Positions 1-64,000 of a stretch of 64,000 nucleotides of DNA are shown in pieces. Within the stretch, counting starts at the first letter, position 1. Every line of letters begins with the position of its first letter. The translations under genes and the position numbers were made by a program. Source of the DNA: Candidatus Aenigmatarchaeota archaeon (GTDB lineage: Archaea > Aenigmatarchaeota > Aenigmatarchaeia > CG10238-14 > SCSR01). The notes under the pieces were generated by a model. That model did no database searches, was not told the origin of the DNA, and was given only the letters and a program-made list of their open reading frames with translations. The stretch is from contig JAWADS010000001.1 in assembly GCA_038998625.1 (NCBI GenBank), forward strand, positions 9,222 to 73,221. The letters run 5' to 3'.

Positions 1-2
1 TT

Positions 3-1025
3 TTGTTAAAGAATAAAGTGTCTTTAGAAGAAATTGTTGCTGAAATTGAGTTAAAATCGAATTTGTCTAAAGAAGAAATTTTAGATAAAATTAATAAAAA
101 ATACGAGGAACTTTCTGGATTAATTACAAAAGAAGGTGCTGCTTATATAGTTGCTAGGGAGCTTAATGTTGATTTAGCTGTTGAGAAAAAAAGGAGATTG
201 CAAGCGAAAAACATTTTTCCAGGGATGAAAAACATAAATTTTGTCGGTAGAGTTTTCAAGATTTCTCCTATAAATGAATTTTTAAGACAAGGTGGAAGTA
301 AAGGTAAAGTATGCAATCTTTTTATTGGGGACGAAACCGGATTTGTCAAGCTACCATTATGGAATGATCAAGTAAAAATTTTAGAGGATAGGCTAATTCA
401 AGTAGGGGATTTGATTCAAATAACCAATGGAATAGCTAGGGAAAATGTTTATGGTGATTTAGAAATTGTTCTAGGAAGATTTGGTCATATACATGCTATA
501 GAAAATTCCGAAGAATTTCCTTCAGCTGAAGAGCTTAATAACAAGTTTTTTTCCATTCCAAATAAAAGAATTTTTATAAAAGATGTTAAAGAGGGCTATA
601 ATTTAATTATCGGAACTATTGTTCATCTATTCAAAAGCAAGTTTATTTTTGAGGTTTGTTCGATATGTGGTTCGCCTTTATCTAAAAAGAGATGCTCAGT
701 TCATGGCGGTGCGGAGGCAAATCAAGCTTTAATGATTTCAGGAATAATAGACGATGGCACAGAAAACTTAAGATTTGTTTTGTTCAGGGAATTGGCTGAG
801 AAATTGCTGGGATCGAAGGTAACAGAATTTTTGGAAATAGAAGAGGGCAAGCGATATGAATTTGTAAAAGGTAAAATATTAGGAAAGGAAGTAGAATTTC
901 TTGGTAGGGTTAAAAAATCCAATATAACGAATGATTGGGAAATGATAGTTAGCGAGGTAAAAGATTTAAATGCTCTGGAAGAGAGTAAGAAATTAGTTGA
1001 AGAGTTAGAATTAATATTAAGGTGA
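3..1025 (+). CDS. RPA-like single-stranded DNA-binding protein (OB fold plus C4 zinc ribbon); N-terminus may be cut by window edge
   Basis: ORF starts at window edge; OB-fold-like region followed by [18 protein letters not shown] zinc-ribbon motif typical of archaeal RPA; sits just upstream of radA. Confidence 0.55.
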
Positions 1026-1029
1026 CAAT

Positions 1030-1977
1030 TTGGTCAAAAAAGAGATAAAATTGGAAGATATTCCCGGGGTAGGAAGTAAAATTGCTGAGAAATTAAGAAG
1101 TGTTGGCTTTTCTGATCCTATGACTATAGCAGTATCTTCCCCTGCGGACTTGGCTGTTATTGCCGAAATAGGTGAAGGTCAGGCCGCTAAAATAATTGCT
1201 AGTGTTAGGGAAATGTTAGAGATAGGTTTTGAAACCGCTGATAAGGTAATGGAAAGGAGGCAAAAAATAGCGAAAATAACTACGGGTAGTAAAAATTTAG
1301 ATAATCTTTTAGGGGGAGGAGTTGAAACCCAAAGTATAACAGAGGCATATGGTCCTTTTGGTTCAGGAAAAACACAACTAGGTTTCCAACTTTCAGTTAA
1401 TGTTCAACTTCCTCCAGAAAAAGGTGGTTTAGATGGAGCATGTGCTTTTATAGATACAGAAAATACTTTTAGGCCTGAGAGAATAATCCAAATAGCGAAA
1501 AAATTAAAACTAGATCCAGAAAAAGTTTTAAAGAATATTTTTGTCACAAGGGCCTACAATTCTGAGCACCAAATGTTAATAGTCGAAAAACTACATGATT
1601 TGATAAAAGAAAAAAATGTTAGATTAATTGTTATCGACTCCTTAACTTCTCATTTTCGAGCTGACTTTGTGGGAAGAGGTGAGCTAGCTGAAAGGCAACA
1701 AAAACTCAATAAACATTTACATACTCTTCAAAGATTAGCTGATGCATATAATTTAGCAGTATATGTAACAAATCAAGTATTGGCAGACCCTTCAGTTCTT
1801 TTTGGAGATCCCATAAGGGCTGTAGGAGGACATGTTTTGGCCCACATGTCTGGAGTAAGGATTTACCTGAGAAGAGGTAGAGATGGATTAAGAGTTGCTA
1901 GAATGATTGACGCTCCCCATTTAGTAGAAGGAGAATGTGTTTTCAAGATTACTGATGCAGGAATAACTGATGCTTAA
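1030..1977 (+). CDS. radA: DNA repair and recombination protein RadA
   Basis: N-terminal HhH region; Walker [10 protein letters not shown]; Walker B-like [13 protein letters not shown]; full-length similarity to archaeal RadA/Rad51. Confidence 0.9.
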
Positions 1978-2004
1978 ATTATTTTTTACCAATAAAATTC
2001 AGTT

Positions 2005-2640
2005 ATGGAGATAATTTATAGGGGAGCAGAGAGTATAATTTATCTTGATGATTTTGAGGGACAAAGAGTAGTTGTAAAGGAGAGAATAAAGAAGAGTTAT
2101 AGAATAAAACAAATTGATGAAAAGTTAAGAAAGTTAAGAACACGGAAGGAAGCTAAACTTTTAACTGAAGCTAGAAAATGTAATGTTGCTACGCCAAAAA
2201 TTCTTGATGTAGATGAAAAAAATCATAAAATTATTATGGAGTTTATCGATGGAATGAGAATTAAAGAATTTCTAGAAAATTATTCGGAAAAAGATATAAA
2301 AGATATAAAAACAATTTTCGTTGAGATTGGCAAAAGTATAGGTAAACTACATTCAAATAAAATAATTCATGGAGATATCACAACTTCAAACATGATATTA
2401 AGAGATTCAAAAATTTATTTCATTGATTTTGGGTTGGGGGAATTTTCTAATCGAATTGAGGACATGGCTGTTGATTTAAACTTGCTTTATGAAGCCCTAC
2501 GCGCAACTCATTATAAAATTTTAGATTTTGCTTGGCAATTTATAATAAAAGGATATAAGGAAGAATATAAAGATGCAGAAAAGGTTTTGAAACAAATGGA
2601 AGAAATAGAAAAAAGAGCAAGATATATGGAAAGAAGTTAA
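2005..2640 (+). CDS. Bud32/Kae1-associated serine/threonine kinase (KEOPS subunit)
   Basis: About 210 aa; N-terminal RGAESIIY...VVKERIKKSYR and HGDITTSNMI catalytic-loop motif typical of archaeal Bud32. Confidence 0.65.
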   Translation: MEIIYRGAESIIYLDDFEGQRVVVKERIKKSYRIKQIDEKLRKLRTRKEAKLLTEARKCNVATPKILDVDEKNHKIIMEFIDGMRIKEFLENYSEKDIKDIKTIFVEIGKSIGKLHSNKIIHGDITTSNMILRDSKIYFIDFGLGEFSNRIEDMAVDLNLLYEALRATHYKILDFAWQFIIKGYKEEYKDAEKVLKQMEEIEKRARYMERS

Positions 2641-2679
2641 AATTTAAATTAGTTCAATTTCATTTCAATTTGTGGTATT

Positions 2680-2916
2680 ATGAAGGGGATAAAACTTCCA
2701 AGTCTGAAAGGAAAAGATAAATATGAAACATGGGAAAATTACACAATTCTATTTATTCTTGTAGGGGCAGTTATATTATCTTCAGGTATTGGCCTTACCG
2801 CTATTTCTCAAAAAGGAGTACCAGCTATATTGGCAATATTTGGCTCTTTCATAACCTTTATTTCTACTATTGTTTTAATCCTAATATGGTTGGTAAAAAG
2901 TTTTAAGGGTGAGTAG
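2680..2916 (+). CDS. small membrane protein (2 TM), hypothetical
   Basis: 78-aa ORF with two hydrophobic helices; stop directly abuts the rps15 start. Confidence 0.3.
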   Translation: MKGIKLPSLKGKDKYETWENYTILFILVGAVILSSGIGLTAISQKGVPAILAIFGSFITFISTIVLILIWLVKSFKGE

Positions 2917-3378
2917 ATGGCCCGCATGTATTCTAGAAAGCATGGTAGGCATGGTAGTAAGAGACCTCCAATAAAAATTGTGCCAAAGTGGCTTAAAATT
3001 TCAAAAAAAGAAGTGGAGGATTTAGTTGTAAAGCTTGCTAAGGAAAAATATAGCTCTGCAGTTATAGGTCAAATTTTAAGGGATAGATATGGAATACCTG
3101 ATGTGAAAACTATAACAGGCAAATCCATAACACAAATAATGAGGGAAAATAATCTTTATCCAGAATTTCCAGAAGATTTAATGAATTTATTTAAAAAGGC
3201 AGTGAGACTTAAGGAACACTTATCTAGGCATAAAAAAGACAAAACCTCTAAAAAAGGTTTTGAAAATTTGGAGTCTAAGATTCGTAGATTAATTAAATAC
3301 TACACTAGGGAAGGAAAGCTGCCAAAGAATTTTGTCTATGATATAGAGAAAATAAAATTAATGCTTCAAAAGGGATGA
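2917..3378 (+). CDS. rps15: 30S ribosomal protein uS15 (S15P/S13e)
   Basis: MARMYSRKHGRHGSKRPP N-terminus and overall match to archaeal S15P/S13e. Confidence 0.85.
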   Translation: MARMYSRKHGRHGSKRPPIKIVPKWLKISKKEVEDLVVKLAKEKYSSAVIGQILRDRYGIPDVKTITGKSITQIMRENNLYPEFPEDLMNLFKKAVRLKEHLSRHKKDKTSKKGFENLESKIRRLIKYYTREGKLPKNFVYDIEKIKLMLQKG

Positions 3379-3381
3379 ATT

Positions 3382-4758
3382 TTGTTTTTGGATGAGATAT
3401 CAAGATTAGCTAAGATTACAAAATCCATTGTTAGAGAAAAAACTGTTAAGATTTTTTCCCATTATGATGCTGATGGCATAATAAGTGCATCTATTCTTTC
3501 AAAAATGTTTATTAGGGAAGGAATAAATTTTCAATTAAGAATTTTAAAACAATTAACAAAAGAATTTGTTGATGAAATTGTTGTCAATAAAAATGATTTT
3601 TTAATTTTTACTGATTTTGGAAGCGGTCAAATAAATCTATTGAAGAAATTTTTTGATATAACACAAGTTTTAATTATCGACCATCATCAGCCTATTAATT
3701 TTCATCATATAAATTTGTTTCATTTAAACCCTATTTTATTCAATGATGAAGAAGTTCCATCATCAATAATAAGTTATTTATTTGCTAAGTTTTTCGATAA
3801 GAGAAATATAGATTTGGTAGATTTAGCTGTAGTTGGTGCTATAGCTGATGAACATGAAAATGATTTGGAAATGAAAAGTTTTACAAAAAAAGTTTTTGAT
3901 GAGGCTGAAGCTATTGGTAAGCTTTCTATAACAAAGGGTTTAAGATTTTATGGAAGAAATAGACCTATACACAAATCTTTAGCCTTATCTTTCGATCCCT
4001 TTATTCCAGACATTTCTGGTTCTGAATCGCAAGCAGTGCAATTTTTATCAGAGATTAACATTCCCATTTTGAATGGAAGCGAAGTCAGAACTTTGAAAGA
4101 TCTAACACTAGAAGAGCAACAAAGGCTTGCGAGTGCCATAATTTCTGAAAGGATGAAGTTGGAGGAAAACGTGGAAGATATTTTTGGTAATATATATACT
4201 TTGATTGGTAAGCCTGAAGAAATACAAGATGCAAGAGAATTTGGAACTCTAATTAATGCTTGTGGTAGAACAGGAAATTTTTTAGTAGCTTTTAAATTGT
4301 GTTTGGGAGAGTATTCATCTTTAGAAGAGTGTTTTGAGATTCTTGATAAATATAGAAAAATGATTAGTGATGCTTTGAATCTCTTAAAGGAAGAAAAGGA
4401 GATTGTAATAGAAACTGATTATGCTAAGTTTATATTCGGAGAAACAAAAATCCCCGATACTATTATAGGAACTATTACATCCATTATTATCAATTCAAAT
4501 TTATTTGGATTAGAAAAACCTATTTTTGGTTTTGCTGATACAACAAATAATATGGTTAAAGTTTCAGCCAGAGCGCCAAAAATAATGGAAAATTTGAATT
4601 TGGGGAATATTTTAAGAAAAGCTGCACAATATGTTAATGGTGAAGCTGGGGGCCATATAAAAGCAGCAGGGGCCTTAATACCAAAAGAAAATCAAGAAAA
4701 ATTTATTCATATCATTAATACTTTGCTGGGTGAAGCATTTGGTGATAAAAAAGGCTAA
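3382..4758 (+). CDS. DHH-family phosphoesterase, RecJ-like/GAN (Cdc45-like) nuclease
   Basis: HYDADGIISA (DHH motif I), IIDHHQP (DHH motif), C-terminal DHHA1-like GGHIKAAGA. Confidence 0.7.
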   Translation: MFLDEISRLAKITKSIVREKTVKIFSHYDADGIISASILSKMFIREGINFQLRILKQLTKEFVDEIVVNKNDFLIFTDFGSGQINLLKKFFDITQVLIIDHHQPINFHHINLFHLNPILFNDEEVPSSIISYLFAKFFDKRNIDLVDLAVVGAIADEHENDLEMKSFTKKVFDEAEAIGKLSITKGLRFYGRNRPIHKSLALSFDPFIPDISGSESQAVQFLSEINIPILNGSEVRTLKDLTLEEQQRLASAIISERMKLEENVEDIFGNIYTLIGKPEEIQDAREFGTLINACGRTGNFLVAFKLCLGEYSSLEECFEILDKYRKMISDALNLLKEEKEIVIETDYAKFIFGETKIPDTIIGTITSIIINSNLFGLEKPIFGFADTTNNMVKVSARAPKIMENLNLGNILRKAAQYVNGEAGGHIKAAGALIPKENQEKFIHIINTLLGEAFGDKKG

Positions 4759-5296
4759 AGCCAAAGAATGGTTCACAATTATTTCTCCAGATTTTTTTGG
4801 AAGGAAAGAAATAGGCAAAACTCTAAGTTCTGATCCGCAGTTGTTAATAGGGAGGAGGATTAGTGTAAGTGCTGTGGAGCTAACTAATGATATAAACAAG
4901 TATTACATAAAATTAATTTTTAAAATTACTCAAGTAGATGGTAAAACTGCTTTAACAGAATTTGATGGGTCAGAGTGCTTACGAGACTATATTTCTAGAA
5001 TGGTGGTGAGAAGAGTTAGAAGAGTTGATACAATCCAAGACTTAATCACAAAAGATGGAAAAAAAATAAGGGTGAAAGGCATTGCTATTATACCCAGAAG
5101 GGTAAAGAGTAGCATTCAAAGAGCTATAGCTAATAAAATAAAGGAAATGATTTCAAATCTTGTTTCCAACACAACTTTACAAGATTTTGTTTTAAAAATG
5201 TTAAGCGATGAATTTAAAAATAGAGTAATACAAGAAGCAAGGAAAATTTATCCTGTTAGGCATTTCGAATTTAGGAAAATTGAAAGGCTTGGTTAA
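4730..5296 (+). CDS. rps3ae: 30S ribosomal protein eS1 (S3Ae)
   Basis: GTG start; KEWFTIISPDFFG...LIGRR motif characteristic of S3Ae; overlaps previous gene end. Confidence 0.85.
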   Translation: MKHLVIKKAKAKEWFTIISPDFFGRKEIGKTLSSDPQLLIGRRISVSAVELTNDINKYYIKLIFKITQVDGKTALTEFDGSECLRDYISRMVVRRVRRVDTIQDLITKDGKKIRVKGIAIIPRRVKSSIQRAIANKIKEMISNLVSNTTLQDFVLKMLSDEFKNRVIQEARKIYPVRHFEFRKIERLG

Positions 5297-6474
5297 AAAA
5301 TTTTAATGATATAAGGACCAACAATGGAGAATATTAAAAGGCCAACAACTAAAACAGAAACTAAAGAAACTATTAAGTTCTGATGTTTTTTACTAATTTT
5401 CTCAATTATTGATTTAAAAACATGCCCACCATCCAAAGGATAAATGGGTAAAATGTTTATAGTAGCTACAGCAAAACTTAATATCCACATCCAAGTCAAT
5501 AATGGAATTAAAAATTCAAAGAAAAATTTTTCATCCATCTTCACCACAGGCTTCAAAGTAACACCAACATAAGGTCTGGTTATATTGTTATGGCTAATCT
5601 CAATTGGTATTACGCTATAATTTTTTTCATTGACTGTTAGTACGATTTCTTCACCTGCTTTTATTTTTTCCAAATATTTTAAGAGGTAAGTTCCGCTTAG
5701 ATAATCATTATAAGTGACTTTTATTTTCTCCCCATTTATATGGGTTAAAGTTGAGTTGGCTGGAATACCTGCTTTATATGCCGGAGCCGTTTCATTTAAG
5801 CTGGTTATATAAAGTCCATCAGAAACGAAAAAAGGCCAAATAAAATTGGGTATTAGTCCAGTATTAAGAAAGGGTGTAAACAGCAACAAAGAAACTAAGA
5901 AATTGGCAAAACTTCCAGCAACAAAAATTCTTAATTTTTTAATGATTCTTAATTTTTTGACTTGGTTTTCATTTGGTTCCACAAAAGCACCAGGGAATAT
6001 AGCAAGCAAAAAAACTCCAAAAGATTTAATTTTAACTTTTTCAACCCTTGCCATTATTCCATGGAAAATTTCATGGGGTAGCATTATAACTGGAAGAATA
6101 ATTATCCAAATCCAAAATGGCAAGCCTATGAATCCTGGTCCTAAAATTGTAGTTTTAGTTGGTGATGGTAAAACTATTCCGCCCACTGGCCCTACAATTT
6201 CACCAAGAATTATTTTCCTAGAAAATTCAATTAAACTAATTAATCCAATGCTCATTAAAAATATTGCAACAAAAATTCCTAATGTCCCTACAATCTTCCA
6301 AAATTTAGGATATTTAGCTAATTCATCCAAAATTTTTATTCCTTTTTTTGTTTTGCGCATTATTAATAGGTATTTTATTTCTAGGTTTTTCCTGTCTATA
6401 TAAATAATTGCCGCTAAAATTAAAACAAAAATTATCACAGACCATGAATAGATATCAACGCTTTCGAAAGCCAT
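5293..6474 (-). CDS. site-2 protease (M50 zinc metalloprotease, RseP-like) with PDZ-like insert
   Basis: Polytopic membrane protein with HEIFHG (HExxH) in a TM segment and LDGG motif near C-terminus. Confidence 0.7.
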   Translation of the reverse strand: MAFESVDIYSWSVIIFVLILAAIIYIDRKNLEIKYLLIMRKTKKGIKILDELAKYPKFWKIVGTLGIFVAIFLMSIGLISLIEFSRKIILGEIVGPVGGIVLPSPTKTTILGPGFIGLPFWIWIIILPVIMLPHEIFHGIMARVEKVKIKSFGVFLLAIFPGAFVEPNENQVKKLRIIKKLRIFVAGSFANFLVSLLLFTPFLNTGLIPNFIWPFFVSDGLYITSLNETAPAYKAGIPANSTLTHINGEKIKVTYNDYLSGTYLLKYLEKIKAGEEIVLTVNEKNYSVIPIEISHNNITRPYVGVTLKPVVKMDEKFFFEFLIPLLTWMWILSFAVATINILPIYPLDGGHVFKSIIEKISKKHQNLIVSLVSVLVVGLLIFSIVGPYIIKIF

Positions 6475-6578
6475 ACATTAAAATTATTTTTATTTTTTAA
6501 AAATCATGCTCTTTTAATAATTCTAGAATATTGTTAAAAACTATAGTCAGATTCACATAATTTAATGCAACTTGAACT

Positions 6579-7343
6579 TCATTTTTCTACTTCAAAATCT
6601 ATACAAACCTTAAATTTTCTTGGAGCATATGGTAAAACAATATTTTTTTTAATAATTTTAAAATTTTTAATTTTTTTACTAATTTTTTTGATTGTTTCGT
6701 TAAAATCTTCTGAATCAATGGAATAAAAATGAATTATTCCTTTTTCTTTCAAACAATTTAAAGCCGAATCCAAAAATTTTTCGGCTTCTAATGGTAACGG
6801 CATTATTACTCTATCACAAATTTTAAAGAAATCCTTTGCCTTTTCCTTCACATCTCCAAGGACAGGTAAAACTAAATGGGAAATTTTATTTATCCTTATG
6901 TTTTCCTCCATATAATAAAAAGCATCTGGATTTATTTCAATTCCAATAATCTTTTTAACCTTAGGTTGTTTTTTTGCTATTGCTACAGCTTGTGCTCCAA
7001 TTCCTGCAAAAAATAACATAACAATTTCATTTTCTTTGACTTGAGAAGCAATTCTTTGTCTTTCTGTCGCTTCCCTAGGTGAAAAATAAACTTTTTTAGG
7101 ATCTAATCTAAGGAAATAACCATATTCTTTATGAACAACTTCAGTATTTTTTTCACCAGCAATTAATTTCAATTCCCAAAGTCTGTATTCCCCCTTTCTC
7201 TTTGACATTTTTTTCAAAACACTTTTAACATTTTTGTTTTTTGTCATAATTTCTTTAGCTATTTCTTTTTCGTCAACCCCTTCTGGAATTTCAACTATAG
7301 CTACAGCCTTTTCTTTCGAGCCAATTATATCAAAACCAGGCAT
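6579..7343 (-). CDS. class I SAM-dependent tRNA methyltransferase, Trm5/Taw2-like
   Basis: MLFFAGIGAQAV SAM-binding motif and IGIEINPDA; size and layout like archaeal Trm5/Taw2. Confidence 0.55.
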   Translation of the reverse strand: MPGFDIIGSKEKAVAIVEIPEGVDEKEIAKEIMTKNKNVKSVLKKMSKRKGEYRLWELKLIAGEKNTEVVHKEYGYFLRLDPKKVYFSPREATERQRIASQVKENEIVMLFFAGIGAQAVAIAKKQPKVKKIIGIEINPDAFYYMEENIRINKISHLVLPVLGDVKEKAKDFFKICDRVIMPLPLEAEKFLDSALNCLKEKGIIHFYSIDSEDFNETIKKISKKIKNFKIIKKNIVLPYAPRKFKVCIDFEVEK

Positions 7344-7405
7344 GGCATCACCTTACAAGAATTGCAATAATTGTTTTGTCATCATTGTATGATTGAGGTT
7401 TTTCG

Positions 7406-7777
7406 TTAATGAGATACTGTTAATTTTTTTATTTTATTTTCTTCTATTAAAAAGAGGGAGCTATCGCCAATATGCGCCATTTCTAAATTATTATTTTTAA
7501 TATTTACTGCAGTCAAAGTTGTATAACCAATTTTTGGGTTTTTCTTTTTTTCTTCTATAATTTTTATATTGGTTTTTTTAATTGCTTCATGCAAGTTGTT
7601 TTTAAAAAATTTATTAAGATAATTTAAAGATTTGATGGCCGCTTCTCTTCCTCCAGGGGGATTTGATACTCCGTCTGCTACAGCAAACAAATTTTTTCTT
7701 TTATTTATTAAGAAAGCATCTTCATTTTCTTTATGGTCTTTTCCTTTAACTGATTTACCGTAAATTTGAAGTTTCAA
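7406..7777 (-). CDS. PP2C-family protein phosphatase-like, short or truncated
   Basis: AFLINKRKNLFAVADGVSNPPGG matches PP2C motif 1-2 (xxD...FxVxDG); only 123 aa against about 240 aa expected. Confidence 0.4.
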   Translation of the reverse strand: MKLQIYGKSVKGKDHKENEDAFLINKRKNLFAVADGVSNPPGGREAAIKSLNYLNKFFKNNLHEAIKKTNIKIIEEKKKNPKIGYTTLTAVNIKNNNLEMAHIGDSSLFLIEENKIKKLTVSH

Positions 7778-7842
7778 AACAATCCCGGAAATATTTTGTT
7801 AATATTTATTTTTATTTTAAGATTAGGATATCTTAGATAGAT

Positions 7843-8598
7843 ATGTTAACCTTTATTGGTCTTGGCCTTTTCGATGAAAAAGATATTAGTTTGAGGTCTA
7901 TAGAGGAAGCAAAGAAAGCAGATAAAATTTACATCGAGCTTTATACTAGCAAATGGTTTGGTAGTTTAGAAAATTTGGAAAAAATTGTTGGCAAAAAAAT
8001 AATTGTTGCTAAGAGAAGTGATTTGGAAGAAAATTCTGAAAAAATTTTAGAAGAGGCAAAAAAATCAAAAATTATAATATTTGTTTTGGGCGATCCTTTA
8101 GTAGCCACTACCCACTCTTCTTTAATTTTAGAAGCAAGGAAAAGGGGTATAAAAACCAAAATAATTCATAATGCATCAATTATTTCAGCCATAGGTGAAA
8201 CTGGTTTACATTTACAAAAATTTGGTCCTTATGTTACTATTCCTTTTCCTGAAAGGACAAAAGGTAAATTGCCAGAGTCAATCTATGATGTAATTAAAAT
8301 GAATAAAATTAGAGGCTTGCATACCCTTTGTCTTTTAGATATAAATGAAAATAAAGTTATGAACCCAAAGGAAGCTATTAAAATTTTGTTGGATTTAGAA
8401 AATTTGAAAAAAGAAAATTTGATTACCAAAGATTCAAAAATTATAGTTTTATCTAAGGCAGGAAGCGATGACTCAAAAATTGTTTTTAACACAATAAAAA
8501 ACCTTCAAAGAATGGAAATAAATACCCCAGCAGTTTTAATTATTCCAGGAAAATTGCATTTTACTGAAGAAGAATTCCTCTCTTCGTTTAAAATATAA
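7843..8598 (+). CDS. dph5: diphthine synthase (Dph5)
   Basis: MLTFIGLGL N-terminus, tetrapyrrole-methylase fold motifs (VLGDPLVATTH), about 250 aa. Confidence 0.85.
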   Translation: MLTFIGLGLFDEKDISLRSIEEAKKADKIYIELYTSKWFGSLENLEKIVGKKIIVAKRSDLEENSEKILEEAKKSKIIIFVLGDPLVATTHSSLILEARKRGIKTKIIHNASIISAIGETGLHLQKFGPYVTIPFPERTKGKLPESIYDVIKMNKIRGLHTLCLLDINENKVMNPKEAIKILLDLENLKKENLITKDSKIIVLSKAGSDDSKIVFNTIKNLQRMEINTPAVLIIPGKLHFTEEEFLSSFKI

Positions 8599-8600
8599 AT

Positions 8601-9146
8601 TTATTCACTCCTCCTAATAACACTAGCAGCTATAATTATCAGTACAATAAAAATCAAAACGCCAGAAGCTATAACTATAACATCAGCTGGTGTACCTGCT
8701 GGTGTCCCTGGGGCAGGTGGTTTAGCAGGTGGTATAAAAACAGCAGTTAGCAAACCAGAAATAACAAAAAGTGTTATTCCTAAAGCTATCATGGCAAAAA
8801 GAACGCTCCTTGTGGTTAATCTTTCAATCAACAATTTCATTAATTCAGGATAGAATATGCTTGCAAGAATAAAACCCACAACAAAAATAATGACCCAAAT
8901 AGTTGCTTGAGTAAAGAAGGTTGATAGAGGAGTGGCTAAGCTTATACCAGAAATAACAGGAAATCCAAAAATCATAAAGGCTATGGATAGGGCCACTACA
9001 CCATTTACCACAGGCGACTCACCCAAAATTTTCGATTTTCGAAGCAGAGCGTACATTATGGTAGCTGTTATGATAAAAGGAAATAAGAAGTCATAAAATC
9101 CTAAAGAAATTAATTGTCTTACGACAATTTCAAAAGGCGAGGCCAT
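8601..9146 (-). CDS. polytopic membrane protein, paralog family member A (conserved LGFYDFLFPF N-terminal motif, Pro-rich linker)
   Basis: 4-5 TM; N-terminal motif shared with ORFs at 9194, 9732, 10311, 10796 and 12349. Confidence 0.5.
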   Translation of the reverse strand: MASPFEIVVRQLISLGFYDFLFPFIITATIMYALLRKSKILGESPVVNGVVALSIAFMIFGFPVISGISLATPLSTFFTQATIWVIIFVVGFILASIFYPELMKLLIERLTTRSVLFAMIALGITLFVISGLLTAVFIPPAKPPAPGTPAGTPADVIVIASGVLIFIVLIIIAASVIRRSE

Positions 9147-9193
9147 TTTTCTCTAAATTAAATTTGTTGTTCAAAAGATTTAATTAGTTTATA

Positions 9194-9724
9194 TTAAGTT
9201 TTTTCCTTAGGTTCTCTAACAGCATAAAAAATGATCCCGATAAAAAATAATATTACTAGTAAGCCAATAATTTGTTCCATATTTATCGACGGCCATCCTT
9301 CTGTTATACCAAATATAGCTAACCCACCGGATGTTATGAAAAGAATTAAAGCTGCGGCAACACCAAAAACTATCAGAATTGGTTGTAAATATTTAATTGT
9401 TATTTCTTCTTTTTGCTTTGTTGTTATAAGGGAAAGTGTTAAAATCGCGCCGAAAATTAGAATTGTTACTAATATTATGGCAGCCCCCCCGAAAAAGCTA
9501 GAAAAGAATCCAGCTAAAGTTATACCTACAGGGGAAAATATTAAGATGTAAAAAGCTGCAATGAAAGCTATGATGGCGTTAATTCTTTCTGCTTGTGCTG
9601 TTTCACCAAACAACTTTACTTTTTGAAGGATTCCGTAAAATAGGGCAAAGGTTAAGACAAAAGGTAAATACAAATCAAAAAAGCCAAAATTTCTCAAAGT
9701 CTCTATCACACTTTCAAGTACCAT
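9194..9724 (-). CDS. polytopic membrane protein, paralog family member B
   Basis: N-terminus VIETLRNFGFFDLYLPFVLTFALFYGILQKVKLFG parallels neighbours. Confidence 0.5.
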   Translation of the reverse strand: MVLESVIETLRNFGFFDLYLPFVLTFALFYGILQKVKLFGETAQAERINAIIAFIAAFYILIFSPVGITLAGFFSSFFGGAAIILVTILIFGAILTLSLITTKQKEEITIKYLQPILIVFGVAAALILFITSGGLAIFGITEGWPSINMEQIIGLLVILFFIGIIFYAVREPKEKT

Positions 9725-9731
9725 TCAACCA

Positions 9732-10280
9732 CTATTTCTTACCAGGAATTACTATGGCAGCAACTAAAACAACTAACAAAGCTATAGATATTATACCAAT
9801 AATAACATCTTGAGGCAGCTCTAATGATATGCCTTGTGGGAAGAAAGCCGAAGATAAGCCACTGGAGAAAAGAATACCAATTCCACCAAAAACAACAGCT
9901 ACAATTACAACACCAAACAATTTACCTCCTAGTTTTTCGCTAAAGAATTTTCCTACATTTTCAGGCAGAAAAGCTCCAGCTATAATTATGCTAACCGCAA
10001 CTGTTAGAACGGCCACTAAACTTTGGAACATAAAGGCAGCTAATTGCTTTTCTATGCTAACCCCAGCTAAGATAGGATAGCTAAAAACCATAAAAGCAGC
10101 TATCAGGGCTACTATTGCATTTACAGCAACGTTTTGTTCTGGTGGCCCAAAAATTTGAGATTTTCTTAACAAGCCGTAGAAAACAGCTGATGTGAGCATA
10201 AAGGGTAGCAAAAATTGGAAAGCTCCCAAATCTCTTAGTCTAAGTATAACTGTTTCAAGTGGCGATACAAATAATATCAT
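9732..10280 (-). CDS. polytopic membrane protein, paralog family member C
   Basis: N-terminus LRDLGAFQFLLPFMLTSAVFYGLLRKSQIFG parallels neighbours. Confidence 0.5.
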   Translation of the reverse strand: MILFVSPLETVILRLRDLGAFQFLLPFMLTSAVFYGLLRKSQIFGPPEQNVAVNAIVALIAAFMVFSYPILAGVSIEKQLAAFMFQSLVAVLTVAVSIIIAGAFLPENVGKFFSEKLGGKLFGVVIVAVVFGGIGILFSSGLSSAFFPQGISLELPQDVIIGIISIALLVVLVAAIVIPGKK

Positions 10281-10310
10281 AATTAGAATTTGGTAAAAAA
10301 ACGATATAAA

Positions 10311-10772
10311 CTATTTCTCCATTATGGTTTCTAATACTTTTATTTTTTCTTCAAGCTCTTTTTTCTCTTTTAGCAAATTTTCAACTTTTATCTTTTCCTC
10401 TTTTTTTACAGCTTCTTCTAACTCTTCTAATACTTTTGAATACCTTTCTCTCAGCATGTCTAATGTTGGTTTCTTTTCTATAATCTTACTTCTCTTATAC
10501 ACCTGAGCAGAAATACCAAGAATAAATAAGGACAGGAATGCAGTTATAGCAAAAAAAGCTCCTAGCTGAGTTATAAAACCGGCAAAAAATGTAAAAAGGG
10601 CTGTAGATGCAAAAAGTGTAGTAAAAGTTAATGCTAAAAATAGATTTATCCTTCTGTTAAAAATTTTCATTCTTTCAAAAATTCCATATGAAATGAGAAA
10701 AACTATGGCAAAAGGGATAAAAAAATTAAATAAAAAATCCCTGAATTCTAAGCCTAAAATTTCCAAAGCCAT
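10311..10772 (-). CDS. membrane protein, paralog family member D with C-terminal coiled coil
   Basis: N-terminus LGLEFRDFLFNFFIPFAIVFLISYGIFERMKIF; C-terminal EELEEAVKKEEKIK heptads. Confidence 0.45.
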   Translation of the reverse strand: MALEILGLEFRDFLFNFFIPFAIVFLISYGIFERMKIFNRRINLFLALTFTTLFASTALFTFFAGFITQLGAFFAITAFLSLFILGISAQVYKRSKIIEKKPTLDMLRERYSKVLEELEEAVKKEEKIKVENLLKEKKELEEKIKVLETIMEK

Positions 10773-10795
10773 TATTAAAATTTGTTTTTTTTTCT

Positions 10796-11611
10796 TTATT
10801 TTACTTCTTCTCTCAACTCTCCTCTTAACACATCTCTTCTTGCTCTTAGGGCTGCTAAAGTTTCTTGTATCTTAGGTATATCTTCAGGTTTAGCCTCTTT
10901 TAAAGCTCTTTCTAATTTGGCAATCTCACTATTTATCCTTCTCAATTCATCTGTTATCGTCCGCACAATCTCTACTCTACCATATGCAACACTAACACCT
11001 CTATAAGCTAGGAAAAATGCACTAAGAATAAACATTGCAACAAACAAAAGCACAGCATAGAATCCTAAAAAGACAGCAAACATCACATTAATGAATTTTG
11101 CAAATAAACCAAATGGAATTGTAAGAAATGTTACAAGAAAAGCTATTGTTCTAGCAAGGTTTGGAGATGCTGGAAACAAACGCAATTCTTTTAGAAAGGC
11201 ATAAACTAAAATAAAGATTACAGCAAATGGAATTAAAACTAAGTAAATAAATGCCGGCAACCACAACCAATCTCTAGATATGCCTAATATTTCAAAAATA
11301 GTCACCACTATTTCAGGTAATTCGAATCTTCTCCAGTCACTTGGAACATTAAAGGTTATACCTGAAAATGAGGGGAAAAGGAAAACTATAAGTAAAAACA
11401 GGGCAAATAATATCATTCCAATTGGCAATCCTATTTTCGGGCCTTTAATTCCTATAAATAAGAAAAGAATGATTAATACAAAAATTATTATAGTCAGAAG
11501 GGCTATACTTATTTCAAATCCTCCAATATTAATTTCTTGTGCTAAAGCTAATTGGGGCAGCAATAAAATAAAAGTAAAAACTGTTAATAGAAATTTTTTC
11601 ATATACCTCAT
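10796..11611 (-). CDS. signal-peptide membrane protein, paralog family member E with C-terminal coiled coil
   Basis: Signal peptide MKKFLLTVFTFILLLPQLALAQ; internal LGISRDWLWLPAFIYLVLIPF motif; C-terminal charged coiled coil. Confidence 0.45.
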   Translation of the reverse strand: MRYMKKFLLTVFTFILLLPQLALAQEINIGGFEISIALLTIIIFVLIILFLFIGIKGPKIGLPIGMILFALFLLIVFLFPSFSGITFNVPSDWRRFELPEIVVTIFEILGISRDWLWLPAFIYLVLIPFAVIFILVYAFLKELRLFPASPNLARTIAFLVTFLTIPFGLFAKFINVMFAVFLGFYAVLLFVAMFILSAFFLAYRGVSVAYGRVEIVRTITDELRRINSEIAKLERALKEAKPEDIPKIQETLAALRARRDVLRGELREEVK

Positions 11612-11855
11612 AATTTTATTAGTTTTTTAACTTTTTAAATAAATTAAAATTTTAGAAGCAATACCGATAAACTGAAGACTTTAGAGATTTATAGGTAAAA
11701 TAACTTTAAATCCTACATTATTTTTAAGATTAATGCATCAACATGGATATGAAGATAAAATAAAATTGAGCAACATATACTTAAAAGGTCAATGAGACGT
11801 TTTTTTAACGCTAAGCTTAGATTCAGATGAAAGATTAAGATATTGTGAAACCCGA

Positions 11856-12299
11856 ATGCACCCCAGAGACATTTTTAATATTTTATTAATCATTATTAGA
11901 AGAGTAGTAAGTGGAAATGCTATAATACCACCTGTTCGTTTTGGCATAGAAAAAGTGGTATCAAGCAAAACTTCGGAAGATTTAAAAAGTTTACCATCTA
12001 TAGGTAAAACTATGTTAGGGAGGCGTATTTATCCATTTTTCGCAGCATTTAATGCTTTTATAAGAGAGTTATTAAGAGAAGATGAGATTGAAAGGAGATA
12101 CTGGGCAGGATATCATATTTCACAAATCGAAAGATTTAAGGAGGAAGGGAAACAAATGATGAGAGATGCAATCAAAGAATATGAAAATCTGGGAAATTTT
12201 TCAAAGGCATGGTTTTTATATTATAACATGGGTGACTCAGAAAACGCCGATAGGGCTCTTAAACAATATTATCTTAAAAAATATGATATAGAACCTTAA
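11856..12299 (+). CDS. hypothetical protein
   Basis: 147-aa ORF, no recognisable motif. Confidence 0.3.
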   Translation: MHPRDIFNILLIIIRRVVSGNAIIPPVRFGIEKVVSSKTSEDLKSLPSIGKTMLGRRIYPFFAAFNAFIRELLREDEIERRYWAGYHISQIERFKEEGKQMMRDAIKEYENLGNFSKAWFLYYNMGDSENADRALKQYYLKKYDIEP

Positions 12300-12348
12300 A
12301 ACTTCTAGCTTTTAATATTTTAAAAAACAATTTAAAAATTAGAGAAAA

Positions 12349-13170
12349 ATGAATGTTGGGCAGTTTTTTATTTTGGCTCTATTTTTAACTTTTTTAGTTT
12401 TTATTTTACCTGTTATTTTAACCGAGTTCGGGGTTTTGTCGCCTAATATTGTTTCTCTTTTTGAACGAGTTAAAGATATTTTGATTGTTAAAATATTAGG
12501 TTATTCGCCAGAGGCTGCGAGGTTCCCAGATGTGATTTTTACTATAATTCTTCCATTTGGTATAGCTCTAGCTGTTATATTAATTTTCTTAGATTTCATG
12601 CAGAAAAACATCTTTCCTAATGTTTCTCCATCTCTCTTCTTTTTCCTAGGATGGTTTATTTCCTTAATTGCTACAAGATTTTTTGGCCCTATCATATCAG
12701 GTATTTATGCAGGCCTAGGGTTTTATGCAACAGTTGCATTTGGAGCTATATTGATAATAACAATAGCTATAGCATTTAAATTAACTGGTGCTGGCCTGAT
12801 GGGGCTTTTTGTTGCAGGTATAATTGGTGTAATTTTTTCTTTTGGTGGTTTATGGTTTATGGAATATTTAGGATTAACGAAAGTTGGTTTTGGGAATATA
12901 ATTTGGTTAAGTATATTTACAGGTGCTATGGCTGTTGGATTAACATATATGTATGCACGACAAGTGAGAGCTATAGCCCCACAGGTAATAACAGATATAG
13001 ATAGAAGGCTTACTGATTTACACAATGCGTATAATGAACTACTTGCGAAAATAAATCCAGAATTGCCAGCTGAGCAACAGGCGAAATTATATGCTGAACT
13101 GGCAAACTTAAGAACAGAAATAGCTGCATTAGAAGAACAAAAAAGAAAGCTTTTAATTGAAACAGCTTAA
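12349..13170 (+). CDS. membrane protein, paralog family member F with C-terminal coiled coil
   Basis: ILGYSPEAARFPDVIFTIILPFGIALAVILIFLDF motif; C-terminal AEQQAKLYAELANLRTEIAALEEQ. Confidence 0.45.
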   Translation: MNVGQFFILALFLTFLVFILPVILTEFGVLSPNIVSLFERVKDILIVKILGYSPEAARFPDVIFTIILPFGIALAVILIFLDFMQKNIFPNVSPSLFFFLGWFISLIATRFFGPIISGIYAGLGFYATVAFGAILIITIAIAFKLTGAGLMGLFVAGIIGVIFSFGGLWFMEYLGLTKVGFGNIIWLSIFTGAMAVGLTYMYARQVRAIAPQVITDIDRRLTDLHNAYNELLAKINPELPAEQQAKLYAELANLRTEIAALEEQKRKLLIETA

Positions 13171-13802
13171 CCTTCCTTTTTCACTTTTTGTACAACATCA
13201 ACTAAGTTTCTTACACTTTCTATTAAAGCTGGTAAAGTTTCTTTGAAAGCTTTTTCTAAACCCGAAACCCTAGAAGATATATCATTAAAGCCTTGTGTTA
13301 CATCTTCCAATTTTGCCACAACATCCTTTTGTTTAATTAAAGCTAGTCCACTCTGAGATAACTCATTTACTTTTTTAGACAAATTTTCAACTTTTTCTGT
13401 TAATTTAGTGAAGTTCTCATTTATTTTATCAATCTTTTCATTTACTTCATCTATTCTAAATTCAACAATATAATCAATATAGTCTTCTAAGGTGTACTCT
13501 GAGGCAGAAGAAGGTAAAGATGTTTCAGGTATTTCTAAAGGTTTGTTGGATTTTTCTATTTCTTCATAAGTTGGCAACTCTTTTTTTTCTTCCTTTTGTG
13601 GCGGGGATTGAACATTAACTTTTAAAGCTTCGCTCAAAGCTTTATCTATTTCATCTGCAGAAAAGCCTTCCTTTCTTAAGGCATCTATTATTTCAGTTTC
13701 AAAAAATCCCTTAGAAGCCATCTCTTTAACTCTATCAACAGGAACATAGCCTTTACCAATAATTACAGCTGGCTCTTTTTTCTTTAAGAAGGGTATTACC
13801 AT
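13167..13802 (-). CDS. coiled-coil protein, hypothetical (pilus-locus associated)
   Basis: 211 aa, C-terminal two thirds heptad-rich; directly upstream of pilus ATPase locus on the opposite strand. Confidence 0.4.
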   Translation of the reverse strand: MVIPFLKKKEPAVIIGKGYVPVDRVKEMASKGFFETEIIDALRKEGFSADEIDKALSEALKVNVQSPPQKEEKKELPTYEEIEKSNKPLEIPETSLPSSASEYTLEDYIDYIVEFRIDEVNEKIDKINENFTKLTEKVENLSKKVNELSQSGLALIKQKDVVAKLEDVTQGFNDISSRVSGLEKAFKETLPALIESVRNLVDVVQKVKKEG

Positions 13803-13830
13803 AGTTAATAATTTGTTTTTTAAATTTAAA

Positions 13831-14214
13831 TCAAGTCCCTTTTAATAGGATTTTTTCTTCAAGTTCTTTTAATTCCTCTTTAGTAACAAATTTTGATTTT
13901 ACTGGGTTAAACATTTCCACAAATGTTTCTATTACTTTTAACTCAGACTTTGTGGCTGCCTTATCCAAACTTTTCTTTAGTTTTATAACTTCATTTTCAA
14001 ATTGGTCTATCCTTTCCGAAATTTTTTTTATCTGTTCTAAAATTTCTGCTGTATTCTCTTTCATATTATCTCTTAATGCTTTTAAGTTATTGTTAAGAGA
14101 ATCTATGCTTATTTCTATTGTATCTATTCTTTGCTCTAAAGTTTTAATTCTCCTTGAGTCTTCATTCATTCTTCTAACTAGTTCATTTGCTAAAACTTTA
14201 ATATCTTCTACCAC
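13831..14214 (-). CDS. coiled-coil protein, hypothetical
   Basis: 127 aa almost entirely coiled coil. Confidence 0.4.
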   Translation of the reverse strand: MVEDIKVLANELVRRMNEDSRRIKTLEQRIDTIEISIDSLNNNLKALRDNMKENTAEILEQIKKISERIDQFENEVIKLKKSLDKAATKSELKVIETFVEMFNPVKSKFVTKEELKELEEKILLKGT

Positions 14215-14251
14215 AATTAAAGATTTAGTTTTCTATGAATAAATTTTATTT

Positions 14252-16486
14252 ATGCCAGTAGAATATGAAATTGTTGATAAGGTTTTAAAGATAAATGCTC
14301 GAAATTGGGCGATTTCTTCAAGTATTGAGGATTCAGAAGCTGCGATGGCTGTTGTTATTGATAGGCTTATGGAAGCTAAAGATATTGAAAAGATAATAAT
14401 TTCGGATGTTAGAGATAATGAATATGATTACACACAAGTTAAAATTTTAAAAGAAATAGCAGATGCCTATGAAAAGCTTTTAAGTGTTGAAAATATTTTG
14501 AATAAAAATTTTGGTTGTGAACAGCATGCTGCCCAAAGAGTTTCTCAAATAAAATTTTTAATTTTTGAAGTCTTAAGGAAAGACCCTATTCTTGCTTATG
14601 CAAGGGTAAATATGCTAATAACTTTATTATTAAAAAGGATTTTATATCAAAATGAAAAGGAGCAGAGTTGTAGTTATAATTATTTAAATAATGTTTTATA
14701 TCCTATAAAAGAGGCTTTAGAGGCCACAACTTTAATTCAAAGGGTCAGGCCTTATTTAAGATTTTATAGATTTGGTGATAGAACTCTTTACAGAGAGATA
14801 TTTTTCCCCATCGTCAGACCTAGCTTTATGCAAACAAGCTTTAAGATTAAAATTCCCTTTGGCTCAGAGCTTGTTGATAAATATTACATTCTTGACGATA
14901 CATTGGTGCAAGTATTTAAAGTTCCTGGAAACGTTAGATATTTGTATCTAATTATTCCACCAGAATTTAGGCTTTCGGAGGAAGATTATAAAGTTCTTGA
15001 TTTAGCTAGAAAATATTTAGTGGAGCACAAACCTTTAGAAGAAATTACTGAGCCAGAAAAAACTAGAGAAATTTTTATAGCCTATGGAAAAGATTTAATA
15101 AAAAACATAATTAGAGATTTGGGGTTGAAGGTAAGTGAAAAGATTGATACTTTAGCTTCGATATTGGCTAGATATACTGCTGGTTTTGGTGTATTAGAGT
15201 TATTGTTATCAGATGAAAAAGTTCAAGATGTGGTTATTAATTCACCTATAGGTTCTAATCCTATTTATATTTATCATTCAGATTTTGAAGAATGCGAAAC
15301 CAATTTAATCCCTAGTTTGCAAGATGCTGAAAGTTGGGCAACACGTTTTAGATTATATTCTGGTAGACCTTTAGATGAAGCAAATCCTGTTTTAGACACA
15401 GAACTCAATTTACCTTGGGGCAGAGCTAGGGTAGCAGCAATAACAAAGACATTGTCCCCTTATGGTCTAGCTTTTGCTTTTAGAAGGCATAGAGAAAGGC
15501 CATGGACCTTTCCTTTATTTATGAAAGTAAAATATTTTGACCCATTGTTTGCTGGCCTAATGAGCTTTATCATCGACGGCGGAAGGTCTTTATTAATTGC
15601 TGGTGGTCGTAGCTCGGGTAAAACTTCTCTGCTAAACGCTTGTATGCTAGAGATAATGAGAAAGTTCAGAATAATTGTACAAGAAGATACTTTAGAGTTA
15701 AATGTACCTCTAATGATACAACTTGGTTATAATGTACAAAGATTGAAATCTCGCTCTGTAATTACAAAGGTTGAAATAGAGCTACCTCCAGATGAAGCTT
15801 TAAGGACTGCCCTAAGGCTTGGAGATTCTGCTTTAATTGTGGGTGAAGTAAGGTCTTCGGAAAGCGTTGCTTTGTTTGAGGCTATGAGGATCGGTGCCTT
15901 AGCCCATACAGTTGCAGGAACAATACATGGTGAATCAGCTTATGGAGTTTATGATAGGGTTGTTAATGATTTAGGAGTTAAGCCCACAAGTTTTAAGGCA
16001 ATAGATTTAATTGTTTTATCTAATATGTTGCGCTCACCAGATGGATTGCATAGATTCAGAAGGGTTGTTGAGGTTACTGAATTAAGAAAGAAATGGAAAG
16101 AAGATCCTTTAGAAGAGGGAGCTTTTGTTAATTTAATGGAATATTCAGCTAAAGAAGATAGGCTTAAACCAACTGATATTTTAATTTATGGTGAATCAGA
16201 AATTCTAAATGAAATAGCTAAAAGAGTTAGAGAATGGAAAGGAGCTTGGGATTTGGTCTGGGAAAATATTTTACTAAGAGCCAAAATTAAACAGGCTATG
16301 GTTAATTTTGCAGAAAAATTAAATAGACCAGAAATTTTAGAGGCAGATTGGGTTGTAGATAGCAATGAAGTATTTCATTTAATTTCCGATCAAGTTTTAC
16401 AGGAAGTTGGAAGCTTAGATTCAAAGTTGATTTATGAAAGATGGTTAGCTTATTTCAAAGAAAAATTAAAAGCTAGAATTAAATAA
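14252..16486 (+). CDS. type II/IV secretion-system ATPase (FlaI/TadA/PilB family) with roughly 430-aa N-terminal extension
   Basis: Walker A LIAGGRSSGKTS; Asp box IIVQEDTLEL; Walker B/His box LGDSALIVGEVRSSE...LAHTVAGTIHGES. Confidence 0.8.
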   Translation: MPVEYEIVDKVLKINARNWAISSSIEDSEAAMAVVIDRLMEAKDIEKIIISDVRDNEYDYTQVKILKEIADAYEKLLSVENILNKNFGCEQHAAQRVSQIKFLIFEVLRKDPILAYARVNMLITLLLKRILYQNEKEQSCSYNYLNNVLYPIKEALEATTLIQRVRPYLRFYRFGDRTLYREIFFPIVRPSFMQTSFKIKIPFGSELVDKYYILDDTLVQVFKVPGNVRYLYLIIPPEFRLSEEDYKVLDLARKYLVEHKPLEEITEPEKTREIFIAYGKDLIKNIIRDLGLKVSEKIDTLASILARYTAGFGVLELLLSDEKVQDVVINSPIGSNPIYIYHSDFEECETNLIPSLQDAESWATRFRLYSGRPLDEANPVLDTELNLPWGRARVAAITKTLSPYGLAFAFRRHRERPWTFPLFMKVKYFDPLFAGLMSFIIDGGRSLLIAGGRSSGKTSLLNACMLEIMRKFRIIVQEDTLELNVPLMIQLGYNVQRLKSRSVITKVEIELPPDEALRTALRLGDSALIVGEVRSSESVALFEAMRIGALAHTVAGTIHGESAYGVYDRVVNDLGVKPTSFKAIDLIVLSNMLRSPDGLHRFRRVVEVTELRKKWKEDPLEEGAFVNLMEYSAKEDRLKPTDILIYGESEILNEIAKRVREWKGAWDLVWENILLRAKIKQAMVNFAEKLNRPEILEADWVVDSNEVFHLISDQVLQEVGSLDSKLIYERWLAYFKEKLKARIK

Positions 16487-16518
16487 AAATCATTTGATTC
16501 AAATCACAAAATATTTTT

Positions 16519-18468
16519 ATGTATGAGAAAGAAAAGAGTCATTTTAGAAAAGAGAAAAAGATATTAATCTACGAAAAATTGTGCAGTATTTTTAACAATT
16601 TCCCTTCCATTATTCCTAATTATTTTAAAAGGAAATATGATGAAGCAATAATTTTTTCACATATCGATGTTAATTCAAATAGTGCTTTTTGGTTAGGAAT
16701 AACAATACCTATTCTTATATTAGCTATACCTTCCTTGATATTAAGTCTTTTCAATTTATTATCTCCTTCGATTTTTTTGGCCTTTGTCTTTTCGGCAGCT
16801 TATTCTTCATATTATTTCTTAAGCTTTCCTTTGAACTATGCTACTGAATTTAGGTTAAAGGCCACTTCAGAAATGGTTTTATGTGTAAATTATATGGTAA
16901 TAAGTCTGAGAATTTCTCCGAATTTAGAAAATGCTATAAAATTTGCCTCTGAAAATTTAAAGAGTGCATTGGGCTACGATTTGAGAATGGTTTTGTGGAA
17001 TGTCTATACAGGAAAATATTATTCTACCCAAGAAGGTTTTGATCATTTTATTAACAAATGGAAAAGGGAAAACGAAGAATTTGCAGAAGCCTTAACTCTG
17101 TTAAAATCTGCAGTTTTTAAAACTGCTGAAGAAAGGGAAAGGTTTTTATCTAATGCATTAAGAGTGATAATTGACGGATCCAAAACAAGGATTAAAAAAT
17201 ACTCAAGAGAATTAAGGGCTCCAATTGGTGCAGTAAATGCTCTTGGCATATTGCTTCCAGCTTTAGGTCTCGTTTTGATTTCTGTTTTTGCTTTTTTCCT
17301 ACCTTTTAAAATTCCAGCCATTTCTTTTGTTTTAGTTTTTAATTTGATTATACCGGTTATAATTTATTCTTTGTTGAATAACATCCTTTCTAAAAGACCA
17401 TTTTCCTTTCCAGTACCAGATATAACAATTCATCCAAAGTTCAAAAAAGAAAAAACAATTTTGAAAGGAATAATTTCTCTATTACCTTTTATAGCTTTCT
17501 TATCTTATTCTATTCTATCTTTAAGCAGATTACAGAAAGGAGATTTTTTAGGAGAATTAATTTATTCTTTGTTAATAATACTCGGCTTAGCTTTTTCTAT
17601 CATCTTATATGTTTTGTTAATCCATTATCCAAAACTCAAATTAAGGAATGAAATTGAATCTATTGAGTCTGAATTTCCCGATGCTTTATATCAATTGAGC
17701 TTTCAATTAGAAAAAGGATTGCCTATGGAGAGCGCCATTGAATCAATTTTACCTAGAATTAAAACATTACATGTTAAAAATTTCCTTAAAAAAATTAGGG
17801 AAAATATATTAACTTTAGGGCTTACGTTTGAAAGTGCCATTTTCGATAAAAAGTTGGGCGCTATATACTATTTTCCTTCTAAACTTTTAGAAAGTATAAT
17901 GGGCATGGTAGCTAGCATTATGAAAAAAGGTCTAAAAGAAGTATCTAGTTCTATGAGAACTGTATCCAAATATTTATTGGACACTCAAGATGTAATGGAA
18001 AATTTTAGGGATATTTTGAGCGAGTCTGTGGCAGAAATGACCATTCAAAAATATTTACTTTTTCCCATCGTTTCTGCTGTAATAATTGCAATAATTGCGA
18101 TGATATTTCAAGTTTTCTTTATTTTAGGAAATCTGTCAGAAAAATTTATTAAGGGATTAGAAGTGCCTACCGATGTAGGGGAAATAATAAGTGAAGAAAT
18201 AATGTTCGGGTTTTTAAATCTGTCTAATGTTGTGCCTACTTATCAAATTCAGCTGATTGTCGGGTTTTATTTGATTGAGATGATTTTTATTTTATCTTCG
18301 ACTCAAATTATAATTAGCAGAGGAGATGATGTAATATTAAAAAGCGTAGACTTAATGAAGAGTTTAATTGTTGCCATGAGCATTTATTCTTTAGCTTCAA
18401 TCCTATTTTACATAGCTTTTTCTGGTTTAGCTTCTTCTGTCGTCACCAATCTGGGGCAAGTAGGATAG
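16519..18468 (+). CDS. type IV pilus/archaellum assembly platform membrane protein (FlaJ/TadC/PilC-like)
   Basis: 649-aa polytopic membrane protein immediately downstream of secretion ATPase; two TM-bundle regions separated by cytoplasmic domains as in FlaJ. Confidence 0.65.
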   Translation: MYEKEKSHFRKEKKILIYEKLCSIFNNFPSIIPNYFKRKYDEAIIFSHIDVNSNSAFWLGITIPILILAIPSLILSLFNLLSPSIFLAFVFSAAYSSYYFLSFPLNYATEFRLKATSEMVLCVNYMVISLRISPNLENAIKFASENLKSALGYDLRMVLWNVYTGKYYSTQEGFDHFINKWKRENEEFAEALTLLKSAVFKTAEERERFLSNALRVIIDGSKTRIKKYSRELRAPIGAVNALGILLPALGLVLISVFAFFLPFKIPAISFVLVFNLIIPVIIYSLLNNILSKRPFSFPVPDITIHPKFKKEKTILKGIISLLPFIAFLSYSILSLSRLQKGDFLGELIYSLLIILGLAFSIILYVLLIHYPKLKLRNEIESIESEFPDALYQLSFQLEKGLPMESAIESILPRIKTLHVKNFLKKIRENILTLGLTFESAIFDKKLGAIYYFPSKLLESIMGMVASIMKKGLKEVSSSMRTVSKYLLDTQDVMENFRDILSESVAEMTIQKYLLFPIVSAVIIAIIAMIFQVFFILGNLSEKFIKGLEVPTDVGEIISEEIMFGFLNLSNVVPTYQIQLIVGFYLIEMIFILSSTQIIISRGDDVILKSVDLMKSLIVAMSIYSLASILFYIAFSGLASSVVTNLGQVG

Positions 18469-18574
18469 TATGGGCAGCAATTTTATTTCTTATATTAATG
18501 ATTGCATTGTTAGTTCTTTTATACTCCTCTAGCTTAGGAATTATTATGGGTTACTTTAAGCAGAGGTTATTTGG

Positions 18575-18769
18575 ATGACTTTAGCTACTGAACAAATTTT
18601 TTTAGCCATAATTTTCATTTTGGCAATAATTCTTGCAATTATTTTTATTGTTTTAATGAACCCAACTATAAGAATGATGATTTTAGGTTTACCTAAGACC
18701 ATTTGTGAAAAGATAATACCAAGTTTTATTTTAAATGCTCTGAGATTTCTTCATTTAGCTCCATGTTGA
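18575..18769 (+). CDS. small hydrophobic protein, possible minor pilin
   Basis: 64 aa with N-terminal hydrophobic helix; lacks a clear K/R-G class III motif. Confidence 0.25.
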   Translation: MTLATEQIFLAIIFILAIILAIIFIVLMNPTIRMMILGLPKTICEKIIPSFILNALRFLHLAPC

Positions 18770-18806
18770 TTTTACCTTTTTTTATTTCAAAATCAATTAA
18801 TTTAAT

Positions 18807-19472
18807 ATGGCTACAGGTTTATCTTGGTCTGTTTCGCTTATCTTTGCAATTATCATTGGAATATTGATTGTTTTATTAATTTTTGGCGTGGGGAGTGCAC
18901 TAATTCCGGCTATTGCCGATAGAGCTATGAGCTTTGTGTGTAATTTTCCCATCATGGATGTTACTATTTGTAAAGCTTATGCTGAGAAAAGAACTGTGGA
19001 AGTTTGTTTTGAAAAAGAAGGGTGGGGCCAATTACAAGAAGGAATAAGGGAAGAGAGAAAAATAACTTTAACTTTTATTGCTAGACCATTTGAGCTAATT
19101 CCAATTTATAAATGCTCGGAAAGTCATCAAGCCGTTATTAAAGGAGACCCACCAATACTTTCTTGTAATGTATTAATCTCAAATTCTATAAAAAAGCAAT
19201 TTCGTATAGATGTAAAAGTTCCTGTTGAAGTGGTACGCCCCCCACAGACCGATATTCTAATTATTAAACCAAAAGATGACCCAACAATAACAATTTGGAA
19301 AGCTAATGTGAAATATTCAATCGGGGATAGCTCTTGTGGTGTAACTATAGGAGATTCATCCTCACCCGAAAAGCTGACAAAAGGCGAGAGCATTACTTAT
19401 GATGGTTTAAGAGTAACCCTTAAAGATTACGGAATAGGGGGTTTCATTTTTGAATTGTTTTATTCTAAATAA
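18807..19472 (+). CDS. pilin-like protein with class III (type IV prepilin-like) signal peptide
   Basis: MATGLSWSVSLIFAIIIGILIVLLIF N-terminus; Cys-containing extracellular domain. Confidence 0.5.
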   Translation: MATGLSWSVSLIFAIIIGILIVLLIFGVGSALIPAIADRAMSFVCNFPIMDVTICKAYAEKRTVEVCFEKEGWGQLQEGIREERKITLTFIARPFELIPIYKCSESHQAVIKGDPPILSCNVLISNSIKKQFRIDVKVPVEVVRPPQTDILIIKPKDDPTITIWKANVKYSIGDSSCGVTIGDSSSPEKLTKGESITYDGLRVTLKDYGIGGFIFELFYSK

Positions 19473-19509
19473 ATACTTTTAAATAAATGTAAAATCAAAT
19501 TATTATAAA

Positions 19510-19911
19510 ATGGTTTTAAATAAAAAAGGTTTATCAACTTTAACTATTGTAGTAATAGCTCTTATAATTGCAATCATATTAGGTTTTTTAATATTTTCAG
19601 GTTCTGCTTTTCAACTAGGGCGTGGAACGAGTATAGGTGCGGGAATAGGTTGTTCTCAAGTTCTTAGAGCTATGTGTGCAGATTATAAGGAGCAAACTAA
19701 TGGATTATATGATCCCGGAAGATACCCAACAATACTTCAAGCGCATCTAAAGAATATAGAGGATAATTGTAAAAGGGAAGAGGTATATTGTGATCCAAGT
19801 AAGCCAGGTTGTAGAATTAATTTAAATGATGTAGGAAATGTAATAGTATATTGTTGTGGTTCTGTTGGTGGCGACATATCTGTATGTCGGCCTCAAGCGC
19901 CTCCACAATAA
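19510..19911 (+). CDS. archaeal type IV pilin-like protein, Cys-rich
   Basis: MVLNKKGLSTLTIVVIALIIAIILGF matches the class III signal-peptide consensus ([KR]G then hydrophobic); 8 Cys in a 100-aa globular part. Confidence 0.65.
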   Translation: MVLNKKGLSTLTIVVIALIIAIILGFLIFSGSAFQLGRGTSIGAGIGCSQVLRAMCADYKEQTNGLYDPGRYPTILQAHLKNIEDNCKREEVYCDPSKPGCRINLNDVGNVIVYCCGSVGGDISVCRPQAPPQ

Positions 19912-20056
19912 TGAACATGCTATAAGTATAACAGTTCTTCAAGATATTCTGAGATAGATAAAGTATATAGCATATTAGAACTTGTTATTGTAGACCAGAA
20001 TAGCGATCCTTTTTTTAAATTAAAAGCTAAAAATTTGAATAAAATTCTCTATTTTT

Positions 20057-20521
20057 TCACTTTTTTAAAGTTATATTTTCTGTTCTTTCCAATGTTAATA
20101 TATAACCTTTAGCTAAAATTTCTAACTTACAATCCTCTTTTCCAACAAATCTTTTTGTCGAGACATTTAATTCAAAACAATCCCCGGCTATCAAATTCAG
20201 TTTTTCTTTTACTAGGTTTTCATCTATTTTCATTTCTCCTAATTGTTCTATTTTGCATATAAAAGGCATATTACAAGATAACTTTTTTATGGGTCTTATT
20301 CCTGATAGCCAAAAACTAAAGTTACGATAGAAATTCATATCTGAAAGAAAGGCCAACAAACTGTCGTGGGCATCGGTGAATTGCATTTCATTTCTTGTTA
20401 AACCAACAATATGGAATTTCAAAAAGAAAAAATTTAAAATTCCAGATAGTAGTATAGCAATGGAAAAAAGTACTAAGGCAACGGCTAAAGAGATTAAAGA
20501 CAGGCCTTTTTTCACCATCAA
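20057..20521 (-). CDS. archaeal type IV pilin-like protein
   Basis: MMVKKGLSLISLAVALVLFSIAILL class III signal peptide. Confidence 0.6.
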   Translation of the reverse strand: MMVKKGLSLISLAVALVLFSIAILLSGILNFFFLKFHIVGLTRNEMQFTDAHDSLLAFLSDMNFYRNFSFWLSGIRPIKKLSCNMPFICKIEQLGEMKIDENLVKEKLNLIAGDCFELNVSTKRFVGKEDCKLEILAKGYILTLERTENITLKK

Positions 20522-21309
20522 CTCACCTCAAAACTTTGCAAAACTAATCTACCTATTTTGTATCCATCAACTGTAAAATCATAAAGAATTACAGGAAAAG
20601 CATCCATTGAGTAAGTTGATGAGGAGAAAGATTTAGATAGTTCTTTTTCAAAACAAGTTTTTGTTGTGGCCAAGTCAAACACATCTAAGCTTACTCTTTT
20701 TCCTTCTCCCACTTCAATAACAATTCCGATGGGTAGGAATCTGAAGAGAGCTTGAAATAAAACATCTGTAATTCTTATATTTTGGATAGCACATCTAAAA
20801 AAGTTCATAATAGCCCCTTCTGCCAATAAAGCTTCGCCATGACCTCTATAAACCCATTTTTTTCCATCTTCCAAATTTAGTATTGTAAGTAGATGGGCAG
20901 TGTTGGGATATGAATAACTTGCGAATAAGTTATTTTCAGATATTTCATCTAGTTTGGTTATGTTAAAAACCAAATACTCAGAATACTTTTTTGTAATATC
21001 TACATTTGGTTGAATCAAAGAATATTTATTTAATGTCTTAGTGGTATTCTTCACTAAAAACTCCTTTGCTCCGATTAAGGCTTTACCTAAATTTATATTA
21101 TGCCTTCTCGCTTCGTTTTCGGTAATGATGGCATGCAAATTCAAATAACGTGCTATATAAAAGTAATAAATCATAACTGCTAGAAGAATCATTATTAAAA
21201 TTACAATAACATCAAAAAGTTCAGTAGTAGCTTTTTTATTAATCAAAAAATTTTTAACTTTCAAAATTTTATCCCTCTCTAATATCAAATTTTTCTCCGG
21301 CTTTTTCAA
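20518..21309 (-). CDS. membrane-anchored hypothetical protein (pilus locus)
   Basis: N-terminal TM; start overlaps previous gene stop (ATGA). Confidence 0.35.
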   Translation of the reverse strand: MKKPEKNLILERDKILKVKNFLINKKATTELFDVIVILIMILLAVMIYYFYIARYLNLHAIITENEARRHNINLGKALIGAKEFLVKNTTKTLNKYSLIQPNVDITKKYSEYLVFNITKLDEISENNLFASYSYPNTAHLLTILNLEDGKKWVYRGHGEALLAEGAIMNFFRCAIQNIRITDVLFQALFRFLPIGIVIEVGEGKRVSLDVFDLATTKTCFEKELSKSFSSSTYSMDAFPVILYDFTVDGYKIGRLVLQSFEVS

Positions 21310-21676
21310 TTAGGAATGTGCTAACTTTATCTAATTTTTTATCGATTCCGTTAATACCAGCTTTAGCTTTACCAAATTTTACTGTAGCGCGCAAATCTAA
21401 TGGGCCCTCCCTTGTTACAATTTCCACTTTATATATTCTGTCTTTTACTTCAAGATTGTAAACTGCAGGAGTTCCATAAACAATATATACATTACCAGGA
21501 AAAGCGGCGCTAACTGTAACTAATCCAGATAAATCCCTTGCCACGTTTTCTGCAGTATAATGCAAAATAGATAATAAAAAATCGGTAAAAAATTTAGGAA
21601 TAGTTATGATTATTATTGCTCCTAATAAACCCATTAAAGCCATAGTCAAAAGGGTTATCGCAGTTAAACCTTTCAT
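21269..21676 (-). CDS. archaeal type IV pilin-like protein
   Basis: MKGLTAITLLTMALMGLLGAIIIITI class III signal peptide. Confidence 0.55.
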   Translation of the reverse strand: MKGLTAITLLTMALMGLLGAIIIITIPKFFTDFLLSILHYTAENVARDLSGLVTVSAAFPGNVYIVYGTPAVYNLEVKDRIYKVEIVTREGPLDLRATVKFGKAKAGINGIDKKLDKVSTFLIEKAGEKFDIREG

Positions 21677-21704
21677 ATTAATAATTTCATTTTTAGGAAA
21701 TAAA

Positions 21705-21998
21705 TCATCTGACCTTTGCTAAGACTTCACAACTTTCTTTGTTGGGTTCCAAAATTTGTACTTTTTCACATTTTTCTTTCACATTTATCCACCAATTTGG
21801 CTTATTTGCTTCATCAAATAAAAATTTACTCCATTCCTCACAAAAAGTGAAGACATGATTAATACAATCCATTTTGTCTTTTTTCTTTGCTTCTTCTTCA
21901 GCCCAACCTGAAAATGTTATTAAGAGGACTAAAATTAGAATTAAAGTTATTAAAGCGAAAAAAATTATCTTCCAAACTAAACCTTTTTTTGTATTCAT
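21705..21998 (-). CDS. archaeal type IV pilin-like protein, 4 Cys
   Basis: MNTKKGLVWKIIFFALITLILILVLL class III signal peptide. Confidence 0.55.
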   Translation of the reverse strand: MNTKKGLVWKIIFFALITLILILVLLITFSGWAEEEAKKKDKMDCINHVFTFCEEWSKFLFDEANKPNWWINVKEKCEKVQILEPNKESCEVLAKVR

Positions 21999-22009
21999 AT
22001 TTTATATTT

Positions 22010-22372
22010 TCATTTTAAAGAAAAAAACCCTGCTATTTCGTTATAGTTACAATATATGGTTGATGCGCCTTCTATAAGTGTCATTATAAAAACCAGGAAG
22101 ACAATAATGCCATATAAATTGCTCAAAAATAATCCCCCTACTAATGATACCATTGGTCCAAATCTGGAAAATATTAAGATGTCTAGAATAAACAAAGCTA
22201 TTAAAACAATTGTTGGCTGCAAAGCTAAAAAAATTATTTTGATGCCTAACGGTAAAGTCCAACCAAAAAGCCTCAATAAAAAGAAAAATGGACCTTCGCT
22301 GATAAAACATGCTAAAGGCTGTAAATTGTTTAAAAAATAATTAAACTGTGCTAAGACAGACAAATCAACCAT
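22010..22372 (-). CDS. small polytopic membrane protein, hypothetical
   Basis: 120 aa, 3 predicted TM. Confidence 0.3.
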   Translation of the reverse strand: MVDLSVLAQFNYFLNNLQPLACFISEGPFFFLLRLFGWTLPLGIKIIFLALQPTIVLIALFILDILIFSRFGPMVSLVGGLFLSNLYGIIVFLVFIMTLIEGASTIYCNYNEIAGFFSLK

Positions 22373-22970
22373 AGGTTACACTTTCCCATTTTTTTTCAGA
22401 AAATATGTCTAACATTTCTTTTACTTGTTCAGATTGAATTTTATTTTTTAACTCATCGAGCTTTTCATCCAAGTATGGAACAAAAAAAGGTGAAAAATGA
22501 AAAAGAAACATTAAGAAAAGTATCGTAATTAGACTCATGGCTAATCCTTTGCCTATACCCTTTTTCATTCTGTTATTGGTTTCGGAATAAGATGAAATAA
22601 AAATTAAAACAAACATACCAGTTATAAACAAAGGGGCTATTAAAACTAAAAAGTTTGAGACATTAAAAATAAATGCAACAAAATTTTCAGAAAAGCCACC
22701 AACAGTTACCAATAGAGATTTCAATATTATTTCTAAATAGATGCTTATATTAAGGGTAGCGTAATAGGATAAAATAACACTTACTGTTATGTTAATCATT
22801 TTCATCATCTCGAAATTTTTTATATTGAATCCCTGCTTTTCTTCTTCTAATTTTTTTACCTCTACACTTTTTTCTAAAGACTTTTCTAAAAGTTTAGAGA
22901 CTTTTTCTAATTGTTTAGCAATTTTTTCACTGATTGCAGATTTGGCCTTATTTAAAATTGCTTTTACCAC
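22365..22970 (-). CDS. membrane protein with N-terminal coiled coil, hypothetical
   Basis: 201 aa; charged helical N-terminus then 4 TM. Confidence 0.35.
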   Translation of the reverse strand: MVKAILNKAKSAISEKIAKQLEKVSKLLEKSLEKSVEVKKLEEEKQGFNIKNFEMMKMINITVSVILSYYATLNISIYLEIILKSLLVTVGGFSENFVAFIFNVSNFLVLIAPLFITGMFVLIFISSYSETNNRMKKGIGKGLAMSLITILFLMFLFHFSPFFVPYLDEKLDELKNKIQSEQVKEMLDIFSEKKWESVTYG

Positions 22971-23005
22971 AATTCTATTTTATTTTCTAAAAATAAATCT
23001 AATGT

Positions 23006-24865
23006 ATGAAAGGGATTTCTACTTTACTAGTTTTGGCCGCAATTTTTTTATTTGTAAGCTTGCTTATAAATTTTATTTTCTTTCTTAATGTTTTGTCAAG
23101 AGAAGAAAATTTTGTTAGAACAGTAAGGGAAATGTATATCTATCAAGGGATAAATTACATCGAGCAATTTAAGAGGGCTTTTCCTTTTTTAATCGAATAC
23201 TCAATTTATAAGACTCTATCTCATAATGGAGGAGAACTATGTTCTTTCGGCCAAAGCACTTTTATAACTCCTTTAGCAGCCCAAGATTTCTTAAGCAGAA
23301 ATCGCTTACTTACTATTAATAATGTTCCCGCAGGTAGTATTCATACATCCCTCTATTGGGTTTTACTATATTTTGACAATTATCATAATTATTTAAATAA
23401 AATTGCCGAATTAACTTCGATCTTTTCTAGGATTCAACGCATCGTCTTCGATTATACCCCCGGGGTTAAAGTTGATGGTTATGCTGTGGATGATAAAATA
23501 TTAGTAACTTCTGAAAATACAATATCAAAACTTTTGCCAAACAATTTAGGAATTTTAAATGAAACCTTAAATGCTTCTGTCGAATTAATCATGAATTTTA
23601 TTCAACTCCTCGATAGAGCAGACGAAGAATGGTTAAATCAACCAAAATGTAGTGAGAGGGATTCTCTAGTAAAAAGTACAGCTGAGGCCTTTGAATGTAG
23701 CGAGGAAGGATCTTTTACCTACTCTTCATTAGAAGAATGTGAAAATGCTTGCGTATATATGGAACCATCAAGATGCGTTTATATTTTACAGCAAGAAATT
23801 GCTGGTGCTATAGGTGTACCATTAGGTTCAGATGTTAAAAACATTGATAAAGTTAAGGGAAGGTCAGTTGCTATAAGAGAATATACTAATCTAGGTGTCG
23901 AAACAAATTATCTTTTAGGATATTGCGTTGATAGTGGTTGCGATTGTTCTAAAAAAGAGTGTGAAGAGAAGGATGATGAAGGAAATTGTATTGAAGAAAA
24001 GTGTGTAGAATGGACTAAGAAAGTTAAGTGTGAATACAAAAATTGGAGGGCAAGAGCAGGTTTATCTATCACAGAAAAGGATGAAAGGAATTTTTACCCT
24101 GCTTCGAATGATTGGGTGCAATCACAATTTAGTTTTAGTATGGTTTTAGGGCATTTGGATTTAGGAACCAGAACTACATTAGACACTTGTGCTACTAGAA
24201 AAATAATTGAAGCCCAGTTGGAGGAAGAGTGTAAAAAGTCTGGCGGAACTTGGAATCCAGATAAAAAGCAATGTGAAAATTGTCCAGATAGGAAAGTTTT
24301 CTACAAAGGTAAATGTGTAGAAAAATCTATTGTATGTAAAGAGACAGGTGGGACTTACAATCAAGATACAGACACATGTTCATGTCCTGATGATAAATTA
24401 CTTGTTCTAGAAGCTTATTGTATAAATAAAAAAGAAATTTGTGAAAGCGAAGATGAGAATTTGGGTATAGTCAAAGGTAATTACAACCCACAGACAAATG
24501 ATTGCGAATGCCCTCAAGATACTATTGATATGGGTCCTTATTGTTTATCAAAAAAAGCAGCTTGTACTCAAAGCGGTGGAACTTATAATCCAAATAATCC
24601 GAAAAAACCTTGCGAATGCGATGCAAATAAGGGTTTAATTTCTTGGGGGGATGTTTGTGTAAGTAAGAAGGAGGCTTGTGGTTTTAGTGCTCCAGATAAG
24701 GGAATAAAAGCCGGTACATATGATGAAGTTAATAGAGTTTGTGATTGCCCTAATGGAACTAAATACAATGAAGAATTTGGAATTTGTGTAGAAGCAAAAC
24801 TAGTATGTAGTTGTGCAAAAAATGTTGTGACTAACGAAGTAATCTGTAGTTGTTCAGAAGCTTAA
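23006..24865 (+). CDS. secreted cysteine-rich repeat protein (5 repeats of about 42 aa with 4 Cys each)
   Basis: N-terminal TM/signal; C-terminal repeats of pattern C-x12-13-C-x-CP-x10-12-C-x6 (for example CKKSGGTWNPDKKQCENCPD..., CKETGGTYNQDTDTCSCPDD..., CTQSGGTYNPNNPKKPCECDAN...). Confidence 0.6.
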   Translation: MKGISTLLVLAAIFLFVSLLINFIFFLNVLSREENFVRTVREMYIYQGINYIEQFKRAFPFLIEYSIYKTLSHNGGELCSFGQSTFITPLAAQDFLSRNRLLTINNVPAGSIHTSLYWVLLYFDNYHNYLNKIAELTSIFSRIQRIVFDYTPGVKVDGYAVDDKILVTSENTISKLLPNNLGILNETLNASVELIMNFIQLLDRADEEWLNQPKCSERDSLVKSTAEAFECSEEGSFTYSSLEECENACVYMEPSRCVYILQQEIAGAIGVPLGSDVKNIDKVKGRSVAIREYTNLGVETNYLLGYCVDSGCDCSKKECEEKDDEGNCIEEKCVEWTKKVKCEYKNWRARAGLSITEKDERNFYPASNDWVQSQFSFSMVLGHLDLGTRTTLDTCATRKIIEAQLEEECKKSGGTWNPDKKQCENCPDRKVFYKGKCVEKSIVCKETGGTYNQDTDTCSCPDDKLLVLEAYCINKKEICESEDENLGIVKGNYNPQTNDCECPQDTIDMGPYCLSKKAACTQSGGTYNPNNPKKPCECDANKGLISWGDVCVSKKEACGFSAPDKGIKAGTYDEVNRVCDCPNGTKYNEEFGICVEAKLVCSCAKNVVTNEVICSCSEA

Positions 24866-24898
24866 TACGTATATTTTTAAAAAACCAAATTTTAAATA

Positions 24899-25276
24899 AT
24901 GAATTGGGAGGAATTATATAAAAAATATTCAAAGCCAAAAAAGAAAAAAATATTTCCTATTTTATTAGTTATAGTCTTTTCGACTCTATTTTTTCTCTTC
25001 ATATTATATTATTTTTCTTTACCAGAATTTATAGAGCCACAGGCTGAAATTGTAAGTGATGTAATAACTCTACCTTCTATAAAGGGCGAGCATTGCACAA
25101 TATATATAACTGGTCCAAATAATATAATAAAATTATTTTCGGAATATGATTGTAGCGAATATCAAATTTTTAGGTTTGAGATTTTAGATCTTTTTTCGGA
25201 TATTAAAGGTAGGTATAAGTTAGTTGTTGTTTCTGATTCAGGAAATAATTTGACGAAAAACTTTTTGGTGGTATAA
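24899..25276 (+). CDS. single-pass membrane protein, hypothetical
   Basis: 125 aa, N-terminal TM; stop overlaps start of giant gene (TAATG). Confidence 0.35.
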   Translation: MNWEELYKKYSKPKKKKIFPILLVIVFSTLFFLFILYYFSLPEFIEPQAEIVSDVITLPSIKGEHCTIYITGPNNIIKLFSEYDCSEYQIFRFEILDLFSDIKGRYKLVVVSDSGNNLTKNFLVV

Positions 25277-28200
25277 TGAAAAAAAGTATTTCAATTTTTT
25301 TAATTATAACTTATTTGCTCTCCATTATTAAAGTACCAATAGCTGTCACGCAGAGTACAGATAATTTTAGTGATGAAGATGTAAAGAAAATTTTAAGCAA
25401 AGGAGCAATATTTTGTGTAAAAGATGCTGTAGAGGTATCTAAAGATGTTTATAAAGTTGTATGTTTAATCTCTCCTAAAAATTTAACCAAAGTAAAATTT
25501 GAATTTGGGCCCGCATTTAGTTTTGGAAGAATGGAGTTTCTAGGTTATGAAGCCACAGATAAGATTGAGTTTGTGAGCAAATTTAAGAACTTTCTGGAGT
25601 TTGAAGTATTTCCCACTTCTAGAGTAGGATTTACTATAAATATAAAAGCAAATTTCAGGCCCAATTTCAAAGTAACTTCCACTCTACCTGCTTATTACTT
25701 TAATGATTTGAAAGAACTTTTTGATGCTATAGATTCTATTCATTCTATAGAAGCATTGGAAGTTTTAAAATCTAGTTGTGAGGTGGCGTTTGAGAAAGAA
25801 TGTGTTTTAGAACATTTTATTACTAATTCCAGTGCTCCGGCGAAATATATAAATTTAACTAGTGATGAGTTAAGCAAATTGGTAGCTTTAGGAGAATTTT
25901 CCAAAAAGATAGATGGTGCTGATGTAAAATTTGTGCTTAGTTTTGAAAATAATGAAGTAAAAGTTTATGATAAGGAAAATTATGTCGGAAACTTTTATTT
26001 GCATTCAGCTTTTGTTCCCGTTAAAGCGCCAAGCCTCCCTGAAACGAATTTAACATCTTTAGAAACGATTAAAGAAGTTACCTTATTTTTCTTGAATTAT
26101 GAATTGAAAATAAATGGAACTGACGTTTATATAACAGAGTACGAAGATTTAGATTTGTTGGCAGATGAAATATTTTCTGGCAAACTATTTCCAATTACAG
26201 GTTCTTTTATTGCCACAGAAATTTTTAATAAGATAAAAGAAGAGTTGCTAATTAAACAAAGTAAACAAAGAGATTTAGCAGAAAAAATACATACTTTTGA
26301 AAAATTCGCTACCGACTATAATGTAAATATATTTAAACGCATAATGATTGCTATCTTAAACGAGATAAATAATAATATAGAATTAGGTGAAATAGAGGAA
26401 GCTAGTCAGCGTATAACAAAATTGAAAAATGCAGTTGGGGAATTTTCAAAAAATGCAGTTGGGGAATTTAAAGATTATTTCCAAGATTTAGAGAAAGAAC
26501 TAACTAAAATAGAAGAAACCATTAAAACAGATTTTAAAAGTGCACTAGATTATGTAAGAAATTTAAAAGAAAAAATAACTTCTGAAACAATTAATGATTT
26601 CCTTCAAGTTGCAAAGTCGAAAGGAGTAGATATATCTAAAAAATTTACAGAGAAAGATGGTAGGAGAGCACCAAAAGTTGTAAATGTTGTAAGAACAAGC
26701 GTAACAGAATTACCACCATCTATAAAAGATAAAATCACGTCACCTATATTCGTTCCTAAAGGACAACCTGATTTAAAAGATATGAAAAAATTCTTTAAAG
26801 AGCTCGCTTTTAGGGATTATATTGACCAAGGCATTTATTTGTTCTGGGGTGATTACTCAAAGGTCCCTAGAGAATATTTACAAGTATATGTTTCTGTAGC
26901 TAAGGAAGATTATCAAAAGGCTTTGAAGTTTATACAATTTGAACTGAAAAGAAATAATATACCTCATTTAATGGTTAAGCCAGAGCTTTATGATGAAGTT
27001 AAGAATGGAAAATATGTGATAATTCTTTTACGTAATAATGACGATTTGAGAGTGGTAAGGACCATAGAAGATATCTTATATAATCTAAATATTAGACCTG
27101 GGCCCAAGCCTTTAATAAAGGGAATATCTTTAGATAAGTATATAATAAGTAAATATACTTTTGGCGCGTGGGAAAACAATTTTGGTGGAGAAAAAAAGAT
27201 TAAACCAATTCTTGCATATAATTCTGATACTGGGAAGTTGGAAACTATATCTCCAGAGACACCTTTGCTTCCAAAAGTTGTTACACAATCTGATTTATTG
27301 AATAAAAATTTCAAAGAGGGAGATGTGATTGCTTATTTTGCTCCTCATGGTGATGCTAGAATATATTTAATGGGGGAAATAAAATCCTTTGACGCAAGTA
27401 AAAAAAGAGTTCTCGTTTCAAATATTTTTGGTTCAGAATTTGAGATCCCAATAAATTGGGTATCAAATACACCAAACATTCATATCTTTTACGATAAACA
27501 TAAGCAAATCGAAATACGACAATTATCAGAAAAACTATGGAGGAATTCTCTATCAAAAAATCTCGCCTCTAAATTAAGCATATCGGATGTTGAGCTTTTG
27601 TTAAAGAATGGATTTTACCTTAAAGGTGATTTAGTTTATTACCTTTCTGAAGATAAAAGAATTTATAGCTTACCTCTCGATGATTTTCTAAAATCTCCCT
27701 CAATTGAAGATATTTTTTGGGATACATATAAGAATCATTTAATAGTTATTCCTAATTCCCTAAGCGAAAAATATCCTGCGAGACTTAAAGGTCTTGCTAT
27801 AACTAAATCTGTTTATAATGATATAACTTCTTGGATTAATAACATCCAGCCCGGTCAACAGAAAGGTTTAGTTGCTTTCCTTACAATGAATGAAAAAGGA
27901 GTGATAGACAAAGTTTGGTTAAAGGGCATAACTGATCCTGTTTATGAAGGAGTGACTCTTGGTTCTATCCAAGATTTCCATAAGTATATATTAGCAAAAT
28001 ATTTGAACCCATTAGAGTTTGGTCTACATGGAAAACTATTGGCATATTTCGTACCAGAAGGCTTCTTACCAGATTTAACCTTAGGGCAACTTTTAGCGTC
28101 TTTTGAGTATGATAAAAAGGATGTTTTTCATTTATTGCTTATTTCAAGAGAATTAGGTGAAGTAAAATTTAATTTTTACAGAATTGATTTTTCCAAGTTA

Positions 28201-31200
28201 TCGAAGGATGATATTCAATGGCTAAAATACATAGCGAATGAATATCGAAGGAGAACTGGAACAGAATTAGCTTTATCTACAATAAGTGAGCAATTGGAGG
28301 CGCACCCAGATTTAAAAGCATATTTTGAAAAACATTCTAATTTCCACAAGATTGGTACACAAAATATTGAAATGGTTCATAAAATTGATGAAACAAAAGC
28401 TTTCAAAATTGCACTACTTAATGGTGAACAAGCCATAGGTGGTTTGGAGAGATCTCTAAAAAATCTTAAAAAAATGATATTTTTTGGCAATGAGTTAGAT
28501 CTTCAAACTGGTTTTACATATAGATATTCTTTTAGATACGCTTCTAATATATATACAGAAATACGCAGAAGAGTGGATCTATGGGACAGTATTTTAGATA
28601 ATCTGTTAAAAAGCGGTGAGATATCCCAAGAAATTTACAATTCTTATAAAAACATAATAAATAAAGTTTACGAAATAGGATTAACCATTGAGCCAGGGAA
28701 GCCTATAAAGGATACTTTGAAAAAAATTGATGAAGCTTTAAAGTCAATAAAGAATGAAAAGAAGACATTATTTAAATTATTATCCTATCAATCTAAAAAA
28801 TTATCCATAGAGCCCAACACTGGGTTTAGTGAGGTCGCTAAAAATATAGAACCTACTAAATTACCTGAAAATATTGAAGAGTCCATAGAGAATTCTGCAA
28901 TCGCTAAAGTAGCAAAAGAAGAAGCTGAAAAGGGCATAAAAGAAATTCCAAGTCAAGAAGAAATTCTACAAAAAATTGAAAGGGAACAAGAAAGATTAAT
29001 ATCAGAAACACCAAGAACGAGTTTTGAGCCTACTGCTCAAAAAATTGGTAAAGTAGATGAATTAACTTCCAAGATTGATAATTATATCCTATCTAGTAAA
29101 ATAGCAGATTCGTTAACAACAGAAAATATTAGAAAATTGTTGGATGGAAAAGTAGTTTTTGTTGATGATAATTATTTGCTTGTATTATCTCCAAAAGGTC
29201 AATTAACTTTAGTTCATTTTCCTGATAAAACGTTTTTATATTCTTCCGATGGAACTAAGGCTGTTATAAAAATGAGATCCACACCCTACCTAACACCAGA
29301 CGATTTAGATGAATTAATAAAAAAGAACATACCTATGGTTTATCCGAAATATAAGCTTCCCGATGAAGTTCTTGTAATAGGAATTGTGGATGGAAGGCCT
29401 GTTGAAAAACTTTATGATTTGAGAGAATTCAAAAAGTTTGTTGAAAATGAGGGAACGCCTTCAGCAAAAATATCAAGAGAATTTAGAGAAAAATTTAACT
29501 CTTATTTAGATTCTATTCGTGGAACAGAAGAAGAAGTTGTAAAAGCGTTAGATAAATTTTTCAATATGAAAGGGTTGCCGGAAAAATCTGATTTAACTAT
29601 TGCGGCAGGCCCGGCAGTAAAAGTAAAACCCAAATTACTCAACATCGATGAAGATTATCTTCAATTCAGGTTAGGAATTTCTATTATTAATGCCGAGACG
29701 GCACAAAACGTACTTTCACCAATATATGCTATAAGGGACGATTTAGAAACTAATTTTAAGTTAATGGGAATAAAGACCCCTGATGACATAGCAGATGGTA
29801 TGACAATAAAAATAAAAGGAAGAGATTATGTTTTACGTAAATTACCTAATAACCAAATTTCTATCGAGCTTGCAGTTTTTCGTGAGGGTGATCCATCCCT
29901 TTTAGAATTCCAAAAAGTGGGCACATTTTATCTTGTTGATGGTGAAGTTAAAGATGCGTATTCATGGAATAGAGCGGTGGCTTCTACGTTCAAAGATGTA
30001 AAGGCTTCTCAAGACCTCAGGGATGGCAGATATATTCTGAATACAAATAATTACAAAATTGAAAAAATGGATTATGGCTCAGTAGTGTTTGAAAATAATA
30101 GGCCAGCTATTTTTAGTATTGTAGGGGCAAATAGGGAAACCATGTATGTACCTATTTCTATTGATAGATCGCAATTTTTGCAAAAAACTTTCTCAGAAAT
30201 CGGAACTGCTGGGATAGGAAAAGAATATGCATTCGGTTCAGACAATGGAGATGTCTATAGATTTACCAAAAGACATTGGGAACCCGATTTAAAATGGGAA
30301 ATGGAAGTTAATGGAAAACCGGCTGGATTTTTGACGGATGAAGGATTAAAAACAAAAATAAGAGAATTAGTGGGTTCTGGTTATAATCCATTAATTCCCG
30401 CTTATAGGTTTAGTCCAATCGATGTTGAAAAAGAAATAAGAGGACTTTCAGAGCCTTATTATTCTAAAACTTTCTCAAATGGTCAAGAAGCTTTCAGACT
30501 TAGAAATGTTGATGGTCGCATTATATTAGAGACAGGGGGGATGCAACCAAGAACAATAACTGTTGAAGAGGCTCGGTCACTTCTAGCAACATCTAAAAGA
30601 GTAGAGATATTAAGCACAGATGGTGCTAATTTAATATCCCAAACATCTTTTTGGAAACAAATATCAAGGCCAGTAGGAATATTAACAAAAGATTTTTATC
30701 CTTTAGTTGGTCCGGCTGATTTTATTGCTTTTGGCGCTATAGCAGCATTTTCTCTTTATAGTATAACTGAAAATAGGGAAGAAATGAATAGGAGAATTGT
30801 TTATAATACGGTTGAAAATTTTGCGGTCGAGCCTCTATTAGTTACAACAATTGCAAGGGGTTTAGGTCTGAGAGCAGCTTTCAGTGGCGCAAGGGCTGCT
30901 GTTGCGGGCGTAGGTGGCGCAATTACTCTAGGAATTTTAACGGCTGTAGTTGCTGCAGAAATGGTTGCAGAAGATACAATAGAAGAATATCTAAGAGGTA
31001 ATAGGTTAAATGATATGGGTATACCTATACCTAATGATTTGGGGTCAGCTTTAGGTAGAGTTTTTGGAGGATATTGGGACTTTTTAATAAATTCAAATAG
31101 TGAGCAAACTCTAGAGAGTAGCAGTATGTTTAATACAGTAGCTACATCCATTTATAAAGACTTATCTAATCAAGCATTAAAAAACTTTCAAAATTATATA

Positions 31201-32682
31201 GATTCAAAGATTGGTAATAAAAATAATGAAATCCTTAAGGGAATACAAAAAATCATAGAACTTCACGGCACAGGTCCTAAAGGAAACTATGTAGACATAA
31301 TCGATGGTACGGAATATGTGTGGTTTATGGAAGAAGGTAAGTTTGAAGTTAAGTATACAAATGAAGCCGGGAATAAAGTTACAATAACCTATAGAATAAC
31401 TGATGCGGGTATTGTACCTACTGAATATAAGGAAGAAGGTAAAGTGGGCTTTGATGCTCTCGGTTGCTTAACACGTCCCTTAGGTTTAGGTGGGAATTGT
31501 TGTTTAAATCTAGCTGGGTGTGATGTAGGAATAATAGAAGAAAGGAAGATTAGTTTCTCTGATTTACAACATGAGGCTTTCAATAGGGCCGATGATTTAA
31601 TTGTTGATAGAGTAGAAGGAGATTTAAATAGATTGACTGCCTTTACAAAACCCGATGAAATTCTTAATGAAGCTCAAAGAATAGCCGATAAACTAAATTC
31701 AGATCCAAATTTTGTTCAATATTATGGTAGGCCCATCACAGCTTCAGAAGTTATTGAACTTGCAAAACCAAAAATTAAAAAAGATGCTGAAACAGAATGC
31801 CTACAAGCATTTGCTGGAGATATTTATGGTTTCTCTTCACAAGAAGCTTATGATAAATGCGTTGAAGATACATATAAGAAAAAAGTTCAGGCATTCGAAG
31901 AAAGTCATAATCAGATAGGATTTAAAGATTGTTCACAAGCTGGTGGAACATGTATGCCACCTATACATGCTGTGGAACGTGGTTGCGAGAGGTTTTACTT
32001 TTATTGCGATAGTTCACGAATGTGTTGCAAATCCCAAGTAAGTACACCGCAAGAGCCTAAAGGTCAAGAGACAATCAATACTTACGAGGCATGTGAAGGC
32101 TTACGTAACCAGGGACTAGATTCAGGTTGCTATCTTGGCAAATGCGGTCAAGGTTACATTTCAGCAGGCTATTGCGATAAGGCAAATGACGTTTATTGTT
32201 GTGTTAAGGCAGAAGGGACTGGCCAAATCAACACTTACGAGGCATGTGAAGGCTTACGTAATCAAGGACTAGATTCAGGTTGCCATCTTGAAAAATGTAT
32301 TCAAGGTTACACTTCAGTAGGTTATTGTGATCAGGCAAATAGCGTTCATTGTTGTGTTAAAACAGAAGATTGTACTTCAAAGGAATTGAAAAAAGAATGT
32401 ATTAGTGATAAAAAACTAAGGATTACTGGTTATGTTTGTCCTTCTGGCTATGGTAGTGATATAAATTGTCTGAAATGTGTGGAGGGTTCTGCGGAGATAG
32501 AATGTAAAATGGGATGCAGCACCAAAACTAACAACTGTGTTGAAGAAAATTTTGTACCCATAGGAAATTATATTTGCCCAAAAGACGCTTGCAGTAAAAG
32601 CGGTGAATTTTGGACTTGTGATTTGGGTAGATGTGAGGCTCTACAAGGCAGCAGTGCACCTACTGCACCTACAAGTGAATAA
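25276..32682 (+). CDS. giant secreted/surface protein (2468 aa) with C-proximal hydrophobic segments and C-terminal Cys-rich modules
   Basis: Uninterrupted 7.4-kb ORF; signal peptide MKKSISIFLIITYLLSIIKVPIAV; hydrophobic stretches at residues about 1805-1900; C-terminal 400 aa with more than 40 Cys including a duplicated 51-aa 6-Cys module. Confidence 0.8.
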   Translation: MKKSISIFLIITYLLSIIKVPIAVTQSTDNFSDEDVKKILSKGAIFCVKDAVEVSKDVYKVVCLISPKNLTKVKFEFGPAFSFGRMEFLGYEATDKIEFVSKFKNFLEFEVFPTSRVGFTINIKANFRPNFKVTSTLPAYYFNDLKELFDAIDSIHSIEALEVLKSSCEVAFEKECVLEHFITNSSAPAKYINLTSDELSKLVALGEFSKKIDGADVKFVLSFENNEVKVYDKENYVGNFYLHSAFVPVKAPSLPETNLTSLETIKEVTLFFLNYELKINGTDVYITEYEDLDLLADEIFSGKLFPITGSFIATEIFNKIKEELLIKQSKQRDLAEKIHTFEKFATDYNVNIFKRIMIAILNEINNNIELGEIEEASQRITKLKNAVGEFSKNAVGEFKDYFQDLEKELTKIEETIKTDFKSALDYVRNLKEKITSETINDFLQVAKSKGVDISKKFTEKDGRRAPKVVNVVRTSVTELPPSIKDKITSPIFVPKGQPDLKDMKKFFKELAFRDYIDQGIYLFWGDYSKVPREYLQVYVSVAKEDYQKALKFIQFELKRNNIPHLMVKPELYDEVKNGKYVIILLRNNDDLRVVRTIEDILYNLNIRPGPKPLIKGISLDKYIISKYTFGAWENNFGGEKKIKPILAYNSDTGKLETISPETPLLPKVVTQSDLLNKNFKEGDVIAYFAPHGDARIYLMGEIKSFDASKKRVLVSNIFGSEFEIPINWVSNTPNIHIFYDKHKQIEIRQLSEKLWRNSLSKNLASKLSISDVELLLKNGFYLKGDLVYYLSEDKRIYSLPLDDFLKSPSIEDIFWDTYKNHLIVIPNSLSEKYPARLKGLAITKSVYNDITSWINNIQPGQQKGLVAFLTMNEKGVIDKVWLKGITDPVYEGVTLGSIQDFHKYILAKYLNPLEFGLHGKLLAYFVPEGFLPDLTLGQLLASFEYDKKDVFHLLLISRELGEVKFNFYRIDFSKLSKDDIQWLKYIANEYRRRTGTELALSTISEQLEAHPDLKAYFEKHSNFHKIGTQNIEMVHKIDETKAFKIALLNGEQAIGGLERSLKNLKKMIFFGNELDLQTGFTYRYSFRYASNIYTEIRRRVDLWDSILDNLLKSGEISQEIYNSYKNIINKVYEIGLTIEPGKPIKDTLKKIDEALKSIKNEKKTLFKLLSYQSKKLSIEPNTGFSEVAKNIEPTKLPENIEESIENSAIAKVAKEEAEKGIKEIPSQEEILQKIEREQERLISETPRTSFEPTAQKIGKVDELTSKIDNYILSSKIADSLTTENIRKLLDGKVVFVDDNYLLVLSPKGQLTLVHFPDKTFLYSSDGTKAVIKMRSTPYLTPDDLDELIKKNIPMVYPKYKLPDEVLVIGIVDGRPVEKLYDLREFKKFVENEGTPSAKISREFREKFNSYLDSIRGTEEEVVKALDKFFNMKGLPEKSDLTIAAGPAVKVKPKLLNIDEDYLQFRLGISIINAETAQNVLSPIYAIRDDLETNFKLMGIKTPDDIADGMTIKIKGRDYVLRKLPNNQISIELAVFREGDPSLLEFQKVGTFYLVDGEVKDAYSWNRAVASTFKDVKASQDLRDGRYILNTNNYKIEKMDYGSVVFENNRPAIFSIVGANRETMYVPISIDRSQFLQKTFSEIGTAGIGKEYAFGSDNGDVYRFTKRHWEPDLKWEMEVNGKPAGFLTDEGLKTKIRELVGSGYNPLIPAYRFSPIDVEKEIRGLSEPYYSKTFSNGQEAFRLRNVDGRIILETGGMQPRTITVEEARSLLATSKRVEILSTDGANLISQTSFWKQISRPVGILTKDFYPLVGPADFIAFGAIAAFSLYSITENREEMNRRIVYNTVENFAVEPLLVTTIARGLGLRAAFSGARAAVAGVGGAITLGILTAVVAAEMVAEDTIEEYLRGNRLNDMGIPIPNDLGSALGRVFGGYWDFLINSNSEQTLESSSMFNTVATSIYKDLSNQALKNFQNYIDSKIGNKNNEILKGIQKIIELHGTGPKGNYVDIIDGTEYVWFMEEGKFEVKYTNEAGNKVTITYRITDAGIVPTEYKEEGKVGFDALGCLTRPLGLGGNCCLNLAGCDVGIIEERKISFSDLQHEAFNRADDLIVDRVEGDLNRLTAFTKPDEILNEAQRIADKLNSDPNFVQYYGRPITASEVIELAKPKIKKDAETECLQAFAGDIYGFSSQEAYDKCVEDTYKKKVQAFEESHNQIGFKDCSQAGGTCMPPIHAVERGCERFYFYCDSSRMCCKSQVSTPQEPKGQETINTYEACEGLRNQGLDSGCYLGKCGQGYISAGYCDKANDVYCCVKAEGTGQINTYEACEGLRNQGLDSGCHLEKCIQGYTSVGYCDQANSVHCCVKTEDCTSKELKKECISDKKLRITGYVCPSGYGSDINCLKCVEGSAEIECKMGCSTKTNNCVEENFVPIGNYICPKDACSKSGEFWTCDLGRCEALQGSSAPTAPTSE
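26425..26472 (+). repeat. 24-nt tandem duplication (encodes KNAVGEFS twice) inside giant gene
   Basis: aaaaatgcagttggggaattt occurs twice with 24-nt period. Confidence 0.7.
32074..32379 (+). repeat. 153-nt tandem duplication (about 90 percent identity) encoding a 51-aa 6-Cys module
   Basis: atcaaTacttacgaggcatgtgaaggcttacgtaaCcagggactagattcaggttgcTatcttg... repeated starting 32074 and 32227. Confidence 0.85.
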
Positions 32683-32714
32683 AGCTGTTAAATCTTTAAT
32701 TACTAATATTATTT

Positions 32715-33569
32715 ATGGAAAAAGGTCAAGCAGGTTTAATAATTATTGCCGTAGTTGTTGTATTGGCCATAATAATTTTTATGTTTTCTTCATCTGGCCC
32801 TACCACAACCTTTCCTACTGGTGGTATAGGTGGTAAAGGAAGTGCTTTGAATATAGAGCAATTAAGGTTTAAACCTGAAGTCTTTTCAGGAGAAAGTATT
32901 GTTATCGAAGTAAAAATAAAGAATAGGGGTATATATGATGCTAAAAATGTTGTATTAAATCTTTTAGGCCTAACCGATGAATGGAAAATAGATGGCGAAC
33001 CATTAACATCAAATCATCCTAAAAGAACAGTGAGTTTTCCAACGCTTCTAGGAGATCCAAAGCTAAATGGTGAAGAACAAATAGCTATTTGGCAATTAAC
33101 AGTTCCAAATAAAGTAACTACCCTTACATATCCATTCACCATAAAACTTAATTATGATTATAAAAGTAGATACGAGGCATTGGTTAGAACAGTTTCCCCA
33201 ACTTTTAGAGAAAAGGGAAGGCTTCTAGATCAAAAGATTACTCCTGGACCCATAGTGGTTAGTCTCAAATCAGATGAGTGGCGCGTCATCGGAACTTTTA
33301 CAAGTGTTGAATTAACTATTACTAATTCTGGAGGCGGAGAGGTAGTGGACAGAGTTATTACTTTAAAAAACCTTAAAAATATAGAATGTCCGCAAACTAC
33401 ATTAACTTTTAGCACAAAAGATTCACAAATAGAAAAAGAAATAACAACAACATGTAAAATTCTTACAGGTTCGGTCCAAGAATTTAATGATATTGAAGTA
33501 AGTTTTGATTTAGAATATAGATATTCAATAAAACAAGATAAAAGCATAAAAGTTAAACCTTTAGCTTAA
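32715..33569 (+). CDS. secreted pilin-like protein with class III signal peptide
   Basis: MEKGQAGLIIIAVVVVLAIIIF matches archaeal prepilin motif (KG then Q/A); 260-aa beta-rich extracellular part with 2 Cys near C-terminus. Confidence 0.5.
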   Translation: MEKGQAGLIIIAVVVVLAIIIFMFSSSGPTTTFPTGGIGGKGSALNIEQLRFKPEVFSGESIVIEVKIKNRGIYDAKNVVLNLLGLTDEWKIDGEPLTSNHPKRTVSFPTLLGDPKLNGEEQIAIWQLTVPNKVTTLTYPFTIKLNYDYKSRYEALVRTVSPTFREKGRLLDQKITPGPIVVSLKSDEWRVIGTFTSVELTITNSGGGEVVDRVITLKNLKNIECPQTTLTFSTKDSQIEKEITTTCKILTGSVQEFNDIEVSFDLEYRYSIKQDKSIKVKPLA

Positions 33570-33660
33570 GATACAAATCTTTTTAAATCTTACTAAACTA
33601 TTTTACAATAATTCATCTATTCATCTTAAGCTACATCTATTCAAAACAATAAAAATAAGC

Positions 33661-33668
33661 AGGAGGTG
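33661..33668 (+). promoter_or_regulatory. Shine-Dalgarno-like site for albA
   Basis: AGGAGGTG located 9 nt upstream of the ATG at 33677. Confidence 0.5.
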
Positions 33669-33676
33669 TAACAAAA

Positions 33677-33958
33677 ATGGCAGAAATGCAACAAGACAAT
33701 GTTATTCTAATCGGTAGAAAAAGCCCCATGAGTTATGTACTAGCTGTAATAACTCAATTCACTAATGGTGCTTCTGAAGTTTTAATAAAAGCTAGAGGGC
33801 GAGCCATATCAAGGGCTGTTGATGTAGCTGAGATTGTAAGAAGAAGATTCTTACAAGATGTAAAAGTTAGTGACATAAAAATTGATACAGAAGAAAGGGA
33901 AGTTCCTGATAGGGGGAAGCTAAACGTATCAACAATTACAATAAAGTTAAGTAAGTGA
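33677..33958 (+). CDS. albA: DNA/RNA-binding protein Alba
   Basis: [28 protein letters not shown]...[22 protein letters not shown] matches Alba family across full length. Confidence 0.85.
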
Positions 33959-33994
33959 TATTTTCTTCTTCCCCCTTTCTTTATTTTATTAGAG

Positions 33995-35539
33995 TTATCT
34001 ATCTAAAATGAAAGTTTTTTTGTGGAGAGGCTCTTCTCTAACCACGTGAATTAATATTTCCCTTCTTTCCCCCACACCAAAGCAGTGCTCTTCCTCTAAA
34101 ATTTTTCTTACTCTTTCCAATTTTCTACTTTTCTCTGAAAATACAGTAAAAATTATATCACCCTTTTTCACAAAATCACCAACTTTTTTTCTTAATAAAA
34201 TTCCAGATCCTTTATCTTTTGGTGCTCCTGCAGCTCTAGCAACTTCAACTAAAGCATTGTTATCTAACCAAAGGACAAAACCATTTCTATCTGTTCTCAT
34301 ATCAAGCCCATAGCTACCTATTTCAATATCCTCAGGCCTTATGTGACTATCGCCACCTTGCCAAGAAATAATTTCCCTCAGCTTTTTTTCAGCCTCACCT
34401 GATTTTAAAATTTCTAGGGCAGTTCTTCTATCTCCTTTGTTAGTCATTTTTAACAAAATTCCAGCCAAATCAACAGCTTTATCAATTACATCAGGAACAT
34501 TTTTTCTTCTCATTAAAATTTCCAATGCTTCTCTCGCTTCTAAAGCTGGCCCTATGGCATAGCCCAAAGGTTCTTCTCCATATGTTACAGCACATTCTGT
34601 TTTTATTCCAAGTCTTTTCCCCAATTCAATAAAATCTTTAGCTAAAAGATTAGCATCTCCAATAGTTTTAACTTTCGATCCCCTTCCAGTAGGTATATCT
34701 ATAACTAAAAAATTTGATCCCACAGCCTTTTTTTTACTCATGATGGAAGGAAGCAAAAGTGGATCTATAGATAAAGGATGTTCAATTTGAATGAAAATAT
34801 CATCAGCAGGCGCCAAATGTAATGCGCCACCCCATACTATACAACCATTGCATTTATTAACAACATTTCTCATTTCTTCTATCTCCAATTCTACATTCAT
34901 TAAAACACTAGCTCTATCTGCAGTTCCAGCCGCACTTGTTATGGCTCGAGAAGAAGTTTTTGGTATGGTTAAGCCAGCAGCAGCTATTATGGGAACAAGT
35001 AATAAGGTTGTCTTATCTCCTGGTAATCCTCCCACAGAATGTTTATCAACTATAGAATTTTTTGTTTCAAGTTCAAGTTTTTTTCCAGTTTCTATCATTG
35101 CCAAGGTTAAGTTAATGGTTTCGTCTAAACTCAAACCAAAATCATTCAAAGCAGTAACGAAGGATGCAATCTCTAACTCGCTTAAATTACCCTCCACAAC
35201 ATCTCTAACAATTTGAAATATTTCCTCTCGAGATAATGTTCTTCCTTTAAGTTTATTTTTTATGTATTGCAAAGATTTAGGGAATTTTGCTGGTTCAACT
35301 TCTACTTCTTCATTTTCTCTTACTTCTAGAACACTTTGAACTTCTTCATAAATTCCAATAAAATTTTTTGGAACAACTCTTTTAGCAATATTTACTATTG
35401 CCGTAATGGTTTTTTTCTTAGTTTGTATTTTTATTCTACTCCCACTTCTTATTCCTAATTCTTCTGCATCTTCAAAGTTAATGATTGCGATAGGTTTGCC
35501 CCCAGACTCTAAGCCGAGAATTTTTATTTTTAGCTTCAT
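33995..35539 (-). CDS. AMP phosphorylase (thymidine phosphorylase family, DeoA-like with N-terminal extension)
   Basis: DKHSVGGLPGDKTTLLLVPIIAAAGLTIPKTSSRAITSAAGTADR matches pyrimidine-nucleoside phosphorylase core; about 514 aa with extra N-terminal domain as in archaeal AMPpase. Confidence 0.7.
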   Translation of the reverse strand: MKLKIKILGLESGGKPIAIINFEDAEELGIRSGSRIKIQTKKKTITAIVNIAKRVVPKNFIGIYEEVQSVLEVRENEEVEVEPAKFPKSLQYIKNKLKGRTLSREEIFQIVRDVVEGNLSELEIASFVTALNDFGLSLDETINLTLAMIETGKKLELETKNSIVDKHSVGGLPGDKTTLLLVPIIAAAGLTIPKTSSRAITSAAGTADRASVLMNVELEIEEMRNVVNKCNGCIVWGGALHLAPADDIFIQIEHPLSIDPLLLPSIMSKKKAVGSNFLVIDIPTGRGSKVKTIGDANLLAKDFIELGKRLGIKTECAVTYGEEPLGYAIGPALEAREALEILMRRKNVPDVIDKAVDLAGILLKMTNKGDRRTALEILKSGEAEKKLREIISWQGGDSHIRPEDIEIGSYGLDMRTDRNGFVLWLDNNALVEVARAAGAPKDKGSGILLRKKVGDFVKKGDIIFTVFSEKSRKLERVRKILEEEHCFGVGERREILIHVVREEPLHKKTFILDR

Positions 35540-35542
35540 CCT

Positions 35543-35818
35543 TCATCTCACCACACAAGATTTCTTTATATCATCATAACTACACTGCATATTCGGTTTT
35601 GGAGATAAAACTTGAGGACAAACAACAAAAACTTTATCGCAATCCATTTTTTGCGAATAATTTCTTAAATCAACACACTCCCAATAAGCTCCTGCCGTTT
35701 CTGGGCAACAGTTTGTTATAACCCATTCACATCTTGGCATTTCTTTAAGACCTTTCAAATACATATTTATTAAAATTCCTATAACAGCTAAAATAAAAAT
35801 TATTGTTATAAACTTCAT
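35543..35818 (-). CDS. small secreted Cys-rich protein (10 Cys in 91 aa)
   Basis: Signal peptide MKFITIIFILAVIGILINMYL; CEWVITNCCPETAGAYWECVD...; start/stop overlap the flanking genes. Confidence 0.4.
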   Translation of the reverse strand: MKFITIIFILAVIGILINMYLKGLKEMPRCEWVITNCCPETAGAYWECVDLRNYSQKMDCDKVFVVCPQVLSPKPNMQCSYDDIKKSCVVR

Positions 35819-36666
35819 CCCTCTCCCTTAATCATTTTAATAATTTGTTCTGGTGTTTTAATTCCTTCGTCTGTTATTATTCTTGTTACAAACTTCCAAG
35901 GCACAATATCAAAAGCAGGATTTCTAATTTTAACTCCAGTTAATTTTCCAGGATGCAAAAGTCTATGATAAACTTCTTCTGGTGGCCTTTCTTCTATTAC
36001 TAGTTTTTCCCTTCTGTCAAGCTTTAATTTATTTCCCACCACATAAAATTTTTTTCCAAAATTTTTAGCAGCTAGAGCTAAATTTAGCGTCCCAATCTTA
36101 TTCACAAAACCTTCTTTCCTCATAGCATCTGTGCCCACAATAACCATGTCAACTTCTTTCATGAAAAAACCTACTGCATTATCTGTTATCAAAGTTATAG
36201 GAATTTTTTCCCTTGCCATTTCTTTTACTGTTTTAATACCTTGTTGTAAAGGTTCTGTTTCTGTTGCTATGACTGAAATTTTTTTCCCTATTTTGTTGGC
36301 GTATTTTATTACCGCTAAAGCTTCCCCCGAATGGCAATGGGTCATGATTTTTGCTTCCCTTGGAATTACTTTTTGACCAATTTTTTCAATTTTTTTTGTT
36401 GAATTTTCCAGTTGTTTTATTAGTTTGTCTATTGTTGACATTTTTTTATTTTTTTTAATAATTTCCAGGCAGTTGTGCAAAACTACAGCCGTTGGGCGGG
36501 CCCTTTCTAAAATCATAGCTGCAACTTCAAACTTTAATCCAAATCCATTTTTCTTACAGAAATCTTTCAAAAATTTTAATGAATATAAAGCAATTTCCCT
36601 AGCCCCTTGAATTTTTAATTTTTTCAAATTTTTCTCTACTGTTTCTAAATTTTTCATATATTCCAA
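35815..36666 (-). CDS. ribose-1,5-bisphosphate isomerase (e2b2/eIF-2B-like family)
   Basis: IMTHCHSGEAL and GTDAMRKEGFVNKIGT motifs of the eIF-2B alpha/beta/delta-like isomerase family; adjacent to AMP phosphorylase. Confidence 0.55.
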   Translation of the reverse strand: MEYMKNLETVEKNLKKLKIQGAREIALYSLKFLKDFCKKNGFGLKFEVAAMILERARPTAVVLHNCLEIIKKNKKMSTIDKLIKQLENSTKKIEKIGQKVIPREAKIMTHCHSGEALAVIKYANKIGKKISVIATETEPLQQGIKTVKEMAREKIPITLITDNAVGFFMKEVDMVIVGTDAMRKEGFVNKIGTLNLALAAKNFGKKFYVVGNKLKLDRREKLVIEERPPEEVYHRLLHPGKLTGVKIRNPAFDIVPWKFVTRIITDEGIKTPEQIIKMIKGEG

Positions 36667-36696
36667 TTATTTTTACAGAAAATTAAACATAAGCCA

Positions 36697-37329
36697 TTAT
36701 TTCAAATATTTCAAGAACCAATCCTTTGCTAACTTTGCTACTTCTTCCAAGGCTCCAGGCTCTTCAAATAAATGAGTGGCTTTTGGTACTATAACTAATT
36801 TCTTTTCAGCTTTAATTTTATCATAAGCTTCTTTATTGAGTTCTATAACCGCCTCATCATATTCACCCACAATTAAAAGGACGGGCGCTTTAACCTTTGG
36901 TAAATAGTTTTTTGCAAGATCTGGTCTACCACCACGCGAAACTATTGCAAAAACAGAAGGAATTTTTGTAGAAGCTTGTAATGCAGCAGCCGCCCCAGTA
37001 CTAGCGCCAAAATAACCAATTCTTAAGTTTTTAGTTTCTGGATTTGTTAGAACCCATTTAGTAGCAGCAATAAGACGCTCAGCTAATAAATCTATATTAA
37101 ATCTATTTTCGTATAAAGCATCTTCCTCTTTCGTTAGCAAATCAAAAAGAAGAGTTCCAATATCGGCTTCTTGTAAAACTCTTGCTACAAAAGTGTTTCT
37201 TGGGCTGAACCTATCACTTCCACTTCCATGGGCAAATAGCACTATACTTTTTGCTTTTGCTGGTAAATTTAATATACCTTCCAGCTTAATATCGTCAGTG
37301 AAAATTTTTATTGTTTTATCAATTCCCAT
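36697..37329 (-). CDS. dienelactone hydrolase-family alpha/beta hydrolase
   Basis: HGSGSDRFSPRN and GASTGAAAAL nucleophile elbow; about 210 aa. Confidence 0.6.
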   Translation of the reverse strand: MGIDKTIKIFTDDIKLEGILNLPAKAKSIVLFAHGSGSDRFSPRNTFVARVLQEADIGTLLFDLLTKEEDALYENRFNIDLLAERLIAATKWVLTNPETKNLRIGYFGASTGAAAALQASTKIPSVFAIVSRGGRPDLAKNYLPKVKAPVLLIVGEYDEAVIELNKEAYDKIKAEKKLVIVPKATHLFEEPGALEEVAKLAKDWFLKYLK

Positions 37330-37954
37330 AATATTTTTTAAGTATATTAATTACTTCTTCATCTTCAACCTGTCTGAAATCGACATAAAACTCTCCTATA
37401 GCCCCCATAAAGATTGGTTTTTCAACAACAATAACTTCATCAACAATTTTTTCTAATTCGTTAACTGTATCTCTGGGAGCTACAGGAACTGCAACAATTA
37501 TCTTTTTTGGATTTTGTTTTTTTAGAAATTGGATTGCTGCTTTCATTGTAGCTCCTGTTGCAATACCATCATCAACTAATATCAAAGTTTTATTTTTAAA
37601 AGAAGGATATTTTTTTCTTTTTCTATATTTTTTTAATCTCCTTTCAATTTCTTGCAATTCTTTTTTCATTTCTTTTTTTATGTAATTTTCGCTTACTCCT
37701 AAATCTTTAACTAAATTCTCATCTATATACAAACTACCATCCTGAGCAACAGCTCCTATAGCCAGTTCAGGGTTACCAGGAGCACCAATTTTCCTTGGAA
37801 CTATTATATCTAAATTTGCATTAAGATTTTTAGCAATTTCATCAGCAACAACAACTCCTCCTCTAGGAATAGCTAATATAATTGGGTTTTCATTCTTGAA
37901 TTTTGTTAAGATTTCTGCTAGCCTTTTACCAGCTTCTGTTCTATCTCTAAACAT
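37319..37954 (-). CDS. phosphoribosyltransferase (type I PRTase fold)
   Basis: ILVDDGIATGATMKAA PRPP-binding motif; often paired with a DLH-family hydrolase. Confidence 0.65.
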   Translation of the reverse strand: MFRDRTEAGKRLAEILTKFKNENPIILAIPRGGVVVADEIAKNLNANLDIIVPRKIGAPGNPELAIGAVAQDGSLYIDENLVKDLGVSENYIKKEMKKELQEIERRLKKYRKRKKYPSFKNKTLILVDDGIATGATMKAAIQFLKKQNPKKIIVAVPVAPRDTVNELEKIVDEVIVVEKPIFMGAIGEFYVDFRQVEDEEVINILKKYYGN

Positions 37955-38014
37955 TCTAATTAGAAGTTAAAATTAACTATTTAAATCAAAATCTTTTCTG
38001 AAATTTCAAATTAA

Positions 38015-38134
38015 TGGGGTCGGAGGGATTCGAACCCTCGTTAACCGGTTGCTTCTTACTTCTCATAGCTCCATATACTGGAGCCGGTTTTCTAATCATG
38101 GAAGATGTCTTAGACCTAGCTAGACCACGACCCC
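38015..38134 (-). tRNA. tRNA-Trp(CCA) with two predicted introns (about 17 nt after position 26; about 28 nt in anticodon loop)
   Basis: Minus-strand read: GGGGTCG-TG-GTCT-AGCTAGGTCTA-AGAC-A-[tcttccatgattagaaa]-ACCGG-CTCCA[gtatatggagctatgagaagtaagaagc]AA-CCGGT-TAAC-GAGGG-TTCGAAT-CCCTC-CGACCCC-A; perfect acceptor and T arms. Confidence 0.6.
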
Positions 38135-38235
38135 AGCCACCAGTGGGATTCGAACCCACAACCCCCTGATAACTTTCTGTCATTTTTCCAGTTATCAGGT
38201 ACAAGTCAGGTGCTCTACCGTTGAGCTATGGTGGC
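38135..38235 (-). tRNA. tRNA-Thr(UGU) with about 29-nt canonical-position (37/38) intron
   Basis: GCCACCA-TA-GCTC-AACGGTA-GAGC-A-CCTGA-CTTGTA[cctgataactggaaaaatgacagaaagtt]A-TCAGG-GGGTT-GTGGG-TTCGAAT-CCCAC-TGGTGGC-T; directly abuts tRNA-Trp. Confidence 0.7.
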
Positions 38236-38317
38236 ATAAAATAAATATATTTTTTCAAATATAGAAAATTTATAAAATAAAAGTTTTTTGTTTTATGAAT
38301 TTTTTAGGTAAAATAAT

Positions 38318-39259
38318 TTAGTCTAGGAAATCTTCTTCTTCAATCTTTTTTGGTAGGTATTTTTCTGTCATATATTTCAATCCTTTACCAGAGAGGGATT
38401 CCAATTCTGCTTTTATTTTTCTCTGAATCAAAAGTTTTAACTCTTTTTGCCATTCTGGACTTTTAAACCATTCATAATTTAGCATCTCTTGCGCCCTTTT
38501 AATATCAACTTCTTCAGCTTTAATGGTCCACTCCTTTAAGTCGAATTTATCTATATCTGAAATTGTTAATCCTAGGAATTTTGCCTTGGGCGTTCCCAAT
38601 TTTTCTGAAATATGGCTAAGGGATATGGAGCCGTGCTTAACAACAGAATAGATATACCATCCCCAACTATCGGCATCAGTAAATACATAAACAGGGAGGT
38701 TAAATTCTTGAGATAATCTTTGAATTAATCTTCTTGCTCCTCTTGATGCCTGACCTTGCAGTCCAAGCAAAATGCATTTATGTTTTCTCCAAAATTTATC
38801 TTCATTTAATCTTTCCCAAGCCGCTACTTTTTCCACAACCAACAAATAATCTGCATTCATTTTTTTGAATTTTATGTCTTCTACATTCGAGGGAATGCTC
38901 CATCCTCCAGAGCCTAATTTAGACCAATCAATTATGTCACCCATATCTTCAATAACAACATTACCCACAACTCTTCCTCTAACATCAGCATTAAGATGTA
39001 ATTGTTCCCTTAGAATGTCTAAGGAAACTTCCAAATCTACAACAATGGGATCACTTTCATTTTGTTCATTAAAGGTATTTTCATTGGAGTTGGGTAGTGT
39101 TTTCTTTAATGCATAGAACATGTCCCTTAGGCTTGTGTGTAAGTTTTGTTCTATAAGTTCTTTTGTAAAGGCGGCTACCAATAAAGTTTGCATAAATTTT
39201 TTGGCATGCGCTATGTTGAAGAAATATCTTTTTGCAGTTTTATTTCCTAAAGTTAACAT
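38318..39259 (-). CDS. top6A: DNA topoisomerase VI subunit A (Spo11-like)
   Basis: Catalytic-Tyr motif SLRDMFYAL; Toprim LLVVEKVAAWERL...LLGLQGQASRGARRLIQRL...PVYVFTDADSWGWYIY. Confidence 0.8.
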   Translation of the reverse strand: MLTLGNKTAKRYFFNIAHAKKFMQTLLVAAFTKELIEQNLHTSLRDMFYALKKTLPNSNENTFNEQNESDPIVVDLEVSLDILREQLHLNADVRGRVVGNVVIEDMGDIIDWSKLGSGGWSIPSNVEDIKFKKMNADYLLVVEKVAAWERLNEDKFWRKHKCILLGLQGQASRGARRLIQRLSQEFNLPVYVFTDADSWGWYIYSVVKHGSISLSHISEKLGTPKAKFLGLTISDIDKFDLKEWTIKAEEVDIKRAQEMLNYEWFKSPEWQKELKLLIQRKIKAELESLSGKGLKYMTEKYLPKKIEEEDFLD

Positions 39260-39365
39260 CCCAGTTTTTGCATCGTATATTATATTAGATAAAGTCCTTA
39301 GGGGTATGTCTAAATTTGGATTATCTCCTTTTTCTATATCTTGTAAAATTTTTTCTCCTAATTTT

Positions 39366-40937
39366 CTAAGTTTTTCCTTCGCCTCCTTCAGATTCTCCCA
39401 CCTCAGTTTTCTTTTTGATATATTCTTCTAACTTTTTCTTTATTAACTCTTTATCCCCCTTCGTTAGTTTTGATAAACTTTCCGCAACTTCTGGTATGTA
39501 TCGAGCGAATAGTTCTCGTCTTAATTGTCTTTCCCTTAACTTAACTTTATGCCTTATATATGTGGCCAATTTTCGTCCCGCTTCTTGCAACGCTAGTTTC
39601 ATTTCTTTTAAAATTTCAGGATAGCTTGCGATGGCTTGTTTTCCTTCTGATGTATAAGGTACCCAAACAGATGCAAAGTGGATTAAAATAACAAGCGGAC
39701 CAATAGGTAATTGTCCAGAGGGCTGGCTAAAACCATAACGCCTCCAATCCACTTCAGTTACAGCTTCTGTAGCTACACAATCTTTAGCATGATAAAGAAG
39801 AGGAACTTTATTAGCATATCTTATTATTTTTACCGGTTCTTCTGGAGATAAGTTGCCTCCATACGCTAAACCAACTTCCACAATGAATGGAAATCCGCTG
39901 TAAACGCTGGGAGGTCTGCTAACCGCAACAAAATGCTCAGCCTCAACCTCTTTTTTTAGTCCTTCGATTATCAAATCTTCGCCTAAAGGTGATAATACAT
40001 CGGTGGGCGGAGCAACTAATTTTACCATTTGCATTGCTTTATGCAACCTTTCTAATTCGTCTAAACTTAATTCTTGTGGTTTTCTGCTATATGGAACCCT
40101 TGCTAATTTACAAATTTGTTGTGCAGATTTTTTTCCAACTCTTGAAAAATCTTTTGTTAAAAAGCTAATCAAATTTCTTGCTTTAGTAGAGTATGCCATT
40201 CTTCGTAAAACTCCCAATTGAACTCCATAAGGATGTGGTTTAATTTCTTTTGGTCTAGTTGGAATTTCATTGGTAACTCTCTCAAATGTTATTTTTCCAG
40301 TAGGTCCATGATAAATGATTCTTGCATAGGGATTAGCTATTGCAGTTTGTTTTAAATATTCTAGAATAGATTGCTTTCCTTCTACATATCTTCCTTCCAC
40401 TTCTAATTCTATCTTTATTCCGTGCCATTTTTCCGGATTCCTTTCAATTTTATGTGCTAGAATGTGAGGAGAGTTTTTTGTTACATCAATCATTAAATCA
40501 AAGATATGAATATCTTTCCCTGTAGACGAAATAATTTTAACAGGCTTTCCAGTTGTTAGTTGCGAATATAAGACTGCTCCAGATATTCCAATTCCTTGGG
40601 TCCCTCTACTTTGTCTCAATTTATGAAATTTCGTTCCATATAACAATTTTCCAAAAGCCAAAGGAATTTTTTCCGGCACTATCCCTGGGCCATTATCTTC
40701 CACAACTACTTTAAATCTATCTATACCAGTTTCTTTTATACTTACTTTAATTTCAGGCAACATGTTTACTTCATTGGCCGCGTCTAAAGAATTATCCACC
40801 GCCTCCTTTACTACAGTAATTAAAGCCTTAGTGGGATTTTCATATCCTAAAAGATGTCTATTCTTTTCAAAAAATTCTGCCACGCTAATTTCTCTAAATT
40901 CTTCTGCTAATTGTTCTGCTGTTACTTTTTCATCCAT
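39366..40937 (-). CDS. top6B: DNA topoisomerase VI subunit B (GHKL ATPase)
   Basis: Bergerat fold motifs VKEAVDNSLDA, EDNGPGI, GTQGIGISGA; about 523 aa; upstream of top6A in same orientation. Confidence 0.85.
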   Translation of the reverse strand: MDEKVTAEQLAEEFREISVAEFFEKNRHLLGYENPTKALITVVKEAVDNSLDAANEVNMLPEIKVSIKETGIDRFKVVVEDNGPGIVPEKIPLAFGKLLYGTKFHKLRQSRGTQGIGISGAVLYSQLTTGKPVKIISSTGKDIHIFDLMIDVTKNSPHILAHKIERNPEKWHGIKIELEVEGRYVEGKQSILEYLKQTAIANPYARIIYHGPTGKITFERVTNEIPTRPKEIKPHPYGVQLGVLRRMAYSTKARNLISFLTKDFSRVGKKSAQQICKLARVPYSRKPQELSLDELERLHKAMQMVKLVAPPTDVLSPLGEDLIIEGLKKEVEAEHFVAVSRPPSVYSGFPFIVEVGLAYGGNLSPEEPVKIIRYANKVPLLYHAKDCVATEAVTEVDWRRYGFSQPSGQLPIGPLVILIHFASVWVPYTSEGKQAIASYPEILKEMKLALQEAGRKLATYIRHKVKLRERQLRRELFARYIPEVAESLSKLTKGDKELIKKKLEEYIKKKTEVGESEGGEGKT

Positions 40938-41444
40938 TTAACTCCCCCTTTGTCTTTCCAAAAAATTATAAACAGTTCCGTGCTTCTTGCCTTCTAAAAG
41001 CATTTCTACAGCTTTCTTTGCTTTTTCTAAATCATTCCATTTTCCAATAATACTTATTGTTTTTCCATAAATTACTATCTTTACATTACAAATCCTTTCT
41101 ATCATTTTTTTAATCTTCCCTTCCCTTCCTATAACTCTACCCTTCAAAACAATTTGCCTTTTCCTTGATTTACCCGCATATTCCTTTACTTCTATTGTTT
41201 CAAAGAAATAATCTTCATCTAGAAGGGTTAAAGCATCTTCAAAACTGAAACCTCTTCCAAAAGCCTTTAATACATTTTTAACTCTTAAAAGCATTAATGG
41301 ATCTTCGCATTTTATACCAATTTCTTCGTTTAAATTTAATTCTGCATTACAAAATTTTTTCAATCTTTCTACCCAACTTTTATTTTTCTTCAGAAGTTTA
41401 ATCCTTTCTTCCGGTATTGCTAAATATTCTATCATTTCAACCAT
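40938..41444 (-). CDS. KH-domain RNA-binding protein (archaeal Dim2/Pno1-like)
   Basis: About 168 aa with two KH-like segments (GKSRKRQIVLKGRVIGREGKIKKMIE). Confidence 0.5.
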   Translation of the reverse strand: MVEMIEYLAIPEERIKLLKKNKSWVERLKKFCNAELNLNEEIGIKCEDPLMLLRVKNVLKAFGRGFSFEDALTLLDEDYFFETIEVKEYAGKSRKRQIVLKGRVIGREGKIKKMIERICNVKIVIYGKTISIIGKWNDLEKAKKAVEMLLEGKKHGTVYNFLERQRGS

Positions 41445-42181
41445 TTTTTAAACCAGAGGGCTGATATTTCAAAAGCATAATTTTTATGTTCAGGATTGGA
41501 AAGGCTGTGATCTGCATCACTAATAACTTCTAATTTTTTTGGTTTATTGGCTTCTTGGTGGGCTTTTTCTGATTGTTTAGGATTAACTATCGCATCTTTA
41601 GAACTCACTATGAATAAAATCGGACAATTTATTTTTTTTATAGCGCTAATTACATCAATATTAATTATTTCCTCAAAAAATTTTTCACTAATTGGAATTC
41701 TTCTGTTGTCTTTAGTTAAATAATTCACATAACCTTTCCTTTCCATTTCTCTTAGTTTTTCATGGTCAAAAAATTTTAAAAAAACTTCTTTCGGAAAAAT
41801 TAAAGGATTGATTACTGTAATACAATTAATTTTTTCATTAAAACTTAAAATGGCTATTGTTCCCCCTAAGCTGATTCCAAACAATCCTATTTTTTCATAA
41901 CCTTCAGTTTTAACTACTTCTATTGCTCTTTTCATATCTTCAACTTCTTGTGATATAGTAATATCTAAACTGCTGCCTTCGCTTTCACCATGGCCAACAA
42001 AATCAAACCTAAAAGTTGCAATATCATGAAAAGAAAAAATCTCAGCACCTTTTTTAAAATAATCTTTGTTTCCCAAAAATCCATGGGCAAATATTACACA
42101 TGATTTATTTTTATTAGCTCTGTTTAAAATTCCAACTCTTTTGTTTTTACCTGAGTAAAAAATGATTTTTTCTTCAGGCAT
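41432..42181 (-). CDS. alpha/beta-fold hydrolase
   Basis: HGFLGNKDYF and GISLGG nucleophile elbow, C-terminal His (DHSL). Confidence 0.55.
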   Translation of the reverse strand: MPEEKIIFYSGKNKRVGILNRANKNKSCVIFAHGFLGNKDYFKKGAEIFSFHDIATFRFDFVGHGESEGSSLDITISQEVEDMKRAIEVVKTEGYEKIGLFGISLGGTIAILSFNEKINCITVINPLIFPKEVFLKFFDHEKLREMERKGYVNYLTKDNRRIPISEKFFEEIINIDVISAIKKINCPILFIVSSKDAIVNPKQSEKAHQEANKPKKLEVISDADHSLSNPEHKNYAFEISALWFKKWLK

Positions 42182-42223
42182 TTTTCACCTCTAATTTTAT
42201 TTCTAATTTTATTTTTTAGAAAT

Positions 42224-42547
42224 TTATTCAATGGAGATACTTTTTATGTAATTTTTTCTTTTTAACCAATTTGCTTGGGTAGGAGTATATTTAAAAATCA
42301 CATCCCCCCTTTCCTTACTTTGAACCTTCCATGGCTCTACTAAAACTAAATCCCCAACTTTAATCCAAATTTTTTTCCTCAATTTTCCAGGAATTCTTAC
42401 AATTCTAGTATTACCATCATCACAAATTACTTTCAATTTGTCCCCTCCTAGCATTTGCTCTACTACCCCCAAAACTTCATTTTGTTTGGGAATTCTAATT
42501 CTGGCTATTTCCAATTCTTCTTGGGTCAATTCTTGCTTTTTCGCCAT
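42224..42547 (-). CDS. translation initiation factor aIF-1A
   Basis: EVLGVVEQMLGGDKLKVICDDGNTRIVRIPGKLRKKIWIKVGDLVLVEPW matches the eIF-1A S1-like OB domain. Confidence 0.85.
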   Translation of the reverse strand: MAKKQELTQEELEIARIRIPKQNEVLGVVEQMLGGDKLKVICDDGNTRIVRIPGKLRKKIWIKVGDLVLVEPWKVQSKERGDVIFKYTPTQANWLKRKNYIKSISIE

Positions 42548-42623
42548 CCCATCACTTTATTTAGTATTTTACACCATTAATTAAATTTTAAATACATATC
42601 TTTCTGTTTTTAATGAAGATAAT

Positions 42624-43310
42624 ATGCGTTATGTAGCTTTAGTCCCAGCTTTTAATGAAGAAGAGAATATAGAGAAAGTGATTAAACTTCTAAAAAATTT
42701 GTTCTATATGGATGTTGTTGTAGTGGATGATGGCTCTAAGGATAGAACAGCCGAAATAGCAAGGAAAAGTGGTGCAATTGTTTTAAAACATAAAATAAAT
42801 AAAGGTAAGGGCGAAGCCTTGAGGACTGGTTTAAATTATATTTTAAAGAAACATAATGCCAATTATGTTGTTTTAATTGATGCTGATATGCAATATCATC
42901 CTAAAGAATCTGTAAAGTTGTTGAAATTATTGGAAAAAAACGATGCAGACATTGTTATGGGATATCGAAATTGGAAGAGCATACCTTACTTTAGACATAG
43001 GCTGGGCAATTTCTTCTGGCGATCACTTTTTAATTTATTATTTGGGACAAAGTTTAAAGATACAAATTGCGGCTTTATGGCTATGAATAGGATAGCTATA
43101 AAAAAGATTAAAAACAATATTCATGGGGGCTATATCATAGAAAATTCTATTTTAGCATCTGCTCTAAAAAATAAATTAAAAGTAATGCAAGTTCCAGTAA
43201 GTGTGAAGTATAAAAAGAAAAGTGGTATAAGAAGAGGAATTAGGATATTTCTAGGGGTTTCAACTTTTATATTGTGGGAAGGTTTAAAATATAGATTAGG
43301 CATTAATTGA
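42624..43310 (+). CDS. family 2 glycosyltransferase (dolichol-phosphate sugar transferase-like)
   Basis: VPAFNEEENI, VVVDDGSKDRT, LIDADMQY (DxD) motifs. Confidence 0.7.
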   Translation: MRYVALVPAFNEEENIEKVIKLLKNLFYMDVVVVDDGSKDRTAEIARKSGAIVLKHKINKGKGEALRTGLNYILKKHNANYVVLIDADMQYHPKESVKLLKLLEKNDADIVMGYRNWKSIPYFRHRLGNFFWRSLFNLLFGTKFKDTNCGFMAMNRIAIKKIKNNIHGGYIIENSILASALKNKLKVMQVPVSVKYKKKSGIRRGIRIFLGVSTFILWEGLKYRLGIN

Positions 43311-43377
43311 ACAAAAACTAATTTTTTAAATGGATTGATTAATTTAATAAATTTCAAAGTAGATTTAGAATAATTTA

Positions 43378-43481
43378 GGGACGGTAGCTCAACCCGGGAG
43401 AGCAACTAAAGCTCTAAACCGCCTGAAGAGCGGTGCGTTGTGGGTTCAAAAGGCTCTTGCCTGAAATTCCCACCCGTCCCA
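43378..43481 (+). tRNA. tRNA-Phe(GAA) with two predicted non-canonical introns (13 nt after position 26; 17 nt in T-loop)
   Basis: GGGACGG-TA-GCTC-AACCCGGGA-GAGC-A-[actaaagctctaa]-ACCGC-CTGAAGA-GCGGT-GCGTT-GTGGG-TTCAAA[aggctcttgcctgaaat]T-CCCAC-CCGTCCC-A. Confidence 0.6.
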
Positions 43482-43500
43482 TATAATTAGAGAGATAAAC

Positions 43501-44067
43501 ATGGTAGAAAAAGTTTGGGAAGGAGAATTAATTGAAAATAGAGTAATAATTTGGGATAGTCAAGCTGTTAATCTTTATGATGATTCTGGTTATGGTAAGC
43601 CCTTACCAGAGGACAAACCTGATAGAGTCGAATTAGATTTGGTGGAAGCCGCTTACTTATTAGAAAAAGGTAAGTTAAAAGTTTTTTTAAAGGAGGATAA
43701 GAAGAAAAGATATCTTAACTTTAATGAATTAATGGAAATAGGAGCAAAAAATATAAATCAGTTTCACCCTCAATTTATAGTTTTTCGCGACTTAAGAGAA
43801 AGAGGATATCTTGTTAAAACTGGTTATAAATTCGGTGCGCATTTTCGTGTTTATGATAGAGGAGTTAAATTGAAAAGAGGTCCAAAAGCTCCTCATGAAC
43901 ATACTAAATGGGTAGTGCATGCAGTACCAGAAGAGGCTGCCTTTTCATTACCTGAAATGTCTAGAGCAGTTAGATTAGCACACAATATAAGAGCGACATT
44001 TTTATGGGCAGTTGTGGATAAAGAGTCAGATGTCACTTATTATCAAATAACTCGTGTCACACCTTAA
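43501..44067 (+). CDS. endA: tRNA-splicing endonuclease EndA
   Basis: LVEAAYLLEKGKLKV; catalytic region GYKFGAHFRVYDRG...HEHTKWVVHAV...RLAHNIRATFLWAVVD closely parallels archaeal EndA (Tyr/His/Lys triad). Confidence 0.8.
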   Translation: MVEKVWEGELIENRVIIWDSQAVNLYDDSGYGKPLPEDKPDRVELDLVEAAYLLEKGKLKVFLKEDKKKRYLNFNELMEIGAKNINQFHPQFIVFRDLRERGYLVKTGYKFGAHFRVYDRGVKLKRGPKAPHEHTKWVVHAVPEEAAFSLPEMSRAVRLAHNIRATFLWAVVDKESDVTYYQITRVTP

Positions 44068-44123
44068 TCTCAATAGCCATTGATTAAGCATATAATTTAA
44101 TTTTAAGGAAAGATGGTGATGAA

Positions 44124-44324
44124 ATGGGAAGAATAAAAACTTCTTTTATTAAAAATTTGGGGGAAGAACTATACCAAAAGTATTCTGATAAGTTTTCTGA
44201 AGATTTTGAAAAAAATAAGGTAATTCTCAAAGAACTTATTGACATGAAATCAAAGAAATTGAGGAATATTTTAGCTGGTTATATAACTAATCTTAAGAAA
44301 AGAGAAAAATTACAACCATCCTAA
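44124..44324 (+). CDS. rps17e: 30S ribosomal protein eS17 (S17e)
   Basis: MGRIKTSFIKNLGEELYQKYSDKFSEDFEKNK matches S17e N-terminus; 66 aa. Confidence 0.8.
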   Translation: MGRIKTSFIKNLGEELYQKYSDKFSEDFEKNKVILKELIDMKSKKLRNILAGYITNLKKREKLQPS

Positions 44325-44365
44325 AGGTTTAATGTTTTAAAACATAAGTAAATTTTAAGAGGAAG

Positions 44366-45493
44366 ATGCTAAAAAAAGCTCAAGCAAGAATAGATGAATT
44401 TGCTTTTGTTCTTCTTGCAGGTGTTATATTAATTGTTATTTTAATGGTTGCTTGGACGACTCCAACTTCTGCTATTCCTTTAGTCGAGCCCAATTCCATC
44501 TCTTTAACTATAGGCTTAGGTACAACTAAAAGTGCTGTGTTAAATATAACTGGAATGCCTTCTACAAATGTTACATTATCAGCTTTTGGTAACATTGCGA
44601 AATTCACAAGATTCAGTAAAAATAATTTTGATGTCTTTGGCTCCGAGTTAGTTACGGTAATTTTCTCTATACCACCCAATGTTGCTACAGGCCTTTATAC
44701 AGGAAAGATAATCGTGAATTCTTCAGCTGGCTCAGCAAATATTCCTGTAGAAATAAATGTAGTTAATATAACAGCTCAACCCCTTTCAGTAAAGGCTATT
44801 CCTCTAGGGGATTTCTCTATAGTTGGGCCTAGCAAAACATTAGATTACAAAGAGAATCTCTATGTGGAGAGAAGCTATTTCTCAGAGCGCATATCGATAA
44901 TTTCTGGTGGCTTCTTAGCTGAAGAAGAGCTTGCGGCTTTAACAGGCGCAACTCTACAACTTTTCATATCTGAAACTAATGGATTAAGTAATTTAATTGT
45001 GGAAGTAAATGGAAAGGAAGTTTTCAAAGCAAAAGTTGACATGGGCTTAATAAACATACCCATAGATCCAAGTATTATTGGTGAGAAAAATGTCATTAAA
45101 ATAAGGGCAGATCTTCCAGGATGGCTATTTTGGACTTCTGCATATTACAGAATTGAGTCAGCTAAATTCTATGTAACTTTAAAAGGAATATTTTCCAAAG
45201 AATTTATTTTTTCCCTTTCTCCAATGGAGGCGACAAATTTTGATAGATTGCAAATCCAATTTATAGTTTTGAAATATTCTTCCCCTCTACCAGAATTATT
45301 TATAGAGGTGAACAATCAGCCTATATATGCTCAATCACCACCTTTGGCTTTATTTAATGCAACCTTCACAAAAGATTTATATGGCAATGGCTTGATGATG
45401 TTGCCTGGCAATAACACATTAAGATTTTTCTTCAGAAGGCCAGGAATTTATGATGTTGGCAATGCTTTGCTATTGTTCTTTTATAGAGGATAA
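44366..45493 (+). CDS. secreted/membrane-anchored hypothetical protein (beta-rich)
   Basis: N-terminal TM/signal FAFVLLAGVILIVILMVAWT; 375 aa, no recognisable enzymatic motif. Confidence 0.4.
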   Translation: MLKKAQARIDEFAFVLLAGVILIVILMVAWTTPTSAIPLVEPNSISLTIGLGTTKSAVLNITGMPSTNVTLSAFGNIAKFTRFSKNNFDVFGSELVTVIFSIPPNVATGLYTGKIIVNSSAGSANIPVEINVVNITAQPLSVKAIPLGDFSIVGPSKTLDYKENLYVERSYFSERISIISGGFLAEEELAALTGATLQLFISETNGLSNLIVEVNGKEVFKAKVDMGLINIPIDPSIIGEKNVIKIRADLPGWLFWTSAYYRIESAKFYVTLKGIFSKEFIFSLSPMEATNFDRLQIQFIVLKYSSPLPELFIEVNNQPIYAQSPPLALFNATFTKDLYGNGLMMLPGNNTLRFFFRRPGIYDVGNALLLFFYRG

Positions 45494-45498
45494 GCAAA

Positions 45499-45581
45499 TG
45501 GGCCTGTCCGGAATCGAACCGGAGTTTCGACCGTGTGAGGGTTTAACGCTTCGTCGCGTCCTACCACTAGACTACAGGCCC
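45499..45581 (-). tRNA. tRNA-Val(CAC) with predicted 12-nt intron inside the anticodon stem
   Basis: GGGCCTG-TA-GTCT-AGTGGTA-GGAC-G-CGAC[gaagcgttaaac]C-CTCACAC-GGTCG-AAAC-TCCGG-TTCGATT-CCGGA-CAGGCCC-A; removing 12 nt gives a perfect 5-bp anticodon stem. Confidence 0.65.
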
Positions 45582-45920
45582 TTAACTAATTATTGAGCCT
45601 TGGAAATCATATTTTTTAGTGAAAATTTGATTGAATTCTTCCCCAAGTTTTTGATCTAAATTTTCTAAAATTTTTTGGATCATTTCAAAGAAATCATATC
45701 TACAAAGGAACAAGTCCTCTGATTTCACTTTCGCTTTGATTATTCCAAATATTTCGATTTGATTTTTCTTCTTAAGCCAAGTAGCTAAGGAGGAAAAGAA
45801 TTTTTGTACTTCTTCTTTTTTAATAATTCGATTAATGGGCCAACCACAAATAGCACAATATTTACCATAATAAGAATCAGATTCATCTTCAGAATCTCTG
45901 CATTCCAAACAAACTTCCAA
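45582..45920 (-). CDS. small zinc-ribbon protein, hypothetical
   Basis: TTG start; CLEC...CAIC CxxC pairs; the in-frame upstream region with another CDVC pair has no canonical start. Confidence 0.35.
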   Translation of the reverse strand: MEVCLECRDSEDESDSYYGKYCAICGWPINRIIKKEEVQKFFSSLATWLKKKNQIEIFGIIKAKVKSEDLFLCRYDFFEMIQKILENLDQKLGEEFNQIFTKKYDFQGSIIS

Positions 45921-46181
45921 ACCATTAAAATTTTTAGAATCCTCTACAACATCTCCACATACGTCACAAATTTCTAATGTAGAAGTATTGTTTTCTTTGA
46001 AAATATTTTCAGAGTATTTCCATATGACATCAAGGATTTGGGGTTAGTTTTCCCCTCCAGATGCCGATAAATTTGTGTAAGAGAAATTAATGTTCTTGAA
46101 CTTATCGCACCTGGAGGTTCTCATGATAATAATTTTAAAACTGTTAATTTTTAAAAGCTTTTCTATACTTCTTTATCTAAT

Positions 46182-47465
46182 TTAAAAATCTTTAAGAGAT
46201 TTCTGAGTTCGTAATTTTTTTTCTTTCAGTATGATATTTTCATTAAAAACTGGCTTACCATACAACCCATCTGATCCAGCGATGTATTTAACTTTCCCTT
46301 CTCTAACTTTTATAATTGCGTCTGCAATTTTTTCATTCGTAACTTTTAACAATTCTTCCTTAGCAACATTTAATAAAACATTGAATTCATTACCAAATTT
46401 TTCAATGATTTTATTATACTCATGTAAAACTTTTTTTGAATAAAATTCTTCACCCAAGATAAAGGAAATTATTTCATATAAAGGCAACAATGTTTTGTAA
46501 GGAATGGCATCTTTAGGTATAAAACCTTCTGGCCTATCTGCTAATTCTTCAACCCTTTGCAATACTCCTACAGTAAGTTTTCTCTTACATTTTGGGCAAG
46601 TGTTATTAAACTTTTGTGCTTCTCTAGGATGTAAACTTATTCCGCAACTTCTATGGCCAGTGAAATGATATTTTCCATAATTTGGGTCTGTTTCAATAGT
46701 ATACAAAAATTTTTTTCTATCTTTATTTTTTATCGCATTATAAATTTCCTTGTAGCTTAATTCTTCTAGCTCTAAAACATTCGCCTCCCTTCCCAATCGC
46801 CAAGGATTAGCTGAATGAGAATCAGAATTGGACATTAAAGTTACTTTATCTAAACTACTTAATCTCCAATTCATAGCTGGATCACTGGACAAACCAGTTT
46901 CTAATGCAAAAATATTTTTTATTTGATCTTGATAGCATTCTTCTAAAGAATCGAATCCTGATTTTGAGCCGAAAACAGAAAACCATGGAGTCCATGCATG
47001 GCTCGGCAAAATTATAATATCTCTAGAAATGCTCATTAAAATCTCCACTAACTCAGGAGAAGTTAATCCATTAAAGGTAGGTCTGCCATCTAACTCTAAA
47101 TTGCTTTTTTTTGATAAAACGTCAATGATTTGCTCTGCCGTTTCGATATTTGGTACATAAAATAAATGATGAACTTTTCTGATTTTTTTATCTTGCTCAT
47201 AAACAGTATTTACCTCACCAGTTATCATCCAAAAAATTTTGTATTTATAAATTCCGCTATCGCCTATAGGTTTCAATTTTTCTTTTAACTCCTTTAACCA
47301 TTTTGGATGTGTGCAATCGCCACTACCCAATAAATTTAGACCTTTAACTATAGCGCCATTAGCTAGAGTATCTATGGAAATATTTTTACTCGTGGCACGT
47401 GAATATTTTGAATGGATTTGTAGATCTGCAATTATTTTCATCACAACCAACTTTTGAATTTCCAA
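46182..47465 (-). CDS. endonuclease Q (EndoQ; PHP-like domain plus zinc finger)
   Basis: DLQIHSKYSRATS, LNLLGSGDCTHPKWLKELKE, VHHLFYVP, SNSDSHSANPWRLGRE, CPKCKRK closely parallel Thermococcales EndoQ. Confidence 0.8.
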   Translation of the reverse strand: MEIQKLVVMKIIADLQIHSKYSRATSKNISIDTLANGAIVKGLNLLGSGDCTHPKWLKELKEKLKPIGDSGIYKYKIFWMITGEVNTVYEQDKKIRKVHHLFYVPNIETAEQIIDVLSKKSNLELDGRPTFNGLTSPELVEILMSISRDIIILPSHAWTPWFSVFGSKSGFDSLEECYQDQIKNIFALETGLSSDPAMNWRLSSLDKVTLMSNSDSHSANPWRLGREANVLELEELSYKEIYNAIKNKDRKKFLYTIETDPNYGKYHFTGHRSCGISLHPREAQKFNNTCPKCKRKLTVGVLQRVEELADRPEGFIPKDAIPYKTLLPLYEIISFILGEEFYSKKVLHEYNKIIEKFGNEFNVLLNVAKEELLKVTNEKIADAIIKVREGKVKYIAGSDGLYGKPVFNENIILKEKKLRTQKSLKDF

Positions 47466-47863
47466 TGGGAGTGCATTTTTATTATCATCAAATCAGATAA
47501 AAAATCTAAAATAAGATGGGCCAGCATAGACAAAAGAAAAATTGCTATAAAAGTATTGATAAGATTTGCGATGGGCAATGATATTAAAATTATCAGAATT
47601 GTTAAAAAATTGTGGAAAGGCAAAAAAGTTTTTCTATATCTATCTGCTTTCATAACTTCTTTTATGAATTTCCAAAAACCGAGATTCTTATACAATTTTC
47701 TCATGGTGAAATGATCGATATCCGGGAATAGACATCCAGCAACAACAACTAAAATCAAAGTTTGAAAATCTATTTTTGGTAAATAGTAATGAATTAAGCG
47801 AATCATTAAAATTGGCAATACGATATGGGAAATATTGTGAAGCATTATTTTTATGTTTACCAT
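47441..47863 (-). CDS. membrane-bound metal-dependent hydrolase-like protein (DUF457/YdjM-like)
   Basis: 140 aa, 3-4 TM, FPDIDHF motif. Confidence 0.4.
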   Translation of the reverse strand: MVNIKIMLHNISHIVLPILMIRLIHYYLPKIDFQTLILVVVAGCLFPDIDHFTMRKLYKNLGFWKFIKEVMKADRYRKTFLPFHNFLTILIILISLPIANLINTFIAIFLLSMLAHLILDFLSDLMIIKMHSHWKFKSWL

Positions 47864-47879
47864 ATTTTTTCATTTCATT

Positions 47880-48461
47880 TTATAAAAAATAAGGTAGCAA
47901 CAATAAAAATGCAATCAAAATCATTAAAAACCATAACCATGGTTTCCATGCCACAATCTTACTTCCATCCAAGGGCGGAACAGGTAGCAGATTAAAAAAA
48001 GCTAACCAAGAGTTTATTAAACTCAAAAAATCAGCATAAGTTAAGGGTATTAATGTGAAAAGCAATGCAAAAGCAATGTTAACAGCTGGACCTGCAGCAG
48101 AAATTATTCCGGATTCTTTTAAAGTTAATCTTACTGCTCTATAGCCCCATCTTCCGAATCTGAAAGGAAAAATTACAACAGCACCTGGGGCAGCAAATTT
48201 AAATCTACCAAAAGTTATGATGGCCGTTAATAAACCTAAAACTAAGCCAAAAGGCCATACTTTAAATTGAGCATGGCATCCAAATTTTTTTGCTGTAAAT
48301 TTATGGGCCAATTCATGAAAAAGAAAACCTATTATTACAGCTATAAGATAAAGCAAAATTAAATCTACCCTTGAAAAAGCATGAGGATAAGAAAAAATAA
48401 TAGTTAGAGCAATAAGGGCAACGATAATATCTCTTATTTCATTTTTTTCAAAAATTTTCAT
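47880..48461 (-). CDS. M50-family intramembrane zinc metalloprotease
   Basis: FLFHELAHKF HExxH in TM helix; LDGSKI second motif. Confidence 0.6.
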   Translation of the reverse strand: MKIFEKNEIRDIIVALIALTIIFSYPHAFSRVDLILLYLIAVIIGFLFHELAHKFTAKKFGCHAQFKVWPFGLVLGLLTAIITFGRFKFAAPGAVVIFPFRFGRWGYRAVRLTLKESGIISAAGPAVNIAFALLFTLIPLTYADFLSLINSWLAFFNLLPVPPLDGSKIVAWKPWLWFLMILIAFLLLLPYFL

Positions 48462-48470
48462 ATTATTCCT

Positions 48471-49232
48471 TTATGTCAAAAAATATTTTAATGCTTCTTC
48501 AATATTTCCAACTTCTCTGATTTCTATTCCAGAAACTTCAGAAACCACCACTCTTTCTGGAACATATTCTATTCTGCAGTATGTAAATCTACCAATTCTT
48601 TTACAATCTTCTACAGGCTTATAATTGGTTTGCATTCCTTGTCCAGAAGGTACTAAAAATAGTTTTGCACCTATTTGTTTAGCAGCATTGGACTTTGCAA
48701 TTATTCCACCCACTGGTCCTATAGTGCCATCAAGATTAATAGTTCCTGTTATCATAACACTTTGATTAACACTTTTGTTCTGAATGGCAGCAATGGTTGC
48801 TATAGTCAATGCAGCTCCTGCTGAAGGTCCTTCTATAATGGTGGCTTCTGTTTCCACTGAATATATTAAATCAATTTTAGAAAGATCTGCTTTCGTAAGA
48901 TTTTGAGCCACATCTTTAGCTATTCTTATAGATTGTTGTGTATCTATCCAGAATAAAATTTGATTAATGTCTACAAGAACCCTTCCTTCCCCAGGCAAAA
49001 CTTCTACACTTAACTTAACTGGCACTCCATTTCCTTGATTATCTATTGCCGGTACAAAAAGACTTACTTTATTTTTTGTTATGTTAGTTATTTCAAAAGT
49101 TTTGTTAGCACTAATGAGCTGAGTGCCGATATTTTGATTGGATAAAATATTTACTAATTCTAGTCTAACGATGGATAAAATTATTAAGGAAATTAAAATT
49201 AGTGAAAAAGAAATAACGTTAATTTTTTTCAT
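48471..49232 (-). CDS. membrane-anchored Lon-like S16 peptidase-domain protein
   Basis: N-terminal TM; IEGPSAGAALTIATIAAI...ITGTINLDGTIGPVGGIIAK matches Lon proteolytic domain (Ser-Lys dyad). Confidence 0.6.
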   Translation of the reverse strand: MKKINVISFSLILISLIILSIVRLELVNILSNQNIGTQLISANKTFEITNITKNKVSLFVPAIDNQGNGVPVKLSVEVLPGEGRVLVDINQILFWIDTQQSIRIAKDVAQNLTKADLSKIDLIYSVETEATIIEGPSAGAALTIATIAAIQNKSVNQSVMITGTINLDGTIGPVGGIIAKSNAAKQIGAKLFLVPSGQGMQTNYKPVEDCKRIGRFTYCRIEYVPERVVVSEVSGIEIREVGNIEEALKYFLT

Positions 49233-49280
49233 ACGTATTTTAATCCTTTCTTCTCTATTTAAATTTTTTCATTAATTTTT

Positions 49281-49566
49281 TTAATAAAGAGAGCGGGAGT
49301 GCGCCCTTGGTTGTTACATATCTATAAACTATTTAACCCAAATCCCCTTCTCAGCTCAGTGACTTTCAAGCACCACACTAACTAGCTTATGGCTGCTTGG
49401 TTCCCCACCTGACCAGGTTCGCTAGTTAGTTGGCCCTGAAAGGCTGAGCCTCTTAGTTAGAGATTTGGAATAGCCTATAGATATGTACCGCCCAAAGGCT
49501 TCGACTCGGCCATCAGGACCATTTGCCGATGTAGGCGAGGCCCAGCCGCCCAGGTCTAACTCCCGC
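49281..49566 (-). ncRNA. signal recognition particle RNA (7S/SRP RNA)
   Basis: Minus strand contains CCTGGTCAGGTGGGGAACCAAGCAGCCATAAGC, matching the universally conserved SRP helix-8 motif (compare E. coli 4.5S CCAGGUCAGGUCCGGAAGGAAGCAGCC); 5' GCGGGAG pairs with 3' CTCCCGC; about 286 nt and GC-rich relative to surroundings. Confidence 0.7.
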
Positions 49567-49599
49567 AAAAGAAAATATACTTTCAACCAACTTAAATGT

Positions 49600-50754
49600 T
49601 TAACTTTTAAGAACTTTTTCAATTCTATTCATAGCTTCTTCAATCTTTTCATAGGCAGTAGCATAGCTTAACCTAACAAAACCCTCCCCATATTTTCCAA
49701 ATTCTGTCCCTGCCACAATGATAACCTTTGCTTTTTCAAAAATGAAATCTACAAATTTTTTCGACCTCATATTAAATGCTTCAATATTTGGAAAAACATA
49801 AAATGCGCCCTTCGGCATATTGAAGCGCACCCCTGGAATTTCTGATAATCTTTTACAAATCATTTTTCTTCTTCTATCATACTCCTTCCTCATTTTTTCT
49901 ACATAATTTCTGCATTTTTTTAAAGCTTCAACTGCAGCTAATTGATAAGCTGTGGGGGCAGATATAGTTGTTGCTAGTTTAAATTCCTTCATCTCCTTTA
50001 TAATTTCCTTTTTTGCTACAGCATAGCCCACTCTAAATCCACACATGGCATAAGATTTAGAGAAAGTTTGTGTGGTAATGGCATAATCAAACATTCCATT
50101 CAAACTAGCTAAGCTAATATGTTTTGTATTTTCATAAGTCAGTTTTTCATATGCTTCATCAACTAAAACAAAAATATCCTTATCCACCACAATATCAGCA
50201 ATTTCTTCCAAAGTTTTCTTGTTAAGCACATTACCAGTAGGATTAGAGGGAGTATTTATTATTAAAAGTTTTGTTTTTTTAGAAATCAGTTTTTTTAGCT
50301 CTTCACAATTAACTTCAAAACCATCTTCTTCCCTCAACTTTAAATCAACGGGAATTCCGCCTAGCATTTCCACTACTGGCCTATATGCTAAATAACCTGG
50401 ATTAGGAATTATTACTTCTTCTTTTGGATTTACTAAAGTTAAAACAGAAAGTAAAATAGCTTCTTTTGATCCCGTTGTTATAATAATTTCGTCAGGTGTA
50501 GCATCAATTTTATTTTCTTTTTTTAATTTTTCAGAGATGGCTTCCCGCAATTCTTTTTTGCCTTGTAGTGGAGCATAATGGGTAAATCCTTTTTTCAAAA
50601 ATTTATTAGCAGCATCCACAACAACTTTTGGGGCTGGAAAATCTGGCTCTCCAGCTCCTAGAGAAATTATATCCTTTCTTTGTTCCATTATTCTCAAGCT
50701 TTCTTCAATTTTACTAGGGCCCACAACTTTTGTTCTAAAAGCTAGTTCAGGCAT
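49600..50754 (-). CDS. PLP-dependent aminotransferase class I/II (aspartate aminotransferase-like)
   Basis: SFSKSYAMCGFRVGY (PLP Lys motif), NPSNPTG, about 384 aa. Confidence 0.75.
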   Translation of the reverse strand: MPELAFRTKVVGPSKIEESLRIMEQRKDIISLGAGEPDFPAPKVVVDAANKFLKKGFTHYAPLQGKKELREAISEKLKKENKIDATPDEIIITTGSKEAILLSVLTLVNPKEEVIIPNPGYLAYRPVVEMLGGIPVDLKLREEDGFEVNCEELKKLISKKTKLLIINTPSNPTGNVLNKKTLEEIADIVVDKDIFVLVDEAYEKLTYENTKHISLASLNGMFDYAITTQTFSKSYAMCGFRVGYAVAKKEIIKEMKEFKLATTISAPTAYQLAAVEALKKCRNYVEKMRKEYDRRRKMICKRLSEIPGVRFNMPKGAFYVFPNIEAFNMRSKKFVDFIFEKAKVIIVAGTEFGKYGEGFVRLSYATAYEKIEEAMNRIEKVLKS

Positions 50755-50789
50755 AATTATTATTTTTTCTTTTCTTTCAATAATAGATT

Positions 50790-52160
50790 ATGAGCTTAGA
50801 ATATTTTTTTAATCCGCAAACAGTGGCAATAATAGGAGCTAGCCATAAGCCAGGAAAAATTGGTTATACAATTCTCGATAATTTTGTAAATGGTGGTTTT
50901 CAAGGCAAAGTTTATCCTGTAAATCCCAACACAGAGCCAATATTAAATTTAAAAGTTTACCCTTCCATTAAAAAGGTTCCCGATTATATTGATTTGGCGG
51001 TAATTGCTGTAAAAGCTGAAATTGTTCCGAAAGTTTTGAAAGAATGCGTGGAGAAAAAAGTAAAGGCTGTAGTAATAATTTCCAGCGGATTTTCTGAGAT
51101 TGGCGAAAAGGGAAAGAAATTGGAAGAAAAATTAAGAAAAATTATAAAAAATAAATCGATTAGGGTAATTGGTCCAAATGTTATTGGTGTTTATGATTCT
51201 TCCACAAAAACAGACACCTTATTTTTATCAAGGGAAAAATTGAAAAGGCCAAAGGAAGGAGGTCTTTCTTTTATATCACAATCAGGAGCAGTAGGATCTA
51301 CAATTTTAGACATCCTTGCAAAAGAAAATATGGGTATAGCTAAGTTTATTTCTTATGGCAATGCTATTGATGTAAACGAAGCTGATTTAATTGAATATCT
51401 TGCTAAAGATGAAAAAACAAAAGTTATCGCAGTTTATTTAGAAGGAATAAAAGCAGATGGTAAAAAATTTATGGAGGTTGTAAGGAAGGCTAACAAAGTA
51501 AAACCAATAATCTTTTTGAAATCTGGAAAAAGTTTTCGAGGAATTAAGGCTGCAGCTAGCCATACTGGTGTCTTGGCAGGAAGTGCAAGAATTTTTTCTG
51601 CAGCCCTAAGGCAAGTTAGAGCTTTGGAAGCAAAGGAGTGGGAAGAATTTTTTGATGCTTGCAAGGTTTTGAATTCTCAACCATTACCTAAAGGCAAGGA
51701 AGTGATTATCATAACAAATGGTGGAGGTTTCGGGGTTTTAGCTACGGATGAGGCAGAAAAATTAGGTTTAGAATTGAAAGATCTATCTAAAAATTTAAAG
51801 GAAAAATTGAAAAAAAATTTTCCTGAATATGTAAGTTTTAGCAACCCATTAGATTTAACAGGTGATACCACAACAGAAAGATATAAAATTGCCTTAGAAA
51901 ACTGCCTGAAGGAATTTGATGGAGCTATTGTAATAATTTTATTTCAAGTTCCAACTTTGGATGAAAGCATTGTTGATGTTGTGGCTGAAATGCAAAAATT
52001 CAAAAAACCAATAGTTTGCTGTACTGCTGGTGGCAAATACACTGAAAAAATGATGGAAAGATTAGAAGAGAAAGGTCTGCCAGTTTTTAGTTCTCCAGAA
52101 AGAGCAGTAAGAAGTTATAATTTTTTAGTAAGGAGATTTTTACAAACCAAAAAACGATAA
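50790..52160 (+). CDS. acetyl-CoA synthetase (ADP-forming) alpha subunit / CoA-binding domain protein
   Basis: N-terminal CoA-binding VAIIGAS...GYTI; AASHTGVLAGS phosphohistidine loop; about 456 aa. Confidence 0.7.
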   Translation: MSLEYFFNPQTVAIIGASHKPGKIGYTILDNFVNGGFQGKVYPVNPNTEPILNLKVYPSIKKVPDYIDLAVIAVKAEIVPKVLKECVEKKVKAVVIISSGFSEIGEKGKKLEEKLRKIIKNKSIRVIGPNVIGVYDSSTKTDTLFLSREKLKRPKEGGLSFISQSGAVGSTILDILAKENMGIAKFISYGNAIDVNEADLIEYLAKDEKTKVIAVYLEGIKADGKKFMEVVRKANKVKPIIFLKSGKSFRGIKAAASHTGVLAGSARIFSAALRQVRALEAKEWEEFFDACKVLNSQPLPKGKEVIIITNGGGFGVLATDEAEKLGLELKDLSKNLKEKLKKNFPEYVSFSNPLDLTGDTTTERYKIALENCLKEFDGAIVIILFQVPTLDESIVDVVAEMQKFKKPIVCCTAGGKYTEKMMERLEEKGLPVFSSPERAVRSYNFLVRRFLQTKKR

Positions 52161-52212
52161 GCTTTATATACTTTTATTTTTCATTAGTATAGAAATATAG
52201 GTGAACGATAAA

Positions 52213-52320
52213 ATGGCAAGACAATACGAAGATGAGGAAGAGTCGGAAGAGTCTGAAGAATCTGAGGAGGAAGAGTGGGAAGAAGAAACTTCTGAAAGTT
52301 TCGACGAAGATTGGGAATAA
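52213..52320 (+). CDS. putative 35-aa highly acidic micro-protein
   Basis: ATG preceded by aGGTGAacgataaa; encodes MARQYEDEEESEESEESEEEEWEEETSESFDEDWE; not in ORF track (under 60 aa). Confidence 0.25.
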   Translation: MARQYEDEEESEESEESEEEEWEEETSESFDEDWE

Positions 52321-52515
52321 ATTTTTTGTATTTTTTTCTTTTTTAATTTTTCGGTAATTTTCTTTTTTGCGATAGATTATTTTTTACACAACAATAATTC
52401 TTGATGGCTTTTTTAGTACTTATATATGTAGTCATTATTTGATGGCGACATTTATAAGGAATACCATAATGGTTTTAAAACCTTACATCTAACTTTATTT
52501 TAGGTGATATAGAAA

Positions 52516-52803
52516 ATGGCAGTATTTGGAGGTTTAGTTGACCTCGGTGTTGCCATTCTATTGGTTGCAGCTTTAGCAGAATACTTTAAGTTTAGAGGTA
52601 AGGCAGACAAAGGATTTTCTTGGTTGGCTGTATCAGGAGTTTTCTTCGTCTTTGCAGGAACCTTCGGAACAGCAACCACATTAGGTTCATATATAGGATC
52701 TGCTGCTTGGGGAGGACTAGGGCAACTCTTTGAGGTCTTGGGTTGGTTGTTCGCACTAGTAGGAACAATATTTGTTGCCTATCAAACCCTAGTGGAGAGA
52801 TAG
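52516..52803 (+). CDS. small membrane protein (3 TM), hypothetical
   Basis: 95 aa; Gly/Ala-rich TM helices. Confidence 0.35.
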   Translation: MAVFGGLVDLGVAILLVAALAEYFKFRGKADKGFSWLAVSGVFFVFAGTFGTATTLGSYIGSAAWGGLGQLFEVLGWLFALVGTIFVAYQTLVER

Positions 52804-52919
52804 GCCAAATTTGATTTTTCCCTTTTTCCCCCTTTTTCTTTATTCTGGTTTCTATACAACACAATAATTTCATTGAAAGCTGAATTGTTTAAATTGTCAA
52901 AAAACAAATTAATAATCAA

Positions 52920-53855
52920 ATGAATAATCGAATGCCTTTGATTATTGGAGTCCTTTCAGGTAAGGGTGGAGTGGGGAAAACTACTTTGGTATCAAATTTA
53001 GGCGCATCCTTGGCAAAAGATTTTAACAAAAAAATTATTGTTGTTGACGGAAATATTTCCGCTTCACATCTAGGTTTGCATTTAAATCTTTATGAAGATT
53101 TTAAATTTACTTTAAAAGATGTTTTAGATGGAAAAGCTCCTGTTCAACATGCAATTTATATTCATCCAAATACAGGCTTAAGGGTTTTGACGGCCCCTCT
53201 AAAAGGAGAAAATGTTAAATTAGAAAAAATTGGTAGAGTTTTGAATCAGTTGAAGAATGATTATAATCTTATTCTTGTGGATACTGCTCCTGGATTGGGT
53301 AGAGAAGTTTTAACAGTGGCAAGACATTTGGATGGCGGCATTATAGTGACAACTCCAGATTTTCCAGCAGTAAGTGATGCTTTAAGAACTATAAAAATTT
53401 TAAAGAAAATTGGTGTAGATATTCTTGGAATAATTTTAAACAGAGTTAATGAAGAGAAATATGAATTAACAGAAAGCGAAGTGGAATCAACTTGTGAATA
53501 TCCTTGCGCATTGGTTATTCCCGAAGATAAAAATGTACCTGCATCTATAGCAAAAGGAATACCATTAGTCATAGAAAAACCTAATTCTAATGCTTCTATA
53601 GCAATAAAAAAATTGGCAGCAGCCCTAATGGGAGTGGAATATCAACCAAAGAATTTTTTATACAGAGTGAAGAGATTTTTTGGTTTAGTTGACATGCAAA
53701 TACCAAAGATTGTATTACCTGCCCCAAAGAAAGTTAAGTACAAAGCAATAGGGAAAAAAGAAAAAATGAGAGAGGAATTAAGAAAAGATATAAAGGAAGA
53801 ATTGAAAAAAGAATTAATTAGAAGATTGAGAGAAAAAATGGCAGAGAAGGAATGA
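52920..53855 (+). CDS. MinD/ParA-family P-loop ATPase with Lys/Glu-rich C-terminal tail
   Basis: Deviant Walker A GVLSGKGGVGKTT; LILVDTAPGL Walker B; 311 aa. Confidence 0.75.
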   Translation: MNNRMPLIIGVLSGKGGVGKTTLVSNLGASLAKDFNKKIIVVDGNISASHLGLHLNLYEDFKFTLKDVLDGKAPVQHAIYIHPNTGLRVLTAPLKGENVKLEKIGRVLNQLKNDYNLILVDTAPGLGREVLTVARHLDGGIIVTTPDFPAVSDALRTIKILKKIGVDILGIILNRVNEEKYELTESEVESTCEYPCALVIPEDKNVPASIAKGIPLVIEKPNSNASIAIKKLAAALMGVEYQPKNFLYRVKRFFGLVDMQIPKIVLPAPKKVKYKAIGKKEKMREELRKDIKEELKKELIRRLREKMAEKE

Positions 53856-54226
53856 AGATGATGCCAAAAACTGAAAATCTTTTGGATAAGCTAGCGGATG
53901 AGATAGCAGAATTAGCTACTAATTCTGAAAAAATAGAAAGAGTTATGAAGATTTTAGAAGAGCAAGATGCCATAGAAAAGAGAAATTCAAATGATATAAT
54001 TAATTTAAAAGAAAAAATTTCAATTCTTGAAGGCAAGCTTAACAAATTCCTAGAGGATTTTAAGATTTCTGTTGTGGAAGCTGAAAGAGAAATTACAGAA
54101 AGACATGAAAAAATCTTAAATGATATGGATAAGCAAATTGTTCGATTGCAGAGTCAGATAGAAGATTTGCGCACAGCAATTATAAGAATTAGCAATGAAG
54201 TAAAAAATCTGAAAGAAAGATTATAG
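53852..54226 (+). CDS. coiled-coil protein, hypothetical (overlaps the MinD-like gene stop)
   Basis: 124 aa, continuous heptads. Confidence 0.35.
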   Translation: MKMMPKTENLLDKLADEIAELATNSEKIERVMKILEEQDAIEKRNSNDIINLKEKISILEGKLNKFLEDFKISVVEAEREITERHEKILNDMDKQIVRLQSQIEDLRTAIIRISNEVKNLKERL

Positions 54227-54241
54227 ATTTATTTTGATTAT

Positions 54242-55009
54242 TCAAGAAATATATCTTAAAATCTTCAAGTAATTTTTTGTTAACCTATCTTTTAGGGCAC
54301 CTAACTTCTTTTTAATTATTTTATCTTTTGAATAACGAATTCCGTAGTTGAAAATTTTTATCCATTGTCTAGGATTTCGTACTAATTTACTTTTCAAAAG
54401 TCCTCCACCTCTTGGTAAAATTGGTATCGAAATTTCTCCTACTTTTAAGCCATGCTCAAGCGCCTTAAGGTTCATTTCTGTTTCTATGAGAAAGTCATTC
54501 GACTTTAGTTTCAACATCCTAAAACTATTTTTTCTTATTGCTCTAAAACCTGCGAGTGGATCTCCTTTTACATTAAAGCCAAGAATTTTAAAGAAACCTT
54601 TCATAAAAGGCATATATATAGAAAATATAAACTTGTACTTCCTATCCGAGTGTTTATTTTTCAAGTTTCTGGAAGCTAAAACTAAGTCATATTTTTCAAG
54701 CTTATCAATAAGTTTAGGAATATACTCAGGAGGATCCGTTCCATCACCATCCAAGAATATTAATTTATCACCTCTTGCAAATTTTGCACCTATTTTCATA
54801 GCATACCCTTTCCCTCTTTTCTTGATTTTTATGACCCTCGCTCCTAATCTTTTGGCAATAATAGGCGTCATATCTTTGGAAGAATCTACAACTATTATTT
54901 CGGAATTCTTTTTAATCTTATTCGGAATAGAACAAAGAACTTTTGCTATAGATTCCTCTTCGTTACATGTTGGAATAATTATAGATATAGGAATTTTTAC
55001 TCTATTCAT
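54242..55009 (-). CDS. family 2 glycosyltransferase
   Basis: IIIPTCNEEESI, VVDSSKD, FLDGDGTD (DxD) motifs. Confidence 0.7.
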   Translation of the reverse strand: MNRVKIPISIIIPTCNEEESIAKVLCSIPNKIKKNSEIIVVDSSKDMTPIIAKRLGARVIKIKKRGKGYAMKIGAKFARGDKLIFLDGDGTDPPEYIPKLIDKLEKYDLVLASRNLKNKHSDRKYKFIFSIYMPFMKGFFKILGFNVKGDPLAGFRAIRKNSFRMLKLKSNDFLIETEMNLKALEHGLKVGEISIPILPRGGGLLKSKLVRNPRQWIKIFNYGIRYSKDKIIKKKLGALKDRLTKNYLKILRYIS

Positions 55010-55122
55010 GATTTTTATTTAAATTGAGATAATAAAAAATTTGAAGGAAACTCTTTATCTTTTTACATATTTTTCATTTTGATACAAATTTCCATACTAT
55101 ATTGTTTAAAAATTTACATCAA

Positions 55123-55266
55123 TGCAGGGGGTGGGATTTGAACCCACGAAGGCACTAAGCCACGAGGTTTCTTATCTTCATCCTATCAGAGCTCAAGTAA
55201 ACCTCTATCTTGAGCTTCGCGCAACTTTAAAATCTCGCGCCATTGACCAGGCTAGGCGACCCCTGC
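55123..55266 (-). tRNA. tRNA-Leu(CAA) with about 58 nt of intron sequence (probably two introns flanking the anticodon loop)
   Basis: GCAGGGG-TC-GCC-TAGCCTGGTCAAT-GGC (Leu-type D arm)...CTCAAGA anticodon loop...TGGCTTAGTGCCTTC long variable arm-GTGGG-TTCAAAT-CCCAC-CCCCTGC-A; 144 nt against about 86 expected. Confidence 0.55.
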
Positions 55267-55314
55267 ATGCAATAGTAGAACACTTTAATAAATATTTTTT
55301 TCATTTAAAAAGTC

Positions 55315-55932
55315 TTATTCCTCAACAACTCCCAGGCCAGATCTAAGTTGTTCTATCTGACTTTTGAGGTCTGCTAGTGTGGCTTCTATGCTGGCTACTT
55401 CTTCCATATGGGGAAGTAATTCTTCTCTAAAGCCGCTAGGTCTTAGCAACTCAGAATCCAAATCCAAAATTTTTTGCTCAATTTTCTCTAAAGATTCTTG
55501 CACTAACTTTGAATTTTCTTCTCTAAGTTTATCTAATTCATTTAAAACAGCTAGGCTGTTTTTTAAAAGAACAATAGAAGTTTTCAATTGGGCCAAATGG
55601 TTTAAAATCTGTTTATATCTATCCAATTTAACAAAAAGAGGTGCAGTTAAAACTTTTTCATGTTTCTCTTTTTCTATTTTTTCTCTATGTACTAGAGGCT
55701 GAGTTTTTGTTTCTACTTTTGTTTCTACTTTTAGTGGAACTTTAACTTCTATTGAGGGTTCTTCCCCAGAAACTTCTTGTTGCTTGACCTCTAATTGTTT
55801 TTGCGGTTCTGATTTTATAGGCTCTGTTTTTTGCTCATTTTGTAATTTCATTATTTCTTCAATGGTAGGCAGCTTAATGTTTTCTTCTACCGGAGGAGCC
55901 GAAGTCTCTTTTTTCTTCCTTCCAAATATCAT
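55315..55932 (-). CDS. coiled-coil protein, hypothetical
   Basis: 205 aa; N-terminal low-complexity KE-rich region then heptads. Confidence 0.35.
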   Translation of the reverse strand: MIFGRKKKETSAPPVEENIKLPTIEEIMKLQNEQKTEPIKSEPQKQLEVKQQEVSGEEPSIEVKVPLKVETKVETKTQPLVHREKIEKEKHEKVLTAPLFVKLDRYKQILNHLAQLKTSIVLLKNSLAVLNELDKLREENSKLVQESLEKIEQKILDLDSELLRPSGFREELLPHMEEVASIEATLADLKSQIEQLRSGLGVVEE

Positions 55933-56008
55933 TGGTATCCTTAATTTCTTATTTCATTTTTTTAGATATAAGTTTTTGTTTTTACTTTCAACGATAAAAA
56001 TTTTGAAA

Positions 56009-56094
56009 TGCGCCAGCCGGGATTTGAACCCGGGCCCTAAGCTTGGCAAGCTTCCACAACTTTTTATGTCCTAACCAGGCTAGACTACTGGCGC
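56009..56094 (-). tRNA. tRNA-Gly(GCC) with predicted 12-nt intron in the 5' half of the anticodon stem
   Basis: GCGCCAG-TA-GTCT-AGCCTGGTTA-GGAC-A-TA[aaaagttgtgga]AGC-TTGCCAA-GCTTA-GGGC-CCGGG-TTCAAAT-CCCGG-CTGGCGC-A. Confidence 0.6.
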
Positions 56095-56105
56095 TCACCA
56101 AATTA

Positions 56106-56399
56106 TCAACCAAATATATTACCAAATCCAATATTAGCTTTATTCTCTTCTTCTTTAATTTTTCTTATTACTTTATTCTCTTCTTCTTTATTTAGAGGTT
56201 TAGATAAATCTTTAGTCGAATCTATAGCTCTTTTACACTGCTCTTCTGTCCCAGAAATATAACAGTAATGACCTTCTTTGTTTAGCAGAGTTTTAGCATC
56301 TTTAAAAATTATGCTTGCCCTTGATACAATATCATCTTTAAGTAAGATTTCCCTAACTTTTTGCAGATTTTTATTATCAATTAAAAGTACTATTTCCAT
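56106..56399 (-). CDS. hypothetical protein
   Basis: 97-aa ORF. Confidence 0.3.
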   Translation of the reverse strand: MEIVLLIDNKNLQKVREILLKDDIVSRASIIFKDAKTLLNKEGHYCYISGTEEQCKRAIDSTKDLSKPLNKEEENKVIRKIKEEENKANIGFGNIFG

Positions 56400-56813
56400 A
56401 AAATTTTCTCCTTAATTACTATTTATCACTATTTTGTTATAAAAAGCTTTAAGTTTTCGTAAGATTTAAAAGGCTTATTTTTCAAATAAGAATTTAAGAC
56501 CAAACATGTTAACAAAAATAATAGGGTTGTATTTAATATTTGATGGGATAGTAAGCTGGCTGATATATAAAAGGCAGAAAATACTAATATTGGGCAAAAA
56601 GATTGTATCACTTTATCCCTTTAGCAAACATCATAAGATAAGAAACAAGGGAATAGTTAAAACAGTAAAACAAGATTTAAACGAGCACCTACCTAGATTC
56701 TTTAGAGTAATACTAGGCTTTACTTTGGTAGTTACACCTCTACCAATATAATATCCTGAATTCTTGTTTCCAGTGAGAGGTTTGCCTTTTTCTTCTATTT
56801 TTTAATTTTCAAA

Positions 56814-56899
56814 AGCCCCGAGTGGGATTTGAACCCACGACCCAGTGCTTACGAGGCACTTAAGCTTAAATTTGCTCTACCAGACTGAGCTATCGGGGC
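56814..56899 (-). tRNA. tRNA-Thr(CGU) with predicted 12-nt intron between D arm and anticodon stem
   Basis: GCCCCGA-TA-GCTC-AGTCTGGTA-GAGC-A-[aatttaagctta]-AGTGC-CTCGTAA-GCACT-GGGTC-GTGGG-TTCAAAT-CCCAC-TCGGGGC-T. Confidence 0.6.
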
Positions 56900-56972
56900 G
56901 AAGAGTTGTGCACATGAAATTATAATATCTTTCGAAGCGATATTTATTTATAGCCATATTTTTGGTGATCTT

Positions 56973-58007
56973 TTGAAGAAAAGCAGAAAGAGGGAATTAC
57001 AAGAAGGAATGTTTTGGGAAAAGGAAAAAAATGGAATAAGATGTTACATTTGTGCGAGAAAGTGCTTTATCGCCAAAGATAAGAGAGGATATTGTTTAGT
57101 AAGGAAAAACATTAATAATAAATTATTTGTTTTGAATTATGGCAAAATTGTTTATTCAGCTCCAGAGCCCATGGAAAAGCTGCCACAATTTCATTTTTAT
57201 CCAGGAAAGCTCACTTTTTCTATAGCATCGCCTGGAAGTAATTTTGCCTATCAGCCCAACGAAATTCTTCAAATTTTCAAGGATAAAGATCAGGAAGAAG
57301 TGAAGGGTGAAGATTGGACCCCAGAAAAAGTTGTGAAAAAAGCTGAGACGAGCAAATGCGTAGCCATAAGCTATACGGCCACAGAGCCTGCAATGTATTA
57401 TGAATTTATGTTTAAAGTAGCTAGGGCAGCTTATAGAAGCAATATAAAAAACATTATTGTTACCAATGGTTTTATGACCCTGGAGGCGATTAAAAAAATT
57501 GTTAAATTCTTAAATGCCGCTACAGTTAACATTTACGCTTCGGCTGATGAGCAGTTTTATTCAAACTACATGCAAGTAAAAAAACTCGACCCAATTTTTG
57601 ATGTTTTAAAGCAAATGAAAAAACATAGGGTGCACATAGAAATTGCCAATTGGATATTTCCTCAAATAGGAGATAGCATAGAAAATTGTAGAAAATTAGC
57701 TCAATGGATATCTTCTGAACTAGATTCTGATGTGCCCATGCATATTATGAGATTTTATCCTGATCATAAATTCTCAGAATTGCCTGCCACGCCAGCAGCT
57801 ACTTTAGAAAAATGCATAGAAGAAGCGAGAAAGACTGGATTAAGGCATGTATATATAGGCAATGTTCCTGGACATATGGATGAAAATACCTACTGCTATA
57901 ATTGCAGAAATCTTTTAATAGAAAGAAAAGGGTTTCAAGTAAAAAAGATTAATCTCGCTAAAGAGAGATGTCCATATTGTGGAGTAAGAATTAACATTGA
58001 GGTTTAA
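56973..58007 (+). CDS. AmmeMemoRadiSam-type radical SAM homolog with degenerate (Cys-less) cluster motif
   Basis: N-terminal IRCYICARKCFIAKDKRGYCLVRKN and C-terminal CYNCRNLL...CPYCG match AMMECR1-associated radical SAM enzymes, but the expected CxxxCxxC site reads SPGSNFAYQPN. Confidence 0.5.
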   Translation: MKKSRKRELQEGMFWEKEKNGIRCYICARKCFIAKDKRGYCLVRKNINNKLFVLNYGKIVYSAPEPMEKLPQFHFYPGKLTFSIASPGSNFAYQPNEILQIFKDKDQEEVKGEDWTPEKVVKKAETSKCVAISYTATEPAMYYEFMFKVARAAYRSNIKNIIVTNGFMTLEAIKKIVKFLNAATVNIYASADEQFYSNYMQVKKLDPIFDVLKQMKKHRVHIEIANWIFPQIGDSIENCRKLAQWISSELDSDVPMHIMRFYPDHKFSELPATPAATLEKCIEEARKTGLRHVYIGNVPGHMDENTYCYNCRNLLIERKGFQVKKINLAKERCPYCGVRINIEV

Positions 58008-58032
58008 AAAACTTTAAGAACAATGTGAAGAT

Positions 58033-58464
58033 ATGCTGACCAAAGAGGAAATAGAAGAAAAGTTGGAAAAGGGTTGGATAAAATCTAGGCTATGGTTTGA
58101 AGTTATGTCTACTGATAAAACTCTTACAGAAAAAACTTTGAAAGAGCATATAGAGAAACTGAAAAAGGAAAAATTTACTATTGTGATAAATGAAAGGTAT
58201 GAAAAGGTAGAAGAGGTTGAAAAGCCTAGGCAAAATTTGGAAAAGGCTTATTCTCAAGCTGTAGAAGTAGAAATTTTAACAAAAGATATTGAAACATTAC
58301 TTTTTGATGTTATATTTTTTGCTCCTAGTGCAGTGGAAATTTTAGAACCAAAAGAGTTAAAAGTCGGAATAGATACATTGCAAACAATAATGAACTCTGT
58401 AGCAGACATTTTACATAGATTTGCTTCTGTGGGTGGTGGTATAATAATTTCAACAAAAAAGTAA
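58033..58464 (+). CDS. hypothetical protein
   Basis: 143-aa ORF, charged helical N-terminus. Confidence 0.3.
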   Translation: MLTKEEIEEKLEKGWIKSRLWFEVMSTDKTLTEKTLKEHIEKLKKEKFTIVINERYEKVEEVEKPRQNLEKAYSQAVEVEILTKDIETLLFDVIFFAPSAVEILEPKELKVGIDTLQTIMNSVADILHRFASVGGGIIISTKK

Positions 58465-58502
58465 AGATTTAATTAAAATTTTCCTGTCTTTTCAAAATTT
58501 AC

Positions 58503-58671
58503 TACCACTTTTAGGAGTTCTAAATCTATATAAATTTTTCTATTTTTTCCTAGTTTTATTTATAAAGATTTTGTACCACTTTTAGGAGTTCCAACTCCTA
58601 AGAGTTGTATTTCCAATGCTTTTTAAAGCCTTTATATAGATTGCGAACCACCAATGGTGGTTCTAAATCTA
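58503..58671. promoter_or_regulatory. cluster of repeated and palindromic motifs (candidate operator sites)
   Basis: taccacttttaggagttc at 58503 and 58574; palindromes ggagttccaactcc (58585-58598) and gaaccaccaatggtggttc (58645-58663); ttctaaatcta repeated at 58518 and 58661. Confidence 0.45.
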
Positions 58672-58709
58672 GATAAAGGGGAAAATTTTTCAAAAAAGTT
58701 TACAAAGAA

Positions 58710-58760
58710 GGACCTCGCGCCTATATTCTTTGTTTTATATCTCGCGCGAGGTGGACCGCC
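58710..58760. other. GC-rich inverted repeat/hairpin in AT-rich intergenic DNA
   Basis: ggacCTCGCGCctatattctttgttttatatctcGCGCGAGgtggacc: 8-9-bp GC stem with about 24-nt AT-rich loop. Confidence 0.4.
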
Positions 58761-58814
58761 CAGTGGAGCGAACCAATAAAAAAATTAAAAACCTTAAAAA
58801 ATTAATTAGAAAAT

Positions 58815-59720
58815 GTGAAACAATTTACAACCTTTTCAGTATTATTACTCTTTATTTTTCTTTTGTTTAGCCCTTTAACTTTGGCCCAAATTCAATTTTA
58901 TAGTGCAGATAATGCTTTAAGCAAAGAAGGAAAAACTTTTGTGAAAAAAATAATAACTTTTTACTTCCCTGAAAAAACCTTTGAATTTTCTATTTTTGGA
59001 AAAATTGAAAATTTTCAAGCAAGTAGCAATGCTGGCCCAGTGAGTTGTGAAGTGAAATCAGAAGCTGTAAGTATAGTTAAATGTTTTATGAATTTAACAC
59101 CAGAAAAAAGGACTTTAGAGCTGAGCTATGAAACTTTTGATTTTGTTAAAAAAATAGATAAAAAATTTTATTTTAATGGGGATTTTAGTATTTATAAAAA
59201 TATAACTTCAGCATATTTTGCTGTTAGGCTTCCTGAAGGTGCGGCCATAAGCTCAGATCTTGCAATTAGCTCAATACTCCCAGAAAATTATCAAACAGTT
59301 AGTGATGGTAGAAGAATAATTGTTCAATGGAATATGAATAACATTTCGAGTGCTCAATCATTGAAGTTACAAGTAATATATGAAGAAGTAACCTCAACTA
59401 TTGTTGGTTTAACTCTTCAGCAATTACTTTTAGCGAGTGTATTAGCAGCGGCAGGCACAGGTTTATTTTTGTATAAAAGAATAAAAAAACCTAAGGAAGT
59501 AATCCTTTCAGTTTTAGATGAAAATGAAAGAAAAGTTATTGAGATATTAAGCGCTGCTGGTGGTGAATTAAACCAAAAAAGGATAGTTCAAGAAACAAAT
59601 CTTTCTAAAGCAAAAGTTAGCAGGCTAATAAAAAGCCTTTCTCAGAGGGGTTTAATAGAGGTTCAAAGGACGGGCAGAACAAATAAGATAAAATTGGTAA
59701 AAACTAAATTTATGGAATGA
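58815..59720 (+). CDS. membrane-tethered transcriptional regulator (extracellular domain, one TM, C-terminal winged HTH)
   Basis: Signal peptide; TM LLLASVLAAAGTGLFLY; C-terminal ERKVIEILSAAGGELNQKRIVQETNLSKAKVSRLIKSLSQRGLIEVQRTGR wHTH (MarR/TrmB-like). Confidence 0.55.
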   Translation: MKQFTTFSVLLLFIFLLFSPLTLAQIQFYSADNALSKEGKTFVKKIITFYFPEKTFEFSIFGKIENFQASSNAGPVSCEVKSEAVSIVKCFMNLTPEKRTLELSYETFDFVKKIDKKFYFNGDFSIYKNITSAYFAVRLPEGAAISSDLAISSILPENYQTVSDGRRIIVQWNMNNISSAQSLKLQVIYEEVTSTIVGLTLQQLLLASVLAAAGTGLFLYKRIKKPKEVILSVLDENERKVIEILSAAGGELNQKRIVQETNLSKAKVSRLIKSLSQRGLIEVQRTGRTNKIKLVKTKFME

Positions 59721-59975
59721 AAAAGAAAAAATAAGTCTTTTTTTAAAAAAATTGACTTAAAATTTCCGTAGAAACAATTATCTCGTTAATTTTATATATT
59801 AGAAACAATTAAAAGAATTATTTTATAATCTGTTTTTAACTAAGAAATTGTTTCAAGAAATTTTTATATACATTATAAATCAAAATTAACTTTAAGAAAT
59901 CCCAAGCGCTGTAGACTATAGAATCGAGATGATATAGTTTACAGTGAAGAAAAAATTAGAAGGTGAAATGGAAAA

Positions 59976-62237
59976 ATGCAAATTAAGAAATGGGTTGCCA
60001 CGGGTTTATCAGCCTTAATGGCTGGAGCAACCTTGGCAGGAGCTGTTTTAGCCGCACCACTAAGTAACTACCCTGCTTTCTTTGGTGGGGAAGTTCCTTA
60101 TGTGGTGATTGGCGCCACTGCAGCTTCTAGTGATGTAGTAGGAGCAGTAGACATAATGGCTAGCTTGGCAGGTGTTTCTGTTGTAGAGAAAACCGTGCCA
60201 GGCGTGCCCACTACTCAAGTTTTGGGAATCGAAAGAAAGGTAGTGATCCCAACTACTAACGCAGGTTCAGTTATAGCATCAACTACTCCAAATGCAAATC
60301 AATTTCCAATTCCACTAAAGACATATCACTTTAGTGGATTGTTACAAGGACAATTTAGCTATAAAGGGACAAGCTATAACTATCATGAAGAAGTTAATTT
60401 TGGTACAACAAATCCAATCCTAACTCATAGCTTAACAACCTACGTAAATGGAACACTAAAAATGAAAGTAGATACTAATGCAGTAGAATACCGTTATGTA
60501 TTTGATAACACAATACCGGCATCTGATTTCAACTTCCAAACAGCCAATACAACAAGCTATCAAAATCCAGTGTCAGTTAAGGTAGCTGGTAAAGATTTCT
60601 TAATAGTAGCAGTACCATCCTCAAGCTCCTTTGTTGCTCTAACAGGAACTGTAGGATGGGTAACTGCTGGTTCAACAACAGGCTTAACAGTCGGTGATTT
60701 GACAGCATTAGTAGATGCTGTATATCAGAACACTCAAGCATCAATAAGAATAGTTGACAAAGACGGCAATCTAGTTGCTAATTTGGGTGTAGTGGGAACA
60801 GATGCAAGAAGTTTTACATTTGGAGGCAAGACTTACAAAATTAAAGTATTAAATACCGCACTATCTACTAAAGAATCAGTTGCTGATAGTGCGCAATTAG
60901 TATTCGGGGAAGGAGATGTAGAAAAAACTTACGACGGAAGTGATACAGCAGTAATAGCAGATTGGGGTCCTCAGTGGAAGATTTCTGGAAATTTCCCTAC
61001 AGCAGGTCAAATTCAAGCTGGCAATTACATAAAAGTAGTTTATAGTCCAGCAACTCTAGATGAGGCCCAAAAGTATTATGAGGCTGGATCTAAGTTCTTG
61101 GGTCCAGGCGGTTACTTTGAGTTAAGCTATGCTGGCCTTACTCCAGATAAATTTGCTAAAGTTACTATAGCTCCGGTGTCAGGCAAAACAGTATACAATT
61201 CAACAGCAGCTTCAGGATATTCAACTTGGAGCGGCTTAAATGGACTAGAGTTTTCAACAGATGTTGGTGGCACTATAGTATATGGCGGAGTAGGATATGA
61301 TAAAACATATCTTCTCTTTAATGCATCAGATTCAGCAAGTCTCTTTAATGGTACTTTCTATTGGTTAGGTTACTTCGATAAAAACACTAATAGAATAGTA
61401 AATTTAACAGCGCCAGAAAAAATAAATGACACCACCTATAGAACATTCAAATTTGATTTGTCATATGGTGGGAGCGCAGCAGTAACATACAGTGTATGGG
61501 GTGAATTTGATGGATCAACTTTGTTAAACAATTTGACAATAAATACAACAGGAGCACCAGAGGAAGTTGTTCTTGCATATAGAAATAGAACAGCTTCTTC
61601 AACCACAGCATCTCCAGAGTTAGTGTTGGGACCTACAGCAGCCAAGTCAGAATCTAATGATGTCAGAGCAACGGTAGAAGGTAGTCTTAGTGATATATCT
61701 CTTCAAGAAAAGGATGTATTAACTGACAATGGAGTAATAGTATACACAGTAAAAGGAAATGCAGATGCAGATAAGGCCGTAGTAGGAATACCTCCAGAAA
61801 CAGTTTATGGTTTAGTACAGTTTGGTAAAGTAGTTGCAACAACAGGTGCCGGTCAGACTTACAAGGAATTTGTCCCAGTTACTGCCGCTGTGGCTAAGCT
61901 AGATAGCGAGCTTACAACTGCTGCTGATAGAGGAGCAAAGCATCTAATCCTGGTTGGAGGTCCTTGTGTAAATACCCTAGTTGCTGATTTGGCAACTGCG
62001 GGTAAGTTCCCATACACATGTGCCACCTGGCCAGGAAGAGACTTTGGTATGATTAAAGTAATAGACGATGCCTTTGCAACTGGTAAGATAGCGGTAGTTG
62101 TGGCTGGAACAAGGGCAGCTGATACAAGATTGGCAGCTTCTGTGTTACAGCAATATGCAACAAGACTAGCTGGTGTGGCAGCCAGTACAGTAGAAGTAAC
62201 TGGTACAACTGCAGCTCCTGTAGTAACTCCAGTATAA
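59976..62237 (+). CDS. secreted surface protein, S-layer candidate
   Basis: Signal peptide MQIKKWVATGLSALMAGATLAGAVLA; 753 aa rich in T/S/G/A/V with many N-x-T/S sequons; SD-like AGGTGA 9 nt upstream; codon usage more GC-rich than neighbours. Confidence 0.5.
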   Translation: MQIKKWVATGLSALMAGATLAGAVLAAPLSNYPAFFGGEVPYVVIGATAASSDVVGAVDIMASLAGVSVVEKTVPGVPTTQVLGIERKVVIPTTNAGSVIASTTPNANQFPIPLKTYHFSGLLQGQFSYKGTSYNYHEEVNFGTTNPILTHSLTTYVNGTLKMKVDTNAVEYRYVFDNTIPASDFNFQTANTTSYQNPVSVKVAGKDFLIVAVPSSSSFVALTGTVGWVTAGSTTGLTVGDLTALVDAVYQNTQASIRIVDKDGNLVANLGVVGTDARSFTFGGKTYKIKVLNTALSTKESVADSAQLVFGEGDVEKTYDGSDTAVIADWGPQWKISGNFPTAGQIQAGNYIKVVYSPATLDEAQKYYEAGSKFLGPGGYFELSYAGLTPDKFAKVTIAPVSGKTVYNSTAASGYSTWSGLNGLEFSTDVGGTIVYGGVGYDKTYLLFNASDSASLFNGTFYWLGYFDKNTNRIVNLTAPEKINDTTYRTFKFDLSYGGSAAVTYSVWGEFDGSTLLNNLTINTTGAPEEVVLAYRNRTASSTTASPELVLGPTAAKSESNDVRATVEGSLSDISLQEKDVLTDNGVIVYTVKGNADADKAVVGIPPETVYGLVQFGKVVATTGAGQTYKEFVPVTAAVAKLDSELTTAADRGAKHLILVGGPCVNTLVADLATAGKFPYTCATWPGRDFGMIKVIDDAFATGKIAVVVAGTRAADTRLAASVLQQYATRLAGVAASTVEVTGTTAAPVVTPV

Positions 62238-62338
62238 AATTAGCTCCAGTCTATATAGGCTGAATTTGCCGACTTTTTTATTTTCTTTGTTTTTTGAATT
62301 AATTGTTTCTTGAGTAGAATTTTTAGGAAAGTCTAAAT

Positions 62339-62890
62339 ATGGTTTTGAGAATAAAAATTACAAGGGAGCAAATAATTGGATTTACTTCTTTACTACTTTT
62401 GTTTTTAGTGGGAATTTATCTTTATCTAAACTTTTATCCTGTAAGAACGGTAGTGATTGATGGTACACCCATAACTTTTAGGCAAAATATTAAGGAAGCA
62501 AAAAATGTTTTAGTTTTCCCCAATGAAGATGAAATATTCAATAAACTTTTCAATACAGCAGTAATTAACATAACCTTTGTTTTTAAAGATGCTGGGGAAA
62601 GGGAAAATCCTTATTATATTTTACAAGAAGTAGAGATAATAAATAAACTGACTTTTGCATACGCTAGACTTAATAGAAAAGTTAATTTTAACGCTATGCC
62701 CATCGAAACCTATGAAAATCTTAGAGGCACAATTTACAATCCCATTATAGCTTTAATTCATCCTATTTATGCCAATGAAACTTTTGTTATGGTAAAGGAT
62801 AATGTGATTTTTATTTCTGGTAAAAACTATAAAGATTTTGATTTAGCGACAATAAGATTCTTATCTATTGCTTTAAATATAAAAATTTGA
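62339..62890 (+). CDS. single-pass membrane protein, hypothetical
   Basis: 183-aa ORF with N-terminal TM. Confidence 0.3.
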   Translation: MVLRIKITREQIIGFTSLLLLFLVGIYLYLNFYPVRTVVIDGTPITFRQNIKEAKNVLVFPNEDEIFNKLFNTAVINITFVFKDAGERENPYYILQEVEIINKLTFAYARLNRKVNFNAMPIETYENLRGTIYNPIIALIHPIYANETFVMVKDNVIFISGKNYKDFDLATIRFLSIALNIKI

Positions 62891-62915
62891 TATTTGAAAA
62901 ATAAAGTAGGGTTTT

Positions 62916-64000
62916 ATGTATTGGATTGATGCAATATTGCTCGCAGCATTGTTTCTAATTTGTTATACCATGACATTTCATTTAATTCTTTGGTTTGAAA
63001 ATCGAAACCATTTGTATAAAAGAGGTTATAAAAAACAAAAATTGCCTGACTTAAGTTTAATCATTCCTGCTTACAATGAATCTAATGGAATTTTGAATAC
63101 CTTAAAGAGATTGCTAAAGGTTAATTATCCAAGAAATAAGCTAGAGGTTTTAGTTATCGATGATGGAAGTGAAGATAATACTTATCAAATAGCAAAGGAT
63201 TTTTCTAAAAGACATAAATTCATTAAAGTTTTCAGGAAAAGGCATTCTGGTAAAGCAGCCAGCATAAATTTTGGAATTCTTAAAGCTAAGAATGAATTTG
63301 TTGGTGTTATGGATGCTGATAGCCATTTAACTCCTAATGCTTTGCTGAATTGTATGAAATATTTTAATTCTGATGATGTTGCTGCAGTCACAACTAGAAT
63401 TTTAGTAAAACAAAAGAAAACCCTTTTAGAAAAATGGCAAGATATAGAATTCAAAATAATTGCTTTGGCTAGAAAAATTAAGGAAAGTTTAAATCTTATT
63501 GATGTAACTCCAGGGCCTTTGAGTATTTACAGGAAAAAAGCTTTAATTAAGGTCGGAATGTTTGACGAAAAAAATCTCTTGGAAGATATGGAAATAGCAT
63601 GGCGCCTTTTAAAATATGGTTATAAAATAAATATGGCCTATGATGCTAAAGTCTACACTTTTTACCCTGGAAAATTTTTGGCATGGTTAAAACAAAGAAC
63701 AAGATGGCATATTGGGTGGCTTCAGATAATAACAAAATACCTTAATTCTATATTTAAAGATCATCCTGTCGGAACTTTTCTTTTACCTGTTGCATTGTTA
63801 AGCGTAGCTTTTCAGGCAATAGTAACGGGAATAATTATTTATTTGTTTTTAACTTGGTTAATAACCATGATTTATTATATTCATAACTCTTTAGTACTAA
63901 AAATAATGCCACAGATTTTCTATTTTGATTTTCAACCAAACATTTTTACTTTTTACGGAATTTTGTTCTCTATTTTGGGTATCTATTTTTCATTAGTTAT
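62916..64000 (+). CDS. family 2 glycosyltransferase with QxxRW motif (processive-type, cellulose/chitin-synthase-like), truncated by window end
   Basis: ATG at 62916; IIPAYNES, VIDDGSED, MDADS, QRTRWHIGW motifs followed by TM helices; ORF runs to window end and is absent from ORF track. Confidence 0.65.
   Translation, partial: MYWIDAILLAALFLICYTMTFHLILWFENRNHLYKRGYKKQKLPDLSLIIPAYNESNGILNTLKRLLKVNYPRNKLEVLVIDDGSEDNTYQIAKDFSKRHKFIKVFRKRHSGKAASINFGILKAKNEFVGVMDADSHLTPNALLNCMKYFNSDDVAAVTTRILVKQKKTLLEKWQDIEFKIIALARKIKESLNLIDVTPGPLSIYRKKALIKVGMFDEKNLLEDMEIAWRLLKYGYKINMAYDAKVYTFYPGKFLAWLKQRTRWHIGWLQIITKYLNSIFKDHPVGTFLLPVALLSVAFQAIVTGIIIYLFLTWLITMIYYIHNSLVLKIMPQIFYFDFQPNIFTFYGILFSILGIYFSLV

Follow-up and report, generated by a model that had tools for sequence, protein, structure and literature searches.

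A 2468-aa protein encoded in a seemingly type IV pilus-like archaeal locus carries two tandem copies of a six-cysteine domain that resembles vertebrate beta-defensins in sequence profile and in predicted fold. We lean, by a modest measure, towards reading these modules as heat-stable, disulfide-locked surface domains with the beta-defensin fold that serve in cell contact, and not as free antimicrobial peptides. The encoding gene is located in a 64,000-nt stretch of contig JAWADS010000001.1, referred to below as the window. The host contig is archaeal (Archaea_SRP RNA, topoisomerase VI, S-layer protein) and is labelled Candidatus Aenigmatarchaeota by NCBI; the organism is thus placed in DPANN and is a tiny archaeon of hot springs. 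The protein, its modules M1, M2, and M3, and the features also kept in the relative P0002 are as follows.

25276..32682, + strand: giant ORF, 2468 aa (ORF list, translation)
25276..25356, + strand: hydrophobic signal-peptide-like N-terminus, aa 1-27, MKKSISIFLIITYLLSIIKVPIAVTQS (Kyte-Doolittle 2.24; kept in P0002)
30700..30966, + strand: two hydrophobic segments, aa 1809-1828 (weak, hydropathy 1.59) and aa 1872-1897 (strong, 2.07)
31465..31521, + strand: four-Cys motif C-x10-CC-x5-C, aa 2064-2082, opening the Cys-rich tail (kept in P0002)
31930..32028, + strand: M1, CC-ended six-Cys segment, aa 2219-2251, C-x6-C-x10-C-x6-C-x5-CC
32073..32379, + strand: 153-nt tandem repeat, two units, encoding M2, M3, and linker (Tandem Repeats Finder, alignment)
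32074..32214, + strand: M2, beta-defensin-like module, aa 2267-2313, C-x11-C-x4-C-x9-C-x7-CC
32227..32367, + strand: M3, tandem duplicate of M2, aa 2318-2364, spacing as in M2, 79-81% amino acid identity to M2
32371..32634, + strand: C-terminal 12-Cys region, aa 2366-2453, a different Cys-rich domain (kept in P0002)

The giant ORF product is identical to NCBI entry MEM5801806.1, 'hypothetical protein QXQ18_00215 [Candidatus Aenigmatarchaeota archaeon]'. No Pfam family scored above threshold for the whole protein, its 414-aa tail, or its neighbours, and the tail had no NCBIfam match. A search of PDB sequences with the 259-aa tail gave no match at E<=10, and a word-indexed protein search with the full-length protein returned the query alone. 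Cysteines are concentrated in the tail, with 36 of 40 falling in the last 405 residues (aa 2064-2453), which corresponds to a Cys content of 8.7% vs. 0.2% in the first 2000 aa. Residues 1-27 may act as a Sec signal peptide. The strong hydrophobic segment (aa 1872-1897) is glycine-zipper-like (AVAGVGGAITLGILTAVVAA), and the first one (aa 1809-1828) is weak and falls below threshold in P0002; the loop between them contains five K+R, and five D+E follow the second. The two segments probably form a membrane hairpin that leaves the Cys-rich tail outside the cell, although this topology, read from hydropathy and charge, is ambiguous, and a single membrane pass only would make the tail cytoplasmic.

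M2 and M3 are 47 residues long and contain six cysteines each. Tandem Repeats Finder reported a period of 153 nt at 32073-32368 (1.9 copies, 86% matches, no indels), and the units, starting at 32074 and 32227, are in frame. The original prediction had placed a 153-nt repeat at these two starts, which is correct, and had put its identity at about 90%, which is too high: 122/141 nucleotides (86.5%) are identical in the 47-codon core, and 82% across the full 153 nt. The peptide quoted there, CEGLRNQGLDSGCYLGKCGQGYISAGYCDKANDVYCC, was located at aa 2273-2309 (nt 32092-32202). Its claim of at least three modules spaced C-x10-C-x4-C-x9-C-x7-CC has to be corrected, since the first loop has 11 residues and the spacing is true of two modules (M2 and M3), M1 being different.

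Divergence between M2 and M3 amounts to a dS of about 0.31 with an overall dN/dS of 0.35 (codons 1-19 have a dN of 0, codons 20-47 a dN/dS of 0.58), and both copies are under purifying selection. Of their 19 nucleotide differences, 16 are transitions and 3 transversions, with no specificity for adenine, and mutagenesis by a diversity-generating retroelement was rejected as their source. The codon-level pattern C-x4-C-x3-Y-x3-G-Y-C-D-x6-C-C has two matches in the window vs. none in 100 dinucleotide-preserving shuffles. No match to this pattern was found in genome contigs or viral contigs; one of three metagenome matches (L006) lies in G+C-rich low-complexity DNA and was discarded as fortuitous. 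The G+C content of the modules is 41% vs. 32% for the window, a mild rise caused by their Gly/Cys/Ala-rich composition. M1 may have diverged from a common ancestor with the canonical module. It was not detected by the canonical-module profile HMM, and hhalign gave a weak P of 0.0026 against the modules and 0.058 against beta-defensins. Its structure model is of low confidence, and the 12-Cys region was modelled as all-beta with a pLDDT of about 70, too weak to call a fold; since the pLDDT of the 259-residue tail model is only 59, no fold is claimed for either.

An exhaustive phmmer search over 1.84 billion representatives yielded three protein clusters with the module family, the relatives found being P0002 and P0003 alone; another match, P0004, is a cysteine-free repeat protein and was discarded as spurious. 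Nothing was returned by a word-indexed protein search with the module alignment or a 680-aa C-terminal alignment, or by a related-locus search of genome contigs and metagenome contigs with the C-terminal alignment. The giant protein has a single distant full-length homologue (35% identity). Modules sit inside the 2468-aa and 2328-aa proteins and at the C-terminus of 233- and 278-aa membrane proteins. The ten canonical modules, from four proteins, share the six cysteines plus an invariant Y and G-Y-C-D; those of the relatives have the spacing C-x6-C-x4-C-x9-C-x7-CC and are 40-57% identical to M2. One source sample is named GBSCSSed85C, which suggests 85 °C sediment. The module family is tiny, and therefore its function has to be read from context.

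The duplication had been described as near-identical and as a sign of recent, ongoing module expansion, a claim borne out only in part. Copy number does vary in related genomes, where such variation had been proposed as a check, with two vs. three modules in the giant protein and two vs. three in the small membrane protein. The duplication is not recent, given a dS of about 0.3 and exactly the same two copies in three near-identical genomes. Strain-level variation in copy number was sought and none was seen, the tails of P0005 and P0007 being identical. Because both M2 and M3 have a derived 5-residue insertion, their duplication is lineage-specific.

Defensin_beta (PF00711) and DEFB136 were the only Pfam families matched by modules of the family. 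Against PF00711, with its gathering threshold of 21 bits, three homologous modules scored 25.4, 23.2, and 22.6 bits, one more reached 16.9 bits, and M2 and M3 had no match at E<=10; the proposed comparison with defensin HMMs thus came out positive for three of the relatives' modules and negative for M2 and M3. None of 10 Cys-fixed shuffles matched Defensin_beta. Among 177,635 PDB sequences, the module profile had five matches at E<=10, all of them beta-defensins with marginal E values (0.09-0.3). The archaeal module HMM scored human hBD-2 at 17.3 bits and gallinacin-7 at 15.3 bits vs. 0.4±3.8 and -1.5±3.7 bits for their Cys-fixed shuffles; the real score was reached by 2/2000 and 0/2000 shuffles, respectively, and these P-values are somewhat optimistic because both proteins had been picked as the best PDB matches. 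Alignment of the modules with eight beta-defensins by hhalign brought all six cysteines into register (P 2e-4, with a probability of just 46%), whereas P was 0.35 for alpha-defensins. Membership in the latter was rejected on this value and on their framework, C-x-C-x(3-4)-C-x9-C-x(6-10)-CC, which the modules do not have.

The closest known proteins in both sequence profile and fold are the vertebrate beta-defensins (PF00711; hBD-2, 1fd3; AvBD3, 7lzl; gallinacin-7, 5lcs), which have in common with the modules the CC-ended six-Cys framework, Gly-x-Cys before C4, and the predicted helix and three-stranded sheet. Loop lengths of the relatives' modules are nearly identical to those of hBD-2 and gallinacin-7 (C-x6-C-x4-C-x9-C-x6-CC), the last loop being 7 instead of 6. 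With respect to the consensus quoted in the original prediction, C-x(4-8)-C-x(3-5)-C-x(9-13)-C-x(4-7)-CC, the relatives (6/4/9/7/0) are inside the range. M2 and M3 (11/4/9/7/0) differ from vertebrate beta-defensins by their first loop, which is outside it, and are below the Pfam threshold; M1 (6/10/6/5/0) is likewise outside the range. G-Y-C before the fourth cysteine is invariant in 10/10 modules, and G-x-C is invariant in the eight beta-defensin sequences as aligned here. A Gly precedes C2 in most modules, and the CxxC and His-containing motifs usual in metal sites occur in none of them.

The AlphaFold2 model of the module (pLDDT 91.3, from an alignment of 7 rows only) consists of one helix and three strands, and M3 in the tail model has the same elements as M2. 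A Foldseek search of PDB gave a probability of 0.99 to hBD-2, with all top 27 matches being defensins; the search of viral structures, used as a negative control, returned noise only. The model superposes on hBD-2 at 1.2 Å over 40/41 residues, at a sequence identity of 20-25% to animal defensins. The modelled module thus has the three-stranded antiparallel sheet and short N-terminal helix that mark the beta-defensin fold, although AlphaFold2, having been trained on beta-defensin structures, may reproduce this fold from the cysteine pattern. In beta-defensins, the disulfides connect Cys1-5, Cys2-4, and Cys3-6 (PMC7203481); the in-register cysteine alignment and the close superposition suggest the same pairing (C1-C5, C2-C4, C3-C6) in the modules. 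Cis-defensins (CS-alpha/beta) were rejected, as no such structure was among the fold matches, and big-defensin membership was rejected as well. The likeness to beta-defensins, which the original prediction had noticed by eye, was backed by the tests run, the Pfam score in the case of three of the relatives' modules only. It had named a match to another cysteine-knot family, or a structure prediction at odds with a defensin-like fold, as evidence against itself; no other such family matched, and neither objection applies.

The genomic context is formed by the giant ORF and the following genes.

14252..16486, + strand: FlaI/TadA-family (T2SSE) assembly ATPase (PF00437, E 2.2e-15)
22010..22372, - strand: 120-aa membrane protein without modules, adjoining a 201/223-aa membrane protein, as in relatives
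23006..24865, + strand: 619-aa protein, prepilin-like at its N-terminus (MKGISTLLVLAAIFLF...), Cys-rich and repeated in its C-terminal half (translation)
24899..25276, + strand: 125-aa membrane protein with a single pass, whose stop codon overlaps the giant ORF start by one base
32715..33569, + strand: 284-aa protein, prepilin-like at its N-terminus (MEKGQAGLIIIAVVVVLAIIIF...), immediately downstream of the giant ORF and conserved in L001

In NCBIfam, the ATPase matched FlaI (E 2.2e-35) and TadA (E 2.6e-33), both below the equivalog cut-offs. The four-gene cassette around the giant ORF is conserved in L001, where the 619-aa protein, directly upstream in the cassette, has a 733-aa orthologue and the 125-aa protein a 130-aa counterpart at equivalent positions. 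No Pfam or NCBIfam match was obtained for the 619-aa protein and no family match for a 649-aa polytopic protein of the locus. Prepilin-like N-termini were read by eye in several ORFs, one of which has a sub-threshold N_methyl match (14.4 bits). The ATPase, the prepilin-like ORFs, and the conserved cassette would fit an archaeal type IV pilus-like locus, the marks of which are a FlaI/TadA-family ATPase, a polytopic platform protein, and prepilin-type N-termini. In relatives, proteins of the P0003 type carry two or three modules at the C-terminus, and both P0003 (two modules) and its three-module homologue adjoin a T2SSE ATPase. The 120-aa protein likely corresponds to the membrane part of P0003, judging by its position and weak similarity (BLASTP E 2e-4 over a short stretch). 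In Aenigmarchaeota, type IV pili are reported from genomes of thermal habitats only and have been connected with host contact (PMC8407114), as they have in Nanoarchaeota (PMC6142677).

Under the favored interpretation, M2 and M3 would be tandem copies of a 42-47-residue domain in which a short N-terminal helix packs on a three-stranded antiparallel sheet, three disulfides lock the module, and a Gly-x-Cys turn precedes the fourth cysteine. Strung on very short linkers in the probably extracellular C-terminal part of the membrane-anchored 2468-aa protein, or capping a small polytopic membrane protein in related genomes, such compact, heat- and protease-resistant modules could attach to a partner or keep a binding surface clear of the cell. 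That they lie outside the cell and work as binders or spacers we infer from the hydropathy and context described above; the most likely purpose would be contact with another cell, e.g., the host of a probable symbiont. The array would grow and shrink by unequal recombination of whole units, giving two or three copies in relatives, and the part from the second cysteine on would change faster than the helix and first loop. Between their first and last cysteines, the ten canonical modules have a net charge of -5 to 0 vs. +5 in hBD-2 and +4 in gallinacin-7; the modules, being anionic or neutral, therefore probably do not act as cationic membrane-disrupting antimicrobials.

A stronger claim, which we regard as doubtful but worth stating, is that the modules are truly homologous to animal beta-defensins and are the first non-animal trans-defensins, their fold predating animals or having crossed domains by transfer, and that they are displayed on a pilus-associated giant protein to recognize or attack a host. 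Trans-defensins (alpha-, beta-, and big defensins) are considered to have emerged and evolved in animals alone, the reports from bacteria being limited to unrelated cis-defensins (PMC7203481, PMC11561630). The modules, located on an archaeal contig, fall outside this animal-exclusive definition, and a literature search found no paper tying defensins to archaea. Their origin may lie in shared ancestry with animal defensins, in convergence, or in transfer, and an ancient transfer from animals is possible.

The modules would be working defensins if, displayed or proteolytically released, they were membrane-active or lipid-binding and breached or remodelled the envelope of a host or competitor. 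The beta-defensin-like sequence and fold, the position of the carriers in a surface-appendage locus of a lineage believed to need contact with a host (PMC8407114), and the conserved glycine-rich hydrophobic segment of the giant protein would suit such a role. It is nevertheless unlikely, since antimicrobial beta-defensins are strongly cationic, the modules lack dibasic or other obvious processing sites beside them, their linkers are just a few residues long, and both copies are under purifying selection.

A further rival explanation is chance cysteine spacing amplified by AlphaFold's memory of defensin structures, the true state being another fold or pairing, or metal coordination if the tail is cytoplasmic. 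The modest statistics (PDB E 0.09-0.3; hhalign probability 46%), the failure of M2 and M3 to match the Pfam model, the shallow alignment of 7 rows, and the ambiguous topology speak for this explanation. We consider it distinctly improbable, because Cys-fixed shuffles abolish the likeness in both directions, Gly-x-Cys before C4, which matters for the structure, is invariant, Gly before C2 is found in most modules, the match is specific to beta- over alpha-defensins, CxxC and His-containing metal motifs are absent, and the superposition is close. Contamination, chimeric assembly, or recent horizontal transfer from an animal, the simplest origin for a true homologue because beta-defensins are otherwise described in animals only (PMC7203481, PMC11561630), is very hard to sustain: the modules lie in frame within a 2468-aa ORF, the 94-kb and 622-kb contigs have archaeal genes, and the modules recur in independent ENA and JGI assemblies, identity to animal defensins is low, the raised G+C is mild and compositional, and the habitats include sample GBSCSSed85C. 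Contamination is excluded.

Several known systems approach the modules in part. Vertebrate beta-defensins are small, secreted, cationic, and cut from a precursor, whereas the modules are archaeal, anionic or neutral, and repeated in membrane proteins of 233 to 2468 aa. The avian double beta-defensin AvBD11 (gallinacin-11, 6qeu/6qes; PMC9138766) is a secreted protein of 82 residues, whereas the modules, in 2-3 copies, account for little of a giant membrane protein. Invertebrate big defensins (Cg-BigDef1, 6qbk; PMC7203481) likewise have a beta-defensin-like domain C-terminal to a hydrophobic domain, with the same presumed Cys pairing. Bacterial cis-defensins (actifensin, xanthusin, and actinomycesin; PMC11561630, PMC12284004, PMC8819291) are also prokaryote-encoded disulfide-rich defensin-type domains, but they belong to another superfamily (cysteine-stabilised alpha/beta, parallel disulfides) and are free antibacterial ribosomal peptides. 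Non-antimicrobial uses of the beta-defensin fold are exemplified by the alpha-amylase inhibitor helianthamide (4x0n) and a sea-anemone neurotoxin (2sh1); both are free animal peptides and far weaker matches to the modules than the true beta-defensins. Among the giant surface proteins of DPANN archaea are the SPEARE proteins of Nanohaloarchaeum. Like the giant protein, which is devoid of Pfam domains, they are very large, lineage-specific, and probably surface-exposed in host-dependent ultrasmall archaea, a likeness by description; no relationship in sequence was detected.

An archaeal beta-defensin-like domain could mean that this fold originated far outside animals; alternatively, the modules may represent an unusually close convergence with detectable profile similarity. 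Both outcomes are relevant to the question of how small disulfide-rich folds come about. The machinery of DPANN cell-cell contact is poorly understood, and the giant protein sits in a DPANN pilus-like locus. Short enough for synthesis, the modules provide a testable handle on a 2468-aa protein that otherwise has no recognizable domain.

Cysteine is distributed very unevenly along the giant protein (2468 aa), with 4 of its 40 cysteines in the first 2063 residues and the other 36 within residues 2064-2453, which corresponds to 8.7% of the tail versus 0.2% of the first 2000 residues. The giant ORF and the features of its tail are the following:

25276-32682, + strand: giant ORF, 2468 aa, with the modules within its final 1.2 kb
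31465-31521, + strand: four-cysteine motif
aa 2175 and 2195: cysteine pair
31930-32028, + strand: segment M1, with a different cysteine spacing
32074-32214, + strand: module M2
32227-32367, + strand: module M3
32371-32634, + strand: separate 12-cysteine C-terminal region, after the defensin-like modules

The six-cysteine, CC-ended modules of the original prediction are real, subject to three small corrections. The first loop, given there as ten residues, has eleven, so that the quoted peptide (in M2, aa 2273-2309) and the second copy (in M3, aa 2324-2360) both read C-x11-C-x4-C-x9-C-x7-CC. At least three modules of this type had been proposed; two are clear, and the third, M1 (aa 2219-2251), also has six cysteines ending in CC but follows C-x6-C-x10-C-x6-C-x5-CC. 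Since M1 differs in spacing, was missed by the canonical-module profile when the window was scanned in six frames and gave a weak profile-profile match (P 0.0026 versus canonical modules, P 0.058 versus beta-defensins), two modules are clear in the window and one further segment may be a diverged relative. The 153-nt tandem repeat starting at 32074 and 32227 was confirmed and is in frame, with an identity below the proposed 90% or so: Tandem Repeats Finder reports 1.9 copies at 32073-32368 with 86% matches and no indels, and the 47-codon M2/M3 core is identical at 122 of 141 bases. A codon-level pattern of the invariant residues has two matches in the window and none in any of 100 shuffles.

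The DNA of the window is archaeal. It carries an archaeal SRP RNA, intron-bearing tRNA matches, both subunits (A and B) of topoisomerase VI, AMP phosphorylase, an IF-2B family protein of the ribose-1,5-bisphosphate isomerase type, Alba and an S-layer protein, and has a G+C content of 32%. Rfam yielded six tRNA matches (38015-38235, 45499-45581, 55123-55266, 56009-56094, 56814-56899 (-)), several far longer than 76 nt (101, 120, 144), which suggests intron-containing archaeal tRNAs; ARAGORN in bacterial mode recovered only two of the six, with anticodons aaa and cgt. NCBI lists the giant protein, with identical sequence, as the hypothetical protein MEM5801806.1 from a metagenome-assembled genome of Candidatus Aenigmatarchaeota, and proteins at least 90% identical occur in three further genomes, both complete ones sharing exactly its tail. 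One partial member of this 90%-identity cluster (that of P0001), MEM4326118.1 (1133 aa), is labeled Candidatus Pacearchaeota at NCBI, the other three being Aenigmatarchaeota; the label probably reflects a binning or classification inconsistency.

An exhaustive phmmer search with the last 259 residues against 1.84 billion representative proteins returned only two real relatives. The first, P0002 (2328 aa), is homologous over the full length (35% identity overall, 51% over the last 680 residues) and contains three canonical modules and one M1-like segment, its gene lying on contig L001 in a four-gene cassette that is syntenic with the window; some 245 residues of coiled-coil-like sequence following aa 262 of the giant protein are absent from it. 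The second, P0003, is a 233-aa polytopic membrane protein with two modules at its end, whose gene, in a related genome, adjoins those of a T2SSE ATPase, Alba, AMP phosphorylase and RuBisCO; its source samples include one named GBSCSSed85C. Scanning JGI metagenomes with the codon pattern further yielded a 278-aa P0003 homologue with three modules (locus L007). Outside the window, the first loop is six residues long in every module (C-x6-C-x4-C-x9-C-x7-CC), and the only gap in the alignment of the ten canonical modules is the five-residue first-loop insertion of M2 and M3. The six cysteines, one tyrosine and the run Gly-Tyr-Cys-Asp are invariant. Repeats recur every 51 aa in the window and every 43 aa in P0003 and its L007 homologue.

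The resemblance to beta-defensins, noticed by eye in the original prediction, was upheld by profile, shuffle and fold tests. Scanned module by module, Pfam gave matches only to Defensin_beta (PF00711) and DEFB136. Three modules of the relatives exceed the curated Defensin_beta cut-off of 21 bits (25.4, 23.2 and 22.6), and a fourth reaches 16.9; M2 and M3, in which the first loop is longer, and both M1-type segments had no Pfam match, nor did any of ten cysteine-fixed shuffles of the best-scoring module match Defensin_beta. The module profile matched 5 of 177,635 distinct PDB sequences at E<=10, all five being beta-defensins (several constructs of human beta-defensin 2, hBD-2, and gallinacin-7; E 0.09-0.3) with the six cysteines in register. 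Scored with an HMM built from the ten archaeal modules, hBD-2 obtains 17.3 bits and gallinacin-7 15.3 bits, against means of 0.4 (sd 3.8) and -1.5 (sd 3.7) for their cysteine-fixed shuffles; the real score was reached by 2 of 2000 and 0 of 2000 shuffles, respectively, frequencies that are somewhat optimistic because both sequences are the best PDB matches. In hhalign, the module alignment gave P 2e-4 over 33 columns against eight beta-defensins versus P 0.35 against four alpha-defensins. Taken together, the Pfam, PDB-profile, shuffle and hhalign results indicate, at the level of sequence, a similarity that exceeds the cysteine framework, including the Gly-x-Cys ahead of the fourth cysteine, and that is specific for the beta type of defensin.

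The AlphaFold2 model of M2, obtained from a shallow alignment of seven modules, has a mean pLDDT of 91.3 and comprises a helix (residues 4-12) followed by three strands, with the caveat that AlphaFold encountered beta-defensin structures in training. In a Foldseek comparison with the PDB, this model matched hBD-2 with probability 0.99 and AvBD3 with 0.97, and the first 27 matches are all defensins; against predicted viral structures it returned only noise. The model of the 259-residue tail is poor (pLDDT 59), yet the helix and three strands are seen in both M2 and M3. We infer the disulfide pairing of the modules, and consider their fold probably beta-defensin-like.

The proposal of recent, ongoing module expansion holds in part. 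Copy number differs among relatives, with two versus three modules both in the giant proteins and in the small membrane proteins. In the latter, the two-copy form pairs with the three-copy form first module to first and last to last (81% each), the additional unit lying between them, so copy number changes over evolutionary time. Identity among copies is 79% within the window, 69% for two P0002 copies and 45-57% between proteins, i.e., copies within each giant protein are closer to each other than to those of the other protein. The duplication in the window postdates the split of the two lineages, since M2 and M3 share the five-residue insertion. It is not recent: dS between M2 and M3 is 0.31 (dN 0.11, dN/dS 0.35), and the three near-identical genomes show no difference in copy number. 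Codons 1-19, covering the helix and first loop, contain no amino acid changes; from the second cysteine on, dN/dS is 0.58. The 19 differences (16 transitions, 3 transversions) are ordinary point mutations; diversity-generating retroelement mutagenesis was rejected as their source, the changes not being adenine-targeted.

The giant gene belongs to a pilus-like locus, which also encodes a 649-aa polytopic protein and at least six ORFs with archaeal-prepilin-like N-termini, as read by eye. Its other features are the following:

14252-16486, + strand: FlaI/TadA-family ATPase (Pfam E 2e-15; NCBIfam E 2e-35)
22010-22372 (120 aa) and 22365-22970 (201 aa), - strand: small membrane-protein pair, related to L005 42-1407 and L007 966-2469
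23006-24865, + strand: 619-aa protein with a prepilin-like N-terminus, orthologous to L001 23-2224

The giant gene is directly bordered by two of these prepilin-like ORFs, both conserved in L001, and its start codon overlaps with the stop codon of the 125-aa gene upstream. The 619-aa protein, which has no Pfam or NCBIfam match, is a second, distinct cysteine-repeat protein of the cassette. Its C-terminal half holds about five four-cysteine units of roughly 35-40 residues each (e.g., C-K-x-S-GGT-W/Y-N-...-C-x-CP-...-C), and the L001 orthologue (733 aa) has an additional cysteine-rich insert. A 133-aa prepilin-like protein (19510-19911, + strand) has eight cysteines including a CC doublet (...VYCCGSVGGDISVC...) and is not matched by the profile of the modules. 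The second member of the small membrane pair carries two or three defensin-like modules at its end in related genomes, where it belongs to the same kind of locus; its window counterpart, on weak evidence, is probably 22010-22372, which has none. Because the modules end this protein in relatives and are absent from its probable counterpart in the window, they appear to be movable decorations of the membrane proteins of the locus. The 201-aa protein has a sub-threshold match to T4SS_pilin (PF18895, 17.3 bits). Genes for Alba, for an AMP phosphorylase whose N-terminal domain is CDC48_N-like, and for the IF-2B-family isomerase adjoin the locus (33677-36666). In L002 (2588-6623), a related contig, the RuBisCO large subunit lies amid these genes and makes the archaeal AMP salvage pathway complete; the corresponding place of the window showed no RuBisCO.

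At its N-terminus the giant protein carries a signal-like segment; further along are two hydrophobic segments, a weak one at aa 1809-1828 (30700-30759) and a strong one at aa 1872-1897 (30889-30966, + strand). The latter is conserved and glycine-zipper-like (ARAAVAGVGGAITLGILTAVVAAEMV) and lies about 570 residues ahead of the C-terminus. The two segments may form a membrane hairpin, which would place both the 1800-residue body and the cysteine-rich tail outside the cell; an extracellular tail fits its disulfide-rich nature. Support from flanking charges is modest, and a single-pass topology is a credible alternative to the hairpin. The protein contains only 6 N-x-S/T sequons, none of them in the tail, and, near aa 393-408, a short internal stretch duplicated in tandem (KNAVGEFS/KNAVGEFK). 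The 12-cysteine region is well kept in P0002 (e.g., CVEG-AEIECKMGC, YICPK-ACS-SG); a low-confidence model suggests an all-beta domain, to which neither a family nor a fold could be assigned.

The modules differ from animal beta-defensins in several respects. Their net charge between the first and last cysteines ranges from -5 to 0 across the ten canonical units, compared with +5 for hBD-2 and +4 for gallinacin-7, which argues against a classical defensin function. Unlike free peptides, they are repeated domains joined by linkers of a few residues inside proteins of 233 to 2468 aa. Finally, their host is an archaeon, whereas trans-defensins are described as having originated exclusively in animals (PMC7203481), and cis-defensins are the only defensins reported in bacteria (PMC11561630). 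Literature searches on defensins in archaea, DPANN and prokaryotes, and on the Pfam family, turned up no description of such a domain. On the basis of charge, architecture, host and literature, we keep the modules outside the animal family and describe them as beta-defensin-fold modules, which may have arisen by shared ancestry with animal defensins, by convergence or by transfer.

Type IV pili of Aenigmarchaeota were reported only in genomes from thermal habitats, with a proposed role in attachment (PMC8407114), and in Nanoarchaeota the genes for pilus components and surface proteins show the greatest diversification and are linked to host contact (PMC6142677). We lean slightly toward the view that the modules are heat-stable, disulfide-locked surface units, which would bind a partner or hold a binding surface at a distance from the cell and would not act as cationic membrane-breaking peptides. 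What is new is a beta-defensin-like fold, as predicted here, in another domain of life and in another protein architecture.

Follow-up and report, generated by a model that had tools for sequence, protein, structure and literature searches.

The tRNA pair described here lies in a window of 64,000 nucleotides, by which we mean the whole stretch of DNA analysed, with a G+C content of about 31%. Its host is a Candidatus Aenigmatarchaeota, a DPANN archaeon, as judged from its Top6A, which is 100% identical to a protein from an Aenigmatarchaeota MAG. A tRNA-Thr(UGU) gene of 101 nt (38135-38235, minus strand; exons 38235-38200 and 38170-38135) matches the Rfam tRNA model with 64.6 bits (E 9.5e-12) and is followed on the same strand by a tRNA-Trp(CCA) gene of 120 nt (38015-38134; exons 38134-38107, 38089-38078 and 38049-38015), which matches it with 42.6 bits (E 1.1e-5). 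The Rfam ends and the sequence both give a spacer of zero: the unpaired Thr discriminator is T38135, and tRNA-Trp opens with G38134 as its G1, in agreement with an earlier, sequence-only reading of this DNA, which had described an abutting minus-strand pair with the Thr discriminator T running straight into the Trp G1. The acceptor stems are GCCACCA/TGGTGGC for Thr and GGGGTCG/CGACCCC for Trp. The pair is flanked by the Top6A gene (38318-39259) and, on the other side, by a phosphoribosyltransferase gene (37319-37954).

Run with default settings, ARAGORN missed both genes of the pair. With introns allowed (-i), it called the first gene as Thr(tgt), 72 nt long after splicing, with a 29-nt intron after position 37, matching the intron of about 29 nt that had been placed at the canonical 37/38 site from the sequence. 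This intron spans 38171-38199 (minus strand). Its bulge-helix-bulge (BHB) motif has a central helix H made of C32-G, U33-A, U34-A and G35×A, bulges UA|C and UU|A, an outer helix h' of CUG/CAG, and the anticodon stem as h. In a scan over all possible cut pairs in pre-tRNA-Thr, the canonical pair was the best-scoring BHB candidate, and the motif has the 3-nt bulges and 4-bp helix of the strict hBHBh' form, bar the one G×A in H. Relatives were reached through Top6A homologues and through sequence pattern scans of genome and metagenome contigs, and the same layout recurs in four of them (L008, L075, L111 and L005).

The Trp gene is more complex. Excision of 17 nt and 28 nt from its 120 nt, close to the lengths of about 17 and 28 nt suggested earlier, leaves a 75-nt cloverleaf that ARAGORN calls as Trp(cca). 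The 17-nt intron 1 (38090-38106, minus strand) occupies the non-canonical position 25/26, with the same product obtained if 38105-38089 (26/27) is removed instead, and the 28-nt intron 2 (38050-38077, minus strand) occupies the canonical position 37/38. In all 15 related Trp genes, CTCCAG precedes the intron and an A precedes the 3' stem. We therefore place the 28-nt intron at 37/38 and read the anticodon loop as CUCCAGA, with G37, which corrects the loop CTCCAAA of the sequence-only reading. In the BHB at this site, H is formed by C32-G, U33-A, C34×A and C35-G (CUCC/GAAG), giving three pairs out of four, with bulges AG|U and CA|A. The C34×A mismatch is found in every relative inspected by hand, and h' is weak, beginning only after one mismatch.

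We favour two introns in tRNA-Trp because of the comparison with relatives, and not because of folding alone. In L008, L009 and L130, whose Top6A is 75% identical to that of the window, the order Top6A-Thr-Trp is retained with a 3-nt CAT spacer between the tRNA genes, and the Trp gene has a 14-nt insert at 25/26 and a 42-nt intron at 37/38. The BHB at 25/26 in L008 is of the textbook kind, with a perfect H (UAAG/CUUA), bulges AC|A and AA|A, and an h of C-G and G-C involving positions 27-28. A third lineage, L129, has a 27-nt insert at 25/26, with a 9-bp h' hairpin and an H that is complete bar one G×A. The insert is lacking in L005-L007 (Top6A 79% identical) and in about 12 other Aenigmatarchaeota Trp genes, where only the 37/38 intron is present. 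Among the matches listed, at least three lineages carry the Trp 25/26 intron, with lengths of 17, 14 or 27 nt, and it is absent from 13 genes. The three inserts have little in common beyond a 3'-terminal UUA, which pairs with UAA of the D arm. The 37/38 intron measures 25-43 nt in the 16 genes compared; outside that set, L031 has one of about 104 nt.

When 14 Trp sequences were spliced in silico and aligned to one cloverleaf, 99% of cells were paired, compared to at most 59% in controls with slid partners, and in seven pairs, including three of the anticodon stem, both partners had changed. Together with the orthologue comparison, this covariation bears out the proposal that tRNA-Trp has two introns, and we consider the presence and site of the 25/26 intron to be well supported. 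In scans for more Trp genes with a 25/26 intron, the metagenome contigs gave two loci and the viral contigs none, and the genome contigs gave many unrelated bacterial sequences among the matches listed. No Thr-Trp pair was found beside Top6A at P0003, P0004, P0029, P0034, P0005 or P0010; at P0002 the contig ends at Top6A and is uninformative on this neighbourhood.

A single intron with another anticodon, the outcome that the sequence-only reading had set against its own proposal, came only from forced ARAGORN runs. With -i and the unspliced gene, the program returned Leu(GAG), that is, a tRNA-Leu with one 33-nt intron and a long unstructured variable region. Such a tRNA would need a mismatched anticodon stem and a stemless variable region of 18 nt, and the acceptor, D and T arms of the window gene are near-identical to those of the single-intron Trp genes of relatives. 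Moreover, the two-intron orthologues are called as Lys(CUU) and Gln(UUG) when treated in the same way, and all three genes become Trp(CCA) once the 25/26 insert is taken out. Since three orthologues receive three different identities, the forced single-intron calls are artefacts; we consider the Leu(GAG) reading to be refuted by the orthologue comparison and would give it next to no chance of being correct. A related call was obtained when only intron 1 was removed, ARAGORN then proposing Gly(CCC) with a 28-nt intron shifted 1-2 nt upstream. The CTCCAG...A arrangement of the relatives and the identity of the acceptor stem and discriminator speak against it. We also rejected a pairing between the two introns, CUUCCAU with AUG-A-GAAG, seen in the minimum free energy (MFE) structure of the whole pre-tRNA-Trp. 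By eye, the introns of L008 and L129 contain no matching complement, and the pairing is probably due to chance.

The two-intron reading of tRNA-Trp leaves some play in the exact cuts of intron 1. In the window copy, the BHB-like fold at 25/26 consists of an h of G19-C49, G20-C48 and U21-A47, a 3' bulge AA|A, a 5' bulge AC|A and a central helix of C22-G43, U23-A42, A24-U41 and A25-U40 plus G26×A39, i.e. five positions instead of four. The strict 4-bp ruler would give a product of 74 or 76 nt, and the 75-nt product needs the 5-position helix. Of the alternative cut pairs, (27,45) has a perfect hBH but removes C25, and (28,44) respects the 4-bp ruler at the price of one surplus A; its product of 76 nt is likewise recognized as Trp by ARAGORN. 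The cuts are accordingly uncertain within about 1 nt. The local fold has a z-score of -0.44, no better than shuffled sequences. Our home-made, SPLITS-like BHB scorer put the true sites of Thr and of L008 at rank one or two; for the window Trp sites its noise level of 7.5-8.5 is too high to prove either one.

The lack of a strict BHB in the window copy would be expected if the 17-nt segment were not spliced at all and stayed in the mature tRNA between the D arm and the anticodon arm. We find this very improbable. Orthologues have inserts of 14, 17 or 27 nt with differing sequences at this site, and most relatives have none; such turnover and absence are the pattern of an intron rather than of a functional tRNA element. 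The clear BHBs of L008 and L129 put both cuts at 25/26. Furthermore, four other tRNA genes of the window contain inserts at non-canonical sites within or next to the anticodon stem (three of 12 nt and one of 18 nt) whose removal restores the cloverleaf.

These four genes place intron 1 of tRNA-Trp in a wider setting. All six tRNA genes of the window carry introns, and a two-intron Trp gene is therefore typical of this genome. According to a cloverleaf check, non-canonical sites are used in each of the four genes besides Thr(UGU) and Trp: Val(CAC) (45499-45581) and Gly(GCC) (56009-56094) each have a 12-nt intron inside the anticodon stem, Thr(CGU) (56814-56899) has a 12-nt intron at about 27/28 with a clean BHB, and Leu(CAA) (55123-55266) has two introns, of 18 nt at 30/31 and of 40 nt at 37/38. 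It should be noted that Gly(GCC) was mistaken for Phe by default ARAGORN.

The same window encodes the enzyme that would be expected to excise the three introns of the Thr-Trp pair. The tRNA-splicing endonuclease EndA (43501-44067, plus strand) is an alpha4-like protein of 188 aa with tRNA_int_endo Pfam domains, and, among solved structures, the M. jannaschii alpha4 enzyme is nearest to it (1a79, E 4.7e-30). Between the catalytic Tyr and His, it has a Lys/Arg-rich insertion of six residues, KLKRGP. This insertion aligns without gaps with the N. equitans alpha subunit (3iey_A) and with the ARMAN-2 enzyme (4fz2), and is missing from the M. jannaschii, M. kandleri and A. fulgidus enzymes (1a79, 5x89 and 1r0v). 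Judging from this alignment, it presumably corresponds to the 'L3' loop of Kaneta et al. 2018, who described loop-bearing (L3) alpha4-type EndAs in a number of DPANN lineages and linked them to increased disruption of tRNA genes (PMC5829648). The window resembles those cases in having a single EndA of about 180-190 aa nearest to the M. jannaschii alpha4 enzyme and in being rich in non-canonical and multiple introns; the genome set of PMC5829648 is one without Aenigmatarchaeota.

The organization of the pair also suggests how the two tRNAs might be made. A TATA-like element, CTATATTT (38257-38264, minus strand), lies 22-29 nt upstream of G1 of tRNA-Thr, and similar elements occur at similar distances upstream of the other four tRNA genes of the window. 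The 60 nt upstream of Trp, by contrast, are the G+C-rich body of tRNA-Thr, with no AT-rich element. As this leaves no room for a separate Trp promoter, Trp would be co-transcribed with Thr, and we infer that CTATATTT is the only plausible promoter for the two genes. The T-rich trailer TTAATTTGAAATTTCAGAAAAGATTTTGATTT (37983-38014, minus strand), which follows the Trp discriminator, is likely to be the termination region.

We propose that the TATA-like promoter upstream of Thr drives both genes in one transcript. As there is no spacer, one endonucleolytic cut at the junction of Thr U73 with Trp G1 would be enough to generate the 3' end of Thr and the 5' end of Trp at the same time. The candidate nucleases are RNase P, with Trp as its substrate, and tRNase Z, with Thr as its substrate. 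The cut would leave a 3'-OH end on Thr for CCA addition, which would have to come after cutting since CCA is encoded by neither gene, and a 5'-phosphate end on Trp. The three BHB-type introns would be excised by EndA, whose gene lies at a distance of 5 kb, and the exons would be ligated. The position of the TATA-like box, about 26 nt from G1, prompted us to consider maturation free of RNase P, in which Thr would be leaderless and the 5' end of Trp would be made by tRNase Z. This idea is unsupported, as the 3-nt spacer of L008 would still need 5' trimming. Taking the evidence as a whole, we conclude with a probability of roughly 85% that the locus is a Thr(UGU)-Trp(CCA) dicistronic unit with three BHB-type introns, of 29 nt at 37/38 in Thr and of 17 nt at 25/26 and 28 nt at 37/38 in Trp.

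The Thr precursor can adopt a second structure. The first 10 nt of the intron (38199-38190, minus strand), CCUGAUAACU, are complementary to AGUUAUCAGG at 38174-38165, a strand made up of the last 4 intron nt, A38 and U39-G43 (AGUU, A38 and UCAGG). When the anticodon arm is folded together with the intron, the resulting helix (38165-38199) accounts for 88% of the ensemble, with a z-score of -3.5, and none of 200 shuffled sequences folded as well. It is also the MFE structure of pre-tRNA-Thr, at -38.5 kcal/mol compared to -29.4 kcal/mol for the cloverleaf with BHB, a gap of about 9 kcal/mol. This helix displaces the Thr anticodon stem and buries the 3' splice site within a continuous helix, and for these reasons it cannot be the splicing substrate. 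The exon-intron complementarity noticed from the sequence is thus real and conserved, but it is not the BHB motif for which it had been taken; it excludes the anticodon stem. Six Thr(UGU) genes retain the competing helix, with compensatory changes from A5-U39 to C5-G39, from A7-U to C7-G and from A8-U to G8-C. The L005 gene belongs to this conserved set even though its element is displaced by 4 nt.

In both genes, the complement of the anticodon arm is followed by short box-like motifs. The 37/38 introns of all 16 related Trp genes contain the pattern UGGAGC-N-NNGA...(G)AUGA...GAAG. In intron 2 of the window gene, UGGAGC (38073-38068) is complementary to G31-A36 and is followed by U and then by a D'-like AUGA (38066-38063); GUAAGA is a degenerate form of the C'-like box. 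The fifth nucleotide upstream of the NNGA box pairs with C34, a register kept in 16/16 genes. The Leu(CAA) intron of the window has the same design, CUUGAGC-U-CUGA-UAG-GAUGA, and likewise faces C34. In the Thr(UGU) gene the arrangement is CCUGAUAAC-UGGA, with the D'-like UGGA (38190-38187) and a C'-like AUGA (38183-38180; AAUGA) coming after the competing helix. Here, the fifth nucleotide upstream of NNGA pairs with position 39 (U39 in the window), as it does in all six Thr(UGU) genes, including the shifted one of L005. In each of the six introns, NNGA directly follows the conserved helix and (G/A)AUGA stands a few nt further on.

An antisense element next to a D/D'-type box is therefore present in both the Trp and the Thr introns, although boxes of the form NNGA are low in information. 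Consensus C/C' (RUGAUGA) and D/D' (CUGA) boxes with a terminal C/D pair are found in neither of these two window introns, and a search of the tRNA pair with the Rfam C/D families gave no match at E values up to 10. The internal boxes of relatives are better (UUGA/CUGA and GAUGA/AUGAUGA), yet terminal boxes are missing there too.

The closest parallel is a tRNA-Trp intron of other archaea. The Haloferax tRNA-Trp intron is about 105 nt long, and the intron of pre-tRNA-Trp reportedly serves as a box C/D guide, in work attributed to Clouet d'Orval et al. in 2001 and Singh et al. in 2004. The Haloferax/Pyrococcus guide and the window intron share the tRNA, the 37/38 site and a stretch of intron that can pair with the anticodon loop; in both, the fifth nucleotide upstream of the D'-like box faces C34, and guide pairing and BHB are mutually exclusive. 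In contrast to the Haloferax guide, the window intron has only 28 nt, a 6-nt antisense element, degenerate boxes and no terminal C/D boxes. The tRNA-Trp intron guide of Haloferax volcanii/Pyrococcus (sR50) directs Cm34 and Um39, the same positions that the introns described here would face, and in Pyrococcus position 34 of Leu(CAA) and Trp is targeted by box C/D guides (PMC11408192, PMC7994747). We regard the Trp 37/38 intron as a shortened member of a conserved archaeal family of tRNA-Trp introns that carry a complement of the anticodon loop.

Going further, and with more doubt than confidence, we suggest that the canonical introns of this lineage might not be passive spacers but miniature half-guides of the D'/C' (K-loop) type that act in cis. 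On this tentative proposal, the 5' end of the Thr(UGU) intron would pair with positions 38-43 and present N39, the Trp and Leu(CAA) introns would pair with positions 31-36/37 and present C34, and the guide-target conformer would have to be resolved before BHB formation and splicing. If this is true, the Haloferax/Pyrococcus tRNA-Trp paradigm would also cover introns of 25-40 nt, further tRNAs and the DPANN archaea, and functional guide-like elements would provide a selective reason for the persistence of 37/38 introns in highly reduced genomes.

The degenerate boxes of the window Trp intron (AUGA and GUAAGA) can also be read as signs of decay, given that relatives and the Leu(CAA) intron of the window itself retain CUGA/UUGA and GAUGA. 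The Trp gene would then be poorly functional, its 25/26 BHB having drifted past precise excision, and another tRNA-Trp gene elsewhere in the genome would be the active one. The shuffle-like z-score at 25/26 and a 4-bp BHB geometry that is absent from the window copy, present in L008 and nearly so in L129 would fit such a history. We nevertheless think it unlikely. All four exon helices of the window Trp are perfectly paired, its anticodon stem has compensatory pairs specific to the window (e.g. C29-G41, where relatives have A-U), the promoter-like element is retained, and the gene keeps its position beside Top6A as in L008. In addition, DPANN genomes are small and their tRNA genes are usually single-copy.

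As a weaker addition to the guide proposal, we suggest that the irregular 25/26 motif may be cut by the loop-bearing alpha4 EndA, which would tolerate a 5-position central helix. The combination of non-canonical mini-introns with a single, loop-bearing alpha4-like EndA makes this genome a handy test system for the substrate breadth of the enzyme.

Multiple-intron tRNA genes were reportedly described in the Thermoproteales/Crenarchaeota by Sugahara et al. in 2007 and 2008. As here, the introns of those tRNAs are BHB-type and spliced by protein, combine sites 37/38 and 25/26, and are gained and lost among close relatives, and at 25/26 the 3' strand of the D arm and the 3' part of the intron together form the BHB. 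The hosts and enzymes differ: the Thermoproteales/Crenarchaeota belong to TACK and have an (alpha-beta)2 enzyme with a CSL, whereas the host here is a DPANN archaeon whose alpha4-like EndA has a loop insertion. The window introns are also very short (12-29 nt), and the 25/26 central helix has five positions compared to 4 bp. Position 25/26 is a documented non-canonical intron site, and PMC4090602, which reviews this work, gives 25/26, 37/38 and 56/57 together in tRNA-Pro(UGG) of Pyrobaculum islandicum.

What we describe is thus of a kind already documented, both as 25/26 plus 37/38 tRNA introns in the Crenarchaeota and as intron-rich DPANN tRNA sets with a loop-bearing EndA. New is a well-supported example in a phylum outside those surveys, with the exact abutment and the off-ruler 25/26 motif as its curiosities. 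The tRNA pair does not overturn current understanding, and experiments would be best spent on its guide-like mini-introns. A concrete two-intron tRNA in the Aenigmatarchaeota has practical value too, since standard finders miss or misassign such genes, with 'missing' tRNAs in DPANN annotations as the result.

Adjacent tRNAs in polycistronic transcripts, as in bacterial operons and mitochondrial tRNA punctuation, are released by RNase P and tRNase Z. The structure-specific cutting proposed for the Thr-Trp pair would be alike; the difference lies in the zero spacing, with one cut for both ends. Exact abutment is specific to the lineage, because L008, the nearest relative in which the genes have the same order, has the 3-nt CAT spacer between the two.

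A second tRNA gene in the window is interrupted twice. The minus-strand tRNA-Leu(CAA) gene (55123-55266, 144 nt) contains an 18-nt intron at 30/31 and a 40-nt intron at the canonical 37/38 site. The latter carries CUUGAGC-U-CUGA-UAG-GAUGA, a complement to G31-G37 followed by D′-like and C′-like boxes resembling those of methylation guides, both intact; C34 is faced by the fifth nucleotide upstream of the intron's CUGA. ARAGORN run with introns allowed (-i) called this locus tRNA-Lys(UUU), a miscall of the two-intron Leu(CAA) gene.

Three further minus-strand genes, tRNA-Val(CAC) (45499-45581), tRNA-Gly(GCC) (56009-56094) and tRNA-Thr(CGU) (56814-56899), are each interrupted at a non-canonical position, within or beside the anticodon stem, by an intron of 12 nt. 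The Thr(CGU) intron (ATTTAAGCTTAA) forms a clean h-B-H-B motif, with GAGC/GCUU as the central helix H. The default ARAGORN call for 56009-56094 was tRNA-Phe(AAA), which we reject in favor of the intron-bearing Gly(GCC).

The window also encodes a tRNA-splicing endonuclease, EndA (43501-44067, plus strand, 188 aa), closest to the α4 enzyme of M. jannaschii. Its catalytic Tyr and His are separated by a stretch that includes an insertion, KLKRGP, common to the N. equitans α subunit and ARMAN-2 EndA. The Top6 cluster and the EndA gene remain near each other in relatives (L131, L136, L139 and L141).

A 72-aa ORF (37986-38204, minus strand) passes uninterrupted through both genes of the abutting Thr/Trp pair, and at the corresponding place in the Logan contig L001 (9772-9969) a gene caller gives a 65-aa 'protein' with no Pfam match. 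The 72-aa ORF is spurious, a consequence of the intron-containing tRNAs having gone unrecognized.

In loci of another Aenigmatarchaeota clade (L064, L086, L098, L117 and L131), tRNA-Thr(UGU) lacks the 37/38 intron and has instead a 20-24-nt intron with a hairpin, which splits the anticodon stem within its 5′ strand, as in TCCG|AAGAGCTTAGCTCTGGTGAA|C. The site at which Thr(UGU) is interrupted therefore differs among clades. A second or third intron is also seen in tRNA-Trp genes of TACK archaea (L019, L043, L046, L067, L076, L088, L089, L091 and L108), from Nitrososphaeria, Nezhaarchaeota, Bathyarchaeota and other Thermoproteota, but there the extra introns lie in the D loop, in the T arm or on the anticodon stem's 5′ side, sites other than those of the window's tRNA-Trp.

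Downstream of Top6A in the relative L003/L004, a tRNA 5′ fragment (GCCCTCGTAGCTCAGTTGG) is followed by about 850 nt that include an ORF. Next comes a complete tRNA-Asn(GUU)-like gene, which has its own insert near position 9. The arrangement (4075-5022) resembles the integration of an element into a tRNA gene.

Top6B of several relatives (L134, L135, L136, L139 and L140) is 1033-1621 aa long, with one or two inteins and LAGLIDADG domains; the window's Top6B (39366-40937, 523 aa) has no intein or LAGLIDADG domain. An archaeal SRP RNA lies at 49293-49566 on the minus strand (Rfam RF01857, 136.9 bits). Just downstream of the tRNA pair, the minus strand carries genes for AMP phosphorylase and ribose-1,5-bisphosphate isomerase (IF-2B family; 33995-36666). 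Along with the RuBisCO large subunit, these enzymes constitute the AMP salvage pathway of archaea, and in the relative L008 (5038-7074) a RuBisCO large-subunit gene comes after the isomerase gene.

Follow-up and report, generated by a model that had tools for sequence, protein, structure and literature searches.

A tRNA-Phe gene with two predicted BHB introns beside the gene of its probable processing enzyme, a single-gene EndA with alanine at the canonical catalytic lysine site, in an Aenigmatarchaeota archaeon

How can a tRNA gene interrupted at two non-canonical sites give rise to a normal tRNA, and what kind of enzyme is encoded by the tRNA-splicing endonuclease gene that follows it directly? 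This question was raised by a locus within a 64-kb stretch of DNA (the whole of which is called the window) of an Aenigmatarchaeota (DPANN) archaeon, in which an earlier note, made from the sequence alone, had recognized a tRNA-Phe(GAA) gene of 104 nt with all stems intact and two inserts, lying 20 nt upstream of endA. The analysis presented here indicates that this is very probably an intron-bearing tRNA-Phe gene residing beside the gene for its own processing enzyme, a single-gene, alpha4-like EndA with an L3 loop. The features of the tRNA part of the locus are as follows:

43343..43352, + strand: possible archaeal TATA box (TTTAATAAAT), read from the sequence, about 30 nt 5' of tRNA-Phe
43378-43481, + strand: tRNA-Phe(GAA) gene, 104 nt; three exons and two predicted BHB introns; CCA not encoded
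43378..43404, + strand: exon 1, 27 nt; acceptor 5' strand, D arm and A26
43405..43417, + strand: intron 1, 13 nt, ACTAAAGCTCTAA; position 26/27
43418..43450, + strand: exon 2, 33 nt; anticodon arm ACCGC-CTGAAGA-GCGGT, variable loop, T-stem 5' strand and T-loop nucleotides 54-59
43451..43467, + strand: intron 2, 17 nt, AGGCTCTTGCCTGAAAT; position 59/60
43468..43481, + strand: exon 3, 14 nt; U60, T-stem 3' strand, acceptor 3' strand and discriminator A73
43482..43500, + strand: spacer (TATAATTAGAGAGATAAAC), 19 nt between A73 (43481) and the endA ATG (43501)

Divided into its structural elements, the first half of the gene (43378-43481, + strand) reads GGGACGG-TA-GCTC-AACCCGGGA-GAGC-A-ACTAAAGCTCTAA-ACCGC-CTGAAGA-GCGGT-GCGTT and the second half reads GTGGG-TTCAAA-AGGCTCTTGCCTGAAAT-T-CCCAC-CCGTCCC-A. 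The distance of the possible TATA box would suit a transcription start a few nucleotides 5' of G1. Neither ARAGORN nor the Rfam tRNA model (in the gathering and E-value modes) gave a match to the unspliced 104-nt gene, and ARAGORN still gave none when just one insert was taken out. After removal of both, ARAGORN called a canonical 74-nt tRNA-Phe(GAA) with four intact stems and A73 and without an encoded CCA, the predicted exon junctions being GAGAGCA/ACCGCC and GGTTCAAA/TCCCAC (the slash marks the junction). The identity and length of the gene, as well as the positions and boundaries of the 13-nt insert at 26/27 and the 17-nt insert at 59/60, proved to be exactly those proposed in the earlier note, and the order of the tRNA and endA was also correct, with the gap being 19 nt (from 43481 to the ATG at 43501) instead of 20 nt. 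The failure of the tRNA finders to recognize the gene favors a reading in which the inserts are retained as extra loops of the mature tRNA, or in which the gene is decaying into a pseudogene, with a working tRNA-Phe encoded elsewhere; we consider this extremely improbable, as the exon sequences are conserved, all stems are intact, and the inserts show the exact BHB geometry described below.

Intron 2 forms a strict hBHBh' motif, in which h is the T stem (GUGGG paired with CCCAC), H is UUCA paired with UGAA and lies between the bulges AA/A and AU/U, and h' is GGC paired with GCC, closed by a UCUU loop. There is a single register that restores the tRNA, and it gives 4/4 central, five outer, and three inner pairs, the BHB conformer of the T arm having -12.1 kcal/mol vs. 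-14.4 kcal/mol for the MFE structure. In the case of intron 1, the intron sequence CUCU pairs with AGAG (D-loop/D-stem 3' strand) to form a 4/4 central helix H between the bulges CA/A and AA/A, and the flanking helices have just 2 bp and 1 bp (the outer one consists of G-G/C-C only and competes with the anticodon stem), which makes this motif a relaxed BHB, effectively a bulge-helix-loop; with an inner helix of 1 bp, the 5' site is therefore placed in a 9-nt loop. The 104-nt precursor showed a folding z-score of -3.85 against shuffled sequences (0/200 shuffles were as good), and within it the pairing probability of the intron 1 helix was >0.9 vs. 0.02 for the D stem. As intron 1 pairs with the 3' strand of the D stem, the D arm is blocked until the intron is excised, and, because this strand is sequestered, a retained intron is incompatible with a normal tRNA. 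A scan of the window for strict BHB motifs yielded about 300 matches, roughly as many as in shuffled sequence; such a scan is uninformative in this 31% GC genome, and the evidence is instead the fixed register within tRNA genes.

Comparison with orthologous loci allowed this register to be assessed more broadly. A tRNA-Phe gene is located upstream of endA in 31 of 80 other Aenigmatarchaeota species (32/81 loci with the one analyzed here), and 10 of these 32 linked genes are intronless, while 22 carry 1-4 introns, giving 40 introns in total at about 10 positions, with the 37/38 position unused. The introns were placed by a BHB-guided search with an ARAGORN check (about six of them were rescued in this way from misplacement in gapped alignments), and all 32 spliced products were called tRNA-Phe(GAA); for five or six genes the search chose a 72- or 76-nt register over a 74-nt one with a 3/4 helix, and the boundaries there hold to within 1-2 nt. 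With splice sites fixed by the need to restore the tRNA, 29/39 inserts formed all 4 bp of the central helix in the BHB register, a number that dropped to 0-5/39 when the 3' register was slid by 1-3 nt. Introns homologous to intron 1 occur at 26/27 in 10 other species, with covarying inner helices of 2-5 bp (94.5% paired, with 10 double-sided changes, matched by 0/500 shuffles), and introns homologous to intron 2 (58/59-59/60) were found in L038 (15 nt) and L031 (20 nt). This comparison with relatives excludes a chance origin of the BHB geometry. It also speaks against retention or decay of the gene, since orthologues have no inserts or have others at different sites, with the same canonical tRNA always restored, since the helices covary, and since intron 1 would block the D stem. 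Every other tRNA gene of the window is likewise interrupted (7/7 in total). We therefore follow the earlier note in regarding both inserts as introns, as the BHB register, the covariation, and the orthologue comparison suggest, and we infer that they are spliced BHB introns, their actual cleavage and ligation being predicted.

With regard to the remaining tRNA genes of the window, a probable tRNA-Trp with introns was found at 38015-38134, a tRNA-Leu carries a 40-nt intron (the intron boundaries are approximate in both), and a tRNA-Gly(GCC) was mis-called as Phe-AAA by a standard tRNA finder. Multi-intron tRNA genes have reportedly been described in Thermoproteales and other archaea. As in the case studied here, these genes contain short BHB introns, sometimes several in a single gene, at many non-canonical sites in the D arm, the anticodon stem, and the T arm, and introns are rapidly gained and lost between relatives; the crenarchaeal enzyme is an (alpha-beta)2 EndA with a CSL loop, in contrast to the single-gene EndA found here in a DPANN phylum.

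The following features were distinguished in the endonuclease gene:

43501..44067, + strand: endA, tRNA-splicing endonuclease, 188 aa; N- and C-terminal domains
43852..43902, + strand: active-site segment Tyr118-His134, including the L3-type insertion G121-VKLKRGPKAPHE-H134
43993..43995, + strand: Ala165 codon GCG, at the canonical catalytic Lys site (M. jannaschii K156, ARMAN-2 K282)
44017..44031, + strand: L10-equivalent acidic loop D173-K-E175-S-D177, aligned with M. jannaschii DADGD

That the gene starts at 43501 and encodes a single-polypeptide, alpha-type enzyme of 188 aa, as the earlier note had put it, was corroborated by the presence of the domains PF02778 (tRNA_int_endo_N; 9.6e-18) and PF01974 (tRNA_int_endo; 2.1e-25) and by the TIGR00324 endA model, which the protein passes with 113.7 bits vs. 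a cutoff of 59.6. The alpha4 enzyme of M. jannaschii (1A79) ranked first both in the sequence comparison (E 4.7e-30) and in the Foldseek comparison of folds made with the AF2 monomer model (TM 0.75/0.82; model pLDDT 82.9). The two proteins agree in length, two-domain layout, the Tyr, His, and Arg residues, and the acidic L10 loop, and differ in that M. jannaschii EndA has a full Tyr115-His125-Lys156 triad, no L3 insertion, and a narrow specificity, in a host whose introns are mostly canonical (37/38). The acidic L10 loop is required for tetramer assembly in alpha4 enzymes. The protein studied here retains both this loop and the C-terminal strand that serves in assembly: DKESDVTYY aligns with DADGDIVYY of M. 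jannaschii, and D173 and E175 are invariant in the family. Most likely, then, this EndA is a single-gene, alpha4-like enzyme, for which these similarities would imply a homotetrameric state. The epsilon2 type was ruled out, as the protein is a single unit of 188 aa, whereas enzymes of that type comprise three units in about 390 aa and carry the ASL loop. [quoted passage not shown] Of the equivalents of the bulge-binding residues R275 and K228 of ARMAN-2, read from the PDB alignment and PMC12397907, R158 does not vary and K110 occurs in 73/81 sequences.

The earlier note had expected a second subunit to be encoded elsewhere, i.e., that the 188-aa protein is one part of a heteromer whose other EndA-like subunit is structural or supplies the catalytic lysine. 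This is made conceivable by the lack of the canonical Lys in the protein, by the existence in Aenigmatarchaeota of a beta-like EndA family devoid of the catalytic His, and by the window covering 64 kb of a contig of about 622 kb, only about 1/10 of the genome. Searches with family and jackhmmer profiles detected no second EndA ORF, either in the 64-kb window or at distances of up to 3 kb from endA in 80 species. The beta-like paralogue was seen only in a sister clade, where it is one copy of a tandem duplication and lies directly upstream of its catalytic partner (gene order Peptidase_M54 - beta - alpha - CBS), and the syntenic slot upstream of endA in the family studied here contains no beta-like gene. 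In an NJ tree, monophyly of F1 was obtained at 99.5% and that of the sister clade at 79.5%; judged from these data, the endA duplication arose inside the sister family. In the tandem clade, it is the beta-like copy that keeps the acidic L10 loop and the catalytic copy that loses it, whereas the loop is kept in the present family. Moreover, the beta-like proteins could not supply the catalytic Lys, because they are themselves without it. Taken together, these observations make a heteromer very unlikely, and a single-gene, alpha4-like enzyme remains the preferred reading.

Could such an enzyme process both introns? The alpha4 and alpha'2 EndAs cut strict hBHBh' motifs at any position of a tRNA. 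Intron 2, being a strict hBHBh', should therefore be cleavable by any archaeal EndA; it is thus not the T-loop site, emphasized in the earlier note, that makes the case for broad specificity, but the relaxed intron at 26/27. In other words, a broad-specificity enzyme is demanded by a relaxed BHB structure and not by a non-canonical intron position. The cleavage of intron 1, with its minimal flanking helices, would rely on a broad specificity that for alpha4 enzymes with L3 is a predicted property, and this counts against the preferred reading. It is also no longer tenable that sites of this kind are processed by alpha2beta2 or epsilon2 enzymes alone: in several DPANN lineages, Kaneta et al. 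2018 (PMC5829648) described alpha4-type EndAs with the L3 (Nanoarchaea/ARMAN-2-type) loop, tied to heavily disrupted tRNA genes. As in the locus analyzed here, where L3 is present, a single gene encodes these enzymes of about 180 aa, which have the N- and C-terminal domains and a basic Tyr-His insertion, in a DPANN host with disrupted tRNAs (PMC5829648). As the L3-bearing alpha4 architecture is already linked to disrupted tRNAs, the specificity paradox formulated in the earlier note is largely resolved; its observation was confirmed and its interpretation partly supported.

The (alpha-beta)2 enzyme of N. equitans and the epsilon2 enzyme of ARMAN-2 (3IEY, 4FZ2, 9W2K) likewise have a Lys-rich insertion before the catalytic His, a broad specificity, and hosts with split or multi-intron tRNAs; unlike the protein studied here, they retain the catalytic Lys and are built with additional units or subunits. 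The ARMAN-2 EndA cuts a relaxed T-loop intron of pre-tRNA-Cys (PMC3488258), with its broad specificity stemming from another loop (ASL, K161) and not from L3. In our alignment, the L3 insertion YDRGVKLKRGPKAPHEH matches YDIGVIPKKGKRSEREH of N. equitans and YFPGAKPIKENNEWIH of ARMAN-2, is six residues longer than the corresponding region of M. jannaschii, and has low confidence in the AF2 model, i.e., it is flexible.

To our knowledge, all splicing endonucleases, whether archaeal or human, are regarded as sharing the Tyr-His-Lys triad. The earlier note had suspected an unusual enzyme, and it was right in a way that it did not foresee. Tyr118 and His134 are present, and the motif AHSVRK reads AHNIRA, with the placement of Ala165 agreed by five PDB alignments; the canonical Lys is Ala in 81/81 family sequences. 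Ala is also found at this site in a Nanohaloarchaea homologue (n = 1), and Thr in some Diapherotrites, against Lys in 133/149 Tyr+His units of the nearest representatives. The loss is correlated with further changes, HT for HS/HA and NIRA for S/G-VRK. Within the L3 loop, Lys129 (43885-43887) is invariant (81/81 sequences). It is conceivable, if somewhat less than probable, that the role of the catalytic Lys has moved to this residue, located five residues before the catalytic His, which would mean a rewired active site in Aenigmatarchaeota; the same rewiring may have occurred in Nanohaloarchaeota and some Diapherotrites. Substitution of the canonical catalytic Lys by Ala abolishes the activity of the ARMAN-2 and A. 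fulgidus EndAs (PMC3488258, PMC12397907), which counts against the explanation by a single enzyme, and the ARMAN-2 EndA can do without the lysines K241 and K244 of its L3 loop, so a catalytic role of L3 is without precedent. We found no mention of the missing catalytic Lys in the main text of Kaneta 2018 (PMC5829648) or in the other EndA literature searched, and the alpha4+L3 class in PMC5829648 was reported by bioinformatics only; here, every member has Ala in place of Lys.

The immediate neighborhood of endA and the tRNA-Phe gene might also have a function of its own, with endA being transcribed together with its own substrate and perhaps regulated through it, so that processing of the tRNA-Phe would release or control the endA mRNA. 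The 19-nt spacer is too short for a promoter at the usual distance, which makes co-transcription plausible, and the gene order is kept in 32/81 loci, with spacers down to about 18-30 nt in several of them. On the other hand, many orthologous loci have longer spacers holding a TATA-like CCTTTTAAAA box between the tRNA and endA, which suggests a separate endA promoter, 10 of the 32 linked tRNA-Phe genes are intronless, and in the closest relatives of this EndA the upstream gene encodes a metalloprotease instead of tRNA-Phe. Transcripts that join a tRNA to an mRNA and are processed by RNase P or RNase Z are widespread and require no particular coupling. The adjacency is conserved synteny in a part of the phylum, with or without introns, and is therefore probably not a functional coupling; we consider the latter unlikely.

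The maturation of the tRNA-Phe might thus proceed as follows. In the precursor, each intron would pair with the exon just 5' of its 5' splice site (intron 2 with T-loop nucleotides 54-57), giving a 4-bp helix between two 3-nt bulges (BHB). EndA, the product of one gene, would assemble as an alpha4-like homotetramer and cleave each bulge between its second and third nucleotides, and the basic L3 loop, which lies next to the active site, may enable it to accept both the strict and the relaxed BHB. A ligase (RtcB in archaea) would then join the three exons into the 74-nt tRNA-Phe, to which CCA would be added later.

The oversight of an essential tRNA-Phe by standard finders means that tRNAs "missing" from DPANN genomes can be multi-intron artefacts, and the occurrence of 0-4 introns at about 10 sites in one orthologous gene provides a dense record of the gain and loss of BHB introns. 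The tandem endA genes of the sister clade, with split catalytic and structural roles, look like a recent independent replay of the subfunctionalization proposed for the (alpha-beta)2 enzymes. If the transfer of the catalytic role to Lys129 is true, one mobile L3 loop would both complete catalysis and grip irregular bulges, the loop, so far without a function, would gain a mechanistic role, and it would be explained how a single-gene alpha4 enzyme copes with nearly all tRNA genes being interrupted at non-canonical sites. The phylum-wide Ala, combined with strong purifying selection and an obvious workload, constitutes a natural experiment on how the splicing reaction can be catalyzed.

The sequence of the tRNA-Phe gene at 43378-43481 matched the description in the earlier note, which had reported two inserts within it. 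The unspliced 104-nt gene gave no match with ARAGORN or Rfam, even at E = 10, and deletion of only one insert was still insufficient for an ARAGORN call. When both 43405-43417 (13 nt, intron 1) and 43451-43467 (17 nt, intron 2) were deleted, ARAGORN called a 74-nt tRNA-Phe(GAA) whose acceptor stem has 7 bp, its D stem 4 bp and its anticodon and T stems 5 bp each, with the T loop UUCAAAU and A73.

Both inserts were analyzed with the canonical archaeal BHB rule (i.e., a 4-bp helix, a 3-nt bulge after each strand, and a cut after the second bulge nucleotide), with which the description of 9W2K agrees (PMC12397907). Intron 2 allows a single register, reading T stem (5 bp), UUCA, AA/A, GGC-UCUU-GCC, UGAA, AU/U, T stem (slashes mark the cuts); it is a strict hBHBh' motif, whose BHB as a local structure lies 2.3 kcal/mol above the MFE. 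Intron 1 is a relaxed, bulge-helix-loop-like motif with four registers, all yielding the same product, the best being AGAG, CA/A, a 1-bp "helix" with a UAAA loop, CUCU, AA/A; its outer helix has only 2 bp, in competition with the anticodon stem. Across the ensemble of precursor structures, AGAG/CUCU pairing reaches a probability of >0.9 against 0.02 for the D stem, and therefore removal of intron 1 must precede tRNA folding.

A species scan (one genome each) gave 80 Aenigmatarchaeota endA loci with 59-84% identity, and gapped alignment to the mature tRNA-Phe separated the loci into two clean groups, scoring at least 87 or at most 38. A tRNA-Phe(GAA) gene directly precedes endA in the same orientation in 31 of the 80 loci, as in the window. 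Ten of the linked copies are intronless; the other 22 hold between one and four inserts (40 in total; four in locus L031), placed near 9/10, 18/19, 19/20, 26/27, 30/31, 39/40, ~45/46, 53/54, 58/59 and 59/60, with none at 37/38 among the 32 linked genes; all spliced products were called tRNA-Phe(GAA). For 39 inserts, with boundaries set solely by tRNA restoration, the BHB register showed 4/4 central pairs in 29 and 3/4 in four more, while a shift of the 3' register by 1-3 nt left 4/4 pairs in 0-5 of 39; the six misfits were alignment errors, recovered in a later BHB-guided search. The 26/27 intron is common to eleven species, and its inner helices (CCTT/AAGG, CCCA/TGGG, CCAAT/ATTGG, CTGAT/ATCAG, CCGAT/ATCGG and others) are 94.5% paired with ten double-sided changes, a result matched by none of 500 shuffles, pairing in slid controls dropping to 12-43%. 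A 59/60 intron was also found in L038 (15 nt) and a 58/59 intron in L031 (20 nt), with differing inner helices. Taken together, the comparative evidence rules out retained loops or chance; the tRNA-Phe introns appear to be real, as the earlier note had it, and the 13-nt intron 1 is a minimal derivative of the shared 26/27 intron.

Two peculiarities of binning or labelling were observed in this dataset. Assembly JBDRGB01 contains two tRNA-Phe/endA loci (L027 and L048), of which the first or second has an intronless tRNA and the other a tRNA with a 26/27 intron; the two probably stem from mixed strains in the bin and not from a pair of paralogues. Locus L013 (DAIDAX01) is titled 'bacterium' and protein P0028 is named Methanosarcinales, yet the endA is of Aenigmatarchaeota type (79% identity), which likely reflects mis-binning or mis-labelling.

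The window has a GC content of 31%, and all seven of its tRNA genes are interrupted, with ten introns, at most three of them at 37/38. Besides tRNA-Phe, the following RNA genes were found:

38015-38134, minus strand: probable tRNA-Trp(CCA), two introns (~46 nt)
38135-38235 (within 38015-38235), minus strand: tRNA-Thr(UGU), 29-nt intron at 37/38
45499-45581, minus strand: tRNA-Val(CAC), 12-nt intron
49293-49566, minus strand: archaeal SRP RNA (Rfam RF01857), 136.9 bits, ~40 consensus positions deleted relative to the model
55123-55266, minus strand: tRNA-Leu(CAA), introns of 18 and 40 nt
56009-56094, minus strand: tRNA-Gly(GCC), 12-nt intron
56814-56899, minus strand: tRNA-Thr(CGU), 12-nt intron

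The genes at 38015-38134 and 38135-38235 have no spacer, the discriminator of tRNA-Thr(UGU) being followed directly by G1 of the next tRNA. ARAGORN called 56009-56094 (minus strand) tRNA-Phe(AAA), which becomes tRNA-Gly(GCC) once the 12-nt insert is removed and exemplifies how non-canonical introns cause mis-annotation.

Mini-introns of 12-13 nt occupy the D-stem/anticodon-stem junction of four tRNAs (Phe, Val, Gly and Thr(CGU)), and therefore non-canonical sites must be routine substrates of the endonuclease. Those of Phe, Val and Thr(CGU) look alike (ACTAAAGCTCTAA, ACGAAGCGTTAA and ATTTAAGCTTAA), and their 3' parts pair with the D-stem 3' strand of their own gene; the insert of tRNA-Gly (AAAAGTTGTGGA) is less regular, and a clean pairing register sought for it was not found. 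This pattern points to a favoured site of insertion or to spreading of the intron.

The 188-aa EndA, identical to the NCBI entry "tRNA-intron lyase [Candidatus Aenigmatarchaeota archaeon]", contains both EndA domains. Its best solved relative is the alpha4 enzyme of M. jannaschii (E 4.7e-30), and its AF2 model (pLDDT 82.9) matched best the fold of 1A79 (TM 0.75/0.82). A 6-residue basic insertion, GVKLKRGPKAPHEH, between Tyr118 and His134 aligns with the insertions of N. equitans and ARMAN-2, named the L3 loop by Kaneta et al. 2018 (PMC5829648), who described L3-bearing alpha4 EndAs accompanying strongly disrupted tRNA genes in several DPANN lineages and concluded that specificity owes least to subunit type. 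The paradox raised earlier, of a single alpha-type EndA facing non-canonical introns, is thereby largely answered, and the architecture would belong to a known kind, i.e., BHB introns with an L3-bearing alpha4 EndA in DPANN.

The earlier note had considered a second subunit encoded elsewhere. A search of the rest of the 64-kb window, and of the sequence up to 3 kb from endA in each of the 80 species, gave no other EndA-like ORF. Two distant matches, P0241 and P0257, are EndA-like proteins without the catalytic His. A search with P0241 led to a protein family of 162-176 aa, in which several members are annotated as Aenigmatarchaeota. These proteins have neither the His nor the Lys and no L3 "RGPK" segment, but their acidic L10 loop (VVDNDxDVTYY) is very strongly conserved. 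In all three contexts retrieved this beta-like gene lies directly upstream of a 180-189-aa catalytic-type endA, in two of them between Peptidase_M54 and CBS-domain genes:

L083 (sister clade L082-L092), 3001-3519 and 3524-4066: tandem endA pair, order Peptidase_M54 - beta - alpha - CBS

Tyr, His and L3 persist in the catalytic partner, whose L10 loop has decayed to VDEEGNVSYY or VVSESKEVKYY; single-gene relatives have the order M54 - endA - CBS. In the NJ tree the window's family (its EndA and 80 orthologues) is monophyletic (99.5%), the beta-like clade receives 100%, beta-like and tandem alpha genes fall together with the single-gene sister family (79.5%), and support for a beta branch external to every catalytic gene is 0.5%. 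The tree and gene order therefore place the duplication and subfunctionalisation of endA in the sister lineage, and the pair seems to represent an (alpha-beta)2-type endonuclease that arose independently and in place. In tandem locus L089 a free-standing LAGLIDADG_3 homing-endonuclease-like ORF (1634-2284, minus strand) separates a cytidylate-kinase-like (Cytidylate_kin2) gene from the Peptidase_M54 gene; L090, syntenic in other respects, lacks it. D173 and E175 of the L10 assembly loop are invariant in the window's family, whose catalytic residues and assembly loop share one polypeptide; across the 64-kb window and the endA loci, this lineage appears to be single-gene, with the features that an alpha4 enzyme needs.

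The genes around the locus are, in order, topoisomerase VI B, KH-domain protein, hydrolase, eIF-1A, GT2 glycosyltransferase, tRNA-Phe, endA and ribosomal protein S17e. Linkage of tRNA-Phe and endA represents true synteny (32/81 loci); it also occurs with intronless copies and is absent from the closest relatives, in which an archaemetzincin-like (Peptidase_M54-type) gene lies immediately upstream of endA, and we therefore regard the adjacency as putatively neutral gene order. Many species (L017, L019, L020, L024, L057, L062 and others) have a conserved (A)ACCTTTTAAAA box ~25-35 nt before the start of endA, which is likely a BRE/TATA promoter serving endA itself and giving a leaderless mRNA. 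This box is absent from the 19-nt tRNA-Phe/endA spacer of the window, where co-transcription of the two genes is likely.

Ala165 aligns with the catalytic lysine in all five PDB alignments, the motif AHSVRK (M. jannaschii K156, M. kandleri, ARMAN-2 K282, N. equitans, A. pernix) reading AHNIRA in the window's EndA. Ala165 was present in 81/81 sequences of the family, as were Tyr118, His134, Arg158, Arg164 and the L3-loop Lys129. Lys occupies the site in 133 of the 149 Tyr+His units from the 150 nearest 50%-identity representatives. All eight units with a GV[KN]xKxG[PQE]K loop have Ala or Ser there and share Thr135, Asn162 and Ile163, elsewhere Ala/Ser, Ser/Gly and Val; Nanoarchaeota-like loops (GIKPKKG) go with a retained lysine. 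A Nanohaloarchaea MAG protein belongs to the eight-unit group (Ala with a GVNYKDGPK loop), and a Diapherotrites EndA has Thr at the site, its short loop still aligning a Lys at position 129. With these two proteins (P0134 and P0169), the loss extends beyond Aenigmatarchaeota. The 360-aa P0122 is a two-unit (alpha'2-like) EndA with a GVKLKRGQK loop in its C-terminal unit and Ser at the lysine position in both units.

Activity is lost in the K282A mutant of ARMAN-2 EndA and in its A. fulgidus counterpart (PMC3488258, PMC12397907). The L3 lysines of ARMAN-2 are dispensable (K241A, K244A). We found no mention of a Lys-less EndA in the literature searched, the coverage of which was incomplete. Lys129 precedes His134 by five residues in a loop that is flexible (low pLDDT), and it is plausible, albeit tentatively, that it might have assumed the transition-state role of the lost lysine. 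The loss of the catalytic lysine across the phylum is what is new here, and it is worth an experiment.

Follow-up and report, generated by a model that had tools for sequence, protein, structure and literature searches.

Six tRNA genes, all located on the minus strand, were identified by Rfam in the window (the whole 64-kb stretch of DNA that was analyzed), and a relaxed threshold did not add any further gene. Each of the six contains at least one intron, which makes a minimum of seven for the window; three of these are 12 nt long and lie between positions 27 and 30. One of these three short introns resides in the gene for tRNA-Val(CAC), close to the gene for the tRNA-splicing endonuclease EndA. 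The coordinates of the genes and of the elements of the tRNA-Val gene are compiled in Table 1. The class-II-like gene of 144 nt may code for a tRNA-Leu(CAA) that contains at least two introns. The genes for tRNA-Thr(UGU) and tRNA-Trp(CCA) abut without any spacer, with Trp starting at the base after the 3′ end of Thr, which implies a dicistronic precursor. A tmRNA candidate at 38012..38134 on the minus strand was rejected, with an Rfam score of 28.2 bits vs. a gathering score of 47 and an overlap with the tRNA-Trp gene; it almost certainly reflects nothing but tRNA-likeness. A/T-rich, TATA-like elements were seen upstream of all six tRNA genes, which is weak evidence in a genome with a GC content of 32%. 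For tRNA-Val, the A/T-rich sequence AAAAAATAT, from about −36 to −28, is the candidate promoter. A Cys-rich ORF of 108–112 aa (45582..45920, minus strand) ends 1 nt before the 5′ end of the tRNA-Val gene, so that either the promoter would lie inside the 3′ end of this ORF or the tRNA would be co-transcribed with it.

Table 1. Genes and sequence elements of the window discussed in the text; nucleotide numbers refer to the unspliced tRNA-Val gene.
Feature	Position	Strand	Description and evidence
tRNA-Trp(CCA) gene	38015..38134	(-)	two introns: 17 nt (near 26/27), 28 nt (canonical)
tRNA-Thr(UGU) gene	38135..38235	(-)	intron of 29 nt, canonical
endA, tRNA-splicing endonuclease	43501..44067	(+)	188 aa; Pfam PF02778 and PF01974; 1.4 kb from tRNA-Val
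tRNA-Val(CAC) gene with intron	45499..45581	(-)	83 nt; 12-nt intron at 28/29; Rfam tRNA (52.2 bits), cloverleaf after 12-nt deletion, ARAGORN on the spliced form
tRNA-Val 5′ exon, nt 1–27	45555..45581	(-)	acceptor strand, D arm, nt 26, C27 and G28 of the anticodon stem; register by bulge-helix-bulge geometry
tRNA-Val intron, nt 28–39	45543..45554	(-)	ACGAAGCGUUAA, Sprinzl 28/29; sole register of three with 4/4 helix, potential 3-nt bulges and 3′-terminal AA
tRNA-Val 3′ exon, nt 40–83	45499..45542	(-)	remaining anticodon arm, variable loop AAAC, T arm, acceptor strand, A73
Anticodon CAC	45535..45537	(-)	
Central helix H, 5′ strand	45557..45560	(-)	G22 A23 C24 G25 (3′ strand of the D stem and nt 26)
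Central helix H, 3′ strand	45545..45548	(-)	C34 G35 U36 U37, within the intron
5′ splice-site bulge	45554..45556	(-)	C26 G27 / A28 (CGA), effectively within the 8-nt loop closed by H
3′ splice-site bulge	45542..45544	(-)	A38 A39 / A40 (AAA)
Class-II-like tRNA gene	55123..55266	(-)	144 nt; Rfam 35.7 bits, class-II-like D arm, CUCAAGA stretch
tRNA-Gly(GCC) gene	56009..56094	(-)	12-nt intron at 29/30
tRNA-Gly(GCC) intron	56052..56063	(-)	AAAGUUGUGGAA
tRNA-Thr(CGU) gene	56814..56899	(-)	12-nt intron at 27/28
tRNA-Thr(CGU) intron	56860..56871	(-)	AUUUAAGCUUAA

The first-pass annotation had described an 83-nt gene for a tRNA-Val with the anticodon CAC, in which 12 nt interrupt the 5′ strand of the anticodon stem, and had named a covariance-model search as a way to check it. 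Such a search with Rfam RF00005 matches the 83-nt gene on the minus strand (E 2.5e-08); 21 nt are assigned to the insert state of the anticodon arm and loop. The sequence of the gene in its own orientation is GGGCCUGUAGUCUAGUGGUAGGACGCGACGAAGCGUUAAACCCUCACACGGUCGAAACUCCGGUUCGAUUCCGGACAGGCCCA; CCA is not encoded at its 3′ end. ARAGORN yielded no match for the unspliced 83-nt gene, and it recognized the spliced 71-nt sequence as tRNA-Val(cac). After removal of the 12 nt the minimum free energy (MFE) fold of the remaining 71 nt is a perfect cloverleaf, consisting of an acceptor stem of 7 bp, a D stem of 4 bp, an anticodon arm with a 5-bp stem (CGACC/GGUCG, GGTCG in the DNA) and the loop CUCACAC, a variable loop of 4 nt, a T arm of 5 bp, and A73. 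Three independent assemblies (Logan SRR27730025, SRR27730028, and SRR27730029) contain the 83-nt gene with 100% identity, so that it does not represent an assembly error.

An exhaustive scan of all single deletions in the tRNA-Val gene, scored for the cloverleaf, assigned the top score to only three of them, namely those at Sprinzl positions 28/29, 29/30, and 30/31. As a direct repeat AC flanks the insert, these three cut registers lead to one identical mature sequence. In archaea, tRNA introns are recognized by a motif of the bulge-helix-bulge (BHB) type, in which a central helix (H) of 4 bp is formed and each cut is located 2 nt 3′ of a helix strand. The descriptions of the motif given in PMC5829648 and PMC7714728 agree with this rule. 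In register 28/29 all four base pairs of H are formed, and the cuts would fall between G27 and A28 and between A39 and A40. Register 29/30 (CGAAGCGUUAAA) provides two of the four pairs and an outer helix of 3 bp (G22-C42, G21-C43, A20-U44), and register 30/31 (GAAGCGUUAAAC) only one of the four. It was the latter register that had been chosen in the first-pass annotation: its 12 nt (gaagcgttaaac) give the right mature tRNA, yet they correspond to just one of three equivalent registers, and to one with an almost unpaired central helix.

The pairs of H in the precursor of tRNA-Val are G22·U37, A23-U36, C24-G35, and G25-C34, and the two cuts lie on opposite strands, each of them 2 nt 3′ of an H strand, as expected for a BHB-type intron (shuffle P = 0.005). 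Of the 12 nt of the intron, 1 belongs to the 5′ bulge, 5 to the loop, 4 to the helix, and 2 to the 3′ bulge, a layout that places the 5′ site within an 8-nt loop. Since only 5 nt separate the 5′ bulge from H, a proper inner helix is impossible. The outer helix consists of a single base pair (G21-C41), as does the inner one (C29-G33, closing a triloop). A strict hBHBh′ motif has at least 2 bp in both h and h′; the Val motif, having 1 bp in each, is therefore classed as relaxed or bulge-helix-loop (BHL)-like. When folded without constraints, the precursor adopts an MFE structure (−33.4 kcal/mol) that holds a helix 22–26/33–37, which is H extended by C26-G33. Bulges of 3 nt can be drawn for the trinucleotides CGA and AAA; in the MFE fold, C26 instead forms a pair with G33 and a 2 × 2 internal loop harbors the 3′ site, and forcing both bulges open costs 5.7 kcal/mol relative to the MFE. 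Formation of H also needs the D stem to be melted. In terms of chance, a 4/4 splice helix in any valid register was found in 0.5% of shuffled introns and in 2% of random AT-rich 12-mers, and in 0.3% of shuffled introns if the AA end was required in addition. Taken by itself, the motif of tRNA-Val is only moderately unlikely to arise by chance (P about 0.005–0.02).

Related loci were collected by a metagenome scan with EndA, which yielded 80 loci. These were surveyed with an intron-agnostic tRNA finder based on the T arm and the acceptor, a scan for cloverleaf-restoring deletions, and a BHB scorer. Among the 71 unique perfect class-I tRNA genes obtained from the window and the related loci, 54 contain one intron and 17 are intronless. 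Introns are most often 12 nt long (23 genes), and none is shorter than 10 nt. As 10–13 nt is the normal size in this lineage, the Val intron is typical for its organism and not exceptional; a literature search for a stated minimum length of archaeal tRNA introns, against which the first-pass claim that 11–13 nt is among the shortest reported could be set, did not retrieve any figure. At least three of the four H pairs are present in 45 of the 46 unique genes with introns of 10–18 nt, vs. 26% of shuffles, and all four in 28 of them, vs. 3% of shuffles. An AA at the 3′ end was found in 41 of these 46 introns. In tRNA-Arg(GCG) genes the two strands of H co-vary (UUGC with GCGA, GUAA, GUGA, and GCAA; CUGC with GUAG and GUGG). 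Within the window, the introns of tRNA-Gly(GCC) and tRNA-Thr(CGU) share the layout 1 + 5 + 4 + 2 with tRNA-Val. With outer helices of 4 bp, AAA/AAG bulges, and 3/4 (Gly) or 4/4 (Thr) pairs in H, both are cleaner examples than the Val intron.

The gene order from endA via S17e and a hypothetical gene to tRNA-Val (minus strand) and further to the SRP RNA (minus strand) is common to the window (43501..49566) and four related Aenigmarchaeota contigs (L027, L033, L042, and L053), whose EndA proteins are 74–82% identical to that of the window. In these contigs the tRNA-Val gene is intronless and 71 nt long in L027, carries an intron of 12 nt (L033) or 13 nt (L042) at 25/26, and one of 12 nt at 37/38 in L053 (90% identity of the mature tRNA). 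Further Val orthologs were found in L093 (12 nt at 37/38), in L059 (50-nt intron at 37/38) and, outside of the order of endA and SRP RNA, in L087 (no intron, 71 nt, 87% mature identity). The Val orthologs were cross-checked with Rfam; the one at 8298–8381 of L042 was found by the custom finder only and is not reported at the gathering threshold. A blastn search of the tRNA against the related loci yielded few orthologs, and a scan of the genome collection with the pattern GGACGCGA-N(8-38)-CTCACACGGTCG yielded only chance matches (high-GC bacteria and two haloarchaea) and no relatives. In the intronless Val genes the sequence runs …GGAC-N-NNACC-CUCACAC…, as predicted for the junction in the gene of the window; the anticodon arm proposed in the first-pass annotation is what L087 and L027 encode. 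The exons are conserved while the intron is absent or located elsewhere. As far as sequences go, these intronless orthologs are the strongest support for an intron, and the Val orthologs together show a rapid positional turnover of introns. A second orthologous series with turnover of the intron position is provided by a gene for tRNA-Phe(GAA), which is found just upstream of endA in L027, L029–L031, L036, L040, L053, L098, and L102. Some of its members are intronless and others contain introns of 12–18 nt at 22/23, 26/27, or 30/31. The window does not contain a Phe gene beside endA.

With endA, the organism encodes a splicing endonuclease, as a BHB-type intron demands. The protein is identical to an EndA labeled 'MAG: tRNA-intron lyase [Candidatus Aenigmatarchaeota archaeon]' and is the presumed enzyme for removal of the Val intron. 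Its best match in the PDB is the α4 enzyme of M. jannaschii (1A79), and its architecture looks like that of a single-subunit, α4-like endonuclease. No second EndA gene was found in the 64-kb window; a weak tblastn match at 34428–34676 was rejected as a second subunit, as it lies antisense inside a 514-aa phosphorylase-like ORF. Relative to the M. jannaschii enzyme, the EndA of the window contains a basic insertion of six residues between the catalytic Tyr and His. This loop aligns without gaps to that of NEQ205, the catalytic subunit of N. equitans (YDIGVIPKKGKRSEREH vs. YDRGVKLKRGPKAPHEH), so that EndA carries a lineage-specific basic loop as known from broad-specificity enzymes (NEQ-type L3). 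The NEQ-type loop, whose role in broad specificity is putative (PMC3488258), corresponds to what Hirata 2012 called the 'Nanoarchaea/ARMAN-2 specific loop' (PMC3488258), and it was renamed L3 in Kaneta 2018 (PMC5829648). Basic loops have been reported to accompany the cleavage of relaxed motifs (PMC3488258, PMC5829648), and, according to Kaneta 2018, L3-bearing α4-type EndAs in DPANN archaea accompany an increased disruption of tRNA genes (PMC5829648).

The catalytic triad Tyr-His-Lys is incomplete in the EndA of the window. Tyr118 and His134 are present, and the column of the Lys is occupied by Ala165: the five solved archaeal EndAs that were aligned exhibit the motif H-S-x-R-K, and the EndA of the window H-N-I-R-A. 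In 79 related EndAs (including those of L027–L106) this column contains Ala in 76, Thr in two, and Ser in one case, and never Lys, and Tyr118, His134, and Lys129 of the loop are invariant in all 79. Given the missing catalytic Lys, EndA may not be the active or the only catalytic subunit. Either the loop lysine may have taken over the catalytic role or another catalytic subunit may be encoded elsewhere.

Cleavage by EndA and joining of the exons by an RtcB-type ligase constitute an established pathway for archaeal tRNA introns, and we infer that the tRNA-Val described here follows it, that cleavage does occur, and that it occurs at the bonds given above by the neighboring EndA. The 12 nt are most likely a protein-spliced and near-minimal archaeal tRNA intron, which would be cut at 28/29 by this enzyme. 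Before splicing, GACG, made up of the D stem's 3′ strand and nt 26, would pair with CGUU of the intron and thereby form the central helix of 4 bp. The 5′ cut between G27 and A28 would then be placed 2 nt past H in the 8-nt loop, and the 3′ cut between A39 and A40 2 nt past H in the AAA bulge. The EndA encoded 1.4 kb away would cleave both sites, and the exons would be joined by an RtcB-type ligase. After ligation, the D stem and the anticodon stem could form and give rise to the 71-nt tRNA-Val(CAC), with a predicted spliced product reading …GGACGCG followed, after the junction, by ACCCUCACAC…. No RtcB motifs were found in the 64-kb window, which says little for a piece of DNA this small.

The same intron might be cut in register 29/30 or 30/31 (GAAGCGUUAAAC), which would leave the mature tRNA identical and change only the bonds that are cleaved. 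All three registers restore the same mature sequence, and register 29/30 offers the 3-bp outer helix that register 28/29 lacks. Nevertheless, cutting in either of these registers appears unlikely, given their 2/4 (29/30) or 1/4 (30/31) pairs in H vs. 4/4 for register 28/29, which is also the only one to place AA at the 3′ end of the intron, a feature of 41 of the 46 lineage introns. A pseudogene, in which the tRNA is disabled by 12 inserted nucleotides that are not spliced out, would fit with the weak outer helix of the splice motif and with the failure of ARAGORN to recognize the unspliced gene. However, all stems are perfect once the 12 nt are deleted, the gene occupies a conserved syntenic tRNA-Val position, and the insert exhibits both the splice geometry and the AA end typical of the lineage. 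Moreover, the interruption is alike in all six tRNA genes of the window and in 54 of the 71 surveyed genes, which cannot all be pseudogenes. A pseudogene is hence very improbable.

Even less credence can be given to the idea that the mature tRNA keeps the 12 nt, in the form of an additional bulge or a mini-hairpin in the anticodon stem. An interrupted anticodon stem is expected to disturb the function of the anticodon arm. If the 12 nt are looped out of the anticodon stem, the resulting cloverleaf is less stable than the MFE fold by about 10 kcal/mol, and in the orthologs the insert is absent at 28/29 or located elsewhere. Lastly, an artefact of assembly or sequencing could be suspected as the source is a metagenome-assembled genome. 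Yet, the tRNA-Val gene is the same in the three independent run assemblies mentioned above and comparable introns are found in dozens of JGI contigs that are independent of each other, so that an artefact has next to no probability and is effectively already refuted. A group I or group II intron is ruled out by size alone.

A protein-spliced intron at this site is a new example among the known non-canonical archaeal tRNA introns. Such introns are well documented, including positions 29/30 and 30/31 in the anticodon stem (PMC4090602, PMC8450103), and the same is true for relaxed and BHL splice motifs, as described in PMC5829648 and PMC12397907. A literature search for a paper specifically on tRNA introns of Aenigmarchaeota found none. 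The Val intron resembles the BHB introns of Crenarchaeota (Thermoproteales), Thaumarchaeota, and Nanoarchaeota in lying outside of 37/38 and, presumably, in being spliced by proteins. It further shares with them a helix of 4 bp, flanked by bulges in those introns and by putative ones here, in a motif that is often relaxed, and a position that shifts between related species. Unlike these introns, it is found in a host from the Aenigmarchaeota (DPANN), is located at 28/29, and is with its 12 nt near the minimum of the motif. In addition, the enzyme here looks like a single-subunit α4 endonuclease and not like one of the (αβ)2 type.

A likeness also exists to the relaxed hBH/HBh′ and BHL substrates of A. 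pernix, N. equitans, and ARMAN-2, in which one cut lies in a bulge next to a 4-bp helix and the other one in a loop. Cleavage of such BHL or relaxed substrates has been tied to a basic loop that is specific to the lineage and lies close to the active site (PMC3488258, PMC5829648, PMC12397907). The loop found here is of the NEQ/ARMAN-2 'L3' type (YDRGVKLKRGPKAPHEH), and neither CSL nor ASL. The combination of a single EndA gene with an L3 loop and many interrupted tRNA genes is similar to that of the L3-bearing DPANN archaea in Kaneta 2018 (PMC5829648). The DPANN groups added according to the methods passage of that study are Pacearchaeota, Woesearchaeota, Nanohaloarchaea, and Mancarchaeum, with no Aenigmarchaeota among them; in the accessible portions of the text the latter are named once, where the acronym DPANN is expanded, and the loss of the catalytic Lys is not mentioned in these portions (PMC5829648). 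Another likeness is that to the tRNA micro-introns that cryptophyte nucleomorphs carry at non-canonical positions (3–24 nt; Kawach 2005, as cited in a passage of PMC4090602), the removal of which from stems likewise restores the cloverleaf. According to that passage, however, these belong to a eukaryotic organelle-like genome, with an unknown splicing mechanism and an undemonstrated BHB geometry, whereas the geometry of the Val intron fits an archaeal endonuclease.

For the annotation of DPANN genomes, the intron explains why the needed tRNA-Val(CAC) escapes ARAGORN and illustrates that tRNAs of these archaea can be under-counted or mislabeled. In the window, ARAGORN finds only two of the six tRNA genes; the gene for tRNA-Gly(GCC) is mislabeled as 'tRNA-Phe (aaa)' and the boundaries of the tRNA-Thr(CGU) gene are shifted (56813..56891). 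Standard annotation of the tRNAs of this lineage is likely wrong or incomplete. Within one series of orthologous tRNA-Val genes, there is either no intron or an intron of 12–13 nt at 25/26, 28/29, or 37/38. This series is useful for studying the gain, loss, and movement of archaeal tRNA introns as well as the minimal substrate of the endonuclease. It is tempting, if rather speculative, to assume that the tRNA genes of Aenigmarchaeota in general run on near-minimal BHL introns of 10–13 nt with shifting positions among orthologs, which would be cut by a single-subunit EndA that uses K129 instead of the lost Lys. If true, a rewired active site of EndA would be coupled to a relaxed recognition of its substrates. 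The apparent loss of the catalytic Lys in the EndA of this lineage is a testable question of enzymology and more interesting than the intron itself.
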